The notes beneath the pieces were generated by a model. The model was not told the origin of the DNA. It did no database searches and saw only the letters and a list, made by a program, of their open reading frames with translations. The translations under genes were made by a program, and so were the position numbers. A stretch of DNA of 63,896 bases, the filler included, from Hausera hauseri (Eukaryota), in NCBI GenBank assembly GCA_046269625.1. It is 11 parts of 11 records of this genome, joined end to end, with 100 filler letters (N's around TTAATTAATTAA, not from the genome) between each part and the next. Parts side by side here need not be neighbours in the genome. Positions count along the whole stretch, not along the records: positions 43,919 to 49,275 come from JBJURY010272619.1; 10 more parts are not named here. The stretch is one strand, 5' to 3'. Each line of letters opens with the position of its first letter. The first letter of the stretch is position 1. This document shows positions 1 through 63,896 of this stretch, piece after piece.

Positions 1-3000
1 GTTGAGTCGGATAAAATTATGGAAACAACCAGTTCCGGACACCTGCATATTCGGACTCACCGCAATCAGTTGAGTCGGAAAAAATTTTGTAGACAGCCAT
101 TTCCGAACACCTGCTTATTCGGACTCACCGCAATGAGTTGAGTTGGATAAAATTATGGAAACAACCAGTTCCGGACACCTGCATATTCGGCCTCATTGGA
201 ATGAGTTGAGTCGGATAAAATTATGGAAACACCCAGTTCCGGACACCTGCATATTCGGACTCACCGCAATGAGTTGAGTCGGATAAAATTATGGAAACAA
301 CCAGTTCCGGACACCTGCATATTCGGACTCACCGCAATCAGTTGAGTCGAAAAGAATTTTGGAGATAACCAGTTTCGAACACCTGCATATTCGGACTCAA
401 CGCCATGGATTCCGTCGTATAAAATTATGGAGACAACCAGTTCCCGACACCTGCATATTCGGACTCACCGCAATCATTTGAATCGGAAAGAATTTTGGAG
501 ATAGCCAATTTCGAACACCTGCATATTCGGACTCACCGCAATCATTTGAGTCGGAAAGAATTTTGGAGATAGCCAGTTCCGGACACGTGCATATTCAGGT
601 TCACCGCAATGAGTTGAGTCGGAAAAAATTATGCAGTCGACCAGTTTCGGACTCCTGCATATTCGGACTCACCGCAATCAGTTGGGTGAAAACAAATTTT
701 AGAGAGAGCTATTTTCTAACACCTGCATATTCGGATTCACCGCAATGAGTTTAGTCAGAAAAAATTATGGAGACCCCACTTCCGGACATTTGCGTAGTCG
801 GATTCTCCGCAATGAGTTGAGTCGGAAAAAAGTTCGGCGACAACCAGTTTCGATCAACTGCATATACAGGTTCACCGCAATGTGCTGAGTCGGATAAAAT
901 TATGGACGAAAACAGTTCCGGACACCTGCATATTCGGACTCCCACCAAGAAGTTGAGTAGGAAAAAATTTTGGAGACAGCTAGTTTCGAACACCTGCATA
1001 TTCGGCTTCATTGTAATGAATTAAAACGGAAAAAGGTTTGGACAGAGTGATATTCGATGGCCTGCATATTAGGCCTCAACAAAATGAGTTGTGTCGATAA
1101 AAAATTTTAGAGAGAGCATGATGCGGAGTTGAGTCGGAAAAAATTTTGGAGAGCGTCAGTTTCGAACACCGGCATATTCAGACTCACCGCAATGACTTCA
1201 GTCGAAAAAAATTATGGAGCCAACCACTTCCGGACACCTGTATAATCGGATTCACCGCAATGAGTTGAGTCAGATAAAATTATGGAGCTAGCCTCTTCCG
1301 GACACCTGTATATTCGGATTCACAGCAATGAGTTGGGTCGGAAAAAATTTTGGAGGGAGCCAGTTTCGAACACCTGCATATTCGGACTCACCGCAATAAA
1401 TTGAGTCTGAAAAAATTATGAAGATAACCAGTTACGGACACCTGCATATTCGGATTCACTGCAAGGAGTTGAGTCGGAAAAATTATGGATACAGCCAGTT
1501 TCGTATAACTGCATATTAGGCCTTACCCCAATTAGTTGAGTCAGAAAAAATTTTGGAGACAGACTGTTTCCATCACCTGCATGTCCGAACTCACCGCAAT
1601 GAGTTAAGTCGAAAAAAATTATGGATACAGCCAGTTCCGTATAACCTCACATGAGGCCTCACCCCAATGAGTTGAGTCAAAAAAAATTTTGGAGCGATAT
1701 AATTTCGATCAACTGCATATTCGGCTTCACTGCAATGGTTTCAAACGGAAAAATTTTGGTGAGGGCCAGTATCGAAGGCCTGCTTATTCGGATTCACCGC
1801 TATTAGTTGAGTCGATAAAAATTATGTTGACAACCAGTTCCGGACACCTGTATATTCGGATTCACCCCAAGGAGTTGAGTCGGAAAAAATTTTGGAGACA
1901 GACAGTTTCGAACACCTGCATATCCGAACTCACCGCAATGACTTCAATCGGAAAAAATTATGGAGACAACCAGTTCCGGACTCATGTATAATCGGATTCA
2001 CCGCAATGAGTTGTTTCGGAAAAATTTTGTAGACAGCTATTTTCTAAGACCTGCATATTCGGACTCACCGAAATTAGTTTAGTCGAAAAATATTTGGATA
2101 CAACCAGTTCCGGACATTTGCATATTCGGATTCACCGTAATGAATTGTGTCGGATAAAATCTTGGCGACAGACAGTTTGGAAGGCCTGCATTGAAGGCCT
2201 CACCGCAATGAGTTCAGTCGGATAACATTTTGGCGATAGCCAGTTTCGAACACATGCATATTCGGACTCACCGCAATGACTTCAGTCAAGAAAATTTTGG
2301 AGACATTCAGTTACGGACACCTGCATATCCGGATTCACCGCAATGAGTTGTGTCGGAAAAAATTTTAGAGAGAGCCAATTTCGAACACCTGCATATTCGG
2401 ACTCACCGCAATGACTTCAGTCGAGAAAATTTTGGAGACATCCAGTTCCGGACACCTGTGTATTTGGATTTACCTCAATGAGTTGAGTAGGAAAAATTAT
2501 GGGGACAAGCAGTTCCGGACACCTGTATAATCGGATTCGCCGCAAGGAGATGTGTCAGAAAAAATTTTGTAGGCAGCCATTTTCGAACCCCTGCATATTC
2601 GGACTCACCGCAATGAGTTGACTCGGATAAAATTATGGAGACAAACAGTTCCGGAAATTTGCATATTCGGATTCACGGCAATAATTTGAGTCGGAAAAAA
2701 TTATGGAGACAACCAGTTCCGGACACCTGCATATTCGGACTCACAGCAATGACTTCAGTCGGAAAAAATTATGAAGACAACCAGTTCCGTACACCTGTAT
2801 ATTCGGATTCACCGCAAGGAGTTGAGTCGGAAAAAATATTGCAGACAGCCTGTTGCGGAAATATGCATATTCGGCCTCAAAGCAATGAGTTGACTCGTAT
2901 AAAATTATGGAGACTACCAGTTCCGGACACCTGCACATTCGTATCAACCGAAATGTGTTGAGTCGGAATAAATGTTGCAGACAGTCAGTTTCGAACACCT

Positions 3001-6000
3001 GCATATTCGAACTCACCGCAATGACTTCAGTCGCAACAAACTATGGATACACTTAGTTTCGTATACCTGACATTAGGCCTCACCGCAATTTGTTGAGTCG
3101 GAAAATATTTTGTAGACTGCTATTTTTGAACACCTGCATATTCGGACTCACCGCAATTAGTTTAGTCGAAAAAAATTATGGAATCTACCATTTCCGGACA
3201 TTTGCATATTCAGATTCACTGCAATAATTTGAGTCGGAAAAAATTATGGTGACAACCAGTTCCGGACACCTGCATATTCGGACTCACAGCAATGATTTCA
3301 GTCGGAAAAAATTATGTAGACAACCAGTTCCGGACACCTGTACATTCGGATTCACAGCAGTGAGTTGTGTAGGAAAAAATTATCGAGAGAGCAAGTTTCG
3401 AACACCTGTATATTCGGACTCACCGCAATGTATTCAGTCGGAAAAAATTATAGAGTCAACTAGTTCCGTACACCTGTATAATCGGATTGACACCAAGAAG
3501 TTGAGGCGGAAAAAATTTTGTAGAGTGCTAGTTTCGAATACCTGCATATTCGGCTTCATTGCAATGGGTTGAAACTGAAAAAGTTTTGGAGAGAGCCAGA
3601 TTCGATGGCCTGCATATTACGCCATTAAAAATGAGTTTTGCCGATAAAAAATTTGGCGACAGCATGATGCGGACACCTGCATATTCGAACTCACCGCAAT
3701 GACTTCAGTCGAAAAAAAACTATGGATACACTCTGTTTCGTATACCTGCACAATGAGTTGAGTCGAAAAAACTTTTGTAGACATACATTTTGGAGCACCT
3801 GGATATTTGGACTCACCGCAATTAGTTGAGTCGAAAAGAATTATGGAGTCTACCATTTACGGACCTTTGCATATTCGGATTCACGGCAATAAGTTGAGTC
3901 GGAAAAAATTATGGAGACAACCAGTTCCGGACACCTGTACATTCGGATTTACAGCATTGAGTTGTGTCGGAAGAAATTATCGAGAAAGCCAGTTTCGAAC
4001 ACGTGTATATTCGGACTCACCGCAATGTATTCAGTCGGAAAAAATTATAGAGTCAACTAGTTCCGGACACCTGTATATTCGGACTCACCGCAATCAGTTG
4101 GGTCGAAGAAAATTTTATAGAGTGCTAATTTCGAATACCTGCATATTCGGCTTCATTGCAATGGGTTGAAACTGAAAAATTTTTGAGAGAGCCAGATTCG
4201 ATGGCCTGCATATTACGCCATTAAAAATGAGTTTTGCCTATAAAAAATTTGGCGACAGCATGATGCGGACACCTGCATATTCGAACTCACCGCAATGACT
4301 TCAGTCGAAAAAAAAACTATGGATACACTCTGTTTTGTATACCTGCACAATGAGTTGAGTCGGAAAAAGTTTTGTAGACACATTTTGGAGCACCTGCATA
4401 TTTGGACTCACCGCAATTAGTTGAGTCGAAAAAAATGATGGAGTCTACCATTTACGGACCTTTGCATATTCGGATTCATCGCAAGTAGCTGAGTCGGAAA
4501 AATGTTTTGCGACAGCCAGTTTCGAACAACTGCATATTCAGATTCACAGCAATGAGTTGAGTCGGAATAAATTATCGAGCAAGCCAGTTTCGAACACCGG
4601 CATATTCGGACTTACCGCAATCAGTTGAGTCGAAAAAAATTTTAGAGAAAGCTAGTTTTGAACACCTGTATATTCGGACTCACCGCAATCTTTTCAGTCG
4701 GAAAAAATTATAGAGTCAACTAGTTCCGGACATCTGTACATTCGGATTCACCGCAATGAGTTCAGTCGGAAATAATTTTGAAGAGAGCCAGTTTCGAACA
4801 TCTGCATATTCGGACTCACCGCAATCAGTTGAGTCGAAAAAAATTTGAGAGAGTGATAGTTTCGAACACATGCATATTCGGCTTTATTGCAATGGGTTGA
4901 AACGGAAAAAGTTTTGGAGAGATCCAGATTTGATGGCCTGCATATTTGGCCTCACCGCAATGAGTTGAGTCGGATAAAATTATGGAGACAACCAGTTCCG
5001 GACACCTGTATATTCGGATTTACAACAATGAGTTGTGTCGGAAAAAATTATCGAGAGAGCCAGTTTCGAACACCGGCATATTCGGATTCACCGCAATGAG
5101 ATGAGTTGGAAAAAATTTTGTAGAGAACCAATTTTGAACACTTGCATATTCGGACTCACCGCAATCATTTGGGTCGAAGACAATTTTATAGGGTGCTAGT
5201 TTCGAATACATGCATATTCGGCTTCATTGCAATGCGTTGAAACGGAAAAAGTTTTGGAGAGAGCCATATTCGATGGCCTGCATATTAGGCCATTAAAAAT
5301 GAGTTTTGTCGATAAAACATTTGGCGACAGCATGATGCAGACACCTGCATATTCGGCCTCAGCGCAATCAGTTCAATAGGAAAAAATCTTGGCGACAGAC
5401 AGTTTCGAAGGCCGACATATTCAGCCGCACCGCAATGAGTTGAGTCAAATGAAATTATGGCGACTACCAGTTCCGGACACCTGCATATTCGGATTCACCG
5501 CAATGAGTTGAATCGGAAAAAATTATCGAGACAACCAGTTCCGGACACCTGTTTATTCGGATTCACCGTAATATGTTGAGTCGGAAAAAATTTCGGAGAT
5601 AGCCTGTTTTGAACACGTGCATATTCGGACTTACCGCAATCAGTTGAGTCGAAGAAAATTTTATATATATCTAGTTTAGAACACATGCATATTCGGCTCC
5701 ATTGCAATGGGTTGAAACGGGAAAAGTTTTGGAGAGGGCCAGTTTCTAAGGCCTGCATATTCGGCCTCACCGCAATGAGTTGTGTCGGATAAAATTATGG
5801 AGACAACCAATTCCGGACACCTGCATATTCGGACTCACCGCAATCAGTTGAGTCGAAGAAAATTTTATATAGATCTAGTTTAGAACACCTGCATATTCGG
5901 CTTCATTGCAATGGTTTGAAGCGGGAAAAGTTTTGGAGAGGACCAGTTTCGAAGGCCTGCATATTTGGCCTCACCGCAATGAGTTGAGTCGGAAAAAATT

Positions 6001-9000
6001 TTGTAGACAATAGTTTCAAACTCCCGTATATTCAGATTTAGAACAATGAGTTCAGTGGGAAAAAATTTTGGAGAGAGCTAGTTTCGAACACCTGCATATT
6101 CTGAGTCACCGCAATGGGTTGAAACGGAAAAAATTTTGGAGACAGCCAGATTCGAAGGCCTGCATATTCGGATTCACCGCAATGAGTTGAGTGGGAAAAA
6201 AGTTTGGCGACTGCCAGTTTCGAACAACTGCATATTTAGATTCACCACAATAAGTTGAGTCGGAAAAAATTATCGAGACAACCAGTTCCGGACACCTGCA
6301 TATTTGGCCTCACCGCAATGACTTCAGTCGGAAAAAATTATGGAGACAAGCAGTTCGGACACATGTATATTCAGATTCACCGCAATGTGTTGAGTCGGAA
6401 AAAATTTTGGAGAGAGCCAGTTTCGAACAACTGCATATTTGGACTCACCGCAATCAGTTGAGTCGAAGAAAATTTTAGATATAGCTAGTTTCGAGCACAT
6501 GCATATTCGGCTTCGTTGCCATGGGTTGAAATGGAAAAACTTTTGGAGAGAGGCAGATTCGATAGCCTGCATATTAGGCCTTAGCAAAATGAGTTGTTAC
6601 GATAAATAATTTTGGACACAGCATGATGCCGACACCTGCATATTCAGCCTCAGCGGAATGAGTTGATTCGGAAGAAATTTTGGAGAGATACAGTGTCGAA
6701 GGCCTGCATATTCAGCCTCACACCTGCGTATTCCGCTTCACTGCAATGGTTTGAAACGGAAAAGTTTTGGAGAGAACCAGAATCGAGGGCCTGCTTATTA
6801 GGCCTCAGCGCAATGAGTTTAGTCGGAAAAAATTTTGGAGAGACCCAGTGTCGAACGCCTGCATTTTCGGACTCACCGCAATTAGTTGAGTACAAAAAAA
6901 TTATGGAAACAACAAGTTCCGCACATTTGCATATTCGGGTTCACCGCAAGGAGTTGAGTCGGAAAAATTTATGGAGACCACCAGTTCCGGACACCTGTAT
7001 ATTCGGATACACCGCAATGAGTTGTGTCAAAAAAATTTTGTATACAGCCATTTTCGAACACCTGCATAATCGGAGTCACCGCAATGCGTTGAGTCGAAAA
7101 ATATTATGGAGGCACGCAGTTCCGGATATTAGCATATTAGGATTCATCGCAATGAGTTGAGTCGGATAAAATTTTAGAGAGAGATAGTTTCGAACACCTG
7201 CATATTTTGCTTCACTACAATGGGTTGAAACGGAAAAGTTTTGGAGAGACCCAGTTTCGAAGGCCTGCATATTCGGCCTCAGCGCAATTAGTTCAGTCGA
7301 AAAAAATTATGGATATAGCAAGTTTTGTATACCTGCACATTAGGCCTCACCGCAATAAGTTGAGTTGGAAAAAATTTTGGAGACAGATAGTTTCGATCAA
7401 CTGCATGTTAGGCTTTACTGTCATGGTTTGAAACGTAAAAAAATTTGGTAAGGGCGAGTTCGAAGGCCTGCATATTCGGCCTCACCGCAATGAGTTGAGT
7501 CGGATAAAATTTTGGAGACAGCCAGTTTCGAACACCTGCATATTCGGACTCAGAACAATGGCGTCAGTCGAAAAAATTATGGAGACAACCAGTTCCGGAC
7601 ATCTGCATATTCGGATTCATTGCGATGTGTTGAGTCGGATAAAATTATGGAGACTACCAGTTCCGGGCTCCTGCTTATTGGCATTTACCGCAAAGAGTTG
7701 AGTCGGAATAAATTTTTGGAGATAGTCAGTTTCGAACACCTGCATATTCGTACTCACGGCAATGACTTTTGTCGAAAAAATTATGGAGACAACCAGATCA
7801 TGACACCTGCATATTCTGATTTACCGCAATGATATGAGTCGGATAAAATTATGAAGACAGTCAGTTTCGACTACCTGCATATTCGGGCTTACCGCAGTGA
7901 GTTGAGTCGGATAAAATGATGGAGACAACAAGTTCCTGACGCCTGCTTATTGGCATTCACCGCAATGAAATGAGTCGGAAAAAATTTGGAGAGAGCCATT
8001 TTCGAACACCTGCATATTCGGACTCACGGCAATGATTTCTGTCGAGAAAATTATGGAGACAACCAGTTCCGGACACCAGTATATTCTGTTTCACCGTAAT
8101 CATTTGAGTCGGGAAAAATTATGGAGACAGTCAGTTTTGAATACCTGCATATTCGGGCTCGCAGCAATGTGTTGAGTCGGGTAAAATTATGGAGACACCC
8201 ATTTTCTAACACCTGCATATTCGGACTCTCCGCAATGACTTTAGTCGAAAAATTATGGATACGGCCAGTTTCGTATACCTGCACATTAGGTCTCACCGCA
8301 ATAAGATGAGTCTGACAAAAGTTTGGCGACAGCCAGTTTCTAACAGTTGCATTTTCGGATACTCCGCAATGAGTTGAGTCGGAAAAATTTATGGAAAGAG
8401 TCAGTTTCGAACACCGGCATATTCGGACTCAACGCAATCAGTTGAGTCGAAAAGAAATTTAGAGAGAGCTAGTTTCGAACACCTGCATATTCGGCTTCAC
8501 TTCAATGGGTTGAAGCTGAAAAAGTTTTGTAGACAGCCAGATTCGATGGCCTGCATATTCGGCCTCAGCGCAATGAGTTGAGTCGGAAAAAATTATGGAG
8601 ACAACCAGTTCCGGACATCTGCATATTCGGCTTTACCGCAATGGGTTGAAACGGAAATATTTTGGAGAGAGCACGTTTCGAATACCTGCATATTCGGCCT
8701 CCCCGCAATGAGTTGAGTCGGATAAAATTATGGAGACAACCAGTTACGGACACCTGCTTATTTGCATGCACTGCAATGAGTTGATTCCGAAAAAATTTTG
8801 GAGAGAGCCAGTTTCGAACACCTTCATACTCGGACTCAAACCGATGCCTTTAGTCGAAAAAATTACGGAGACAGCCAGTTTCGAACACCTGCATATTCGG
8901 ACTCAGAACAATTGCGTCAGTCGCAAAAATTATGGAGACAGCCAGTTCCGAACATCTGCATATTCGGTTTCACCGCAATGTGTTGAGTCGAAAATAATTT

Positions 9001-9452
9001 TAGAGAGGGCGGGTTTCGAAATCCTGCATATTGGGCTTAACCGCAGTGAGTTGAGTCGGATAAAATTATGGAGACAACCAGTTCCGGATTCCTGCATACT
9101 CGGATTCACCGCAATGTGTTGAGTCGGAAAAAATTTCGTAGAGAGCAAGTTTCGAAGTCCTGCATTTTCGGATTCACCGCAATGAGTTGAGTCGGATAAA
9201 ATTTTGGAGACAGCCAGTTTCGAACACCTGCATATTCGGATTCAAACCAATGGCGTTAGTCGGAAAAATTATGGAGACAGCCAGTTCCGGACTCCTGCTT
9301 ATTCGCATTCACCGCAAAGAGTTGAGTCGGAATAAATTTTTGGAGATAGTCAGTTTCGAACACCTGCATATTCGGACTCACGGCAATGACTTTTGTCGAA
9401 AAAATTATGGAGACAACCAGATCATGACACCTGCATATTCTGATTTACCGCA
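1..9452. repeat. Tandem satellite, 68-bp monomer, roughly 140 diverged copies
   Basis: GTTGAGT(C/T)GG recurs at 1, 69, 137. Consensus ~GTTGAGTCGGAAAAAATTWTGGAGACARCCAGTTYCGRACACCTGCATATTCGGACTCACCGCAATSA. Fills the contig; the short ORFs here are translations of the repeat. Confidence 0.97.
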
Positions 9453-9552
9453 NNNNNNNNNNNNNNNNNNNNNNNNNNNNNNNNNNNNNNNNNNNNTTAA
9501 TTAATTAANNNNNNNNNNNNNNNNNNNNNNNNNNNNNNNNNNNNNNNNNNNN
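9453..9552. other. Artificial contig linker (44N-TTAATTAATTAA-44N)
   Basis: Six-frame-stop spacer flanked by Ns. Identical linkers at 15658-15757, 24042-24141, 28487-28586, 32985-33084, 38845-38944, 43819-43918, 49276-49375, 55658-55757, 59794-59893. Confidence 0.99.
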
Positions 9553-10760
9553 GCTTGTGATTAAGCTTGATCTATTCAATAAAAGCATAGCATATGTAGA
9601 CATGGTGTAAGTCTGTACATTAAATCGAGGATTACTGGGTTTTCCATACATTCCGAAAGATCTGAAAATAAGTAGAATTAATCGAGATTTAATTCAATGG
9701 TATTAAGATCTATACAAATAACAGCGTCTTCAATATAAAAAGAGTTTATCAGATAATTATACAATTGTCTAAGTGGGCTTGTACTAATGGTGATGTATAT
9801 AAAGGAATAATGGTGGTCTGCAATAATTGTTCGCTTTGACGAATTGTGAGTACTGGGTCTGTGAGGAAGTTTGTAGCGATAGCGTGATGGCTAAGGTCGA
9901 ATAAATCATTGGTATGAGTAATAGGTAGTTTTAATGAGCATAGGATTAGATCTAGTTGGATTGTTATAATGAATTTATTCTTCAGTATATCTTGTAAGAG
10001 GGGTAAGAAGTCACTGTTATCAATTTTATTTAGTGTGAGATCGTCTGTTATGCTTCTAAAGGGTGCTCTCCAGTCGATGACTCTATGTCTAGAGTACATT
10101 TATTGTTGGAATAAAATTTCACCATTATAATCTAGCATAGCGATATCCATAATGGTTTGGTTGATAGTTGTCTGATTTGGTTGAGTAGTGACGAAATTAT
10201 AAGACACGAGGGTGAATAGGGATTCTATATCTGATAGGGATAGTCCTTTTGGTGTTAAAATGTATTCATTTATTGATGAGAGTGGTTTGGGTATATGTAT
10301 TGGTTGGTCATTGTTTTCATTTTTGTTGTATATAAATTTTGGTTGGATTACTTCCACCGCATAAATACAGTTGGTTGAGGAGGAAATTGAAAAAGACAAT
10401 AATTCCACAGGGGGAATAAAAATAATTATACTAGGATTGTCGATTAGTTCGTGATTAATATCAAATATAGGATCACTATAGCTGATATTGACAGTTAGTT
10501 TGTCACAGGTGAGATGAATGGCAGTAATATGAAATTTTTGTGGTTGGTCAATAAAAATCAATTGGGATAAAGAACTGCTGATGTCGGTTGATGTTTGTTT
10601 TATACACATATGTCTGGGATAGAGTTGGAGTTTCTCAGACTTTAGGTTATTTAGAATAGCTGTTTTATTAGAGAAAATGTGATACTATTGATTTACAGTC
10701 AAGTAGGACGCCACTGCGTCATAAAAAGATTTGTGAATCAATATGAAATTCCATTTTCAG
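9553..10760 (-). pseudogene. Gypsy accessory ORF remnant: N-terminal domain + DEDDh-fold pseudo-exonuclease + RING remnant
   Basis: ORFs 10100-10609 and 9749-10099 are one frame split by a stop. DIAMLDYNGEILF..RVIDWRAPFRSIT..ILKNKFII resembles the REX4/ISG20 core. VELLSF/AVEVI/PIHIP match VELVSF/YVEVI/PIALP at 61052-61537. ECMENP..PCLHMLCFY* at ~9576-9662 fits the RING C-x-H-x2-C-x2-(C) spacing. Confidence 0.7.
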
Positions 10761-11028
10761 TCTTAATGGAAAACATAACGACAAAAATTTATTTACACTA
10801 ATCGAATATAAATAACAAAATACATTAACATGCTATACTATATTAAGCATGAATTATGCACAAAGGTCATAAGATAAAGGACGTTAATAGTTATTTTAAG
10901 ATAGGAAACGTCAATAATGAGATAACAATAAAATACAGAGTTAAATAGTAATGTCTGAATATATACACGCGGATAGAGAGTCAACAAAATGTCACAATAA
11001 ATAACCGATCCTAACAATAATAAAAAAG

Positions 11029-11866
11029 TTGCCCCATTTTTTTCGTGTTCTAACGCTTTGCTATCAGAGATCACCATTATTTCGACTCAATCTTTGTCAC
11101 AAATGTGATACTGTTAACTGGTGTTACCGTCATGTTTTGCTTCATAAACAATATTATGAGTCGGTTATTAACGATATGGTAACTTTAACCCAAGCCATTT
11201 TGGAACCAGTTATGCCATCACAAATTCCAGGAAAAGAAGAAACAATTATATCGCATAGTAAATTTAGACGAAGATTCCTTAGGAGATATAACAACAGAGC
11301 TTCGATCGAAATTACTGTTAAAGTTATGTTCCATATTGATACAAGACAATGAAGATCGGCTTACTTTGGCAATACACGACGGATTTATTGTTCTATGCAT
11401 AACCGCCTTTGAACTGGTAAATAAATATTTACCAAATGGTCATCCGGAATTGGCGAAACCAGTTGTTGACATTCTGTCCATTATGAGTCAGGTAATTCGA
11501 TATTGCTTGATGATTATAGAACAAAACAACGGTACGTCTCTTCAGCGTGACATATTTTATCAAACACAATCCCGTTTCAAATAACAAATGTTGGAAATGG
11601 CAACGACGCTTCTTCATTTAATCTGTTCCGATTGGACACGAAATTTACGTCTTTCGTAAATTGACTGTGTTCGACAGATTTTAGATGTTTATCAGAAAGA
11701 TTTTCTCACTATAATCACCAAATAATTACTTTCATATCAGTCGAAAATTAATGTTGAAGGCATTGTTAATCGTATGATATCGCTCGTTTCCAAAATCAAT
11801 AATAAATGGTGTCAGAGAATCTATCTACTTATTTTGTCGCAATCGGATATGAAACTTTCCAATAAG
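11029..11866 (+). pseudogene. Interrupted coding-like region, product unknown
   Basis: Overlapping ORFs 11029-11352 and 11336-11584, followed by a plausible GT..AG intron at 11867-11946 (gtaatg...ccgtttcag). No family recognised. Confidence 0.3.
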
Positions 11867-11948
11867 GTAATGTTGGTATTTTTATCAATTTCAATTTGTA
11901 AAAATTCTCAATAATAATAATGGATATACGTTCCCTTCCGTTTCAGAA

Positions 11949-12960
11949 ATGGGTGCTATTGGTCTGTACGTTGATACCAACTACCCTTTCAATATAACTT
12001 GCAACGACCCTCCCCTGACTCTAACCGGATGGGAATCTGTTCCCCCTCAACCAGGTTTAACGACGGCCGTTTGCGCACACCACAACACACTATTCTACTT
12101 AGCTGTTGAACAAAACAGATTTGCTTTTCAGATAATGGAGAAACACAATGGTACCGAACCAGTATTACTCGACATGCCTGACATATCGGTATCCAGTCTT
12201 ACCAACGTTACGGATACCATTACTTTTCTATGGCGCACAATCAATAATAGAGGTAGTCACACTGCTACAGTACCTATATCGCCTTTCTACAATAGACGCA
12301 CCCGGTTTCTCACTTCTTGACCCACCGCTACTCATGATGGACTGCACTGGCTGCGCGACCCATTTAGAGATTCATATTTATATCATTATTTGGGTTGCGC
12401 ACCTGTGTCTAATCAAATTACATATGGTCCAACGACAAGCATTGAGGGTCAACAAAAGCAGCGCAAGACTCAGCATAGCGTTTTTTTATGATCCATTATG
12501 TGGTCATATTCCTGTCGATTTTTTCGAGCACTGTGAACAGACGAACAACGTTTCGTTCAGTGGAAATTGGCTGTTGGAATTGTACTCACGTGATATACTT
12601 AATAGTCGCACAGCCAATCAGGAACAGAGTATCACAGTTGTTTGCAAAAACCAAGTAGTTATGGTCATTAACAACCAGTGGCCGGACTCAGTAATTGCTA
12701 GTATACGCATCGGTATCAATTCTACTGATTACAGTAAAGTGCCGCGATATGTTGAAGTATACGGCAGAAAGGCATACATGCCCGACGCATTAACAAGGAG
12801 TAGCATTGTTGACATCGGTTTATACACATTAGAAATAACCCATAACAAAACGTCGCTCACAATCCATTTGGCCCCCAATAGGAATGCTAACGATATGATC
12901 GTTATTGCTCTCATCAAAGTATTTACCCTACTGAAGGCATCATTACCTTGGCTGGCTGAC
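11949..12960 (+). pseudogene. UBR4: Divergent fragment of E3 ubiquitin ligase UBR4/p600 (central region)
   Basis: IPVDFFEHCEQTNNVSFSGNWLLELY..IRIGI..PRYVEVYGR..IKVF and WESVPPQPGL..LAVEQNRFAFQ align by eye with recalled metazoan UBR4 segments (FPIDFFEH..VEFGGNDLLQVY..PSYIEIFGR; WSEVMNHPGL..VKPDTFLIQ). Frameshifted and truncated at about 12960. Confidence 0.75.
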
Positions 12961-13234
12961 AAACAAATGCTACCCAGAGGCATGGAGTTATTCGCCCCGC
13001 ACAAACAAGAACCAAGGAAGTCTCCGCCCAATCTGAAAAACGGTTTTAAAATGGGCAATATGGCAAAATACGCACAAAGTAAAAAGACTGATAAAGTAAC
13101 ATTGCATGAGGGGAATTCGGTCACCCCGAAGTTTAGGATTCGTCGCGGCGAGGCAGAAACCCCGGCCGCCCACCCTATGCCATTGGGTCAGACGGCACCG
13201 TTGGCTGACGCCCAGCGACACGCCCCCGGCTACA

Positions 13235-15657
13235 CGACCTCTATATCTTTTCCTTTTTTAAAATAATCAACATATTTGTACAAACGCAGTAGCACAATTA
13301 GACACTGCGGCCATCTACAACGCCATCTCCATTTTTCTTCGCTCACCTGACTTTTACGTCACACACCTCGGCTCCACGGTACCTCTCGTTGGGACCCTGC
13401 AATTTTTTTCATCTTATATTTGCCTTCACATACACTTCCGCATCCGTGGTAGCATGGATTCATCACCCACTATTGATACCACGGACAAACCCACCCAACC
13501 ACCGATCTCCATCACTTACCTACCCAAACAAAGTGCTTCAAACACTACGACACAACACACTCCCTACTCATTCACCCTGCACTGAATACTTCCTCGACAG
13601 CCAAAATTCTACGCAAACATGGCTAAAACTGCATCAATTCTGTCTCCAATCACAAAACGTCGTCGACCCCTTATCCAAAGCCAACAGCCTGTTTTTTCAT
13701 TTAGCTGCTTCTATCAAAACCAAAATTACAAACATCATCGACGTCCTTCACCACACCGATCCATATGCTCAACTTTATAATGCCGTTCTTAAGCTCACTG
13801 AGCCGTCAATAGATTCTATCATTCAAAGGTTTTTCAATAACAACATCATGGGCCTTCAGAAGCTTTCTGAATTCTTGCTCACATCTTTGTTTCACCTCAA
13901 TACCCTTGGCGTAACATCTGAGCATAGTCCAGAACTTCTTCGCCGTTACTTTTTAAACGCATTGCCCATTCAAATAAGAGCTTTGCTCACTGTGGTCGAA
14001 GAATATACGGCACTGGAATAGTTAGCCAAACTGGCGAACAAAGCATATGAAGTGCTTCACTCACATACAGAACCAACTGTCTCTGCGGCATTAACAACAA
14101 ACCACCAACAACAAAATGCAATACTGCAGCAACAAATTGCGCAATTACGCACAGACAACGAAATTTTGCAAAAAAAAATTAATAACATAAACGAGAAATT
14201 AAATGAATTAATGCTTCCTCAACGAGGTTTTTCTAGGGCTGCTTCCCATAATGTATTTCATTAACGACATAGACGGTCGCCTTCGCCCGCGAGGTCGTCT
14301 ATTTGCTACTATCACAACAAATTTGGTAAAAATACTCAGAAATGCTGCATCGGTTGTAAATTTTACTCCCCCGATTTTAATACAAGCAACATCGTTTGCA
14401 TCTATCACGCAAAATTTGGAACAAAAGCACAAAAATGCCTACCTAGCTGTAACTACAATACGATTACCAGAATCAACACTATTAAACTTACACAAAATAG
14501 TAGGCCATAGTTACCAGCTACAAAAAACTGATTTCGCCGCTAGGACACACGGAAAGTTCTAGGAAAGGCAACAACCTACAAAAAGATAACCGACACATTT
14601 CTTTTGCTATATTCACGTTGGAAGCAGCAGTCGTCACTCCAACAAAGCAAAACATTAGTTTTCTCATAGACAGCGGCGCAGCAATATCTTTACTACCACC
14701 AACACAGTATATCCAAAACAATTTCACTTCAAAAAAGCAACTGATCACTGCGTCCGGTGAACTTTTACAAACTTTTAGTGTTACTAACTTGACTTTTACT
14801 CTTCCAAATTTCCCAAACACATTTACTTTGAAATTTACAGTAGCCAATGTACGCACACCTATATTGGGTTCAGGCTTTCTGTCTTGCTATAATTTACTTG
14901 TAGACTGCAAACGATGTTCTTTAAAAAGGGGAAACAATTTTAATCAAATTAGCAGCATTTCGGTGACCGCCTCAGCGATAGCTTCCAGCAAGTCAATACT
15001 TAAGAAAACAACTTCCAATTTGAATTATTTTTATATTCATTCATTGTATAGAAATTTTTATTACGGACACAAATACGATATAGCCAATTGCGTAACACCC
15101 ATTACTTATAGTACAGCTGCCAACATCATCTTCAACACAAACATCCTGCACCTAATACCACCTTGTTACAACATCTCGTCCTCAGCTCATACCTCAACTG
15201 CATCCAGTCACGATAAATCGACACCATCTGAAAACTTTTCATCGTTGCTCTCTGACTTACAGCAATATATTTCGTCTTCCTGCACACGTCTGTTGCAAAA
15301 GGATAAATCATTCGCACCACCTAAATTCACCTTCCATCACATAGTAACAGCACATCAAAGACAAATAAGTCGAAAGGTCCGCCCGCTATCGCCTCGCCGC
15401 AAACAGGCAGAGGAGGCTGAGTTTCTTGAACTGGAAAAATCAGAAATAATCAGAAGATCCAAGTCCCCGTGGTCTTCACCACTGCATGTGGTTCCAAAAA
15501 ACATGGTACCTTTCGCCCATGCGGTGATTACCACCAACTCAACATCATAACAACAATGGATATCTACCCTCTACCATTAATCAACGGTATCCTTCACAGG
15601 CTCCATGGTTCGACCATTTTCCTGCATTGATTTTCACAAAGCATACCACCAAATTCC
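13235..15657 (+). mobile_element. Ty3/Gypsy LTR retrotransposon, CsRN1-like, copy 1 (ORF0 end, gag, protease, RT start); truncated at contig end
   Basis: Gag from ATG 13454. Tandem C-x2-H-x9-C-x3-C knuckles at ~14300-14450. Protease FLIDSGA and PILGSGFL. RT start IIRRSKSPWSSPLHVVPK, then KAYHQIP. Confidence 0.92.
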
Positions 15658-18600
15658 NNNNNNNNNNNNNNNNNNNNNNNNNNNNNNNNNNNNNNNNNNN
15701 NTTAATTAATTAANNNNNNNNNNNNNNNNNNNNNNNNNNNNNNNNNNNNNNNNNNNNTTTGGTTCGAAATAAACGGTAATTGGAAAGGAAGAACTCTCGT
15801 TGGACTTAGAAAAAGTACCTATCAAAAATCACAGATTCCGTCGAGCTTTTTTAAGAATTTTACAGGCAGGTGGGAGAAAAACGACAATGCCCTATCTGAC
15901 GGATTCGGAAATAGATTGTTCTATGATCTATGACAATACATTGCCATTGCTGAGAAAGAACTGCGTGCATAGCAGATGATGTTGGGTTCAAGAAATGACG
16001 GTTTCTGCAATCCCTCTTCTGACACCAATGTTAATTTCTCTCTAACCAGATGCAGTATTTGAAGAAGTGCCAAAGCCTGTTGATGCATTACCAAATCCAA
16101 AGGTTATTGAAGTAGTCATCGTTGATTTCATTGGTAAAATGAGTTATTGCTATCGGCAGACGACGAGTATACATTACCAAATAAACCAGAAATATTTCCT
16201 GAAGTCATTTTTTGATTTGCGTAATTATTTTTAAATATCTCAGTCGGTTGTATCAAATTAGAAGAGGATTTGAATTTTCCAAAAATCAGTCATTAGAGTT
16301 TTTCTGACTCTCAAGTCAACCAGAAATGTATATATAGAAAGAATTAACCCAATAGAATAAATCACTGAATGGCGCTTATCAAATGTAAAGTTAAAATAAT
16401 ATCGTGAATCACGAACTATCAAATTGATTCATATTTATTTACAATTCAAAATTTCTGAAAACAAGAACCGAATATTTAAACAAAGGTCAATCGTCGTTAT
16501 TTAATTTTTTGTGGGTTAAAGTGAGCACCATAGTAATGTTAGAAATAATTATCAGAGAAACTCTCATTTCATCAGCTGCAGTCTCGTGTTTTGTTATTTG
16601 ATACAACAGAAAGAAAAAAACGAGTGTCGTGTTGATAACGTGAACATCATGTTCCTTTTCAATGACATTCTGTTCAATTTAGTATTGTTATTTGAAAGAT
16701 TAATTAACTTCCTTTTGTGCACTGTACATAATGAACTTTTATTTTTTCATGTTTGCGAGTGTTATGTTTCGGCGGATCCTTAAACAACTCCTGAAACTAA
16801 GAATAATTTCAAAAATTAATTGAAATCTAATTTGCGGTTAAGTATTGTCGTTCTGGATCAGCCGAATTGTGTCTACGCACGTTTCTAGTGCTGGTACTGA
16901 ATGCTTCGAATAATTACTGCCTATATAAATTAAGTCTAATTTACTCTTATTGTGGTCGAACCCTCCTAAAGGACGGTGGCAAAACTAGAAAATTTTATAC
17001 TAACAAAAACTTATTGCAAATAAAACGAATACCAATACGACGTACAGTGTGGGAATAGATGACGATTAAGAGTCTCAATGGCCTGGTTCTTACGGTAACG
17101 ATCTCGGTCGGAACTTGTTTTTCGCCTTCCACAAACTGTTACAACGATTTCGGATCCTTAGTCACGATTTTTCACTTCTTCGCTTTTTGACTTTTGTTTT
17201 AGCATTTATACCATTGCTAATATGTGAGTGTTTGTGAGGGAATAATTTGTATCAGGTTATTTTCCATTAATTCAGTTTATTTTAAATTTAACTAACATTT
17301 CCAATAATTACTTTTAGAAAACAATTGGTTTTTGTTTGCGAATATAAATTTAAATGATTTCCGCTAAGTCCAATCCTGATTATAGTACTTTCTGATATAT
17401 TTAATCTGATTTTTTATAAATTTCTACACACGAAATACATACGGGATATCGTTCTGGGATTATATGTACATTCTCACATCAACGTCCATTCCATAACACA
17501 GTTAACGATCCTTTTTATAACACGAGGTATGTAATTCGCATAAATACATAATTTGCATCTACCACGAGTTGAACACAATCCTATCACTAGTATCTGCGAT
17601 TTTTATTTGCACAAAGCTAGTTGCACTGTACGAAACCACCTACAATTTGGTCAAAATACATTTTGCTAATCTCGTTCTTGTCAATCTCCTGATCACTCTA
17701 CGAATAATTTTGGTCAGTTTAGTACGAGTTGGTTTACCGAAAGGGTAAATAATCCAGTGGGTACCATATGCTTTTCATTTTGTGTTCATTTAATTGTCAT
17801 AGTAATTTATCTTTTTTAATTTAATTTATCTTATTTTTCGGACAATAAAATAACATTAAAAATCACAATTAATTTGCATGATCTTAAACAATTGTGGACC
17901 GCTCTGTGAACCGCCATAACTGGTTAACGGAGCTTGATAAATAAGTGAAGTGTCTGTTAAAATATTCGCTGTTTTAAAATGAGCCCATATTGTATATTCT
18001 TTGGTTTCTTTGTCGGGTTCAAAGTAAATATTAAGAAAAACAAAGCTTGAAAACGTTCGACTATATTTTCAATGATATGGATTTTCTTGTCAAGATCTGC
18101 CAAATCTGTCGTCTGTGAACAAGTCCCATTTAAACGATATAATTTATTTAGAGTTTTAAAGATAATTGAATTCAGATTACGTTATACATATTCATCCTCC
18201 TCACAAGTAAAATAGGGTCAAAACGAAAAAATAAATTAATATTTTGTACCTCGACAGTAGTCTGGTTGGTTTATTTATGGGGTAAAACCAATGTAGTGCC
18301 GCGGTCGCGGGCACAACCCCACTGCTCGACAAATAGTCGGCGTGGAATGCCCCTAAACCGGCTTGAGTTCCGTTTGCATCCTTGCCTCTCGGTCTCGGTC
18401 TTCGGTGCTACATTAATCAGATTGTGCAGCAAAATATATCAAGAAGTTTCCTATTTTCCTTTTCAACCCATGATCAGGCCTAAATCATCCATTTCGGCTT
18501 TCAATAATTTACACATTAAAATCCGCAATTAGTATCATGTGTGAGTAGTGAGTCTGTGTAAATATGAATTTCTTCCTTTTTCAATATAAAACTAACGAGT

Positions 18601-20169
18601 GCCGTGGACTATGTTTAACAGATTCACCAAACATGTGTTTAAAAAATTGCCAAAATTATTCAGGACCAAATTGCCCAATCCCGATTTTCCGGAGCAGCTG
18701 AAACTCTCGAAATTGTCCAAATTATCCTTGACTAAAACATTCCGGGCCCTGTTTTTAACGATTTCACGATCAGCAAAGTCGAAAGCCGACATTTTTACAA
18801 AAATCAATTTTAAAAACCTTTCTATATTGAGCCAGTTCAGTTACTAACCTTTTATTCTCCTAATGTGGCCATCATCATTTTGTACAAAGGTGTCGGAATT
18901 TACAGTCAGACGCTGCGGTTTAACAAACTACATTCCCAATTTTTTCTGACACTTGATCACATGAATCCGACATTTGTTTTTGTCTATCATTTTCAATTTG
19001 CGCATCAATCAGTTGACATCGTAGCTTACCGAACTTGTCAAATTTATAGACGCAGCTCCTCGAAGTCAACATTGAAATAAATTTGGTCCGATCAACTCGA
19101 AAAGGAACATTTGACCAACATTTAAGTGAATCTTATTTGTGTTATTAGTAGTGGATTGAAAATTTATAATAAATTATTATTTATTTTGAATTTGCTTCAA
19201 TTTTGGAATTAAAATAATATTTAAAACTTTAAGTTGAAACGCGCGATAATAAGCCAAGTGATACTCCGGATTTTGATCCGCCGATATTGCCAAGCAAACT
19301 CCTCTTTACTTTATTCATTTGACACAAAAACAGAATTTCAATTGTCAAACTCAACTTTCTCGTTTTAGATTTAACGTTTCCCTACAACCGTCGAAATCTC
19401 CGGTACTATCTCAAAACTGCGCGAATTGGCAGAACGAGTCGTCCATCAACAAAGCAATTAACTATATACTTCCAAATCAAGCAAAATTCTACCTTTAACG
19501 TTTTGTCTGGTTGATGTAGTATCAATTTATTTTCTGATTTCATTTCACGTTGTCTGTACAAAATAATTTTGGTGTTTTCTTGGTCTTAATTATAATTTCT
19601 AATCCAATTTCTAATCCAACTACGACCAATTTCTATCGTAGTTGGTCGTTTTTTAGTTTTTTAAACTTCTCGTTGAAATGATAGCAATTTTTACCCAACG
19701 ATTGATGCAGGGCTCTGACTTGCGGAACCTTTTTAATCGTAGGACAAATTTGACAGATTATTTTGGTGCAGAAATTGTGTATTTCCGCTATTGGTTCAAC
19801 CATGTTGTGAAAACTCAATTATGATAAAAATAAAACCCCCTTGTCACTCGATGACTGTTGGTTTGGAGTACGGCGACTTCGAAGTCTAGAGGTGAGTTAC
19901 TGTCCCCAAAATGTCGAACTACATTTTGACTAGAAATTTGATCTTGTTAATTTTACAGGAAGATGAATTGTTGACAAGGAACTCATAACCAACATAAATT
20001 TGATGTCCCGAGTAGGCATCTTCGATTGCAGGATCCCGCGAATTTTTGAAATTTTGGCTGGCTAAAAATTAGATAATTTAGTTGGTTGTCAGTGAAGAAA
20101 TTAAACGAAGAGTTACTGAGTAAAAGTTTATTAAACTGACAGAAGACTTTAAACGACTTCAAGGACAAC

Positions 20170-20379
20170 AAACGCTTACATTCGAGCATTTAAATATAGG
20201 AAGAAATTGCGGTGAACCTTCTGAGTTTGACGATTTTATGCTTGTTTATGCGGCACAAGTATATGGGCTTGAATGGGATAAAAAAAATTAAACGCTTAGT
20301 AGTCCATTTAGAAGGAATTGTGATACAAGCTTAGTTGCAAATATAATTAAAAGACAGTATGACATGGGATAAATTTATG
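20170..20379 (+). pseudogene. Possible retrotransposon gag N-terminal remnant, cut by a Polinton terminus
   Basis: EFDDFMLVYAAQVYGLEWD..KRLVVHLEG resembles the gag F..A...W..K..L..L.G pattern; very short. Confidence 0.4.
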
Positions 20380-20620
20380 AGTAGTAGGATGTGAGCGTAC
20401 TGGCACAGCCCCCCCCCCCACCTAGGGAAGCAGAAAAGAAGTGGTTCGGTTATGAGTCATGGGATAGAAAAAATGATATTCACATGCACGATTGATAGGG
20501 TGGAGGTAGAAGACACACGAGCAGTTTATTGATACACACAATCACACGTACTGCATGGATTCGGAGTGGTTTAAAAAATTTGAATTTTTCGCCAAAAAAT
20601 TCTTTGTTTAAAATTTCGTG
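20380..20620 (+). repeat. Polinton terminal repeat, copy 1
   Basis: AGTAGTAGG..ATGAGTCATGGGATAGAAAAAA..ATAGGGTGGA..TTTGAATTTTTCGCCAAAAA, with matching blocks in two other contigs. Confidence 0.8.
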
Positions 20621-21212
20621 GTAAAAATTGTTGCTTTAATTTTGGCTTTCGTGTAATGTGATTGGTCGGTTTGTTTAAATTTTGTCAATGAACAAAGCAT
20701 TTTCTGATCTAATCGTGGTTTCACTATTCCCACCCCCATAGAAAAATGAGATGTATTTTCAGTGCTTATCGTTGTGGTAGCCACATTCACCCAATCGGTG
20801 CTTTGTATATATTAAGACAGTTGTTTAAATATTGCAATGTCAAGTTGATTGTCAATTTTAATTTGGTAAATAAATAGTTTTCGCTTTCAAAAGGACATTT
20901 TGTAACATCAATCAATTCGTGATTTTTGTTGGATATTTGGTTAATGTCCAATTATTATTATTATTGCAACCGGAATTCCTTACTGCAGCTTCTGCATTAA
21001 ATAAATTAATGGAATATACTACATAGTACATCGTGGTTTCATTATTCCCACCCCACTTTGTTTAAATTTCTATAAATACCGCTGTGTAAGTGTCACTTAT
21101 AACAGTGTTTCAACCAGATATCTTGGCATCATTCAAGGCTTTTTGTGTTGTAGAATATTTTAATACAGTTGAAAAGTTGTGTGTGCAATTGAAGAACATA
21201 CAAAAGAAAAGA

Positions 21213-21373
21213 ATGACGTCCAGGTTCATATGTTTGCTATGTAAAGAGAATAGCGTAGCTACGTATTCCTAATGTGTGGTCATCTGGTTGTATGTAACAA
21301 ATATTCTAACGTAACGCTATGTCCGGAGTGTAAAAGCACTATAACTGAAAGTGTACATATTTACAATGAATAA
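21213..21373 (+). pseudogene. IAP-type C3HC4 RING mini-ORF (~53 aa), one frameshift
   Basis: MTSRFICLLCKENSVAT / VFLMCGHLVVCNKYSNVTLCPECKSTITESVHIYNE* matches IAP-class RING (C..C..VF.PCGHLV.C..C..CP.C). TATAAATA near 21071; AATAAA overlaps the stop. Confidence 0.8.
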
Positions 21374-21429
21374 AAGTAAATCGCACGAAAAAGCTTTTAT
21401 TTTTATAACAAATATTTACAATCAAATAG

Positions 21430-24041
21430 AATAATGTCCGTATGAGACTTATTTTTCTGGATCCACTGGCGTTTGTCGTCGAACGAGTCCAACGCCTTTT
21501 TTCTCGATTGGATAGTCACGAGCTCGTGGTTTTTGGTTCAAATTCGGTCCTGATCCACCATGGTGCTACAACCGGTTTTGTATGCCCCTAGGTAGTTGCT
21601 AAACGGTAGGTCGGTCTGTTTGAGGTTGATCCCTCACTGGTTTGCTTTGAGTTTTCAGTGCATATAATTTCGGCCTTAGGAAAATTGCCTCTTGATATTC
21701 GACACAGCCTTATTCTCATCCTTAAATTTCCTATTACAGAAGCGAAACAAGTTGAGCACAGCGGAACACTTATCACATTTCGACGTGTCCAACTGTTTAT
21801 TAACTATCATTGCCGGCAAGAGCTGTGTTCGCAAGTTAAAACCATGGCATTAGATGAAAAAACTGTCCTTGTCACCGGCAATAATATTAAGTTCACAAAT
21901 CAACTGTTGCCTATAAATCTACAACTCGATATAATTCAGCTCATGCACCTGTAACTTGGATAGATCAAGTACGGCCTGACCGATGGATGAGGGTCTATCT
22001 AATGCAACCGTGTCTTTATCTAGAAGAACGGCAACCAGATCATCTGCTATAATAATAATTTCTTTAAACTGTGCCTTGCTGGCATAAGTAATAAGCTTTT
22101 TAGCATTATTACACAGTCTCAGGTTTGACATATTTAGCAAATTTTCAACTGTTTTGCCCTCTTTTCAGTGTGTAGATCGATATAATCCTTAAAAACGTAT
22201 TCCTGGTCAAACTCAACAGCCAGATGTACCCTTTCAACTGTAGGGCCTAGCTATGTACAACTGTAATAGCCGATAATAAACAACATAGTGGGACTTACGC
22301 TCCTGTGTAAGCAGTAATTTCTTAACTTTCGAGCCAGGAGGACATTTATTAATTGGGGCTAGAAGCAATTGGTCCAACTTATCATGTTTATCAGCCGGAA
22401 TGCTTAAATCCACCTCAAACACTAAGCCTCGTTTTTCCCTAACACAGTCAATAAAAGGCAAATGTTCAATTAAATTATTTAATTTGACCTCATCATATAT
22501 CCATACCAAATTCGCATGGCAGAGGTTGAGATAAAGTTCAACCGTACAAATTATTTATATCTATATACAAGACACTGGTGCTATCATCAATTACAAACCT
22601 ATGCTTGTTTACAAGTCATGCCACCGCGAATACCAGATTGAAAGAAATTGTATATCTCATGGTCCTGAATAAGTTCTATTCGACACGAACTGGTTTTCCG
22701 TGCAGTTGCCCAAGATACACTAGGAATAGAGACAAAATTAACTGCTTCTAAACTATCCTGCAACTTAATTTCCTTTCTAAACCGTTCGAAAATGAAGACA
22801 TCAAGTTTCATATACACTAACATGTAGTCCAAAAGCGAGCCGCAACTATATCTTGACCAAACGAGTTGTACTTCCTGATAATCGCTATCGCTAATACCAT
22901 CATCCATTTCGGTGGTAATGTAGAAATGGACTGCAAGTCTCTGAATGATTTTGCAGCAGTGTAAGGAAATATACCTTTTCCTTTAATAACGTCGGAAGGA
23001 AAAGCCGTTTCTGTCAATGGGTAGCTATCTAAGTTCAAGGCTAATGTTTTGAGCGAAGCAGGTAAAAACTGAAGTGTCTAGAAATCTAATAGTAACAGAC
23101 TTTTTAGCCGAACATCTTACTACTGCAAACAGTCATAAATTTTTCAGTCGTCTGTGGAATAACATTTAATTCCCAACTGCTGAATTTACTCAAAGCGTGT
23201 TTTAAGATATGGCGAAGATCATATCCACGCAAATTGTGAAACATAACTGGCAAGTTGAATCTAATCTGGCGTGATAAGTTACATTTATTGCAATCAGGGC
23301 ATAAGAATCTACCCGTCACATGGCAGTGATCTTGAACAAATTCAGAACCGGTTTCATGACAGGTAACATGTTGCATTTTTAAACCTATACCATTCAACAG
23401 AAGTTAAGGGAATCATTGGTTTTATGGCATTCACGTAGAAAGGGAAAACTAGAGTTTTTACTGTGTTCTAAACAAGCTAAAAATTCGACTATACAATTTT
23501 CACCGACAAACTATTCAATAACTGTTGATGAAAGTAGTAAAAGACCGGCTGCAGCAGGCAAATGAATATGTTTAACCTTATCGTCAGGACAAAGAACAGA
23601 TTCAAAGTCGGCATATACGACAAAAGGAGGACTAATAGATTTTGACCAGTCCTTAAATTCACAAAATTTATTTTCGGGCATTTTGTACAAAGTCATGCAT
23701 TTGGAAGACGTCATGCACATTGGTAAATGCTTAGCATAAGCCGTCTGAAGCCTAAAGCCGTGTAAGCATTTTTCACACCAATGTTTACACTGAATACGGA
23801 TTTTCTTACTGTTCATATTCAACGGTCGATTTAGATTGGGAACAGCAACATAATAAAAGTTATCATTATTTTCCAAATTCATCAAGTTAACTACAGAACC
23901 ATTCGGATTTTTGCTTCTATACAAAATATCAACGAATGGATTTTTTACTAAATCTACATCAAGGTCGGCATCATCCTCATCATGGAATAAGAAGACATTT
24001 ATTGAAAGCTGCGGATTCTGCCTCTCAAATTTAGCAATTAT
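21430..24041 (-). pseudogene. polB: Protein-primed family B DNA polymerase (Polinton-type), disrupted
   Basis: VVYADFES (ExoI), DHCHVTGRF, FHNLRGYD, KGIFPY, GIRGG, YIDINNLYG, GKTVEN, IGQAVLDLSK and C-terminal KKALDSFDDKR in the expected order. Confidence 0.92.
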
Positions 24042-24335
24042 NNNNNNNNNNNNNNNNNNNNNNNNNNNNNNNNNNNNNNNNNNNNTTAATTAATTAANNN
24101 NNNNNNNNNNNNNNNNNNNNNNNNNNNNNNNNNNNNNNNNNTTTACATTTAGGGACTAGCGAATTAATTGAAGCTTATAATTGTCCGACATTTAATTTGC
24201 AAAGCATCGAGTGTCCGTGTGACAGTCACCTAGCAAAAATACAGACAGAGAACATAAAATTCCTGTTCTCGCAACCATGGGTTTTCCCATATGCACTAAT
24301 GATGCGACATCATTTGTCCGGGAAATTTACTAAGG

Positions 24336-24639
24336 ATGAATGAATGAATGAAACTGAAAATTTTGTCAGATTAAAGAAACTGGCAGTATTGCCTTTTTAC
24401 ATTTTTGCCATAAGGGTAGATTTTTCTAGAATCTTGCCCGGACAACGGCCGTTAGGCATACTCTTTTTCAGATTTTCAACTGCCAAGGGACACGGACGTC
24501 CTATCTCACTACCCAGAGATCAGGGGAATTATTTACTAGACGATTCAGGAGAAAAAAATCCCACGTGCTTCCACCGGGATTTGAACGCTGTACCTCTAGC
24601 TCTCAAGGCGGACGTCTTACCTCAAGACCACTACGGATC
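24336..24639 (-). mobile_element. tRNA-derived SINE with (TTCA)n tail
   Basis: Minus-strand head GATCCGTAGTGGTCTTGAGGT..GTTCAAATCCCGGTGGAAGCA (A-box-like and B box), ~230-bp body, ending TTCATTCATTCATTCAT. Only one copy in the window. Confidence 0.65.
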
Positions 24640-25699
24640 ATGCCAGATGATAATGAAAACGAGCAGCATGGCGGACTTGTGTAAGACAAGGGTGTATTGC
24701 AGGAAATCTTGAAGTTTGCTTCATGACTCTTGATGTGCATCGATTAACAGCGTACACTGATATTGCTTCTTGCTGGCGGGTGCGCCTTGGTTGCTTTGTC
24801 TGTGATTATTCTGTCTCTTGGTATTGATCTTCTTGCACATTTGCTTTCTTCGCTGCTCATGCCTCCTGGTTTCTTACAGAGATCCAGCATTGAGAAAACG
24901 ATCTGAACGCCTTCGAATGATTCAGTGGATGATTTCTTGACGTCTTGTATTGACACACCGTCCAGGAGCTTCCCAATCTGTCAGCATCACTAAGTTGCCG
25001 CCTTTGCGGCAATGTTAAGCAGTCTAACCACTACAACTCTAACTGTCCTTCTTGACAACGACCAGTGACAAAAGTATGTATGGTTAAAATCAGTCATGTG
25101 CAAGACTTTTTCATCGTGGGATGCGTGTCCTTTTGATGGGAAAAACCTGCAAATCATTTACACATTCTCATGATTATTTTTGTGCGGTATAAGAGTTTAA
25201 TTTATCTACTACACCTGACACATTCTTCAGCATCATGTGGAGATCAGCTAACCAACCTCTTCCATAGTCTTTCATATGATTGCAATAGCCCTTTTCAGGG
25301 CTTATCCAGAAGAGCTGACGCTCGGTGATGTGGAGATCGAACAACAACGACCGCTGCCAATTTTGGAGCCTGCCGGACTCGTGTGAAAACATGTTTTGTT
25401 TTTAAACAATCCTTTCACCTTAGAATGTCTCGAATAATAACTGTCACATGCATTTCCTGTCCGTGATATGTAGCGAGATATCAACTTAAATGTTTGAATA
25501 ACTCTATTTTCTTTGCTTAATTATATTCATAGTTTCCATTATCATCTACTCTTGCCATTTTTCTGTTTGTTATTCCCATGCAGGATTCTCTTCTTACTCG
25601 GTAGATTTTTCCGAAGGTGTTTTATCTCTGTCGAACCTCTTCAGTTGCTGGTTTTCTTTGCTTGTCAGTTTCTATGAACTATCGTTTTACAAAAGGTAC

Positions 25700-27275
25700 A
25701 GTGTATCAAATACATAAGAGCATTAGTGCCAGACATAATTCAAATGACATCATTTTGAACAAAATGCTTAAAGAGATATTCACCGCAGACAATAATAAAC
25801 GCACCTGAAGCGGAGAATTAGTCAATCACGACGCTTCTAGAAAAGATGAAGTCATTAAAGCCATCAAAGGACTGACTGAAAGGCGGAAAATCCCTAGTGC
25901 ATGACAATATAAATGCGGAACTTTTCAAAGTAAAACCAGACCTAGAAGCAAATTTATCAGCATCTTTGTTCACACAAATATGGGAAACAGAAACAAATCT
26001 CTATGAATGGAATAGAGGAATAATTATTAAGATATTTAAGAAAGGAGACATCGTGGACTGCAGCAAATGGAAAGGAACCAGACTACTTAAATATTAAGGA
26101 AGATCATCATTAGCAGAATCTCACAAAATATTACAACAAGAACAGACAGGAGTAAAACACAACAAAATATACATAAACCATATATTAACGCTTAGAAGAA
26201 TAATAGAACAGTGTTCAAAATGACAGAGACAATTATGTCAGCTTTGTAGAATTCCAAGAGGCTTTTGACAACACACAGTTAGCCTTTGGAAAATAACCAG
26301 GGCTTGCGAAATCGAAAAGTTTGATGCTGATTTTAAATGCAGTTTAGGAAGGAACAACTTAACATTTGCAGTTAAATCAGTGCTCAGTCATGGAAGTACT
26401 CTGTCAGCCACTCTGTTTATGTTAATTATGAGGGATCATACACAAGATAGGAGAAAACAGCCAAAGTAAAATTAGATGGACAATGTTCTTCAAGATGGAT
26501 TACACGCCTATTAACATGTGCAGAAAAAAACACAAAAATCTTCAAAAATCTGGAATCTGGTCAGTAGATATTTCGGTCTAAAAATCAATGTCAAAAAGAT
26601 TTGATAAGTGACTCTGTGTGTGGAATATCCAAAATCAAGTTCTTTAGAAAGTCAGAATATTACACAGACATTCATGTTGGCATAATGATACCAGCCAGCG
26701 GAACAAGTACGAATATCAACAAAGCAAGAACAACCTTCGATGGGCTAAAGAACATTGGGAAATGATCCCACTACAACACACAAACTAAGATCAAAATATA
26801 TTAGAGCTGCGTGATATCAGTACTGCTAAATGGGAAAAAAGTGCTGGAAAACAAGTGAAATCATTCCATGCGGGTCGCCTAACAAACGTAGCAGAATATT
26901 CTGGAAACAGACCATTAGTAACCAGGAACATTTCGTCCGAAGAGAACAGGAAGATGTACATCTTTTATCATTTAGTGATACGAAAGCGTGATTGGAGATA
27001 GATTGGACATCCCTCAGGAACAGATCCGAGGATATTACAAGGACTGGGATGCCCTGGACACCAAAGGAAAAGAGAAAAAGAAGAAGACCGAAGACAACAT
27101 GTTGTAGAACAGTGGAAGCGAAACTGAATATCATGCAGCACAGCTGGAACACCATAGAGAGGCTGGTAGCAGATCGAAATAAATGGAGCGCATTGGTTGC
27201 TGCTCTTTGAGACACGACGAAATATTTAACTGGATAATGACGGCGTTCACCCAAAGACAGATGATGACGATGAGG
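25700..27275 (+). mobile_element. RTE-clade non-LTR retrotransposon, 3' part, heavily decayed
   Basis: DNINAELFK..LFTQIWE..WNRGIIIKIFKKGD..C.KWKG; C-terminal WTPKEKRKRRRPKTT..DRNKWSALVAAL; short GAT-type tail at ~27260. Confidence 0.85.
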
Positions 27276-27454
27276 AATGTCGTTTATACTATATACGTGA
27301 TGATACCAGTGTCATTTAGGTTTGACTACCCCACGATATCATAGCCATGATTTTCTTATTGTAACTGTTGCTGTTCCAGATTTAACATTAAATTATTATG
27401 ACAAAATCGTGATTTGATAGTTCTTTTTTTGTAACTGGTTTCTCTTTCTACAAA

Positions 27455-28175
27455 AGAAGACTGCATAATAACTGTCCTCGACCTGAGACAAGCCTACGAT
27501 CGCGTATGGAGGACAGGCTTTCTGTAAAATCTGCACACTATGGGAATAATAGAGCAAAAGTACATGGATAAAATGTTTTAATTTCACAACAAAACCATCC
27601 ATGCAACCTTCAGCGGAGCAACATCAAAACAAAGAATGCTGAAGCAGGAGGGCCTGTCACGGGGCTCATTCCTAAGCAGGTCATTATTCCTAATATAAAC
27701 TGTCTTCCAGGTGCTAAAAAACCTCTCTCAGAAGACGACCTAGCCAATGGGTAATAAGCAAAGCACTCATAAGCCCTCAGCAAAATCATTTATTAGAAAA
27801 CGAAAACTATCTCAGCATACTGCCACTTCTGGGAAATGAAAGTCAAAACGGAAAAATCAGCTTGTTCAGCATGAATAGTACAAAAAACAGAAGAGAAAAA
27901 TTAAAGTGCGATTGACTGGCGAGGTAACTAGTATACGAGGAACATCAAGATATCTCGGAGTTGAACTTGGTTGGAGATTTACCCAGAAGCAGAACATTGA
28001 AAAGCTGATTAAGAAAGCCTCCACAAGACTCAAGCTCATCAAACACCTTTCTTTTTGCCAAAGGGGAGCAGACCAGCAGTTAAAACGTCAGCTTTCCTTT
28101 TCTTATGTACTGTCAGTTATAGATTACTTCATCTCCCTCAAAACAGTGGCAAGTAATATTTCGCAAAATCGATAG
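27455..28175 (+). mobile_element. Second non-LTR RT fragment (I/Nimb/Ingi-like)
   Basis: DLRQAYDRVW, GLSRGSFLS..LF, EDDLA, YLGVEL..RLKLIKHL..GADQ..VLSVIDY. Confidence 0.75.
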
Positions 28176-28586
28176 GTCGATAAAGAAATTGTTTAAACCT
28201 TTACAGGTAAAGTTTTGAGGAAAAACTCAGAGTAAATAATATCTTACCTCAGGGATGAGAAGATTAAAAGATGGAAGGGGCCACAACTTTTTGTTGAAAC
28301 TACCAGGGGGCCACATAACGCTAATAATGCAATATGTTGTAGTGACATAAAACCTTAACGATGTAATGTGACAATGACACCTATTGATCTGAATGGTGTG
28401 GTTTTAAATTCACCGGACAAGACCAGTGTCTCCCATCGCAAGTCTAGAAATATATTTTGTTCTTATTATTTATGGTATCCTCAAAANNNNNNNNNNNNNN
28501 NNNNNNNNNNNNNNNNNNNNNNNNNNNNNNTTAATTAATTAANNNNNNNNNNNNNNNNNNNNNNNNNNNNNNNNNNNNNNNNNNNN

Positions 28587-28991
28587 AACTAAACACGTCG
28601 GTTCTAATCGGTTTGACTATTCAACTTCAACTTTCGTCTCCTTTTCTGGTTTCTTATTCTTATATACTTGTGTCAGTGCGTCCGCGTCCTTCAATAAATT
28701 CACCATTCTATTTAATTCGAGCTTTCAATGATAATAACTTTCCTATGATTTTTGTCCTTATTTTGCTTTCATGACAATAATTTACGAATGCATTGAAATT
28801 TGCTCTTGATAAATTATTTCGCAATCACAAATCTACAAATTGGTTTTAACTTGAAATAATTTTTCAACCTTTTTAAAAGAAATAATTTTCTATACACAAA
28901 TTCTAATTTAAATGATTACACTAAACTATTTATACGCTTCCTTTACACTTCCTCGTCATATCGACTCCTTTTCATAACATTTCTCCTCCTT
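28587..28991 (-). repeat. Polypurine tract (28980-28991) and start of 3' LTR (28979 downward)
   Basis: Minus strand CGCCACTCAAGGAGGAGAAA|TGTTATG, similar in context to CGCCATCTGAGGAGGGAGG|TGTTG at ~60494-60472. Confidence 0.7.
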
Positions 28992-29159
28992 GAGTGGCGA
29001 TCTCAAATGTGCCACTTGCCTCAACAAAGGAGCCACGATTACTGGGCCTCTGTAATAGGTTCAATCGCCTGCGTTACCTTTTATCCGAATTTGCTTGTAT
29101 ATTTCGAGGGATTACATCGAGTTGATAGTTGGTGCTACACCGAATGTCAACTATTCGGT

Positions 29160-29721
29160 TATTCTCGCCATTGGCATAATACTTGAGCCTTGGGGCTTCG
29201 GTTCGACATACTGGACATGTTGTCTTCTCGTTCTTTAATGTCCATGTTTCCAAACAATAACGACAATATCTTTGGATACAGGAGTCTTGATCTAAGTCTG
29301 GGACACCAATTTTCGTATATTTTCATTAATTTAACAAGAAGGCCAGAGATTCTAATTTTTAATGCGTAGTCAAAAATTCGAGCTGCACATGTGATATGCG
29401 TTGAATCTCCATTGCTCACCCTTGTTGATGCTCCATGGCTGGCCGGCAATCCGGTACACGTGTACATCTGATGCGTTCCTCATCTCATAGAGACAAACTA
29501 TTCGATTCTCGTCGGTTACCCACTTCAATTCGTTGGGTATCTTACTTTCTTGATTGAATTCTACGTAGGTTTTATCTCGGATTGCTTCCATGGTCTGGCG
29601 ATAGATACTTTTGGATGGTGGGTTAAAACGTTAGGTGTTCTTGAAATAACTCGTCAATATCCTCTATCAATGTTCGGTTTGTCAGAATTGCTTTCACCTT
29701 TTTGGCCTTACTTTGTAATTT
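29160..29721 (-). pseudogene. Gypsy accessory ORF, N-terminal part (exonuclease part absent)
   Basis: DIDELFQEHL..EAIRDKTYVEFNQESKIPNELK..ENRIVCLY..GEQWRF..DYALKIRISGLLVKL matches DIDDFLKQHV..ETLRKKNYVEIKRESRKPNGLK..DNRLLKLY..GQRWKF..DDTLEFRIAELPIKL at 46160-46751. Confidence 0.75.
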
Positions 29722-29748
29722 CTGAAATAAAAGAAATAAAGTTTAAGC

Positions 29749-30420
29749 CTAAGACAGATGTTTGTTTTGAAATAAAACATTTTCTCTGTCTGATGATAGG
29801 ATAACCTGATCTGTAATTGTCAGATTAGTATGCAACGCTCGACAGTCGATCTTAACATCATAGTCTAATTTTTTCTTGACAAAGAACATGATTTTATAGT
29901 GGTGAATCAAGTATTTAATAGATATATTTTCTAATTCCCTTTCGGACATTTTACTCGAAGTAACGATATTAGTAACAGTATTCGAAACAATAGTCTTTTC
30001 TTGTAGTTACTTCGAAAGGAATTTTCCATATCCGATCTTTCGGATAATAGCTTCTTAGGTAAATACTTGGTTTGTGGAGTTGGATTTCATATATATCGAA
30101 TCGTATTTTGAATTTGCGATCAATCGGTATTTTACAACATGGATCGAGTCTTCTGTGTCCGACATAACAATAATTCTCTGACTTCTTTACTTTTATGAAC
30201 TGAGTGAAAATTTAACTGTCACTGGTTAGTGCTGTCTTGGTTTTTATCTGGATACATCTATTGCTGATGTCCTGAGAGATTCCGATTATATTATTTTTGA
30301 GTTCGTCTCCTTGTGGATAGAACTTCCAAATAAAAAATAGAAAAACATGTAGATACAGTAGAATAAAACGACTGAAACAAAAATTGAGAAGGCAAAAAAC
30401 GAGAATAATTTTTATTAAAT
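29749..30420 (-). pseudogene. Env-position membrane-protein ectodomain remnant; TM segment deleted
   Basis: Hydrophobic leader, then NIIGISQD..ENYCYVGHRRLDPCCKIP..PSIYL..MSERELENI..KLDYDVKIDCRALHTN. Colinear with 47230-47730 (NIIGISK..EYCYIAQRRLTTCFRLP..PSIYL..MSERDLENI..KLDYEIKIECRTLHTN). Confidence 0.75.
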
Positions 30421-30449
30421 TCTCGCAAATTGTCCGCCGAGGTATGCGA

Positions 30450-31217
30450 GTCTTCGGTTTAGGAGTGGGCCGGATGAGTCGTATCGTCGTCCGAACTAGA
30501 ATCCGACTGTATAGGTTCCCGTCGTATCGTCTCGAAACGTCGTCCGAACTCGAACTCAACATCCTTAATTGTCGAGTTCAATCGGCTTGGATGACGGAGA
30601 TCAACTGGCTCTCGGACGCAACCAGTGACTCGAATAAGCGGTCGACGGCAACTATCAACCGGATAAATATCGGGGTAAATACTGAAGAGTCGAAGAGTTT
30701 CCTCGTTTCTCCGTCGACGTAGAACCTTTGGAGATGACTTGCCGGTAGAGAATACTGGTCGTATTCAGGTAGTAGGCTGAGGTGCAGCACAAAACGGCTA
30801 CGCTTCAGCAACTCCCCACTGTTCGGTAGTCCGAGTAAGATAGTGCGGAGCTTGATAGTCTCGGATGCGGCGTCGTCTCCTAGGGACATCGGTATTTCTC
30901 CATCTCGACTTTTGGTCGTTTCCACCGGCGGGATGTGACTCGCCGCTCACCAAAGGCTCATCGTGTGGCCTATCGTTGGGTGGTTGGACGTTTTCTCCAG
31001 CGTGGGCTAGTCGAATGACCTTGGGCATTCGGTACTCCGGAATGGGCCGAGTTTTCTTTTCGACATCCGTTGCGTCTCGTTGGATGCGGGAGATGGTGAC
31101 ATCAGCTAGGATGGCCTTCGCACCTTCTTTGGCGATGGGTTCACCGGGTTTCAATGTCCTTGTTGCCGTCGACTGGCCCTTTCCTTGTATTTGCGGCGTT
31201 TCTGACACGTTTTTCAC
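30450..31217 (-). pseudogene. Interrupted ORF of unknown function (higher GC)
   Basis: Overlapping ORFs 30798-31217 and 30578-30925 suggest one frameshifted gene; no family recognised. Confidence 0.35.
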
Positions 31218-31599
31218 ATGAATTTATTGTTCTTGTTTTTTGAAAAAGTCCCATCTGGTTTTTAACTGTGGATTTAAACAAAACGGTTTTTTTATCCTCC
31301 AATTTTCGTTGTTGATTGCAAAATGCTGGTCACTTCGACACTTGTGATCCGCCATTTTACATTTGCTATTTTTGTGTAGGCGAAAATGAGAAATTTTAAT
31401 TTTAGTATTTCAATTTGAACAAGTCCGTGATTATTAAATTGTGTTTTCTAATTTTATTTCACGTATTGGATTTTAATTTATTTTAATTTACATGTTTATC
31501 TATTTTTGATTTTGTAAAGTGGAACCTTACACTATATAATTTATTGTCAAATATGGTACTTAAGATAGTATAATTCCTCTTAATAGACGACTCAAAACT

Positions 31600-32400
31600 A
31601 TAAGACTTTAATACAACAAAATTTTCACATGTTGTTTCTGATCTGAAACCATGCAGACACATGAGACACTGTTTACACCGTATTTGTTTTTGGATGAACT
31701 TATCATGCGCCATGTTCAACTGTCTGCCCAAATTTGCCACGACCACGTAATGAAAAATTTCCTCCTGCTCTAACAGCAACAAATTTACCAACTGTCCATT
31801 TGGGTTCCGACTTCGATAAATTATACACATAGGGATTCTTGTAAATGACTTCATCCGCGGTATTTCTTTTATTGTAATGTACTGGAAAACGTTAATTGAT
31901 GGCGTCGGATTACGCCGTTGAAAACTGGAATGGTTTTCAGTTTCATCGGCATGCAACATTCATAAAAGTGCAATTCGGAAAAATACTGCCAATACTGAAT
32001 TGAACGATTTTCATGATGTCTGTCTACTTCCTCATATTTCAATACAGCCATAATACTGTAAAAAAAACAATATTCGTCATCAGTATTTTATACATTCACT
32101 AACGCAAAAGACTGCTCTAGAGCTGCATGTGCCGGTATGAATCAACTCCTAGGCAAATAAGTTACATCACTCGACTTTGTTACAATAAAGCCGAGAGTTA
32201 CAATTTTTATAATTCGCCATGCACTACCTTTTTCGGTATAGTTGGCGATTTTATCATCGAAACTTTCGCATACATCGGAAATAAGATCGTCGGAATATGG
32301 TATACTCGATGTGACAGGTATTATTGTTTCCTGTTGCCTTGTACATTTTCAAATTCTGTTAGTGAATAATATTGCATTTTTTAGTGGTGTTGGAACCGGT
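31600..32400 (-). pseudogene. polB: Polinton pPolB N-terminal fragment, second copy
   Basis: LVNV*NTDDEYCFFYSIMAVL..IYRSRNPNGQLVNL..HYVVV.NL.R..CLMCLHGF is homologous to 23511-23924 (YRSKNPNGSVVNL..YYVAVPNLNR..CEKCLHGF). Confidence 0.8.
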
Positions 32401-33201
32401 TGTGCACATTGGACGGCACATGTTTTAAATGCATTATTGATCTCGCTGACATGTCCACTTTTATGCCCACATGTGATCTGTTTACATATACCTGACAGTA
32501 ATGGAAGGTTCATGTTGCTGTTCCTGCTGCTACTGTTGATTCTACTGTTTGCTGCTTTGTATGTATTCGTCAAGTCTTGTTGATGCTTGAGCTTTCCTGC
32601 TTGTTGAGGGCATGCTACTGCTGTTTGTTGCGTCCATGACTGTCTGTCTTTTGAAGCGCCTAAACTGATTCAAGTGGCCCTTATGGTCGTTATAAAATTG
32701 TTCATAATTGATTTGGGCAACTATCGAACAACCTGGACAAAGATAGGCCCGTTTACAATGCACCATTGCGGTGCCATAATATTGCTCCATTTTACTATAA
32801 CAATATTATATTTAAAGAAATTGTTATATATAACAATAACAATACATAACAATATTCAACACACATACCATTTGATGTTTACCGGATTACCCAACGTCTC
32901 AATCCGGTTCCAACATTTCCCCCTTCTTCGGGTAGTCCGGTCTATAGTTGTATCTCCATCTACACAATCTTTTACATACTGTAANNNNNNNNNNNNNNNN
33001 NNNNNNNNNNNNNNNNNNNNNNNNNNNNTTAATTAATTAANNNNNNNNNNNNNNNNNNNNNNNNNNNNNNNNNNNNNNNNNNNNGTAGACAGATGTTACG
33101 ATTGCGGCCATGTAATAATATCTGGTGCTCACGGAGTAATACATGCCGTCATATACAGTACAGGATTTTTCAATTTTACCAGAGATTAAATATCACCCGG
33201 T

Positions 33202-34290
33202 ATGCACCCTCAAGATCTTCAACGAGAACTTTATGTACGAAACTTTATCTACAAAACTCCGAATTTCCCACGATTTCTTTTCTTTAATGATTCGGATGAA
33301 GAGATTCCCCCTCAACTTCGGATTACGTTGGCTAGCTATAAGAGAGTCCTTTACGCATGCGACGTCGGTCGTGTAGACGAACCAAATCGATTAAGTCCCA
33401 ACTTTCATTTTGTACCTAGGAAATCAACAAAACCTCGTTTTTCTATTTTACATATTTCTCATAAACTCCAACATATTCAAGATTTAAGGCATGTTATTCA
33501 CGTTGTAAGCATTGAATGTACCAAAGCCCTTAATTGGTATTACATTGACTCATCACCTGATCACTTAATTAACACAATTAATAATGCGGAGCTCCATTTA
33601 ACTTCTGACATTCATTTACTTATCTTTCCACCACACACAACAGCCGATCTCCAGATTAACCATCTATACGAAAGCTTTAATAAAATAGAAAACAATACTC
33701 TTATTTTCCTCGGTGGTAGATCTCCACACTTCGAAACAAATAGCTATGCATTTCCGTCGCCGTTTACACAGGAATTAAAATCATACATTTACTTCTCGGC
33801 ATATAAAAAATTCCTTTTGAAGCGGGTTCCATTTTACCGATTTCACAATGGCGATACGTGTGTGCTCGTGTTGGACCCGCAAAATATTAGAGTTGTTTCT
33901 CTACGGAGGCTGTATAACAAAAAAGATTAAACGAAATATTTGGGAACCGTTTCAGACATAATATCAAACTACAATTACCGGTTAGATCTTTTAAAAGAAA
34001 CAGCAATCCTCTTAACATCGATTAACCACATCGATATACTACACTACCCGGTTTACATTATATCACCGCCATTCCACCTATACCTTTATATTAATAATAA
34101 CCTAATGAAAACCGTAAATGTCACACAAGGTATGGAGACATTACACTCATACGCTCGCATTTATAATACAACCGCCTACACTGATTTCTACCTGACTCAC
34201 AACGGTTTCATTTTAATAACCTCCCACACATCATGGTCTCATATTGCCATCTATGTATACACGTCAATCCTAGAATCCGCGGCGGTATGA
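33202..34290 (+). pseudogene. ORF0 upstream of gag, ~360 codons with one in-frame stop, unknown function
   Basis: ORFs 33202-33930 and 33940-34290 share a frame. The C-terminus (LYINNN..DFYLTHNG..YTS) recurs at 13235-13453 and, less clearly, at 53145-53400. Confidence 0.7.
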
Positions 34291-35330
34291 TCTCCCCACC
34301 AGCTAGTGACACCACCTATAACGTGACCACAAAACCCAAATCCATTCTCTACTACCCCAAATCAAACCACCCATCTACTTCAACCGATACCAATTCTTCT
34401 CACAAAAATCCTATCAGCACTACACCACATTGCACTAAATACTTTATAGACAATGAGAAGTCTAGCAAAACCTGGCTCAACTTCCATCAACTCTGGTTAC
34501 AGTCCAACGGTATCACAGACTCGTTATCCAAAGCATATAATATACTTTATCTTCTACCAAACTCTATAAATACCTCAATACATAACTTAATGGACATTTT
34601 TCAACACTCTGACCCTTATACCCAATTGTTTAAGGCTGTGTTAAAACTGACAGAACCACCAATTGACTCTATAATTCATCGCTTCTTTAACGAAAACACA
34701 ATGGGGACACAAAAACCTAGCGATTTCCTACGCACCTCGTTGGCTCACTTACGTACTTTAGGCGTCACCAAGGAACACAATCCGGATCTACTTCGAAGAT
34801 ATTTCCTTAATGCCTTACCCATTCAAATTAGGGCTTTACTTACCGTTGTTGAAGATTTTACAGCCTTAGACAAACTGGCTGAATTGGCAGATAAATCACA
34901 CGGTCTTACAAATCCAATTACAACCCATCATATCAGCCGCTATTAGGACCGATGACAATCAACAACATACTTTTATTGAGCACCAATTGAATCAATTACG
35001 TGCCGAAAATGCGGCACCACAACACACAATCAACACCATCAACAATAAACTGAACGAAATTTCATTAACTCGACGTGAGGGTTTCATACGTGACCGTAAC
35101 CGTTCAGTATCTCGTGGTCGTTCACATTCACCTGGCCGATCACTGATTTGCTATTACCACGGTAAGTTTGATAGTAACGCACAAAAATGCCACCTAGGGT
35201 GCAAATTTTATGATCAAAGATACCATACGGACAACGTCATTTGCATATACCATGCAAAATTCAGACAATGCACGCAAATGCATTCCAGGTTGCACGTTTG
35301 AAAACAAACCCGCCATGCAAATGACGAACG
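34287..35330 (+). pseudogene. gag: Gag with two CHCC zinc knuckles
   Basis: QKPSDFLR..LLRRYFLNALPIQIRALL..LDKLAELADK; CYYHGKFDSNAQKCHLGC and CIYHAKF/DNARKCIPGC. Confidence 0.9.
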
Positions 35331-35459
35331 CAAAACTTTCGTTTCTAACAGTCGCCCAGGTTCCCCGTTTTCAAAAAACTAACTTCGCCGCCAGAGTTTT
35401 CGGCAAGCACTGGCGAAGGCCACTCTTCACTTCCTAATAGCCGGAAAATTTCTTTATCC

Positions 35460-38400
35460 GTGTTCACATTAAAAGACTCCACCATCGCACCGACACCTCA
35501 ACACATAGATTTTCTTATCAATTCAGGCGCAGCGATTTCTTTACTACCGCTCACCTTTCCAACTCAACACACTTCATCCAAAATTAAACCTTTATTTACA
35601 GCTTCCGGACAACCGCTACATGTTTCTGGTACATGTAGGCTTTCTTTTATCCTTCCGAAATTTACTCAAACGTTCCGTTGTAAACGTCCAAACAGCCATT
35701 TTAGGATCCGATTTTCTTTCTCACTATAACGTCCTTGTCGATTGCAAACAACGCTGCTTAACAAGCGGTCGTAATAAGGAGCAATTCGATCACGAAGATA
35801 CAATTTCGGCTGTCGTACGGGTGAATGCAACTCAAAAGCCGATATTAAAAAGTCATTGAACAGACATTTTCCTTACAACCATAGCACCTTGTTTTATAAA
35901 TCACAAAAGAACAATGTCACTGCCGATTGGGGTTTGCACATTGACGAAAGTGATTCTGTTACCACTGCCATTTCATTAGATAAAACCACCAGCTACAGTA
36001 CTATCTTCAATGCTACCATCCTGCATCGAATACCACTTCATTCTCTATCAACAAATAACGCCCGAATTACTACTGCTACTAATACAACCAAAGTTACCTG
36101 TAAGACCTCCTCGCGCCCAACAAACTTTTCACAATTACCTGAAAGTCTGCAGCAATTCATCCACGTATCTTGTTCTAAAACTATTCAAAAATATAGGTAT
36201 TTTACACCAGCAAATACCACTTTTCACCACACTATGACACAACATCAAAGACCTATCCGCCAAAAAGTGCGTCCATTATCTCCTCGTCGTAGACAGGCAG
36301 TTGAAGACGAATTTCTAGAACTAGAACGTTCCCGAATTGTACATCGCTCCAAATCCCCATGGTCGTTACCACTGCATGTCGTGCAAAAGAAGAACGAAAC
36401 TTTTCGACCATGTGGTGATTATCATCAGTTGAACACTTTGACAGTAATGGATGCATACCCGTTGCCACTCATTAAAGATATCTTACACCGTCTCCACTCA
36501 ACTGCCATTTATTCTACCATCGATTTATCCAAAGCCTACCATCAAATTCCTGTGGCACCTGAGGATATCGAAAAAACAGCGGTCACTACTCCTTTTGGCC
36601 TATACAAATATCTGTACATGACTTTTGGCTTACGAAATGCTGCGCAGACTTTTCAACGCCACATCGATACTATCCTTTCCGATTTTCCATATGCTCATCC
36701 CTATATCGATGACATATTAATTGTTTCTTCCTCAACCAAACAACACAAAGAACACCTCAGATCAATCTTTCAACGCTTATACCATCAAAACCTGCAGATT
36801 AATTTTGCCAAATGTCCCCTTTTCCAGAAACGTATACATTTTTTGGTCACGTTATTTCTACCGAATGTCACTGGCCTCAGTCCGACCGAGTTGAAGCCTT
36901 AAAAAATGTACAGCTGCCTCGTACAACAACAGAAATGAGGAGTTTCTTGGGCACTTTGCACTTCGTGCACAAGTATGTGCCATACGGCTCAGAACTTACT
37001 GCACCATTTGCTCGCCTCAGTAGTGGGAAAAAACACCAACCAATACTATGGACTCCTAAACTTGTAAACAAATTCGAAAAGCTAAGAGAAGGTTTAAAAA
37101 CTGTCGATATATTAGCTTTTCCCAAGCATGATGCACAACTGATCCTCACTACAGACGCTTCTACCACCGCTGTGGGCGCCGTACTTCATCTAATCTATAA
37201 GGGTGAGAACCAGCCTTTGGAATTTTTTTCACGCAAGTTAATACCTCCCGAAACTAGATACTCCACGTTCGACCGAGAATTACTAGCGATAGTTCTTGCT
37301 TTAGAACACTTTTCACATTTACTCACTGCTCGACGTTTCACCATACAAACCGATCACAAACCTTTAATCAACGTCATGATCATGAAACACCCATCGTCTA
37401 GACAGGAAAGTCAAATTTCATGCCTGTCGACGTTCAATTTCGAGATCAAACATATTAACGGTGTAAACAACTTAGTCGCTGATTTTCTTTCAAGATCCGT
37501 TAGCTCCATCAATTTTAAACCTATATTAACATAAGATCAGCTGCAAGAAAATCAACCACCTTTAGACATGATTAAGTCTTTCCTATCTTACAACATCATT
37601 GACGGCGTAGCTTTCGACACTTCCAAACCAGGCCATTCCGTAATAATTCTCGCATCACCTTTACAACGGCAAGCGTTTAACAACGTACATTTACTACATC
37701 ATCCTGGTGCTAAGGCAACCTTTCGCTTACTCCACCGGCAGGTACTATGGCCGACAATGCGTTCCGATGTACAAGCATGGGTTAAGGAGTGCGCGGCTTG
37801 CCAGAAATTTAAAATTACCAAACATTTAAAATCAGCACTATATCACTTCCCTTGCACATCACGTTTCGAGTCCGTACATATAGATATCGTTGGCCCTCTT
37901 CCTCTTGACAACGGTCACCAGTTCATTTTAACCATGATGGATCGTTCATCACGACGGCCTAAAGCCGTCCTACTACAGAGCACCAATACGGACACGATAG
38001 CCGACGTTTTTATACTCACGTGGATCAGCAGATTTGGATCCCCTAAATTCATTATTACGGACCAAGGCACACAGTTTGAGTCCAATCTGTTTAAATCTCT
38101 CTTTAGCCGATGAGGAATCAGTCACATCCACACGTCACCGTATCACACTCAATCGAGTGGTCTTTTGAAGAGATTCCACAGAACACTATAAACGTCATTG
38201 AGGATCCTCTCAGAATCTAATAGCAGTTGAACTACTCTCATTCCGCTTGTTCTTCTGGGTTGGAGTAATACGCCTTCTACCTCTACAGGTTATTCAACTA
38301 CCGAAGCCATTTTCGGAACACCTGTACGTTCATTGTTTGAATTAACAGCCTTAGAAGATACACCGACAGACGAAGCTGTCCGATCAGCACAAAACCATTT

Positions 38401-38640
38401 TGTTTCAGTCAGCCAAGATTTCTTCTGTAGAATCTTAAATAACAATAGAACATACTTACCGGAGGATATATATTCTGCAAAATTCGTCTGGTTGAGAAAC
38501 CAAATCCCCGTGCGGTTTTTAACAACGGTATTCTGGGCCTTACAAACTTATGCAATTGCACTCCCACAATGCCATTATTCTTAAAGACGGCAAGGACCTA
38601 GCGGTGCACATCAACAACGTAAAGCCAGCCTTTTTCGTTT
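35460..38640 (+). pseudogene. pol: Pol (protease, RT, RNase H, integrase), several frameshifts and stops
   Basis: FLINSGA; RPCGDY, IDLSKAYHQIP, FGLRNAAQTFQR, YIDD; LTTDAS, YSTFDRELLAI, TDHKPL; HHPG..CAAC, IDIVGPLP, ITDQGTQFES. Confidence 0.95.
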
Positions 38641-39566
38641 ATAATGCACCTCAAACTGAACCTTCTACACCTTCTCTGACGCCACCGCCTTTTCCAATTT
38701 CTATTCCTTTAAACTCTACACCTACCCGTTACTAGAACCTATTCCTCAAACTCCTTCACCTAATCGCCCAACTTTTCTTCCCTTTTCTCCTACATTTTCA
38801 CCTCCAGCTCATTCTTCGTCTCTGAACAGCATACCAACTTTAACNNNNNNNNNNNNNNNNNNNNNNNNNNNNNNNNNNNNNNNNNNNNTTAATTAATTAA
38901 NNNNNNNNNNNNNNNNNNNNNNNNNNNNNNNNNNNNNNNNNNNNATTCTAAAGGGCTACGCTCATATTCATAGAATCTGGGGTTACAATACGTAACCAAC
39001 GTTCTATTTCATATGAGCTACACCCTTTAGACAGCTTCGCTTATTGGATAAAGGGCGGAGCAGGATATGGTCCATGCCTCACTGGGTCCAAACACCAGCA
39101 TGAAGCACATGCTCGCACCATTTACAGCAACATACATCCTTCCTCGTGCGTAAAAGCGCATGCCATGTATCATTGCGCATTAGGGAAGGGCATTCGGTGG
39201 ACGGAGAAAAGAAATGGGCCTGCAGGCCTACGTTGCAGCCTACCAGGCACAATCCGACCGCTGAGGCGGCAAAAAAAGAATTATATGTGTTTATTATTGT
39301 TTTATATGTATTTCATTGTTGTGTTCAGTTTATAGTGTGGTTGTGCAACGACGCCAAGGGTAGAACAGGCCCTGGCGGGTGAACCAACAAACTGAGAGAA
39401 CGTAACTGATACTGAGAACTATGCACAGAGCAAATCAGATATTTATTAAACGACAATCATGAAGCAACAGTAACATGGCACTGTGACTGATGCTGTAGAC
39501 TCACACATCATGCCTGCCTTCAGGCAGATGTGAGCTCAGAGCAGAACTTCAGGAGGGGCTCATGAA

Positions 39567-40037
39567 TTACTCTGATAAGACTCCGAGAACAGAATGAGTC
39601 ATAGAAAATGCAGAAACATCACGCAGATAAAAGCGTATAAAAGAGCAAGGCGTAGACCACGCCGCTGCTGAACAGATGTCACTGACCGTCATCCCACCGT
39701 GCAGCGCTGTGGAGGACGCGATGGCCCGCGTGGAATGTGCACGCAGGATTTGTGGGGGTTCTGCCCCAGTGGCTCTGTGAGCCTCTGAGATGCCCTCACA
39801 CAACCAATGAGAGAGGCGCTGAGAGGACAGAGCGCGTCCAACCGAGCTGTCTCTGTAGTGAACAAACAGGCGCTGAGAATGACGTAGAGCGGCTGTGCGA
39901 GTCACATAACATGCGAGCGCACGAACAGGGCACAATAGATGAGACGTGGCCTCTTCCTCTGACGCGTGTGGAGGAAGATGAAACCCATTTAGCGTGATAG
40001 TCCTTGATTTGAAGGAACTATTTATGCATTTGAGCAT
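39567..40037 (-). pseudogene. DIRS tyrosine recombinase, C-terminal half
   Basis: LCPVRAL..LFVHY..LSHW..RAHSTR..ICSAAAWST..F.RFY (H-x-x-R, W and catalytic Y). Confidence 0.9.
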
Positions 40038-41056
40038 GTAGGCCGGTTGGGCCTACATGCCATCATGGTCATCCAGGCAGCCGTGCGTGACAGGCAGACT
40101 GTGGATGCGGCACAGAGATTGAGGATTGCGTCTGCAGCTTTGCACAGCGAGCTTTTCGCTTCCTCAGGCAGGTCAGTCTCCTCCAGCCTTTTAGAGATGA
40201 GGAATGCGAGGAGGGCAATGTTGTTGCTGGCCGCAGCAGCCTGGACAGAGCACTGATGAACTCTGTTCGAGAGCTGCATGATGGTCTGGTCATGCCTCCC
40301 AGGTGGGACTGGTTTCTGATCCATCCTGGCGGCTTTCACCCCGAACACCTCCATGAGGCCCTGCTACAGGGGGGGCACTGATGGGAAACCCTGTTCAGTG
40401 AAACCCGCCACCTTCGTGATAGAAGCGAAAGTCGAATCTGGGGCTTTCGCTTTGGCGGGCGCTGCCACAGCCTCGTTCCAGTATGACGTCACCGCTGGAA
40501 AATGAGGCCAGATTGGGTCAGGGCACCGGGCCGACATGGAGCCGAATCTTCCCGCCAGATCATCGAATCTCGGCGGGGGAGGAGGCGGAACGGGCAGGCC
40601 CTTCGTGTCTGCCGCTTCATGGATGATGGCGGGCAGTTCCTGGAGAAGGGCGTCCAATGCTGGGAGCGTGGTGGCCGCTGACCTCGGGGGACGGAGGGGC
40701 GCAGAGCATACGTTTTGACACTCCTCGTCCAACACCACGCTCTCGAGGAGGGATGGAGCAGCGCTTCGGGTGCTGCCTCCATCCCCGTGGTCAGGTGAGC
40801 CATTCGGCTCAACCCTCGCATTAAAAACAGAGATGGCTTCGTCCAGCGGCATCTCGTCTCGCACCTGCCATTCGTCGCTTTCGATAGCCTTGAACAAGGC
40901 TGCTCGGTGCTCCCGCTCTCCGGCGGGCAGGAGGCGGCAAAGGCGACAGGGGTTGTCGAGTTCAGCATGTTGGGAACCCAAGCATCCCTCACAGATCTGG
41001 TGCTGGTCGAAGCTCCGGATAAGGGCGACTTTGCACGCTGGACAGGTTCTGGCCAT
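40022..41056 (-). pseudogene. DIRS1 Gag-like ORF1
   Basis: MARTCPACK..DQHQICEGCLGSQHAE..CRLC, the Cys/His N-terminus typical of vertebrate DIRS1 ORF1; one internal stop at ~40364. Confidence 0.8.
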
Positions 41057-41264
41057 TCTTCCTTCTTGTTTCGAGTAGGTCTTCAGTTGACGGCTGAATG
41101 ATAAAGGGAGACGATTTTCCCGTGTCGGGAGATTATAAAGACACGAGGCGGGCCCACACAGTAGGTGGGCGTGGACTATAGGTTTTTCAGTGGGCGCACT
41201 GGCGCGCAAGGGATTATCCAGTAAGCAAAGCTGTCTAAAGGGCGTAGCTCATATGAAATAGAAC

Positions 41265-42410
41265 AACAGGAAGCGTTACTCTCCCCTCAAGGTTTTGTTG
41301 TCGGCACCAGTCGGCTGCAATCTGGCTGTCATCAAGGATGGAGCTTTCCTGCATTTCTCTGATGAAGTACCTACACGAGAAAGACATGTTCAATACACCT
41401 TACCGACACATGTATCTAATACAAAAACATACACCATGAAACACAACATGTAATGTTGTTGTGGAATTGTTGGTAATTATTTTACAAATTTTGAAAAAAA
41501 AAATTTAACTATTCACTGTGTTCTTCTGTTGATATGCATGAAGATCAAACTGTGTATTTGCATAAAGGACATTTACCATGTATGTCTTGTAAGTGCCTTA
41601 TTAAGTTATGAGGTCTTGTGATCACAAGAGATTTACACATAGGGCAGTGGTAGTGGCTCCTAGATGCTTGTTTGACATCCTTGCAGAAGCAGGCAACAAG
41701 AAATTGCTCTACAAAACAGATGAAGATTAGTTAAAAATGCATGGCTTTATGCAAATGTAAAAACTTAAATAACATATGAACTAACACAATCATTTGGAAT
41801 TATACCTTGATTGTTGGATGAGAAATAAATAGTTTCTCTCAGGTGCTTTCTTTGAAGGTGGCCACTGTTTCCAAGCTGTTTTTTCTCACAGAATTTGCAC
41901 TGAGAAGCAGCACAGCTCAAAAATGATTCAACATCAAAAAATGTATGATGCGAAACTGGAAAAAAACAGAGACATCAATGAAAAAAAATGAAATTTTAGA
42001 AAAGATGAAAATGTATGGTCACAAGCACTAAATCATCAGTGTAGTAATAACTGTTAGTTCATGTTATTTGTGCAGAGTTATTTATTTATAAATACTAATC
42101 CTCTCCATATGTGTCATCTGTACTTCATCAAAAAAACAAACAAACAAAAAATTCATCTTACCGTCCATTTTTCAGCGAGATTAGGATACAGACTGATGAG
42201 AACCTATGCACATCACAAAGCAGCAGTTAGAAACTTAAACAAATACATACATATAAAAAGGATAATTTTTTCAACTTACTTTGCCAACTCCAGCTGGAAA
42301 ACGTCCTTATGGTACCTCTTATTAAGCTTTGTGTGTGTTCTTTGCCACGCTGCACGCTGGTTTGCCAGATCGGGCTCTTGCCAAATTACGGAAAGATGTA
42401 CTGTCTAAAA
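41265..42410 (-). CDS. Multi-exon gene fragment with a C2H2-like zinc-finger exon, interrupted by the DIRS element
   Basis: AG/GT-bounded exons, e.g. 41577-41708 (132 nt, phase 1-1, QFLVACFCK..SHYHCPMCK..NLIRHLQDIH), ~42162-42203 and ~42280-42405. May be transposon-derived; not identified. Confidence 0.55.
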
Positions 42411-43011
42411 AGTATGTTCTGTCCAATACGTAAAATAGAAACTAAATGTTTTGGGGTTAATTAAATTGTAGTATTTCAAATTAAGCTGTAATTTCTTATA
42501 CATTACTCCTTGTGTAAAATCACTTGGAGACTTCATGTTTCACAAAATAGAAATGAATGTTTTCAGGGAAACTTTTTCAACAACAGTTGTTCTTGGTCAC
42601 TACAACCTTGAAATATATGCTGTTGCTGAGAAAATTGTTTTCCTTCCTTGGGTTATCAACAATTACTAACAAATTACTATGTGCGTCATAGTGTACTTAA
42701 ACTTTAAGCAAGGGTCAGAATGAAATATATCTGGCAACCATCCATCCATTATCCAGCCCGCTTGTCCGTGATAGGTTCGCGAGTGTCTGCTGGGAATGTC
42801 AAATACTAAACACGTTTCATGAAGTAATATACGGTATAATGTATTGCCCAGCATAAGAATTTATTTTAAAAAAATGTTTAGCACATTGGTGCCATTTAGA
42901 AAGTGGTTTACTTTTGTAAGGAAGGGACATAATACATGTAATACAGTTGTTGTTGATTTTATTGAAAGAGTTACAGAATACATACAGTAAATATGTTTGT
43001 TTGCCAAGAAA

Positions 43012-43048
43012 ACACACACACACATATATGTGTATGAACACACACACG

Positions 43049-43080
<32 letters not shown>

Positions 43081-43083
43081 CAC
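43012..43083 (+). repeat. (CA)n microsatellite, imperfect
   Basis: Seen directly. Confidence 0.95.
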
Positions 43084-43670
43084 TTCAGGTGTGTGATGGC
43101 AAATCACAATGATATTAATGGGGAATGGGACCCTTCTGTGGAAACTCATGTCACCCTTGGCATTCAGTGACACCCTTGTGGCCAGGTAATTCAACAAAGT
43201 CTTGGCGTGTACAATGGATATGCATTCAGTTTCATTCTCCACTCAATTTGTACAATAAACCTGTTTGTGGAATGGCTTTTGTTATAGGACTGAGGAAATG
43301 GTATGACAGTATTACCATCTGAAGTGCAATCACCATATACAGTATTACAGATTTTACTTACTTTATAAAATAACAACCAATGAAAAGGTCTTCATTTGAA
43401 AGTAATTGTGGACTAACAAACAATTAAATTATATGTATGACAAAAAATTTCTTCACAAATTGACAATGGGTTTCCAAAAAACATGAAACCCCTGTGGTTG
43501 CTGGTCTAGCACTTCCATGGCAACCTCTGGCATCATGTAGCACATTCCTGGCACCTTCCTGTGGAACATAATTTCAGTGGCACACTTAGTAAGAGCAAGT
43601 ATAAATGAGTAATTTGGCGAAAACCAGCATTGACATCCTGTAAAACACTGACACCGTAGTGACACCCAAC

Positions 43671-43818
43671 TGACACCCTGTGGCAGATGCCAGAAAAACA
43701 AACTGACACCCAGTGACACCCTGTGGCACATGCCAGAAAAACAGTGACACCCTGTGGCACATGCCAGAAAAACAGTGACACCCTGTGGCACATGCCAGAA
43801 AAACAGTGACACCCTGTG
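43671..43818 (+). repeat. 31-bp minisatellite GACACCCTGTGGCACATGCCAGAAAAACAGT, running into the contig end
   Basis: About 4-5 copies seen directly. Confidence 0.92.
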
Positions 43819-44258
43819 NNNNNNNNNNNNNNNNNNNNNNNNNNNNNNNNNNNNNNNNNNNNTTAATTAATTAANNNNNNNNNNNNNNNNNNNNNNNNNN
43901 NNNNNNNNNNNNNNNNNNACAGGAATTATCTTGAACAATCGTGCTCGCCTGATTACAATTTTGCTTCACAGAATGAATTCGCACTTCACTCTTTTGTTTT
44001 CTTCTCCCTCTTCTGTCATTTCTATCGCTATATATACATCTATGGCTAATGAATTTTCTGAATTTGTGTGTTTTAAATTTCTTTATTTTTCGTTTCTTCG
44101 ATTTATTCGATTTACGAATTGATAATTTTCACATTTGTTGATTTTTCTCCGTTGATTAGATAACTGCATGCACTAATTATTATGTAATTGCTAATTTACA
44201 ATTATTTGCTGAATTCTACTGACTAATTTCGGTTTCGGTTTCTATTTTCACTTTACAT

Positions 44259-44690
44259 TTATACAATATCTTTTGCTTTTCTGCAACATTTCTCGTACTT
44301 TTGTAACATTTTTTCGCCCTGAACGGCATTCTCGGATGTGCCATTTGCATCAGATGAGGTGCCGCGTAAACAGTTCATTCGTCCGCGTAAGTCGGCTTCC
44401 GAATCCGATTCATCTCGTGGTGATCGCGGATCAAAGTGGTATGACGTATTGGGTTTTGGGCGCAATATTTCCACTATCTTCTTACTTTCCTCATTAGAAA
44501 AGTATATCAGTCTTGTCGCTTCGGTCCTACATACTGGGCAGGTCGTTTTCGCATTTTTCAGGGTCGACGTTTCTAAACAGTACCGGCAGTATTTATGGGT
44601 GCAATCCTCATTGTCTAATACCACAAATCCTTGATACAGATTTGCATCACAAACGGGACATTCTACATTTTTGCCTCCATCAATGTCTAC
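44259..44690 (-). CDS. C3HC4 RING finger domain at the end of the accessory region
   Basis: ECPVCDANLYQGFVVLDNEDCTHKYCRYCLETSTLKNAKTTCPVCR; all eight ligands present. Confidence 0.85.
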   Translation of the reverse strand, partial: VDIDGGKNVECPVCDANLYQGFVVLDNEDCTHKYCRYCLETSTLKNAKTTCPVCRTEATRLIYFSNEESKKIVEILRPKPNTSYHFDPRSPRDESDSEADLRGRMNCLRGTSSDANGTSENAVQGEKMLQKYEKCCRKAKDIV

Positions 44691-45677
44691 TAGGTTTTCG
44701 TCAACTTCTATTCGTTCGAATACTAGTCCTTTTTTATCTTAACATAGATATCCGCATAGCCGTTTTTGTTTGGGGTGTATAGAATATTTTTTAGGGTCAT
44801 CTGACACAGTGGCCAACCTCCATTCAACGATTTCTTGTTTATCTAAGTCGGGTATTCCGGTTTTCTTGTACTGCCTTTTAAATTTTACTCGGACTTGGGT
44901 ATCTACTGGGATGGTTAGTCTATTGGTACTATTTTTCGACTGGAATATTGGGGCTAAGTATCGGCCAATGGTTACATCGTCTCGGCCATATCCATTTCCA
45001 CTTACGATTCTTCGAGGAACAGTAGATACGTAGAATATGGCTAACTTGATATTTCCTTTACTGTAATACTCGGACATGACGAGCATTTTGGTATATTATT
45101 TTACTTGACCAAATTCTGTGACTGCAGTTTGGTTGTTTTCTTCCCAGTTCTTCCGAAGAACATTTACTTCTGTTTTGGATGGCTTTGGGCTGGTAACTGT
45201 TATTCTGGGTTCGCCGGAATTTTCGGCTTCTTGCCGTTTCGGCCTTTCTTTAGATGTGTTTACTTCATCATTCGATGTGGAGCTGCTAGTAGACGGTTTC
45301 ATGTCTCCGAGTTGGCTCTTACTGGTTTTACTCCTCTTCTTACTAATATATTGCAAGAAGGAAGTTTTCATCTTTTGTCCTCTTGGAATTTCTCCGGTAT
45401 TCGATTTTAGTCTTTTTATCTTCTCCTGAGGAGTCAATCCAATCTCGATTCGGTTTTGACTAGTCGATGGTTTTTGCTAGTTGTTGAATGTTTTGGCCGG
45501 GCTGTTGCGGACGGTTACTTGGAAATTATTGTGTCCTTGTGGTTCGATTTGTCGGTATGCCGGATACTCGCTAGACCCTTTTCGAAATTTTTGCATCAAG
45601 ATTTTTGGGTTGCTGTCAGATATTAAATTTTGTGTCGGGTTTCTGGGTTTCCATTCGTGTTCCCATCGTAGTGATGT

Positions 45678-46751
45678 CTAGATATCCCTTATTAGTTTCG
45701 CGCGTTGACTTGTTGTCACTAATTTAGGAAATCTTAATTGTTTGCCGTTCATGGCTTCGAGCATCATTTTAAACTGTGATTCTCTTGACGCTGAGGGAAG
45801 TAGACATCCTCTTTTCCTCATTAGAGTACTTTCTATCTGACTTACAACAATTGGATTGCGACTATATATTCTTGCCGAATTTCCAATTTCTCTAGCATAT
45901 CGTGCACTCTGAATCCGGTTACGACGAAACCGTATAGCCAATGACTTTTGTCTTCTCGGATTTCCAGGAAATCTTTTCCTTTTTCAAGTTGTGGTTTGGT
46001 AATTCCGGAAACATCTGGAAATGCGTCTTTCACTCTTGTTCTGGGGCGATTATTTTGTCTATGATTTCCTCTTCATTTATATTTCGGATAGACACTTCGA
46101 TCGGAGTGTACCATCTGTTATCCTTCTCTCCATAATTTAAAGGCTAAAAATCGGGTATTTTGGCCGTCGGGAACTAGTCTGAAAGATTCTCCGTTTCGTT
46201 CTATGTCGTTTTCGGAAGGTTTGTGCATAAATAATATAGGTGGTAATGGGCTCATCATCTCTGTCCGCAAGGTAAATTCAAACGTGAGCTTTATTGGAAG
46301 TTCTGCGATCCTGAATTCCAAGGTATCGTCCATAAGACTGAAGCAGCACAATTTATATGTACTAAACTTCCACCGTTGCCCTCTTCTGGTACTTCAGGAT
46401 TGTACTACGATCCTGTATTGGATTTCTCTATCTGCTACATGGATGCATAACTGCTGATGCGTTGGTTCATATGGGATCATGTCCTTCAAAGAGTATGTTC
46501 GTACATCTTTTGGATTTCACACTGCGTATAGTTTGAGTAGTCGATTGTCCTCCAAACCACATTTCAGCCCATTCGGTTTTCTGCTTTCCCGCTTGATTTC
46601 CACATAATTCTTCTTTCTTAGAGTTTCTCCGATTTGGAGGTGTAGGCTTTTAGAGTTTGGCTTTAGCACTGTTACATGTTGTTTCAGGAAATCGTCAATA
46701 TCGTTTTCGGAGCTGGTAGTTGAATTCTTCGCCTTTTCGGCCACATTTACT
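45678..46751 (-). pseudogene. Accessory ORF: unknown N-terminal domain + DEDDh-fold pseudo-exonuclease (45680-46160)
   Basis: TPIEVSIRNINEEEIIDKIIAP / VKDAFPDVSGITKPQLEKGKDFLEIRE..WLYGFVVTGFRVHDMLEKL follows the REX1/REX4 pattern (VS..N.....D..V.P..V.D....SGI...L....F.E....L.G..LVG). Confidence 0.75.
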
Positions 46752-46849
46752 CTGCGGAAGTAAAAATAAAAGTCAATCCTAAGACAGATCATCGTTTTGA
46801 AACAAAACATTTTCTCTGTCTGATGATAGAATAACCCGATCTGTAGTTG

Positions 46850-48200
46850 TCAGGTTATGCTATCAAAAAGCTCGTCTCTGTGCCCTATTTGTTTTTTATC
46901 CCTCCGTTGATTTTTGCACCGATTATCACAATTTTTGGAGACTAAGAAAATCGTCGTGATTAATATAACAAGAACGAAAATTGACAAACTGAATATGGCT
47001 ATTGTTGGTAGATTATCTGGCTTAAAAGTACTTTCTGTAGTAAGCGTTCTTGGAGTACTAGTGCCTTTATATGGCATTTCGTGTACTTTATCGTGTAGCG
47101 TTTGTATTGTCAAGATTTTAGGCCTCTTATTTCTGGCTGTAATTTGAATTACGCAATTATTTTGTGATCGTAGGGATTTGCATTCGATTTCCTAACTATT
47201 CTTCCTTAAGATTACAATTTCGTTGGTATGCAAAGTGCGACATTCAATTTTAATTTCGTAATCCAATTTTTCATCAATATAAAATACAATTGTATTACGC
47301 CGTACCAAAATTTTAACAGGTATGTTTTCCAAATCTCTCTCGGACATTTTACTCCAAGTGATAATAATAGTAGTACAAGTTGTACTGGGAATGGTAGACG
47401 GTTTTCTCGTAGTTGTTGGGAGGGAAATCTGTCACATTCCTACTTTTGGATGATATCCTATTAAATAGATACTCGGTTCGTTTGGGCAGGTATTATACAG
47501 ATCCAGTTGTAATTGGTAGCTGTATCCCAACGGCAATCTAAAGCACGTAGTGAGCCGTCGCTGTGCAATATAACAATATTCTGGGATAAAAGTTAAAGCA
47601 TTTAATGTTATGAATCGTATAGAGATTTGTCTGTCTTCCGGTAATTCTATTTTGGTTGTGGCTCAAATACGTTGGTTTTTGAAGTCTTTTGAGATTCCGA
47701 TGATGTTGAAATCTAAGAGTCTTTTGAGTGGGTCGGTGTGTCGGACTATCTTGTCCGTCTTGGTTTGGTTCGCATCGTTACGCTAATGCATTCTGATTTC
47801 AAATTCAATAATTATGTAGTCTTGGGCTCCAGGCAAATTGTAATAGAACATTTGGAACTTATATTTATAGATTCGTCCGAATTCCAAATCGCAACATTTA
47901 TGATCGGCTCCATACGAGAAATCACATATCTTCGTTCCAGAACTAGTTTGATCCACCAATATTATTTGAAATATTACGTGGTTCTTAACAGATTCGCTTG
48001 CCTTAAACCAGGCGCAAGGTTTCGGCCAGTCCATGTCGTAGACTCTAAGTGACTGCAAGTTTTGCATATCTTTACGTTTTTCCGCATATTGTTGTTTTTC
48101 GGTTAGTGTTATTCATTCTATTTTCGGTATATACGAAGCAATTAATGAGAAAGCGAGGATTACCTGTGCATAGGATATGGGTCTGGCTACTATTGTCGAT
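46850..48200 (-). pseudogene. Env-position type I membrane protein with FN3-like Cys repeats
   Basis: Signal-like VILAFSLIASYI; CDFSYGADHKCCDLEFGRIYKYKF and CYIAQRRLTTCFRLPLGYSYQLQL; Thr-rich stalk; TM IAIFSLSIFVLVILITTIFLV; basic tail. Confidence 0.7.
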
Positions 48201-48249
48201 GTCTTCTTGCTTTTCTTTGTTGGATTTATACTTTCTTTACTAGAACACA

Positions 48250-49275
48250 GGTTGTAGCGCTTGTTTTGTCTTATTTCCGTTCTAACTACTCTTTGGATGG
48301 ACAAGACCTCTTCCTTACTGTTTTTATTAATATAAACTGTAGTTGGTGTGGTCCGAATAACCTCGTACTGTCCTCTACCTGTGCGAGTCAGTTTTAGGAA
48401 TGTGCCTTTTTTCGCGACCGGGTAATGTATGTAGACCCAATTCCGTATTCTAGATCATGTGGTTTGGCTTTCTTATCATACTGCTCCTTAAATTGTTCTT
48501 GATACTCTTTGGATAATTCTTTGGCTATTTCCCAACACTTGCGTAGTCTCATCTGTAACACTTCCACAAAATTTTGTTTTAAATCCTCTGTGTTCACTGT
48601 GTACGGTATCATTTCTAAATCTGTGGGCAGCACAGCTTCCCTGCCATTCATCATGAAAAACGGGGTGAATCCTGTTGTTGGATGTGGTGCAGTGTTTATG
48701 GCGAATTGTGTGCCTTCTACAAATTCGTCACAATCCTTTTGGCTTTCGCCACTACGGTTGACAAGATTCGCACCACTGTCGCATTCATTCGTTCAACATT
48801 TCCGTTACATTAAGGGTGATAGGCTGTCGTGGTTAGTCGTTCGATTTCGAATATTTTGGTAATTTTTTCGAAAAGTTTACTCGTAAAGTTTCTTCCTTGG
48901 TCTGTTAAAATTTGTTCAGGAGGTCCATATTTACGGATAATTTTCCTCACTACTGCTTCTTCCAGAGTTTCGGCTTTTTGGTCCATTAATGCTATCCGTT
49001 TGACGAAATGAGTTAGACGATCTACACACGTTAGAATGTACTTGTTATTTTTGTGAGTGGTAGGTAATGGTCCTACAATATCCATGGACATTGCTTGCAT
49101 TGGTCTATCCGGTACGTCTATTGGCTTAAGTTTGACAATACAGTTTTTCACTTTTCTTTGTTTCGTTGCGCAAACTTCGCGCACATTTACCTAATTTTTC
49201 ATGTCGATGTATATACTTCACAAATAATATTTATTTAGTATTTTCTCTAAGGTTTTCTTTCATGACATGTGTCCG
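48250..49275 (-). pseudogene. pol: Gypsy integrase (zinc-finger end, DDE core, GPY/F-like region)
   Basis: GHMS..CAT, SMDIVGPLP, VDRLT, LTDQGRNFTS, TTAYHP, TGFTPFFMMNGREAVLPTD, GQYEV. Confidence 0.93.
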
Positions 49276-49609
49276 NNNNNNNNNNNNNNNNNNNNNNNNN
49301 NNNNNNNNNNNNNNNNNNNTTAATTAATTAANNNNNNNNNNNNNNNNNNNNNNNNNNNNNNNNNNNNNNNNNNNNTGATTGTTTTGCAATTCTTCTTTAC
49401 AATTCCAACAATATCTCTGGTGCCATATACAGAAGATCATCATTTGTAGCAAACACGTTTTGCACTTCATTCAATGCTCCGTGAATTTTTCTTCTTTCAA
49501 CTGTATCAATACTGAAACAACAGTCATTCGCATTTTGAAATAGGACAATGTTTTTGAGTCAATTGCCCGCGAAATTTTACATTCATCTGATTTTAAGGCC
49601 TATACTTAC

Positions 49610-49862
49610 ACCCAGACACCAATATTAAAACCAAAATTAAAACAAAAAAATTTTTGGCACGCCAAATTCGAATTTTCATGTCTACCTAAAATTACGCAAT
49701 ACACATACACACAAACACCACCGCCTGCCGCCCATCTACGCCCTATTAACCGTGCGTCTGTGTATTGTTTTTTCTACCCCATGACTCATCCGCGAGCCAC
49801 ATCGATTCAACTCTCAGCAGGGGAGGGAGGGACTTGGTGCCATATCCTTACATCTATCTACT
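49610..49862 (-). repeat. Polinton terminal repeat, copy 2
   Basis: Reverse complement begins AGTAGATAG and shares blocks with 20380-20620 and 55900-56142. Confidence 0.75.
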
Positions 49863-52800
49863 GAAGTAGATGATGAAAGTGAAGAAAGCAGTGGAAGCGA
49901 AACATGCGATGAAAATGAAGCAAGCAATGGAAATGCAATAGGAGATGAAGGAAGTAAAGACGATTGATTGTGAAACAAGAATGACCGCTGCGACGAAGCA
50001 AAATCATTGAAGAAGAAAGCATGTTTTAGATTGGGAATGTGGACATTGTAAGGTTTGTCCTTGCATAATGTAGTGGCCGTGTGAGAAAGGAGATTGAGAA
50101 GCTTGTAACGGCCGCCGTACTGAGGTCAAAAACCGGAAGACGACTGATCTTTTAGACATAAAAACTTGGCGGAATACAAATTTTCTGGAATGACTATATT
50201 AGTGACATGTGCACGAAAGATTTATGGTCGGCTTGGACGACAAATGAACGAGAAGTAGGGAAATGCTTGATATGTTTTACTGCCAGAACTGTGGCTAGTA
50301 ATTCACAGTCAAAAGTGGAGTACCACTGTTCTGGTTGCTTAAATTTGCGCGATAAGAATTCTAACGGTTCATGAATTCCATTGTATATTAGATGAAGAAC
50401 TGCATCTGTTGTAGTAGTAGAGGCGTCAGTTGACAGTACTAGCTTAGTGTGAAAATTGAAAAAGTCTAGTATTTCGATGGCTTTCAATTTGTCTTTGAGA
50501 TGGTCAAAATCATTGACGAAGTCGGCTGTCCAGTGGAGAGGCATTTTTTCTTCCTAGCACTCAGTGAAGCAAACGGTGCACTTAGAGCCGAGCAATACGG
50601 TACGTACTTGTGTACAAAATGCAACGTGCCAAGGAAGCTAAGCATATCGGAACTAGTGCGTGGAAGCTGGTAATTCTTTAGGTCGACCAGTCTTCAAGCT
50701 GTGGTGAATGTCCATCAGGCGAGGTTATATGGCCCAGGAATTTAATGCGTTTTTGGAAGAATGAGCATTTCTCATAGATTATTTGTAGGTTACATTGATG
50801 TAAGCGATGGAATACGACTAGTAAATGTTCAGTATGCTGTTGTAGCGAAGAAGAGGCTATTAGGATATCATCAATCTATGTAATGCAGAAGTCAAAACCA
50901 GCAAAAATGGTATGAATATGGCACTGAAACGTCTGAGACGCATTTCAAAAACCAAAGGCCATAAACGCGTATTAAAATAAATCAAATGGAGTGGTAACAG
51001 CCGTTTTGGTAATGTTCTCTGGATTAATAGATATCTGGTGATACACTTCATGCACGTCCGAGTAGGAAAAAATTGTGGATCCATGGAGGCTATGAAAAAT
51101 ATTGTTTATTAGCGACAAAGGATATGCGTTCATGATTGTTAATGCATTTCATTGACGGTATACGCCACAAGATCTAATTGTCCCATCTTTCTTGGTAACT
51201 ATATGACGAGGCAAGGGCCAAGGAGATTTTAAGAGACGGACGATACCTGCTTGTTCCAAGACTTGAAATTTAGATTTTGCAGCTTTTCGCCGTCGAGAAG
51301 GTTGTAAGGTTGTTAAAATGGCTTGAGGGATGTATCCTTTCTTAAAGTGCGAAAACATGATTCGGTAATGCAGGATTTTAGAGTAGCATCTAGAGATGAA
51401 AATGGCGGAGACATGCTATCGGAAGAGAAAATCGCTGTGATTGGCGAAAAACGACTGACATCGCCACCATCGACATTCAGTTTTACCACTTGCTTTAAAA
51501 CAGATTTAAATTTTTGGGTATTGTAGAAGAAATGTATGAATTATCGAAAACACTGGTATTGAAATTAGCAGGTGGATGCAACAAAGTTGGACTGTCTGAT
51601 ACACGTTTGTCAGCTTCTGTGACAAAATTCCTGAGCAGCAGACAGCCATACATACAGTCGGCCAGCAGATGTTGTGCGGCCAGGACGTCTAAGCAGACTA
51701 TAGGCGAATTAATATTAGCGATCTAAAATTTAAAGACACACTTGTCTGGTACGTTAGAGAAGGTTAAAGCCAGTTCTGTGGTGCGTGTAATGCGAAGGGG
51801 TTGTACACTGGCTGTGAAGAGTGAAGGAGGAGAAAAATTAGTAGAAGTAGAAAAAAAGAAGTAGCAGAAATGATAAGGAAGCTCCTGAGTCGATAAGAAA
51901 GTCGATATGTAAAGAGTTATTAAAAAAGAGCACATCTTTCAACAGAAAGACTGCAGAGGCTGTGCTAAGACGACCAGTAGATAGTGAGATGTTACCTATA
52001 CCAGAATGTGCCGTGGCATCTGGTGGCGTTCAGTTTTTTCAGCATTGTGGAGAAAAGAAGAGGAAGGAAAAGAAGAAAAAGAACTGAAGTTATTTTCGGG
52101 CTTGCGACTAAAATTTAGTGTGATACATGCAAATAAAGCTGTCCACTGCATAGCGTTCGTTGTAAAATCGACAACTTCAGAGACACATCTTTGCATCTCT
52201 ACAAAATTTATTATGATGAAAACAAACCATTTGTCTACCCGAAGATTTGGATCTACATAAGTGTTTGGAAGAACTGTGATTTTGCGATACACTGAACTCA
52301 CTTCGTTGAAGCACAGTTAAATTATTTAGTTGGGTCGTAACGGCCGAAATGGATTGTGTAGAATTTGATATTGGATGTGCATTGTTTGCAGTTGTTGTAC
52401 CAATGCAGCCATATCTTCGTGTGGCGATGGTGTGTGTGTTGTTATGGGTAGTGAGTTATTTGTTTGGAGAATCTCAAAATTCTTATTAGCCAGTACTGCA
52501 AGTGTTTCAATCGCCGTCCAGTCATCGACGACAATAAGGAGTACCCTGATGGATATGCGCAAGGAGGAGAGAAAATGCCGTCGAAGAATGTCTGCATTAT
52601 TTGTTGGATTTACTCCTAAAGCAGTTAATTGTGAAATGGCTGTTTGTAGAAATTCAGAAGGCTTTTGAGTGTTCATAGCGTGTTTGTTGAAATATTTTTT
52701 GGATTGTATTATCGATCGACGGATCGGTAATATGGAGAACGGCTTCATAAAGTGTGTGATAAGGAGTAGATGTGAAGATATCTGAGACATTAATGATCTG

Positions 52801-53900
52801 TTGTTTGATGTTTGCAGGAAAAAGAATTAGTAGACTGTTGGCTCTAAGAAAGCAGTCAACAATGTGACTGGCTTTGAGTCATTGCAGGTGAAACTGTAGT
52901 CAGGTTCGGCTGGAATGGCTTTTGTCCAAGAATAATTCGACACTAGGAAGGTTCGAACAAACATGCGACACAGAGTTTGTAAGGTGAACGACATGTACAT
53001 TTTGTGGATTTTTCGTCAGAAACGAAAGAGATGGGGTCCGACCCACCCCGAATACGGAAGTGAATTGTGATGTTGATGATAGGATATTTGGAAAGTACGA
53101 AAGATGGTAAATAGTCGGAAGGGTGTAAGATAAATCCATAGAGCCTAAGGTAAAGTCGGAAATGTGAAATAAGACAAAGATGCGTAAAGGGTGTGGGCAG
53201 TGTTTATGTTTGTTACATGCATTGTAATGCTGTGTAGATTGTTTTTAAAAATAAAAAGGAAAGTGGTTGTGGAGTAATGCCGGGAAAACAGTGGAGTGCG
53301 AAAGTCGCAGACGTACCCAGGTACCCATCGAGGCAAAACATGAGTGTATGATCGTTGACAACAAGCGGTCGCATTTGATTGGCAAAGCACCCAGCAATGT
53401 TGTTTGCTGACAAATGCGTAATAATGCGGTTTTGAAATGTCTAGGTGTAATATTTGCGCAATGCGTAGTCATGATTTTAATTCGAAAATGAGAAATTTAA
53501 ATGCGCGTTATAATAACGCAAGAGGTGCCGTGTATTGGACTGAATGTAACAGACAAATTGCATAGTACGCTTGGAAATTTGTTGGTTTTTAATTTGGAGC
53601 CTGCTCGCACCAGTTTACAATTTATGCATGTGTTCGATGATTGATTTTGAGGTTTGCGTATTTGGATGAGCGACGTAACTCGGCGTTTAGTGTGTGTTTT
53701 GGAGAAATTCGGATGGTTGTGTAATTTGACCGAGATTCAATTTTAGCCAGTGGGGAAAAGTCTGGTAGATCACACCAGACGTAAGCCAGGTTTCCATGCA
53801 TGAAATGTTGCGCAGCATATGGGAATCCAATAAAAATGGTAAAAATAAGGCATGCTGTGGAGGTGAGTGATAATTTTATCTACGGTTGTAATATATAGAT
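49863..53900 (-). mobile_element. Ty3/Gypsy CsRN1-like copy 3 (ORF0-gag-PR-RT-RH; integrase core deleted), strongly decayed
   Basis: Gag QKPSEFL..ILRRHFL and CFHHNKF..CMYHTKF; KSPWPLP..KKDGTIRSCG.YR; LSTDAS, YSTFDCELLA, ADHK. RNase H joins directly to the integrase C-terminal tail. Confidence 0.88.
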
Positions 53901-55278
53901 TTAATTTTGAAAGTGTTGTTTTTGTTAGGATTCAATAACAGAATAAATACCAAATATCTATTTCAAATTCAAATACTGGATACTCAGATCAAGCCGAGGA
54001 AGAAATTATATTGACATTAATTGGTGAACAAAAAAACAATAACGTGATTTCAATTTTATCAATCCAGACAAATTGACTATAACTATGTAAGCATTCTGTA
54101 TAAATAATAAACCCTTGTACATATGTAAACGCTTTCTTGTTTTGACTATGTTAAACCCTTTGATGGAAATCTGCACCACTCCTGCGATATGCCCATTGTT
54201 GCAATCCAAAGCGGCAAAATAATTAACTAACGAAGTAACAGGTGATACAAACAAAACCAAACATTGTTTATTCATTTTCAAACCATTTCCATATAAATCA
54301 AACAACTAAATAAATTATTCGAAAAATCAGATTCAATTTCAAAAATAGTCAACAAGTTAATTAAATAAACAAGAAAATTAATATTTGAGTAACACGCGTT
54401 TAGAGCAATGAATTTCAAAAATACCGGAATAGATTCTGCATTTACCATGAGAAAAAGCATAATATTTTGCAATAAGCTTTGAAATTATTGACTGCGCATA
54501 AGAATAATTGTGAGAATACGACATGTCAGTTGAAAGTTTATGATTTTCAAATTGCTATTTGGATTCTGAAAACCTTGGCAGATCATAGGCCTCCGAACAA
54601 TGTCAATAAGATTTTATAATTTTAAAATTATCAATTGAATTTAAAAATTACAGTAGGTTATATAAACACGTTTAGTATATAAACTACTAATGATAGAGCC
54701 AGACACACAACATACACAGTTATTAATACGAAGGAAATTTAATTCGATAAGAAAGATAGTGATGACGAGGTAAAGGTAATCAGCCCTCGTTTCTTTGAAA
54801 ATATTATTCATTACCTTAACCATCAGTTGTAGAAAACAAATAGAATCCACTGTTTATCCAATATTTGGTAGCCAGCTAGCCACAGTAAATCCAGTATCAT
54901 AGAAATAACTATATTACTGATTGACGTGAGAAGAATTTTGAAAGTTACCAAAATCTATCGTTCGTGTGTATTCACGTTTTATTTATCTAAGGATCAGTAT
55001 CACCCAATGAGCACTATGGAGAATGCCGATAGAGTAATAGATGGAGAAGAGAATACGAGTAAATGTTTGTGTTAGATGATAAATTGTTAAGCTAACTGTT
55101 ACCAATACAATAGATGGGTCTTCAGTTGTTAATTTCGAATTGCCTAGAAACTGCATAGAATGTAATTATGAGAAATTTTGTTATTATTGTTGGATAATTG
55201 TATTAGAATTGCAGAACGTGTTTTTGAAGTTTCATATCTTGTCCCTGAACGATCTATATTAGAATCAAATAATGTGTA

Positions 55279-55657
55279 TTAACTCTAGAATTACCGAAAA
55301 TCACATATACCTAGAATTACCAAAATGGTCAATTGACCGGGAAATTTATTATTTTTTATTATCCATTTTACAATAAGTAAAGTGTTGTAAAAAATACTAC
55401 AACACTTACCATTTATACCGTATGTACAAAAGTGAGTTTTTTAATATCAGCCAAGCACAATGACAAGTTACATCCAATAAAAAATCTATTTCTCCTTCTT
55501 TAAGCATGATTTACATACGGTTTAAGAGCATGAACCGCAAACGAAAATTGAACCGTGTACAGAAGTCCCTTGTTTTGTTCGAATGACATATACTGCAAGT
55601 TGTATGCTCGTTTTCTGGTACAAGAGTATTTAATTTCAGGATTCGAAGAGGATTTCT
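55279..55657 (-). mobile_element. piggyBac-like transposon 3' end
   Basis: TTAA (55279-55282) then CTCTAGAATTACC, with a subterminal direct repeat CCTAGAATTACC. Minus-strand remnant RKR..ICHSNKTRDFC..CGSC..VCKSC resembles the Cys-rich transposase C-terminus. Confidence 0.65.
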
Positions 55658-55899
55658 NNNNNNNNNNNNNNNNNNNNNNNNNNNNNNNNNNNNNNNNNNN
55701 NTTAATTAATTAANNNNNNNNNNNNNNNNNNNNNNNNNNNNNNNNNNNNNNNNNNNNAAAATGCTTTTAATTTAATTTTAGGATTTCAGTTCTCGATTAT
55801 ATCCTCGCGTAAGTAATTTAAAAGAACAAAATTAAAAATATACCATTTGTCGTACTATTCCTTGAAACAACGCCATGCTATTGCACATCTGTATTCATA

Positions 55900-56142
55900 C
55901 CCGACCACCAAAATTTAAACAAAAAAACATTTTGGCGCGAAATTCAAATTTTTTAAAGCACTCCAAATCCATCCAGTAAGCGTGATTGTGTGTATCCACT
56001 TTGTGGCTATCTCCTATATCCACCCTATTAACCGTATATGTGTGTATCGTTTTTTCTAACCCGTGACTCATCCGAGAAGCACATCAATTTTTCACCGCGG
56101 GAGGGGGTGGGGTCTGATCCGATGTGCTCCTTTCCTACTACT
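55900..56142 (-). repeat. Polinton terminal repeat, copy 3
   Basis: Ends ..CCTACTACT (reverse complement AGTAGTAGG, identical to 20380) and shares internal blocks. Confidence 0.8.
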
Positions 56143-56376
56143 CTTTTGCAATTTCCCAACATTTGTATAATCTCGCTTGCAAAACTTTTGTGAAGTTTGG
56201 TTATACGTCTTCAGGGTTTGTCTCATACGGTGTCATTCCTAAATCTATAGGCAGAATGGTTTGTCGTCCATACATTAGAAAGAATGCGTAAATCCAGTTG
56301 CAGGATGCGGTGAAGTGTAATTGCAAACTGCGTTCCTTCTAAAAAGCCATCCCAATCCTTTTGGTCTATCGTTGTC

Positions 56377-57466
56377 GTCTACTGTGGCACATGTCACATC
56401 AATGAAATCAGAATGAATGACGGACACAGCAATTCGATGATCGATATTGTTATTGTTCAATGAACCACAATTTGTGTTGTATGACGTCTCCATCGTATTT
56501 GTTAATTCTTGGATGACTTTCATTTTGTCTGACTCTTTTTTGGATACTGGTTGCTCCTGTTCTTCTTCATCACTCTTAGATAATTTGATCGACAATTTCC
56601 GACGAAGAAAGAGTGGCAAATGAACAACAGCGGTATCTGTGATTATACGTAAGAATAATCGATGATGAACTGTGTCGAGCGTGATAGGATTGTCAACAAG
56701 CAAATTATGAAATTGTTTTAAAATTCAGAACTTTGCCGAACTTTTAGATATTCTAACTTTTGAAAAGAAGATTTATTTAAAAAAGTGAGATTTCATTACG
56801 ACATAAAATTAAAAGCATTATCCGACTATGAGGAAAAGTACTGATGACAATTTATTCGAATCTATTTACCAAAAGTCATCATCATTAAGATGCAGTTATT
56901 TTACATTATCTGACGTCACCATCAAAGACATTATTGCCGATTATGATAACTGCCTCAGTTATTACGTACAGAATTTCATCACAATTACCGATTTATCACG
57001 ACTATTCTGCTGTATTATATGTCAAATTAACCAACTGAAAAATTCCAATAAAGCACATTTATTACTCGACAAAACTGTTACATTCATGCACCAGAATCAA
57101 CTACAGATAGATTGCATTTCTGCAGTCTCTGCTAAAAGTGTCGTCTATAACAAATGTCCGCTTGTTGACAATCCTATCACACTTGACACAGTTCATCATC
57201 GATTATTCCTACGAATAATCACAGATACCGCTGTTGTTCATTTGCCACTCTTTCTTCGTCGGAAATTGTTGATCAAATTATCTAAGAGGAGCAACCAGTA
57301 TCCAAAAGAGTCAGACAAAATGAAAGTCATCTAAGAATTAACAAATACGATGGAGACGTCATGCAACACAAATTGTGGTTCATTGAATTATAAATATATC
57401 GATCATCGAATTGCTGTGGCCGTAATTCAATCTGATGTCATTGATATGACATGTGCCACAGAAGAC
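56377..57466. repeat. Inverted duplication, arms 56377-56701 and 57160-57466
   Basis: LVDNPITLDTVHHRLFLRIITDTAVVHLPLFLRRKL..IDHRIAV..TCAT is encoded on both strands. Confidence 0.92.
56828..57466 (+). pseudogene. Unknown ORF, frameshifted and fused to mariner
   Basis: 168-aa ORF plus continuation 57350 onward; no family recognised. Confidence 0.4.
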
Positions 57467-58567
57467 TTATACCATAAGGTGGAATACAGAAGTGTCATCA
57501 AATTTCTCGTGCTAAAAGATTTGAACAATCAAGAAATAATCAAAGAATTAAAGGAAGTGTATAAAAATGAATGTTCAGCTATTAGAAATATCTACAAGTG
57601 GATTTCTAACTTCAAACATGGTGTCCAATCAGTGTTTGCTGATCAGAGTCCAGGTCGTCCTGACGAAATTTGTGCTGAAAAAGATGAGTTATTGGAAAAA
57701 GTTATCAAATCAGAGAGACGAATTACAATAATAGAGCTCAACAAGGCTAAATGTTAGCAAGGGTACTCTCAATAACATGATGAAGCGTTTAGGCATACGG
57801 AAATTATCATCCAGATTTGTTTTCCACTTTTTAACTAACGAGATGTGCCAAAATCGTCTACAATGCTGTCAAACCAACCTGACCAAATTCGAACATGAAG
57901 GTGATCAATTTTTGACAAGCATAGTGACAGAGGATAAAACACCATTGTCACTTTATGTGCCAGAAAATAAGAGAGTCAAGTGAATGGAAATGTGCAGGTG
58001 AGACTGACAGCCGAAAGTCGAGGTCTTCTACAAGCCACAGAAAGGTCTTAATGTTGACTATATTTTGGAACAACAAAGGGATTCTGCTTATGGATTTTAC
58101 TGATTCAGCAACAAAAATTAATTCCGATTATTGCATAAATCTATTGCAAGAAGTCCACAAGAAACAAAGGTAGCCTTACAACTTGCAGCTGTATTTGCTT
58201 CAAGATAATGCTCAAATTCACACGAGTTTTCACCCTCCTTCCTCATCTTCCATATAGCCCCGATCTCACCCCTAGCGACTTTTTTCTCTCTATAATAATT
58301 TGAAAAAATATCTCAGAGGAAAAGATTTCCACTCAAAAGCTGATCTGAAACAAGAAGTTCAAGGTTTTTTCCCAATCCCAGTCACCACAATTCTTCCAAA
58401 GTGCCTTCAATCTACAGGCGATCTGCTGGAAAAAGTGCGTCGAAGCAGAAGGTTCATATATAGAAAAATAAGAACCTTCATGTCATGTCTAGCATTTTAT
58501 TAAAATATGGTTTTGATATTCTTACTTTAGACAGGTTTATGCACGCATTTAATGGGCTCACTACGTA
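57467..58567 (+). mobile_element. Mariner (DD34D) transposase pseudogene with right end
   Basis: EYRSVIKFL, PGRP, LGIRKLSSRFV.H.L, IVTEDKT, KVLMLTIFW, QDNA..H, YSPDLTPSDF, KKYLRGKDF; terminates ..CTACG|TA. Confidence 0.92.
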
Positions 58568-58892
58568 TGTAGGAGTCTTTCCAAATTTGGATATTAATGT
58601 AATTGTTAAATTTTTGTGTGCGGTGTTCAAGAAAACATGACATTTCCATTGGTATATAAACCATTTTTATTTCCCGATCTTCATTATTTGCTTTAAAATT
58701 CAATCCGAACAATGACAAATGGATCAGTTTAATGTATCAAAGTCATTATTATCGCTACCAACCAATTATGAATAAACGATTGTTATATCTAATGACAAAG
58801 ACAATCAAATAAACGCCATAGATTCCGAAACGACTACAAGCAATCAAACAACAATCACTGCTCATGATCTTCCAATATCGACGAATTCCAAA

Positions 58893-59327
58893 ATGACTAT
58901 GCCATTCATGATTTCCACAAGTTCAATACACCTAGATAGTACCGATCATAGTATTACAGAAGCATATCGAAGTTCATTCAAAGTGGTGAAATCTTTCTAT
59001 GGATACATGATTTATTTTTTAACAAAACCCATAGTTGTAAAATTTTCACAGGCGATAATCAAAGATATTTATGAAGACGACATAAGTGCATTGGATAATA
59101 CGCTGAATATAATGCCTGTTACTGTTACAGTTGATACGGAGTCGATCTTCATAAAAAAGCTAAATAAATTGTCAATTTATAATACCAGAGACAATCTAAT
59201 TCAGTCTCTTTCAGCTGAATTTTGGGTTATGGTATGCATAAAAATTTTAAGCATTAAAATGAGCAGTGCCGGAAAAGCATCACCATATGAAGTACGTGAG
59301 GTCGAAATGAATTTCGCAGATGCATAA
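58893..59327 (+). CDS. Hypothetical protein fragment
   Basis: 144-aa ORF in AT-rich DNA; no recognisable motif. Confidence 0.25.
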   Translation: MTMPFMISTSSIHLDSTDHSITEAYRSSFKVVKSFYGYMIYFLTKPIVVKFSQAIIKDIYEDDISALDNTLNIMPVTVTVDTESIFIKKLNKLSIYNTRDNLIQSLSAEFWVMVCIKILSIKMSSAGKASPYEVREVEMNFADA

Positions 59328-59893
59328 ATGGTTTTATTTTACTTTTGGTTTTATGTTATAAATACACATTACTTATTTCACTTATTTATTGTTTAACTTT
59401 TTAAAGGGTATACTATGCGAGAAGCATGGCACGCTGCAAGAAAATGATGAAATATTCTATCACCTATTTTCCTTTTCGATGTTATTTTAATTATTGAAAT
59501 AATAAATACAACATTTAATTTGTTAACTAACCAGCAGCACATTCAAATTGAAAGTATGTATGTGCAATAATTTTTGATTATTAATCATTTATTTTATTAT
59601 TTATTATTATAAATTATGTGAGGTACAACGAATTAATATATAATTATTTTCCAACCGACATGAATTGTTGTCAGCAGAATCATTAATGATAGAACCAAAC
59701 AATAGCGAAATAATCAACACCGGAGTTCGAATGATAATCTCTAAGGGATATTACGGGATAAATTTATAACCGTATATATATGTGCAAAAATAANNNNNNN
59801 NNNNNNNNNNNNNNNNNNNNNNNNNNNNNNNNNNNNNTTAATTAATTAANNNNNNNNNNNNNNNNNNNNNNNNNNNNNNNNNNNNNNNNNNNN

Positions 59894-60487
59894 TTGGAAG
59901 ACATCGCCATCCGGGTCCAACGCTACCTGACGGCAGCCCGTTTAATTCTTAAATAACTTAGAGCCAAGTACAACCTTAGTGAGTACAAGGAATTACAGGC
60001 CCACAGCCTACTAGACACCGACATATAGATATAAGATAATGCTAGGTAGGATTCTAGTATCTGTCCCACCCACATATACCCAAGTTATTTGTTCACCCAT
60101 TAATTTGTATAAAGTGATAATTAAAAGTCTCTCCCGAATTGAATTAGTGGGAACTGAACATATATACCATTTCGAGAATAGGTAATTTTAGAAGGAAAAT
60201 AAAACAAAATTCCAATATACATAGTAAAATACGAAAGAATTTAAAAATTACACAAGAGTAGACTAAACAGTATTAAATTAATTCTAGTTATTTATCGTCA
60301 TATCGTCATAACTGCCATTTATCGCACAAGTTTATTCGTTGATACTGATTTATCACACAAGTTTATTCGTTGATTAGAATTCTAGATCATTTGTAACACT
60401 AATTAAGATGATCAACACCATTTGTAATATAACATTAAGATGACCAACACGATTCAACAATCAACACGATTCAACACCTCCCTCCTC
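59894..60487 (-). repeat. PPT (60477-60487) and 3' LTR (60476 downward; distal end not defined)
   Basis: Minus strand CTGAGGACAGCGCCATCTGAGGAGGGAGG|TGTTGAATCG, a typical Gypsy TGAGGAC..PPT|TG junction. Confidence 0.8.
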
Positions 60488-60520
60488 AGATGGCGCTGTC
60501 CTCAGTGCCAGAGGGTGTCT

Positions 60521-61826
60521 TTAGGGTGCCGTTAGAATATTGGTAATTCGCTGAATGAATGTTGAGCCAGGACCCTTTATCCTTGATTTTATTATTAAGA
60601 GTAATAGTTTCTTTTTTGGTTTAGTTCTCTTTATGGGTTTCTTTGTTAAGTCGATTACGGTTGGTTCTGGTAAACTGTCATTGAACGTGTTCGACACTGA
60701 TAATAAAGGAGCTTGATTCATAATTTCGTCGGTAAGAATTAATCGATTTGGTGAGTCTTGGATGTCCATTGGCGAAGCGGTTGATCCTGTTAATGCGGAT
60801 TCTTCTGTTGTTATGGGAAATTCTTTTATACTTTTATAGATTTTCAACATAGTTGCGGCTTTTTCGTTTGTCCGTTGGGGATATTCGCTGTTGTTATATT
60901 TCACTAAGATATGGGCTTGTGTTAGGTGCTTTTGTGTATTTATTTCTTTGTAATAAAGGAGATCTCTAACTCCCAGTACAGCATTAATATTGAATAGGTA
61001 GAAATGCTGGTTATTTTCATAAACATTCATTCTTACTATCACTTTTTCCGATTAGCTGTTGTCGGATTTTTTTTCAGCATCATATTTATCAACTTGACCG
61101 ATTATATCAGCTTCCTTTAAACCGGTAATCCGGCAGTTATAGTTGTCGATGCGGTTTCGGGGACAGATAAACGGATTATACAAGATATTTCCATCTAGGT
61201 CTATGATAGTTATTACGACGGGTGTCTGCTCTTTTGATCGAATAGGCTTCATAAGATAGGCGCTATTTATGGCCATAATAATAATTTCTTCCTTTTGTAT
61301 CTGCGGTGACCTGGCAAATGATACACTCTGTTCCAATCGTAATCTATCGGGTAGTGCTATCGGGTAATTAGCAGGTTTAGGATATTCCAAATGAGGGAAT
61401 GTTTCCCTTCGAATCACTTCTACATAAATCACTGGTGTAGGTCTACTATGAGGCCGTAGTATTATCGCAGCATTTTTATAAAAGCGTTGGTCCAGACGGA
61501 CTGTCGTAAAAGAAACGAGTTCTACTGTGTCGATCATCCCGTTTAGATGAGTTCGACTTTTTATTTGGACGGTTTCTTTAACAGCTTATATATAGACTGA
61601 TGTAGTTTGGTTTGAGAGGTCTATGATGTCAGGCAATTTGTGGAGGCAACTGGTAACTAAATATTTAGACCACTTCGTTGAGTGACTAGGTGGCCTTTTA
61701 AGTTATTTGGAATAAAGGAACATTTTCAATAAAATATGTAATCTTTTTGAACGGTTGCATTAAGATTAGTAATGATGTTGAAATAAAATGATTTCTGTCT
61801 ATCGGCTATTTCGGATCCTTCTTGGT
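60521..61826 (-). pseudogene. Accessory ORF with DEDDh-fold pseudo-exonuclease and VIDLT/basic tail
   Basis: ITIIDLDGNILYNPFICPRNRIDNYNCRITGLKEADI..KIRQQLIGK/VIV..GVRDL..NEKAATMLKIYK; tail EPTVIDLTKKPIKRTKPKKK. Confidence 0.78.
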
Positions 61827-61914
61827 CTGAAAAGAGATACATCAATATAAGGTAAGAGAATGTTTTAAAAATAATAATCTGATAGGTCGCAGAAAATTTT
61901 TCAGCCCAGTTTTA

Positions 61915-63260
61915 TTATAAATATTTTGTGTAGGTCGCGAGGAGTTTGGCGGCCTTATCTTTTATATGTGTGCAGATATATAATGCAACGTTTGTTAACG
62001 GTTGAATTTGCCGTTTAGAATTTGATAGCTTTTCAGCCTGGGAAGACGCATCCATATCATTAGTAAAATCGTTTTGGGAACCCTCTCTTAATAATTTTAA
62101 TTGTTGTGTTAATTTCTGGGTCTTGCGCATTTTACGTCTTACTTTGGAACGATAAATTGTTATCGGTAATAATATGGTTATTGAAACTAAAGGGATACCT
62201 AATGTGATAAACAACCAGAAATATTTGTCAGAAGTTTTTTTTGAATTTGCATGGTAGTTGTTTTTATAGCTTCATTCGTAACAATTGTCCGTAATTTCAA
62301 CGTCTTTTTCATTTTTGTAATTTCTTGTAAAAACTGTCCGTCTTCGTCTAGCTCTGTTATAATGATCCTATAATTAGTATCAGCTTTTAAGATAATACAA
62401 GCCGATGTTGGTTCGTCTTGGGTCAACACTCCTTCACTAACCATTCTTTTGTGAAGAAAACATTCAAATTTTATATTGGTATTTTTTAAATTTGATATGG
62501 TGGTAGTAAGAGAGTGTGGTGTTAATTGTATAGTTATATCTAATTTCTTAATAATTTTTATAGCTTCGGTCGGCTTCTCTATCGGTAATTTTGTGATAGA
62601 AATCCTTGGAATGATTATAGTTACTGGTGTGGCCCATTATATTATTTCTGCTCCATCTGGCTATGTTGACCACGCATAAACATTAGTCGTTGTTTGGTAA
62701 TAAATTTGGAATGATCTATTAAATGAAAAGGACAACAAAGATGTGGTTTTTGGTAATGTGGTTTGCATTTTATAATATCGGTTTTGTTTCGGATCCAACA
62801 TTCTATGGTGTGATATTTAGTTATTGGAATTTCTGTCTCAGCCGTAACGCAAAGTCAATTTCTCATGACTTTTGTATAAAATGAAACAAGAAAATATAGT
62901 TGGTGGAAGTAATGAGTCGTACCGGGATATGAAAAATGTTTTCTATGTGACTGACCTCTTCTTCCAGTTGCGTATTGGATCCTATGGGATACTCTGAACG
63001 TAAGCCCACAACACGTATGAGTTGAATGGTTATAATGCAAGTCACAATATTCCGGTGTTGCTTTGTACACAAAAGGTATTTTCGATATGAATATATGTAT
63101 ATATTCACCGTACGTTAGATTTCGATTGGCCGTAATTTTTATGCACGGGTATTGTCCAACCTGGACGGCTTTATATTGTACGGTAGGACTCTGAGCCGAT
63201 ACACAGGTTTCTAAGCTTAGCATCATAAGTGTTGCTACTAGAAATAGGTTAGGATTTTTA
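61915..63260 (-). pseudogene. Env-position type I membrane protein, in frame with integrase
   Basis: LFLVATLMMLSLETCVSA|QSP signal; YPCIKI..EYCDLHYNHSTHTCCGLTF; CIILKADTNYRIII (FN3 Tyr-corner-like); TM WLFITLGIPLVSITILLPITIY followed by RSKVRRK. Confidence 0.72.
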
Positions 63261-63269
63261 TTTCTTATC

Positions 63270-63630
63270 TTTGATTCCATCGGCGCGGGCTTCCATCTGT
63301 TTACATGTACTTTTAATGGGTCCATTTTATTTCTTTTACTTTTATTCAAATAGATTTTAGGTTCATCCACTTTTTGGACCATATATAGACCTTTATATGG
63401 TCTATCCAATTTTGGCGTTTTACCCTTTTTACTTGAAGGCGTATGTAACATAACCTTGTCTCCAGGTTTAAAACCATGAGATTTCGCTCTTTCAATATAT
63501 CTATATTTATACTCCTTTTTACATATTTTTATATGTCGAAAAGCCAGGTTCCATACTTGTCCAAATTTTTCTTCTATTAATTTTTTATATTCCATATCCT
63601 TTAGATGAGACACTGGAATTTTGAATTCTA
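63270..63630 (-). pseudogene. pol: Gypsy integrase C-terminal GPY/F region
   Basis: FKPGDKVML..KLDRPYKGLYMV..KVHVNRWKP. Confidence 0.85.
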
Positions 63631-63896
63631 TATCATGTTGAATTAACAGTATTAAAATATACAAGAGAATGGATAATCCAGAACGGAAAAGTTGAAAAAT
63701 TATTGAAATTTTGTTTTTCAGAGTTTTAGAACCATTGCCTGTGATATTAGACGTTACACCATTCTAATGTCCCGTTTCCCAGTTTTCGAATAATATATAA
63801 GACATATGTGTGCAGTGATTATTCATGTGTGTAGAGACTGTGCAAAGTTGATAAAATGCGTTTTTGAGTCACATTTAACAGATTTTTCAATTTAGT

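Follow-up and report, generated by a model that had tools for sequence, protein, structure and literature searches.

Several mobile elements are known that carry cargo of the kind considered here. The bdelloid rotifer LTR retrotransposons Juno and Vesta encode a DEDDy exonuclease as their ORF3, and the part of that report cited here also describes Maelstrom and EXD1 as inactive DEDD derivatives that retain RNA binding (PMC5408684). For the planarian element Burro, the cited section of PMC6431247 lists as cargo an AIR1 'RING Zn-finger' motif, together with MATH, BIR and SUMO-like sequences. With regard to expression, SIRE1, Tca2 and MuLV have frames that are separated by in-frame stops, and the TMV read-through consensus, CAR-YYA, was reported to work in yeast and human cells (PMC2194720, in part). 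The TMV site itself is given as UAG CAA UUA CAG AUU (PMC13517186, in part), and a conserved 3' RNA structure is described as typical of read-through cassettes (PMC3159437, in part). Exonuclease cargo, ubiquitin-pathway cargo and read-through are each already known in retrotransposons; their combination was not found in the literature searched. The locus analyzed here is a defunct copy of an LTR retrotransposon of the Gypsy type with two 3' accessory genes, ORF3 and ORF4, the second of which ends in a RING finger.

The window, a stretch of 63,896 nucleotides from Hausera hauseri (assembly GCA_046269625.1), consists of 11 pieces joined by N44-TTAATTAATTAA-N44 linkers (9453-9552 and nine similar spacers). 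Since the spacers are artificial, adjacency was counted only within one piece, and adjacency across spacers was rejected. The RING finger under study lies in piece 8 (43919-49275, JBJURY010272619.1), which starts inside the integrase and ends inside an LTR, and the minus-strand order in this piece is integrase, in-frame ORF3 and, last, a long frame, now decayed, with the RING at its end. The features of piece 8 are as follows, with P0004 denoting an intact relative that is described below.

48250-49190, minus strand: integrase, comprising the core and the C-terminal tail and interrupted by stops and frameshifts; the start of the piece falls within pol.
46850-48249, minus strand: ORF3, which occupies the env position, shares its frame with the integrase tail and is predicted to encode a type I membrane protein; five premature stops interrupt it.
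46770-46858, minus strand: ORF3/ORF4 junction, a candidate read-through cassette with UGA, a CAR-YYA context and a predicted, conserved stem-loop.
46752-46770, minus strand: splice-acceptor-like pyrimidine tract and CAG, with a counterpart at the corresponding site of piece 5 (29722) and none above threshold in piece 11.
46166-46849, minus strand: N-terminal domain of ORF4, with two premature stops, colinear with amino acids 5 to 240 of P0004.
45660-46165, minus strand: DEDDh-like pseudo-exonuclease, with frameshifts near 46140, 46035 and 45850; its 3' limit is estimated.
45096-45659, minus strand: charged, Ser/Lys-rich and poorly conserved linker, with a gapped alignment to P0004 and very low pLDDT.
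44664-45095, minus strand: conserved pre-RING domain of ~140 amino acids with one premature stop, aligning with P0004 amino acids ~600 to 745.
44529-44660, minus strand: C3HC4 RING finger, identified by a complete ligand set, a Pfam match and the P0004 model.
44309-44320, minus strand: degenerate polypurine tract (PPT), translated as the end of ORF4; the homologous PPT in piece 5 is intact.
43919-44308, minus strand: start of the inferred 3' LTR, with TG at 44308; the piece ends before the far end of the LTR.

The other pieces hold fragments that, going by their motifs, we take to resemble Gypsy, DIRS, Polinton and mariner elements, a mixture suggestive of an invertebrate genome. Positions 1-9452 are a degenerate ~68-bp tandem satellite array that fills its whole piece. 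An ORF upstream of the piece 6 gag (33190-33930, plus strand) matches DUF2152 (E 5.9e-11) and is a fragment of a host gene that lies within or next to a Gypsy element. The GC-rich piece at 39567-41248 (minus strand), presumably DIRS-like by its motifs, has a Cys-rich gag-like ORF and a tyrosine-recombinase-like ORF, and its zinc finger is the top background match to the RING profile. Two fragments that are 44% alike (22237-24041 in piece 3 and 31483-31959 in piece 5, both minus strand) resemble Polinton/Maverick DNA polymerase B regions, and a transposase N terminus inside a repeated stretch of piece 10 (57335-57754, plus strand) is one that we take to be mariner-like.

The piece 8 integrase has a Pfam rve match at 48813-49190 (E 8.3e-16) and is 34% identical to the Gypsy integrase of piece 6 (E 5e-15), and a variant of the GPY/F-like motif was seen by eye in its tail; GPY/F is a hallmark of the Gypsy/Metaviridae-type integrase tail (PMC2836005, in part). 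Both a retroviral-type integrase with a GPY/F-type tail and a PPT followed by a TG-starting LTR, as expected of Gypsy/Metaviridae, are present. The PPT and the TGTTA that follows it (44320-44308) lie 221 nt downstream of the RING, which therefore is inside the element. A better-preserved PPT, again followed by TGTTA, is found at the homologous place in piece 5 (28991-28980), and the similarity between pieces 8 and 5 runs ~50 nt into the LTR. In all, a PPT abutting an LTR that starts with TG was seen in pieces 8, 5 and 11, the one in piece 8 being degenerate, and P0004 ends at the translated PPT motif. An earlier note on this DNA had placed the RING at the end of the Gypsy cassette, and its position upstream of the PPT and LTR in two families bears this out. 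The same note had named a location outside the element, or in a flanking host gene, as the finding that would overturn its reading; a flanking host gene was rejected because ORF4 runs into the PPT/LTR and P0004 ends at the same motif.

The RING ligands of piece 8 are arranged as C-x2-C-x15-C-x-H-x2-C-x2-C-x12-C-x2-C (44660-44529, minus strand; spacing 2/15/1/2/2/12/2), which fits the C3HC4 consensus C-x2-C-x(9-39)-C-x(1-3)-H-x(2-3)-C-x2-C-x(4-48)-C-x2-C. This is the sole strict RING pattern found outside the satellite at 1-9452, and when the 53,552 bases outside the satellite were simulated 40 times with an order-3 Markov model, no strict match arose. The pattern reported earlier at ~44520-44665 was right as to the complete C3HC4 set but had x14 where the spacing is x15. 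The description of the RING as intact holds for its zinc ligands only, as the gene around it, ORF4, is a decayed frame of ~870 codons with six premature stops and three frameshifts and with the RING at its end, and the RING has Ser at a position of the central helix where P0004 and the piece 5 copy have Trp. The match to Pfam zf-C3HC4_2 (E 4.3e-6) scores 26.9 bits against a cut-off of 27, and the RING thus falls just under the Pfam cut-offs (20 versus 21 and 26.9 versus 27). The 159-codon open stretch that holds the RING has no ATG before it and therefore is not a gene by itself.

When the ORF4 frame was translated with stops as X and searched against 1.84 billion representatives, seven matches were obtained at E<=0.001. 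Six of these center on the RING (E 2e-6 to 7e-4), and only the seventh, P0004, extends past a RING-type match (E 8.5e-93, 520 residues, 40% identity). P0004 is an unbroken ORF of 870 amino acids, the one intact relative found; it is colinear with 46795-44304 of piece 8 and, as predicted, begins at a Met in the ORF3/ORF4 junction region. The N-terminal domain, exonuclease fold, linker, pre-RING domain and RING are one ORF in P0004, and no cellular family with this architecture was found among the 1.84 billion representatives. Whether the exonuclease fold and the RING form one ORF, a point that the earlier note had raised, is answered by this intact protein, which holds both, and the RING does lie downstream of the exonuclease fold in the same decayed gene of piece 8, as had been proposed.

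The RING of P0004 passes the Pfam zf-C3HC4 cut-off of 21 with 30.8 bits. Its model (amino acids 741 to 814, pLDDT ~89) superposes on E3 RINGs with a best Z of 6.6 (rmsd 1.9, 55 aligned), a modest value, as is any Z below 8, and the structural matches listed for it are RING/U-box proteins. Aligned to RLIM, it keeps the loop-1 hydrophobic residue, the helix Trp, the Pro and the following Arg, which are E2-contact positions of RINGs; the Trp, Pro and Arg positions are also retained in the RING half of piece 5. In active relatives the RING is probably a real E2-binding ubiquitin ligase.

The exonuclease region of P0004 (~amino acids 240 to 345) matches DnaQ (8h18, E 1.4e-4) and the PolC exonuclease (2p1j, E 4.6e-4), and a profile made from an eight-row family alignment matches ISG20L2 (3.4e-7), SDN1 (2.7e-5) and ISG20 (4.1e-5). 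Against DnaQ, the ExoI D-x-E of P0004 reads A-x-N, a reading that recurs in piece 11, and the ExoII D reads M; the alignments stop before ExoIII, where the model has low confidence. Because the ExoI D-x-E and the ExoII D are replaced, the fold is very probably catalytically dead: homology to the DnaQ/ISG20 fold is present and the ExoI/ExoII acids are absent, which makes it a pseudo-enzyme and not an active DEDDh member. The pseudo-nuclease of the earlier note is in this way confirmed as a fold lacking the catalytic acidic residues of ExoI and ExoII.

For the remaining parts of ORF4, the N-terminal domain, part of which is retained in piece 5 at 29621-29373, gave no Pfam match, and the pre-RING domain gave no PDB sequence match at E<=10. 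A single-sequence AlphaFold model had a pLDDT of 31, and an alignment-based model (mean pLDDT 41) was confident at the RING only, so the Foldseek results are uninformative. Word-indexed protein searches matched none of 768 candidates for amino acids 297 to 574 of P0001 and none of 464 for the piece 11 protein, and P0004 matched itself alone (1 of 7186); these blanks say little, because the P0001 search missed P0004. The ESM Atlas gave no usable match for whole P0004, and no phage match was found. The C-terminal ORF4 part of piece 8 gave a blank in pairwise comparison with the exonucleases of pieces 2 and 11 because the exonuclease core is in other frames.

Three further regions of the window bear on these findings.

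28975-29830, minus strand: piece 5 relative, which keeps the junction cassette, part of the N-terminal domain, the second half of the RING and the PPT, with the exonuclease deleted.
60477-61585, minus strand: piece 11 distant relative, with integrase tail, ORF3 with a transmembrane (TM) segment, pseudo-exonuclease and PPT/LTR and with no RING.
9558-10552, minus strand: piece 2 ORF that weakly resembles an exonuclease, with what may be a RING remnant, on the strand opposite to gag-pol.

Piece 5 (28587-32984) represents a second family in the window; its copy is internally deleted and also keeps part of ORF3. Its RING half at 29295-29197 (Pfam E 1e-4; 45 bits) is the true matching remnant, which the earlier note had overlooked. 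Over the 45 codons of this half, pieces 8 and 5 are 87/80/36% identical at codon positions 1/2/3, and as pN is 0.16 and pS 0.87, the RING was kept as a protein during divergence. The pooled pN/pS for the two pieces is 0.26 (bootstrap 0.17 to 0.37), and for the 102 codons to the C terminus dN/dS is 0.15, with synonymous sites near saturation. These substitution patterns indicate purifying selection on the RING while the families of pieces 8 and 5 diverged. At least four internal deletions, some bordered by short repeats, fall between 28975 and 30300 (minus strand) in piece 5. They took half the RING together with the exonuclease and the TM segment and spared the junction cassette and the PPT; the copy is possibly a non-autonomous derivative. 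Near its start (32929, minus strand), piece 5 has another PPT, with TGTT after it, which likely marks the 3' LTR of a different element.

The relative in piece 11 resembles piece 8 in its integrase tail (E 4e-6) and ORF3 (E 0.008), and its ORF4 resembles P0004 (E 0.036) and has an ISG20 match of E 0.26 in the exonuclease. A canonical PPT and LTR follow almost directly after the end of this exonuclease ORF, with no RING in between, so the RING is an add-on module. The co-occurrence of RING and exonuclease fold across copies is therefore partial: P0004 and piece 8 have both, but piece 11 is without the RING and piece 5 without the exonuclease.

Piece 2 (9553-15657), in which the earlier note had reconstructed a matching RING remnant at 9576-9662, belongs to a different Gypsy lineage. 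Its gag-pol, on the strand opposite to the exonuclease-like ORF, resembles those of pieces 6 and 9 and is one that we take, by its gag knuckle, to be CsRN1-like. No tblastn match at E<0.5 was found between 9553-13300 and pieces 5, 6, 8, 9, 10 and 11, and piece 2 was rejected as a copy of the piece 8 element on this ground and on that of its lineage. The exonuclease-like ORF has a weak pairwise match to the piece 11 protein (E 0.006); neither a leave-one-out profile (2.9 bits) nor the PDB yields a significant match to it. At 9576-9662, the reconstruction itself supplies two of the five ligand positions, the piece ends before the point where the last Cys pair would lie and no Pfam match was obtained in either frame tested. 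The C-x15-C-x-H-x2-C motif is equaled by 5 of 3000 local null sequences, and its RING score of 7.9 bits stands within the 6.3 to 8.4 bits of its neighbors in the window-wide background. A degenerate RING here is possible; as a remnant of the piece 8 gene, the site fails, being weakly RING-like and part of an unrelated Gypsy element. Long ORFs upstream of the gag in piece 2 (9752-13266, both strands), which include 12136-13266 plus (376 codons) and 10100-10684 minus, have no Pfam match and make up an accessory region of this second Gypsy lineage.

ORF3 of piece 8 is predicted from hydropathy to have a signal-like segment (48193-48137), an ectodomain of ~390 amino acids, a TM segment (46996-46940) and a tail of ~30 amino acids. 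Homologous stretches are found in piece 5 and, weakly, in piece 11, and no fusogen family was matched in Pfam. The ectodomains of pieces 8 (47400-48100, minus strand) and 11 (62858-63283, minus strand) have in common a Cys motif, C-D-x-x-Y...H-x-C-C-x-L-x-F, which is apparently repeated within piece 8; the region has no Pfam support, and by eye it is reminiscent of fibronectin type III repeats.

The stop codon of ORF3, overlooked in the earlier note, is a leaky-type UGA at 46852-46850, after which ORF4 continues in the same frame. It is followed by CAA-CUA-CAG-AU in piece 8 and by CAA-UUA-CAG-AU in piece 5, the latter identical to the TMV site over the first 11 nt after the stop, and since the UGA is common to the two pieces, it was rejected as a mere decay stop. 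In both pieces the arrangement is that of type I read-through, namely, a stop, CAR-YYA and an in-frame downstream ORF. The CAR-YYA context was noticed post hoc; outside the satellite there are 5880 stop triplets, and 22 of them, the two junctions among these, are followed by it. Over the ~85 nt after the UGA, 23, 25 and 25 of 28 codons are identical between pieces 8 and 5 at positions 1, 2 and 3, respectively, and this third-position identity compares with 30 to 41% in coding parts. Third positions that are conserved at the junction and diverged in coding parts argue for an overlapping cis-element. The changes within the conserved block, seven non-synonymous versus two synonymous, show an excess that fits any cis-element. 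The junction folds of pieces 8 and 5 have z scores of -3.0 and -3.3 (1 of 200 shuffles as good in each), and all 26 consensus pairs are kept in these two sequences, where four pairs have changed on one side and none on both. In piece 5 a deletion junction lies directly next to the 5' arm of hairpin 1, no Rfam family matches the structure, and in piece 11 ORF3 ends with a double TAA and no CAR-YYA site was found.

We consider it somewhat probable that ORF4 is made at least in part by read-through of the ORF3 UGA, which would yield a membrane-anchored pseudo-nuclease and RING on the cytoplasmic side. As the best explanation overall we propose, with about an even chance of its being right, that active relatives of this dead Gypsy-type copy make an ORF3-ORF4 pseudo-nuclease-RING fusion. 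The fusion would be a minor product, perhaps with soluble ORF4 alongside. As a type I membrane protein made by read-through, it would expose its pseudo-nuclease and RING to the cytoplasm and hence to E2-ubiquitin. The dead exonuclease may bind RNA or RNP ends and so aim the ligase, a step for and against which the chances seem evenly balanced. The ligase would then ubiquitinate proteins near element RNA, at membranes where element RNPs assemble. Its substrates could be host silencing or restriction factors, in the sense of counter-defense, or element structural proteins, in the sense of trafficking and release. A fuller proposal, tentative and carrying less than an even chance, is that an invertebrate Gypsy-type lineage encodes a receptor-like ligase by TMV-type read-through, with ectodomain, TM segment, RNA-binding pseudo-exonuclease and RING, made in a low fixed ratio to the plain membrane protein and targeting host RNA-silencing factors or particle release.

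The same protein, with the same role, might instead be a soluble, stand-alone ORF4 made from a spliced message (acceptor 46752) or an internally initiated one. The ATG 14 codons after the UGA would then be the start, the conserved block would act in splicing, as a promoter or in re-initiation, and read-through, if it occurs, would be incidental. This is a serious rival, because both a conserved ATG and a site resembling an acceptor are found no more than ~100 nt from the UGA: the ATG is in the junction block, the pyrimidine tract and CAG occur at the homologous place in pieces 8 and 5 and the predicted start of P0004 is a Met in the junction region. Moreover, retrotransposon ORF3s are described as typically arising from spliced messages (PMC5408684, in part), and the Tca2 stop-plus-structure junction gave no read-through in baker's yeast (PMC2194720, in part). 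However, acceptor-like sites are common, with a background of 0.45 per kb, conservation in the ~75 nt after the stop exceeds that of the acceptor region, and this route does not account for a conserved in-frame stop being followed at once by the exact TMV-type context. We regard a soluble product as the rather unlikely route, although the two routes are not mutually exclusive.

Two other explanations concern the domains themselves. It is improbable, in our estimation, that the RING is a zinc-binding scaffold or dimerization module with a matrix-like or adaptor function and that ORF4 is a structural RNP/membrane adaptor. Non-catalytic RINGs exist, the RING of the arenavirus Z protein has a matrix-like or adaptor role and the partner nuclease domain is itself a pseudo-enzyme; nevertheless, P0004 and piece 5 keep the residues aligned with the RLIM E2-contact positions, and the best structural matches are E3 RINGs. 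Far less probable still is passive capture, in which the RING and exonuclease would be bits of host sequence picked up by the element, or parts of a neighboring host gene, and would do nothing for it. Cellular genes often contain RING and DEDDh domains, every copy in the window is broken and a single intact relative was found, but this explanation is largely refuted by an ORF that meets the PPT/LTR start in two families, by the end of P0004 at the same motif, by amino acids that are conserved while synonymous sites are saturated and by an architecture seen in no cellular family among the 1.84 billion representatives.

The family is at present described by one intact protein, P0004, and two or three decayed relatives, with the piece 8 copy dead. 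P0004 is a natural intact protein that is usable for assays. The RING-pseudo-exonuclease is a concrete candidate for a means by which LTR retrotransposons counter host silencing and for a role of their 3' accessory ORFs, and the locus offers a hint that Gypsy-type elements may bring their own protein-tagging enzyme. If read-through is true, it would be an unusual recoding event, from membrane protein to cytoplasmic enzyme, and would provide retrotransposons with a virus-like membrane E3.

Viral RING E3s include ICP0 and baculovirus IE2, and MEX3, Roquin and RNF43/ZNRF3 are cellular RNA-binding or membrane RING ligases; all of these are plausible functional analogues of ORF4. The comparison with ICP0 and IE2 made in the earlier note stands as an analogy at the level of the RING fold; no homology outside the RING was found between ORF4 and ICP0/IE2, MEX3, Roquin or RNF43/ZNRF3, in a region where the model has low confidence. 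The MEX3C and ZNRF3 RINGs are among the PDB matches of the ORF4 RING, with which they have the C3HC4/RING fold in common. No report of a pseudo-DEDDh-RING ORF4, or of read-through into an ORF4 from a membrane ORF3, was found in the literature, which was covered largely by title and abstract and outside Repbase Reports and most subscription journals, and the literature searched held no LTR-retrotransposon E3 of the membrane-anchored pseudo-nuclease-RING kind. Troyka was rejected as a counterpart, having no envelope and, in the cited part of its description, no mention of an exonuclease or RING (PMC12440569).

Like the piece 8 element, Juno and Vesta are Gypsy-like and carry, downstream of pol, an accessory gene with an exonuclease fold (PMC5408684, in part). 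Their ORF3, however, is RNase D-like DEDDy with an intact DEED, stands alone without a TM segment and has no RING reported in the cited part of that paper (PMC5408684), whereas the piece 8 ORF4 is DnaQ/ISG20-like, has lost the ExoI/II acids, is fused to a RING and follows a TM-containing ORF3. With DEDDh-type matches, lost acids and several domains, ORF4 does not belong to the Juno/Vesta DEDDy ORF3s. The planarian Burro/GYPSM1 is likewise Gypsy-like, with ubiquitin-pathway cargo and an env homologue, but its cargo lies inside an ORF1 polyprotein of ~5000 amino acids, and the cited part of its description names no exonuclease and no 3' ORF4 (PMC6431247). Ginger1, Mutator and Helitron are mobile elements that also carry ubiquitin/SUMO-pathway enzymes, the OTU/Ulp1 proteases; these are DNA transposons, however, and their enzymes remove rather than add ubiquitin (PMC2836005, in part). 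Finally, the TMV-like read-through sites of SIRE1 (pol/env) and MuLV (gag/pol) have in common with the piece 8 junction the in-frame stop and CAR-YYA (PMC2194720, PMC3159437 and PMC13517186, each in part); the conserved 3' region of the piece 8 site has a predicted structure that may correspond to theirs. The piece 8 site differs from them in its UGA in place of UAG and in that it would join a membrane protein to a cytoplasmic accessory ORF instead of gag to pol or pol to env.

What the first reader, a model, noticed from the sequence alone, without database searches (positions are those of the whole stretch)
46752..46860. Conserved non-coding block ending in a splice acceptor in front of the accessory ORF
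Seen: 46770-46860 and 29745-29830 look more similar in DNA than the flanking ORFs. Each is followed on the minus strand by a pyrimidine tract and CAG (AG at 46752-53 and 29722-23). 61827-61890 has a related CTATCAGA..TTTTAAAACA..TCTTA..CTCTTTTCAG. The accessory ORF begins right after, with no conserved ATG. Inference: it is expressed from a spliced or trans-spliced subgenomic RNA, like retroviral accessory genes.
Basis: partly seen in the sequence, partly recalled or inferred. Interest (0 to 1): 0.72.

Follow-up and report, generated by a model that had tools for sequence, protein, structure and literature searches.

The report
Folded RNA guarding retrotransposon splice site
A family of virus-like jumping genes in an animal keeps a small, strongly conserved stretch predicted to fold into two RNA hairpins, just in front of a likely splice site for an extra gene, and this fold probably helps decide whether the RNA is spliced to make the extra protein or left whole to copy the element.

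Summary
The block is real. The two copies (46752-46858, 29722-29828) are 86% identical, against 59-65% in flanking genes. It is the best-folding part of the element: two hairpins on the sense strand, with pair-keeping changes between copies and compensatory changes forced by a distant relative's read-through peptide. In the one sequencing run that holds this DNA, its core draws more related contigs than the genes beside it. A branch-like motif, pyrimidine tract and AG follow. Three corrections: related copies have an in-frame start codon just after the acceptor, so 'no ATG' is wrong; the homologous AG lies 3 nt upstream of the one named; the third site (61827-61890) is at most weakly related. 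The acceptor most likely sits in the 5' UTR of a spliced subgenomic mRNA for a nuclease-like/RING accessory gene of a Ty3/gypsy element. Cis- versus trans-splicing is untested: no RNA run was listed. Spliced accessory genes are known. A conserved structured element at such an acceptor was not found in my searches. The scan noted the protein family before, but not this block.

The parts
48813..49190 (-). Integrase core of a Ty3/gypsy-like element (contig 43919-49275)
   Evidence: Pfam rve E 8e-16; best homologues 43-52% identical pol proteins
46853..48454 (-). Integrase tail running in frame into an env-like membrane protein with a C-terminal transmembrane segment; broken by 5 stops
   Evidence: One frame, 534 codons, hydrophobic segment at 47014; no env Pfam hit, so 'env-like' is by position and anatomy only
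46832..46857 (-). Hairpin 1 (8-bp stem, 10-nt loop)
   Evidence: Fold z -3.7 for the block; 2 of 8 pairs differ between copies on one side, both still pairing
46778..46830 (-). Hairpin 2: 4-bp base stem, 5-nt bulge (46826-46822), 7-bp stem, internal loop, 7-bp stem, 3-nt loop
   Evidence: summed depth peaks at 122,000-126,000 over 46805-46834; P0126 peptide compatible with all 14 upper pairs
46752..46776 (-).
   Evidence: branch motif yUnAy is recalled
44262..46744 (-). Accessory gene (DnaQ/DEDD-like domain plus C-terminal RING finger), broken by stops and frameshifts and at its start codon (46744-42)
   Evidence: Pfam RING; 38-45% identical to intact relative P0127, which matches DnaQ at E 8e-4 and RING ligases
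29748..29827 (-). Second copy of both hairpins, in an internally deleted sister element that lost the env tail and most of the accessory gene but kept the block
29722..29747 (-). Pyrimidine tract and UUNCAG acceptor of the second copy
61827..61890 (-). Acceptor-like site in front of a distantly related nuclease-like ORF in a third element; relation to the block not shown

Best explanation
The block is a conserved, predicted two-hairpin RNA element at the 3' end of a likely intron in an env-bearing Ty3/gypsy-like retrotransposon, and it probably tunes use of the adjacent splice acceptor so that part of the RNA is spliced into a subgenomic mRNA for the accessory gene while part stays whole. SHOWN: sequence conservation above the flanking genes; sense-strand folding with pair-keeping changes; an acceptor-like signal 27-30 nt behind the stem; an in-frame start codon downstream in relatives. 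INFERRED: the element is transcribed from its 5' LTR; a donor near the 5' end is joined to this acceptor (cis-splicing); the ORF is translated from its own AUG; the structure, ending a few bases before the branch site and present only in unspliced RNA, binds a protein at its bulged stem and so limits splicing or marks unspliced RNA for export or packaging.
For: Conservation of 86% against 59-65% in flanking genes. Best-folding of 88 windows along the contig, z -4.3. Of 5 differences at paired positions between the two copies, 4 keep pairing, all through G-U, which works on the sense strand only. In run X1 the 179-nt bin holding the block has summed depth 42,140, against 63-624 in the six env bins before it, 28,424 for the best integrase bin and 11,076 for the RING bin. 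Only 12 places in 180 nt vary at 8% or more, none in the 7-bp outer stem. P0126 residues 1-23 read through the block without gaps. Only 15 of 27 fixed letters equal the window copy, yet a full 7+7-bp Watson-Crick hairpin is possible, 8 pairs are forced, and 2 forced pairs differ on both sides. 18 of 20,000 shuffles and 31 of 51,630 window stretches (2 of them the block itself) pass the same test. P0126 also forces 14 of 15 pyrimidines before an Arg codon at the acceptor position. The acceptors fit UUNYAG, the parasitic-flatworm motif (PMC12582326, passages). The membrane protein is in frame with integrase, so the accessory gene is the one ORF that needs its own mRNA. Precedents: Cer1 cerv (PMC10309623), Tor3a env (PMC4402516), and ORF3s in general (PMC5408684).
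Against: No splice junction or donor was observed, and no 5' LTR is present on these contigs. The two-copy comparison has no two-sided change and its shuffle control is uninformative (500/500); one loop-closing pair is broken. P0126 evidence is inferred from protein: its DNA was not seen, its inner stem needs a 1-nt slide, and the Arg codon need not begin with AG. P0127's tract does not show a clear branch motif. Run depth is not a copy number and comes from one run that may be the window's own source; it also falls off at the acceptor for alignment reasons (1,808 at 46752, of which 8% read another letter). Structure and acceptor could be neighbours with separate jobs. In Oikopleura Tor3b/4b the downstream gene uses an internal promoter without splicing (PMC4402516, passages).
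Confidence: 0.5

Rival explanations
1. The hairpins are a cis signal of the genomic RNA (packaging, dimerisation or constitutive export) that merely shares the short intergenic space with the acceptor; splicing to the acceptor happens independently of them.
For: The deleted sister copy kept the block while losing the env tail and most of the accessory gene (one case). The core is shared by far more sequence in the run than the acceptor and ORF start (about 126,000 vs 2,000-4,000 summed depth). Structured export elements are known in retroviruses and endogenous retroelements (PMC4829213, passages).
Against: The spacing from stem to AG is held at 27-30 nt in the two copies and, by inference, in P0126, which suggests coupling. 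The depth drop at the acceptor can come from the 80% cut-off.
Confidence: 0.2
2. The accessory gene is the downstream cistron of an operon-like transcript. A spliced leader is trans-spliced to this acceptor, and the hairpins act like the nematode Ur element, protecting the RNA and recruiting the leader.
For: The last env stop lies about 100 nt before the acceptor, within the 50-200 nt typical of C. elegans operons (10.1101/642082, passages). The start codon is 10-12 nt behind the AG in the window's subfamilies. Earlier scan notes call the host a probable flatworm with a spliced leader (not tested here). Flatworm acceptors are often shared by cis- and trans-splicing (PMC12582326).
Against: The leader's terminal AUG is not needed: the ORF has its own start, and the acceptor phase differs between the second copy and the others. 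Trans-splicing reaches under 31% of mRNAs in the parasitic flatworms studied (PMC12582326). No AATAAA lies just upstream of the block in the main copy (read). I found no paper on trans-spliced retrotransposon accessory genes.
Confidence: 0.17
3. No splicing: the accessory RNA comes from an internal promoter, from an exonuclease-blocking fold or from internal ribosome entry, and the T-rich tract plus AG is incidental.
For: Internal promoters drive env in Tor3b/4b (PMC4402516). AT-rich DNA makes pyrimidine tracts common: 54 UUNYAG sites with at least 10/14 pyrimidines in 107 kb.
Against: An acceptor-grade signal recurs at the same place in several diverged elements. G-U variation points to RNA, not a DNA promoter motif. 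No Rfam family matches.
Confidence: 0.09
4. There is no function: the similarity comes from recent recombination between subfamilies or from a small high-copy repeat inserted here.
For: Template switching between retroelement subfamilies is common (own knowledge). The very high run depth could belong to a separate repeat.
Against: Compensatory pairs in a relative only 56% identical at fixed letters. No terminal repeats or tail mark it as an insertion (read). The block stays linked to the same gene in P0126.
Confidence: 0.04

Closest known systems
Cer1 / CERV of C. elegans (PMC10309623; abstract, sections 6 and 15, passages read)
   Same: [quoted passage not shown]
   Different: CERV is fused in frame to gag-derived exons, whereas here the ORF has its own start. 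No RNA response element is described in what I read. Here the protein is a DnaQ-like/RING fusion, and an env-like gene is also present.
HIV-1 RRE/Rev and M-PMV CTE (PMC4829213, passages read)
   Same: Structured cis RNA elements that let intron-containing retroviral RNA leave the nucleus.
   Different: No sequence or structure match (no Rfam hit). This element is about 80 nt, abuts the branch site, and has no shown ligand or export role.
Oikopleura Tor elements (PMC4402516, passages read)
   Same: Env-bearing Ty3/gypsy elements in which the downstream gene gets its own mRNA: spliced in Tor3a, from an internal promoter in Tor3b/4b.
   Different: There the downstream gene is env. Here env-like sequence is in frame with integrase and the separate gene lies behind it.
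DEDDy ORF3 of bdelloid Juno/Vesta elements (PMC5408684) and planarian Burro (PMC6431247); passages read
   Same: LTR elements with captured nuclease or ubiquitin-related accessory ORFs; ORF3s are stated to be typically expressed from spliced messages.
   Different: No conserved RNA structure at the ORF3 acceptor appears in the passages read. Burro carries its extra domains mostly within one polyprotein.
Nematode Ur element (10.1101/642082, passages read)
   Same: Intercistronic motif that directs processing to the downstream acceptor over a short gap.
   Different: It is tied to SL2 trans-splicing. Flatworm leaders show no such specialisation, and no motif other than UUNYAG is enriched within 50 nt of flatworm trans-splice acceptors (PMC12582326).

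Membership tests
Spliceosomal 3' splice site | Branch-like motif, pyrimidine tract and YAG in order | tested here: met
   criteria set after seeing the sites; branch motif recalled
Spliceosomal 3' splice site | AG conserved across the family | tested here: inconclusive
   46752: 8% other letter at depth 1,808; homologous AG at 46756-55 present in 98% of depth 727 but broken in the window copy. Depth here covers only close subfamilies.
Spliceosomal 3' splice site | Junction reads and a donor or leader | not testable with these tools
   No RNA holder listed; no joints at the block in run X1
Conserved structured RNA element | Folds better than shuffles | tested here: met
   z -3.7 and -2.1; best of 88 windows; the opposite strand also folds (z -3.3, -2.5)
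Conserved structured RNA element | Covariation | tested here: inconclusive
   4 one-sided pair-keeping changes and no two-sided change in 2 DNA copies; 2 forced two-sided changes inferred from P0126. Supportive, but no deep DNA alignment was available.
Known Rfam family (hammerhead, snoRNA, miRNA, CTE, RRE, IRES) | Match to a covariance model | tested here: not met
   None at gathering score; best E 0.58 at 17.7 bits against a gathering score of 100
ORF started by the flatworm spliced-leader AUG | No own start codon, and ORF in phase 0 behind the AG | tested here: not met
   Own start in relatives; phase 0 only in the second copy
Rev/RRE-type system | Element lies only in unspliced RNA | tested here: inconclusive
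   True by position if the acceptor is used; use not shown
Rev/RRE-type system | Element-encoded protein binds the RNA and exports it | not testable with these tools
   No RNA-protein tool; the single-sequence model of P0126 was unusable (pLDDT 34)
Ty3/gypsy LTR retrotransposon | Integrase at the end of pol with gypsy-type relatives | tested here: met
Ty3/gypsy LTR retrotransposon | RT, gag and paired LTRs in the same element | not testable with these tools
   The contigs are 4-5 kb and cut the elements; no whole genome is held
Errantivirus-type env | F-type or gB-type fusogen fold | not tested
   Only hydrophobic segments; no Pfam env hit

The most novel reading that the evidence does not exclude
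An invertebrate Ty3/gypsy family has independently built a Rev/RRE-like feedback switch. The spliced accessory protein, a nuclease-like RNA binder fused to a RING ubiquitin ligase, binds the bulged hairpin beside its own branch site, blocks its own splice and licenses the unspliced genome for export or packaging.
Probability: 0.15. Interest if true: 0.8.

Novelty: new variant of a known kind. Interest (0 to 1): 0.5.

Why it matters
How LTR retrotransposons outside vertebrates balance spliced and unspliced RNA is barely known. In Cer1 the protein is known, but I saw no RNA target in the parts read. Here a compact, family-wide conserved RNA fold sits at the acceptor of an accessory gene whose product looks like an RNA binder with a RING finger. 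That gives a defined 80-nt RNA and a defined natural protein to test against each other. If the fold only marks an ordinary acceptor or packaging signal, it is a useful but modest annotation.

Tried and rejected
No whole genome is held. No RNA holder was listed; the one run found (X1, kind unknown, contigs) held 65% of the words and may be the window's source. This says nothing on expression. Joints (15 shown, 40 not shown) are low-depth and none touches the acceptor; one search has none. DNA pattern scans for the block found 0 matches in viral contigs and in metagenome contigs. Protein-led locus scans gave no confirmed relative. A homologue search with the third element's ORF found none among 1595 candidates; P0127 found only P0126 among shorter proteins. 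Rfam gave nothing above chance. Hammerhead was rejected by eye: the plus strand has the CUGAUGA-type core (motif recalled) but no matching GAAA and stems. snoRNA and Pol III microRNA-cluster readings were rejected by eye: boxes not conserved between copies, hairpins about 26-53 nt with loops. A covariance model and a profile from the two copies found no further copy in the window, including in front of the nuclease-like ORF at 10684-9752. Direct BLASTP between the main and third accessory ORFs was not significant. The AlphaFold model of P0126 was unusable, so no fold search was run. The protein atlas gave no answer. Literature searches listed no paper whose title or abstract start describes a conserved RNA structure at a retrotransposon accessory-gene acceptor. 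The library lacks most subscription papers and I read no supplements.

Full report
Setting. The window is 11 short contigs joined by an N-spacer, rich in decayed Ty3/gypsy elements; no whole genome is held. The finding lies on contig 43919-49275, minus strand. The order is integrase core (Pfam rve), then an integrase tail running in frame into a membrane protein with a C-terminal hydrophobic segment, then the block, then a broken accessory gene ending in a RING finger. Contig 28587-32984 holds an internally deleted sister: the env-like sequence joins the block at a short shared motif, and most of the accessory gene is missing. Contig 59894-63896 holds a more distant element with the same gene order. 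Earlier scan notes call the host a probable flatworm; I did not test this.

Conservation. The two blocks match at 89 of 104 aligned bases, against 235 of 360 (env-like), 212 of 359 (accessory 5' part) and 124 of 190 (RING); one shared env-tail peptide stretch is 54% identical. One public run holds this DNA (X1, kind not recorded, contigs). Laid at 80% likeness, 3988 contigs give summed depth 42,140 in the bin with the block, 63-624 in the six env bins before it, 28,424 in the best integrase bin and 11,076 in the RING bin. At fine scale (471 contigs) depth peaks at 122,000-126,000 over 46805-46834, stays at 57,000-94,000 over the rest of both hairpins, and falls below 2,000 upstream of 46870 and to about 3,500 behind the acceptor. 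The tool warns that depth is no copy number, and the run may be the window's source. I use it only to say that the core is shared by many more related sequences than its neighbours; 125 of the 471 contigs fit only partly, as diverged subfamilies would.

Structure. The sense strand folds at z -3.7 and -2.1 in the two copies and is the best of 88 windows along the contig (z -4.3). The opposite strand also folds well (z -3.3, -2.5), as hairpins do. The shared model is hairpin 1 (46857-46832) and hairpin 2 (46830-46778: 4-bp base, 5-nt bulge, 7-bp stem, internal loop, 7-bp stem). 51 of 52 cells pair. Four pairs differ on one side and still pair, all through G-U, which points to the sense-strand RNA; one loop-closing pair is broken; no pair changes on both sides, and the two-sequence shuffle is uninformative. 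In the run, 12 places vary at 8% or more, none in the outer 7-bp stem; those in stems (46837, 46830, 46799, and 46814 beside the stem) keep or extend pairing, while 46803 breaks a pair unless it goes with 46799. The depth peak covers the base stem, the bulge and the 5' arm, which is where a protein would be expected to read sequence (inference). Positions 46830-46827 can pair either with the foot of hairpin 1 or with 46781-46778, so two folds are possible. No Rfam family matches.

A distant relative. Among 1.84 billion representatives only two proteins match the accessory N-terminus: P0126 (44%) and P0127 (38%, 870 aa). P0127 carries a DnaQ-like stretch (E 8e-4) and a RING finger, in line with earlier scan notes on a pseudonuclease-RING gene. 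Their called N-termini start upstream of the conserved domain. P0126 residues 1-23 line up without gaps with the window frame across hairpin 2 and the tract (9 of 23 identical). Its amino acids fix 27 letters in the hairpin span, only 15 equal to the window copy. Yet the outer stem is possible in the exact register and the inner stem with a 1-nt slide, all Watson-Crick; 8 of 14 pairs are forced, and 2 forced pairs differ from the window on both sides. 18 of 20,000 shuffles and 31 of 51,630 window stretches pass the same test, five slides allowed. This is inference from protein, but it is the best evidence for selection on the fold.

Acceptor and start. Behind the stem come a branch-like pentamer (motif recalled), a pyrimidine tract and AG. 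The second copy's site is among the 3 strongest of 5444 AGs by criteria set afterwards. The sites fit UUNYAG, the acceptor motif of parasitic flatworms (PMC12582326, passages). P0126 forces 14 of 15 pyrimidines before an Arg codon at the same place; P0127 forces 13 of 18 but is less clear. Stem-to-AG spacing is 27-30 nt in the copies that can be read. 3527 of 3540 related depth gives an in-frame start at 46744-42 (not listed), the second copy is broken at the homologous codon, and both relatives have a Met just before the first conserved motif. The AG-to-start distance is 10-12 nt in the window's subfamilies and, by inference, over 100 nt in P0126 and P0127, and the phase varies. So the acceptor lies in the 5' UTR, and neither an upstream exon nor a leader AUG is needed for the frame.

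Third site. 61827-61890 has a fair acceptor and precedes an ORF with a weak ISG20 match (E 0.26) and a weak profile match to the family. Its likeness to the block is marginal and it does not fold. It may be a decayed distant version or only a parallel acceptor.

Mechanism. Most likely a long LTR transcript is partly spliced from a 5' donor to this acceptor, giving a subgenomic mRNA read from its own AUG. The hairpins, which end a few bases before the branch site and would be removed by that splice, would set the balance or mark the unspliced RNA (0.5). Rivals are a splicing-independent packaging or export signal (0.2), operon-like trans-splicing (0.17), an internal promoter or other unspliced route (0.09), and no function (0.04). 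I put use of the acceptor at about 0.8 and selection on the fold at about 0.9. No junction was seen, because no RNA run was listed.

Comparison and novelty. Spliced downstream genes are known in Cer1 (PMC10309623: abstract, sections 6 and 15, passages), in Tor3a (PMC4402516, passages) and, as a general statement, for ORF3s (PMC5408684, passages). Structured export elements are known from retroviruses (PMC4829213, passages), and Ur elements from nematode operons (10.1101/642082, passages). In the env survey PMC13524379 (passages) flatworm errantiviruses are gag-env-pol with gB-type env, unlike the order seen here. PMC6431247 (passages) describes Burro. My ten searches listed nothing on a conserved fold at a retrotransposon accessory acceptor; supplements were not read and could bear on this. 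Verdict: real, a new variant of a known kind, interest 0.5. The bold reading, a Rev/RRE-like loop run by a nuclease-like RING protein, has probability about 0.15.

Noticed in passing
window 48454-46853 and 63763-62645 (minus): In two diverged elements the membrane protein is in frame with the integrase tail, with a signal-like hydrophobic stretch at the join (63247 in the third element): a likely pol-env fusion released by signal peptidase.
   Followed up: partly
window 10684-9752 (minus): Another nuclease-like ORF (weak match to the third element's ORF, E 0.006) lies antisense and upstream of a gag-like gene, with no copy of the block in front of it.
   Followed up: partly
window 33190-33930 (plus): A host-like DUF2152 fragment (Pfam E 6e-11) sits directly upstream of a gypsy gag-pol, like the host-gene capture noted earlier in this genome.
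   Followed up: no
window 11871-13266 (plus): Long unexplained ORFs (149 and 376 codons, no Pfam hit for the longer one) just upstream of the gag of a sister gypsy element; possibly captured host sequence.
   Followed up: no
window 1-9452: A 68-bp satellite array fills the whole first contig.
   Followed up: no
window 38945-41300: A GC-rich segment with a repeat at about 39001-39051 / 41214-41264 (inverted, 94%) and ORFs that look by eye like a DIRS-type element (tyrosine-recombinase-like tail; recalled); its composition differs from the other contigs.
   Followed up: no
window 23511-24041 and 31486-32348 (minus): Related ORF fragments on two contigs (57% over 42 aa) resembling the region beside Polinton-type DNA polymerase genes (recalled).
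   Followed up: no
window 56377-56701 / 57160-57466: A 325-nt inverted duplication at 89% identity, next to an integrase-like fragment related to 48518-48742.
   Followed up: no
window 46780-46779 (minus): A further YAG lies inside the base stem of hairpin 2, 24-27 nt upstream of the acceptors; it could be a decoy or alternative acceptor hidden by the fold.
   Followed up: no

Follow-up and report, generated by a model that had tools for sequence, protein, structure and literature searches.

As far as the available text of published surveys goes, the envelope genes of Ty3/gypsy elements derive from viral fusogens, F or gB. Errantiviruses carry a gene for a signal peptide, an ectodomain and a transmembrane (TM) segment directly after pol of an LTR element, and the portions of the survey by Chary and Hayashi at hand describe its product as Env of the F type or the HSV gB type only (PMC13524379); the same portions give the order GAG-ENV-POL for Platyhelminthes errantiviruses. 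The Tor elements of Oikopleura have an atypical TM glycoprotein after pol, made from a spliced or internally started RNA; this Env is furin-cleaved, and the available part of its description reports no FN3 fold (PMC4402516). According to excerpts of PMC9094657, Env of Atlas virus and other BEL/Pao elements (Belpaoviridae) lies in frame with Pol in one polyprotein, and the class II fusogen of Atlas virus holds, as such fusogens do, one domain of FN3 topology, domain III of GC. In Burro elements, env encodes a fusion glycoprotein in frame within the polyprotein, between gag and pol (PMC6431247, available sections). The capture of varied ORF3 cargo is already known: the non-Env ORF3 of bdelloid LTR elements (PMC5408684) and the Burro/GYPSM1 elements (PMC6431247) hold, at the env slot or close to it, captured sequences such as DEDD exonucleases, RING-type motifs and small TM proteins, and no FN3 membrane protein is found in the accessible portions of these two papers. 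A non-Env fusogen has also been described (PMC11952523 and PMC13486581, in excerpt). Full-text literature searches, with subscription journals, Repbase and supplements (including the errantivirus tables) outside their scope, retrieved no FN3 protein in an env slot; the word "fibronectin" occurs 0 times in the available main text of the errantivirus survey (PMC13524379) and of a giant-transposon review, and the accessible part of PMC6338049 holds nothing further on this subject.

The window analyzed here, the whole stretch of 63,896 nucleotides, consists of 11 contigs of 4–9 kb joined by artificial N-TTAATTAATTAA-N linkers, and neighboring contigs are not truly adjacent. It is AT-rich and packed with decayed mobile elements. 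The feature under study, designated copy 1, occupies the minus strand of the last contig (59894–63896). It represents the 3' end of an LTR retrotransposon of the Ty3/gypsy type, now decayed, whose env slot holds a gene for a membrane protein. Its parts follow in the order integrase tail, signal peptide, Cys repeats, one TM helix, basic tail, accessory ORF, polypurine tract (PPT), and LTR. Two sister elements, copy 2 and copy 3, are present elsewhere in the window, and all three copies are decayed. The contigs begin inside the integrase, so that the 5' part of the element lies outside the view.

The gene has the errantivirus-type layout of signal, ectodomain and C-terminal TM directly after pol (judged by hydropathy), but with three predicted FN3 domains and no furin site. 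It resembles the Tor gene as an atypical TM glycoprotein gene after pol, and the spliced RNA or internal promoter of Tor is a model for the use of the Met at 63280; unlike Tor Env, its product has no furin site. The open frame of copy 1 recalls the single Pol-Env polyprotein of Atlas virus, whereas the integrase is of the gypsy type and the FN3 domains are three in tandem. As in bdelloid and Burro/GYPSM1 elements, the slot holds apparent captured cargo, here a membrane protein predicted to be of the FN3 type, and the gene stands behind the integrase rather than between gag and pol as in Burro.

The assignment to Ty3/gypsy (Metaviridae) is supported at both ends of the visible region. The integrase at the 3' end of pol shows an rve core in copy 2 and, in copies 1 and 2, a C-terminal box which we take to be of the GPY/F type; a PPT followed by an LTR starting with TG is found in copy 1, with one LTR only in the contig. 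The C-terminal part of the copy 1 integrase (63283–63763, minus strand), whose core is cut by the contig end, carries the box at about 63391–63383; this tail alone gave no Pfam match. The broken integrase core and C-terminal part of copy 2 (48394–49190, minus strand) matched Pfam rve with an E-value of 8.3e-16 on 48813–49190. The integrase tails of the two copies are 34% identical over 44 aa. The PPT of copy 1 (60487–60477) is followed by TG at 60476 and the start of the 3' LTR (59894–60487 with the PPT, minus strand), which contains AATAAA at 60367 and 60336; since the 5' LTR is outside the contig, the LTR is inferred from PPT and TG. Alignment of contigs of run X1, which may be the source sample, to copy 1 yielded 2,556 matching contigs covering 30 of 30 bins: 161 at ≥99% identity, 394 at 95–99%, 1,094 at 90–95%, and 907 below 90%. 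Because so many contigs match, most of them below 95% identity, the element is a multi-copy family.

The minus-strand frame of copy 1 is open from 63763 to the stop at 62855–62857 (302 codons) and, as the sequence-only reading had stated, passes from the GPY/F region into a signal-like stretch and a Cys-containing ectodomain. The predicted signal peptide (63194–63280, minus strand) is opened by an in-frame Met at 63280, 5 codons past the integrase end, and has a basic n-region, a hydrophobic h-region (hydropathy of 2.05 over 13 residues) and a V-x-A end; signal and TM calls were made by hydropathy. It is followed by domain 1, a four-Cys FN3-type repeat (62969–63190, minus strand). Against a repeat HMM built without copy 1, domain 1 scored an E-value of 6e-5 in a search of the window in six frames, with the next unrelated match at 0.96; a second profile gave 26.4 bits compared to 9.0 for the best shuffle (0 of 100 shuffles reached the score). 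On these profile scores, domain 1 is homologous to the repeats of the database protein P0006 and its relatives. The ORF at 62855–63664, which had been read as the env-position protein, does include the signal and domain 1, but the remainder of the gene lies in two other frames.

Domains 2 and 3 of copy 1 are probable and were assigned by position and Cys/Tyr spacing only. Domain 2 (62690–62880, minus strand) shows the C-x9-CC spacing and is broken by the stop at 62855–62857 and by a frameshift near 62720–62730; its profile score of 3.1 bits is at the chance level, being reached by 58 of 100 shuffles. The Thr-rich linker and domain 3 occupy 62236–62689 (minus strand), with stops at 62663 and 62639 in the linker and an L-x5-Y motif in domain 3 (about 62553–62236). 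The similarity of domain 3 to the family profile was weak (E 0.034 in three frames) and that to domain 3 of P0006 marginal (z 2.4, reached by 16 of 500 shuffles). A single-sequence model of this domain had a pLDDT of 37.6 and yielded noise in structural search, and its best score in the Atlas language-model search, 0.76, was uninformative. Frameshifts occur near 62720–62730 and 62200–62270, placing domain 3 in the second frame, and the TM helix (62211–62155) with the basic cytoplasmic tail in the third (61915–62211 together, minus strand). With two frameshifts and the stops at 62857, 62663 and 62639, the copy 1 gene is decayed. The first of these stops looks copy-specific, since 17 sister contigs differ there. 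The proposed Thr-rich stalk, TM and basic tail were recovered in part: TM and tail are in place, but the principal Thr-rich segment separates domain 2 from domain 3, and a shorter one precedes the TM. The four motif strings quoted for the Cys repeat unit were all present, but the spacing of its final part is L-x5-Y instead of a loose L..Y.

Copy 2 spans 43919–49275 on the minus strand. Its env-slot gene (46853–48190, minus strand) encodes in one frame a signal, three FN3-type domains, a TM helix (46996–46940) and a tail; it contains five in-frame stops and has no Met ahead of the signal. Copy 3 is truncated, retaining domain 2 and the first half of domain 3 (29806–30316, minus strand; tblastn with P0006, E 7e-25; repeat HMM, E 7e-14). 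A phmmer search with copy 2, with X at the stops, over 1.84 billion representatives returned 2 proteins, P0006 and P0007, each from a single ENA record and known here as proteins alone, not placed in retroelements. P0006 is intact (479 aa) and 39% identical to copy 2 by phmmer (E 3e-79), or 36% in an alignment of 472 aa (E 1e-82); P0007 (189 aa) is 47% identical to copy 2. The order of parts in P0006 is signal, charged helix, domains 1 and 2, Thr-rich linker (residues ~281–310), domain 3, TM, and a short tail of about 30 residues. The charged helix is predicted to be long (residues 32–73); copy 2 has a shorter one and copy 1 none. Domains 1 and 2 of P0006 are sequence repeats (z 10.2; 0 of 500 shuffles), each with four Cys, and domain 1 has a C-x-W motif. 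Both database proteins end in Y-x-x-I, a pattern known as an endocytic motif; copy 2 has F-x-x-I, and the motif is absent from the tail of copy 1.

The Cys and Tyr motifs of the family are kept despite an overall identity of 36–47%. The differences between copies 2 and 3 numbered 49, 39 and 72 at codon positions 1, 2 and 3, respectively (72 of 160 at the third; excess p 0.0014). Two lineages with integrase tails only 34% alike have the gene in the same slot, and this shared slot together with the third-position bias supports retention of the gene. Further homologues were not found: the word-index search with P0006 returned only itself among 3,335 candidates and that with the copy 1 ORF none among 118, locus searches gave nothing in metagenome contigs or viral contigs, and no significant match came from direct BLAST of the ectodomains of copies 1 and 2. 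In the PDB, sequence searches from copy 2, from P0006 and from alignment A3 likewise gave no match, and no significant family for the ectodomain was obtained from Pfam, NCBIfam or PHROGs.

The fold was predicted with AlphaFold2 on P0006 from a four-row alignment (with P0007 and two unbroken copy 3 pieces). The model is of low confidence (mean pLDDT 47.9, mostly 50–70 within the three domains; pTM 0.25) and consists of three tandem all-beta domains with 6, 5, and 7 strands called in domains 1–3. The PDB matches listed by Foldseek for it (40 rows from ranks 1–50) contained FN3 domains, the best being fibronectin FN10-12 (E 5.5e-9), with further FN3 triplets from gp130, sDscam, contactin and Tie2. 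Pairwise, domain 3 superimposed on fibronectin FN6 with Z 8.5 (rmsd 2.1 over 77 residues) and domain 1 on the FN3 domain of MER with Z 7.0 (rmsd 2.6 over 89 residues). An FN3 domain is a seven-strand beta-sandwich of about 80–95 residues, and by strand calls and superposition the P0006 model, on which this comparison was made, agrees with it. The unbiased wide structural search also returned beta-sandwiches, with no chain reaching Z 8 and with YEATS, DUF3244 and a designed Ig tied with FN3; the matches listed from the viral library were FN3-annotated, tail and unnamed proteins. Language-model (Atlas) neighbors of the family protein fell in FN3 clusters at 0.84, which we regard as a lead only. 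An L-x5-Y motif, which we take to be the FN3 tyrosine corner before strand F, is present in all three domains of P0006 and in P0007 (7 of 10 segments tested); a pattern with L-x4-Y spacing had no match in three contigs. Against Pfam fn3 (PF00041), P0007 reached E 0.12 and 13 bits, below the cut-off of 25, and P0006 gave no match; the claim is of an FN3-type fold, not of Pfam fn3 membership.

On this evidence an FN3-type fold is very probable for the family and probable for copy 1 as a whole. The idea of an FN3-like protein in place of a recognizable fusogen is therefore well supported, through the intact P0006 and the homology of copy 1 domain 1. The low-confidence model has three beta-sandwiches, FN3 domains are its best matches, and fusogens are absent among the rows shown. 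Type I topology is likewise a prediction, from the hydrophobic segments at the N- and C-terminal ends. Fibronectin FN10-12, gp130 D4-6, sDscam FN1-3 and Tie2 FN1-3 likewise have three FN3-type domains in a row, which in several of these proteins lie next to the membrane. The present protein differs from cellular FN3 proteins in its extra Cys pairs in domains 1 and 2 and in being encoded by a retroelement, and because its identity to them is only 5–18%, no donor can be named.

F-type Env is recognized by a furin site followed by a hydrophobic fusion peptide, and this pair was not seen. R-x-K/R-R is absent from the scanned coding-frame pieces of copy 1 (62720–63193 and 62202–62729) and from P0007; the ectodomain of P0006 has neither R-x-x-R nor R-x-K/R-R, and its highest 19-residue hydropathy is 0.83. 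Copy 2 has a single R-x-K/R-R site, followed by Pro. The observation that no furin-site/fusion-peptide pair was seen held in the copy 1 pieces and in P0006. No fusogen appeared among the structural rows shown from the PDB, the viral library, the wide search and the re-alignment, although absence from hit lists is no exclusion. Three compact predicted domains, two of them repeats, do not fit the class II layout, which argues against a class II fusogen; with a low-confidence model, the case against a recognizable fusogen is strong, not final.

Whether the protein is made as part of Pol was considered from the junction with the integrase. The in-frame fusion described in the sequence-only reading holds for copy 1, but the signal is immediately preceded by a Met, and the record of P0006 gives a separate gene that starts from a Met of its own, at a place matching the Met of copy 1. 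The gap of 5 codons between the integrase end and the Met in copy 1 would be open by chance with a probability of 0.69. A similar junction had been noted at 48100–48300, and in copy 2 the frame indeed runs open from the GPY/F box to the signal, over about 30 codons (0.11 by chance alone, before allowing for frame), but this openness may be a product of decay: the nine upstream residues of P0006 score −8 against the integrase frame of copy 2 and +5 against a neighboring one, a fit which suggests it, weakly, as only nine residues are compared. Among the sister variants, of which 40 of 352 are listed (12 of 23 for indels), none of the five listed in 63190–63400 makes a stop, and eight of nine tested in 63100–63763 do not. 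A single listed variant, at 63559, alone would put a stop inside the integrase tail, adjacent changes being outside the listing. One sister contig skips 71 bases across the junction (63234–63306); defective subfamilies of the element are possible. In a word-index search of the copy 2 ectodomain against longer proteins, 0 of 1,463 candidates matched, which speaks weakly against a fused form. The polyprotein route, in which signal peptidase releases the protein from Pol, would in our estimate have slightly less than an even chance.

Our preferred reading, held tentatively, is that this single-pass membrane protein with three predicted FN3 domains directly behind the integrase may be the cell-attachment protein of the element, not its fusion protein. 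The signal peptide would take it into the ER, after translation from its own Met on a shorter RNA or as part of a Pol fusion that is then cleaved, and lineages may differ in this respect. From there it could reach the surface of the cell or of budding particles, be sorted through endosomes by the terminal Y-x-x-I, and bind a partner on neighboring cells. A different protein would have to carry out membrane fusion, with its gene either in the 5' part of the element, which is out of view, or in a co-resident element. Since FN3 domains have many functions, the fold is not specific to attachment. Paramyxoviruses and herpesviruses split entry between two proteins. An unlikely but more specific form of the attachment reading is entry split in the same way, with a host-derived FN3 adhesin binding the receptor for a fusogen upstream in the element, where the GAG-ENV-POL order reported from flatworms places env, or from a co-resident element. 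If true, it would add to the envelope-slot genes a third kind, drawn from the host adhesion or cytokine-receptor repertoire, not from a virus, and would be a candidate for the attachment partner that is missing for gB-type retroelement Envs. More generally, a conserved FN3-type env-slot protein would mean that retroelements can also recruit a cellular adhesion/receptor fold as a surface gene, and searches that start from known Env sequences would overlook elements of this kind. The protein is also a candidate for how elements choose their target cells, a question left open for gB-type Env in the available text of PMC13524379.

The same structural matches can be read differently. Cytokine and growth-factor receptor ectodomains (gp130, IL-12Rb1, IFNAR, IL-20R, TSLPR, Tie2) occupy many of the structural rows, and the four Cys in each of domains 1 and 2 and the C-x-W in domain 1 are typical of cytokine-receptor FN3 domains. 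The protein might then be a receptor mimic or decoy on the host cell, without a role in particles, which binds a ligand or signaling receptor and alters the fate or signaling of the carrier cell; the RING and nuclease-like accessory genes of these elements would suit such a role, and Burro elements have been proposed to meddle with host pathways (PMC6431247, accessible part). We consider this rather unlikely, as there is no WSxWS motif, by which class I cytokine receptors are recognized, identity to any receptor is 5–18% with scores tied with fibronectin, and the tail of P0006 is short, at about 30 residues. The position in the env slot, the predicted surface topology and the terminal tyrosine motif would also suit a protein that interferes with competing enveloped retroelements or viruses by occupying their receptor or lowering its level. 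To our knowledge, the known interference genes derive from the Env of the virus that they block, and no likeness of this protein to a fusogen was detected, which leaves interference a slim chance.

That all three window copies are broken agrees with a captured host FN3 gene carried as a passenger without function for the element. The same slot in two deeply diverged lineages, the third-position bias between copies 2 and 3 and the Cys and Tyr motifs kept at 36–47% identity make this quite improbable. A fusogen that is highly diverged or of a new kind would agree with the env position and the type I topology; Atlas GC domain III has FN3 topology (PMC9094657, available part), the small non-Env fusogen sORF2 of mdg1-group elements demonstrates that non-canonical ones exist (PMC11952523, available part), and the predicted helix at residues 32–73 of P0006 is unaccounted for. 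Three compact domains, with 1 and 2 as repeats (z 10.2), leave no room for class II domains I and II, however; neither a furin site nor a hydrophobic loop is present, and size and layout are unlike those of FAST-like proteins. A fusogen of this kind is improbable, and the attachment reading, tentative as it is, is the one that we retain.

Downstream of the env slot, copy 1 has an accessory ORF (60521–61585, minus strand) before the PPT, with one internal stop at 61052–61054. Its best PDB sequence match was ISG20 (E 0.11), a weak likeness to ISG20-type DEDDh exonucleases that is a lead only; by eye, its first catalytic motif seems altered. This ORF was ruled out as a fusogen since no hydrophobic segment of TM strength is present in its frame. 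The corresponding region of copy 2 contains an ORF piece with a C3HC4 RING finger (44259–44738, minus strand; Pfam zf-C3HC4_2, E 1.3e-5; 25.3 bits, slightly below the curated cut-off of 27), and a C3HC4 RING finger likewise lies at the end of the downstream accessory region of copy 3 (28933–29295, minus strand).

A satellite of 68-base units, with ~96 copies detected, lies within positions 1–9452 of the window. Another gypsy-type family is represented by three decayed gag-pol copies at 13302–15550 (plus strand), 34185–38113 (plus strand) and 52326–52826 (minus strand). Fragments at 22599–24089 and 31483–31959 (minus strand) resemble protein-primed DNA polymerase genes of the Polinton/Maverick type. 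ORFs at 39567–41248 (minus strand) have a higher GC content than the rest of the window and, in our view, resemble the genes for the tyrosine recombinase and the Gag-like protein of a DIRS-type element. A nested inverted duplication at 56377–57466 has arms of 163 and 129 bases that are 93–96% complementary, and beside it lies a decayed transposase (~57335–58400), which we take to be mariner-like.
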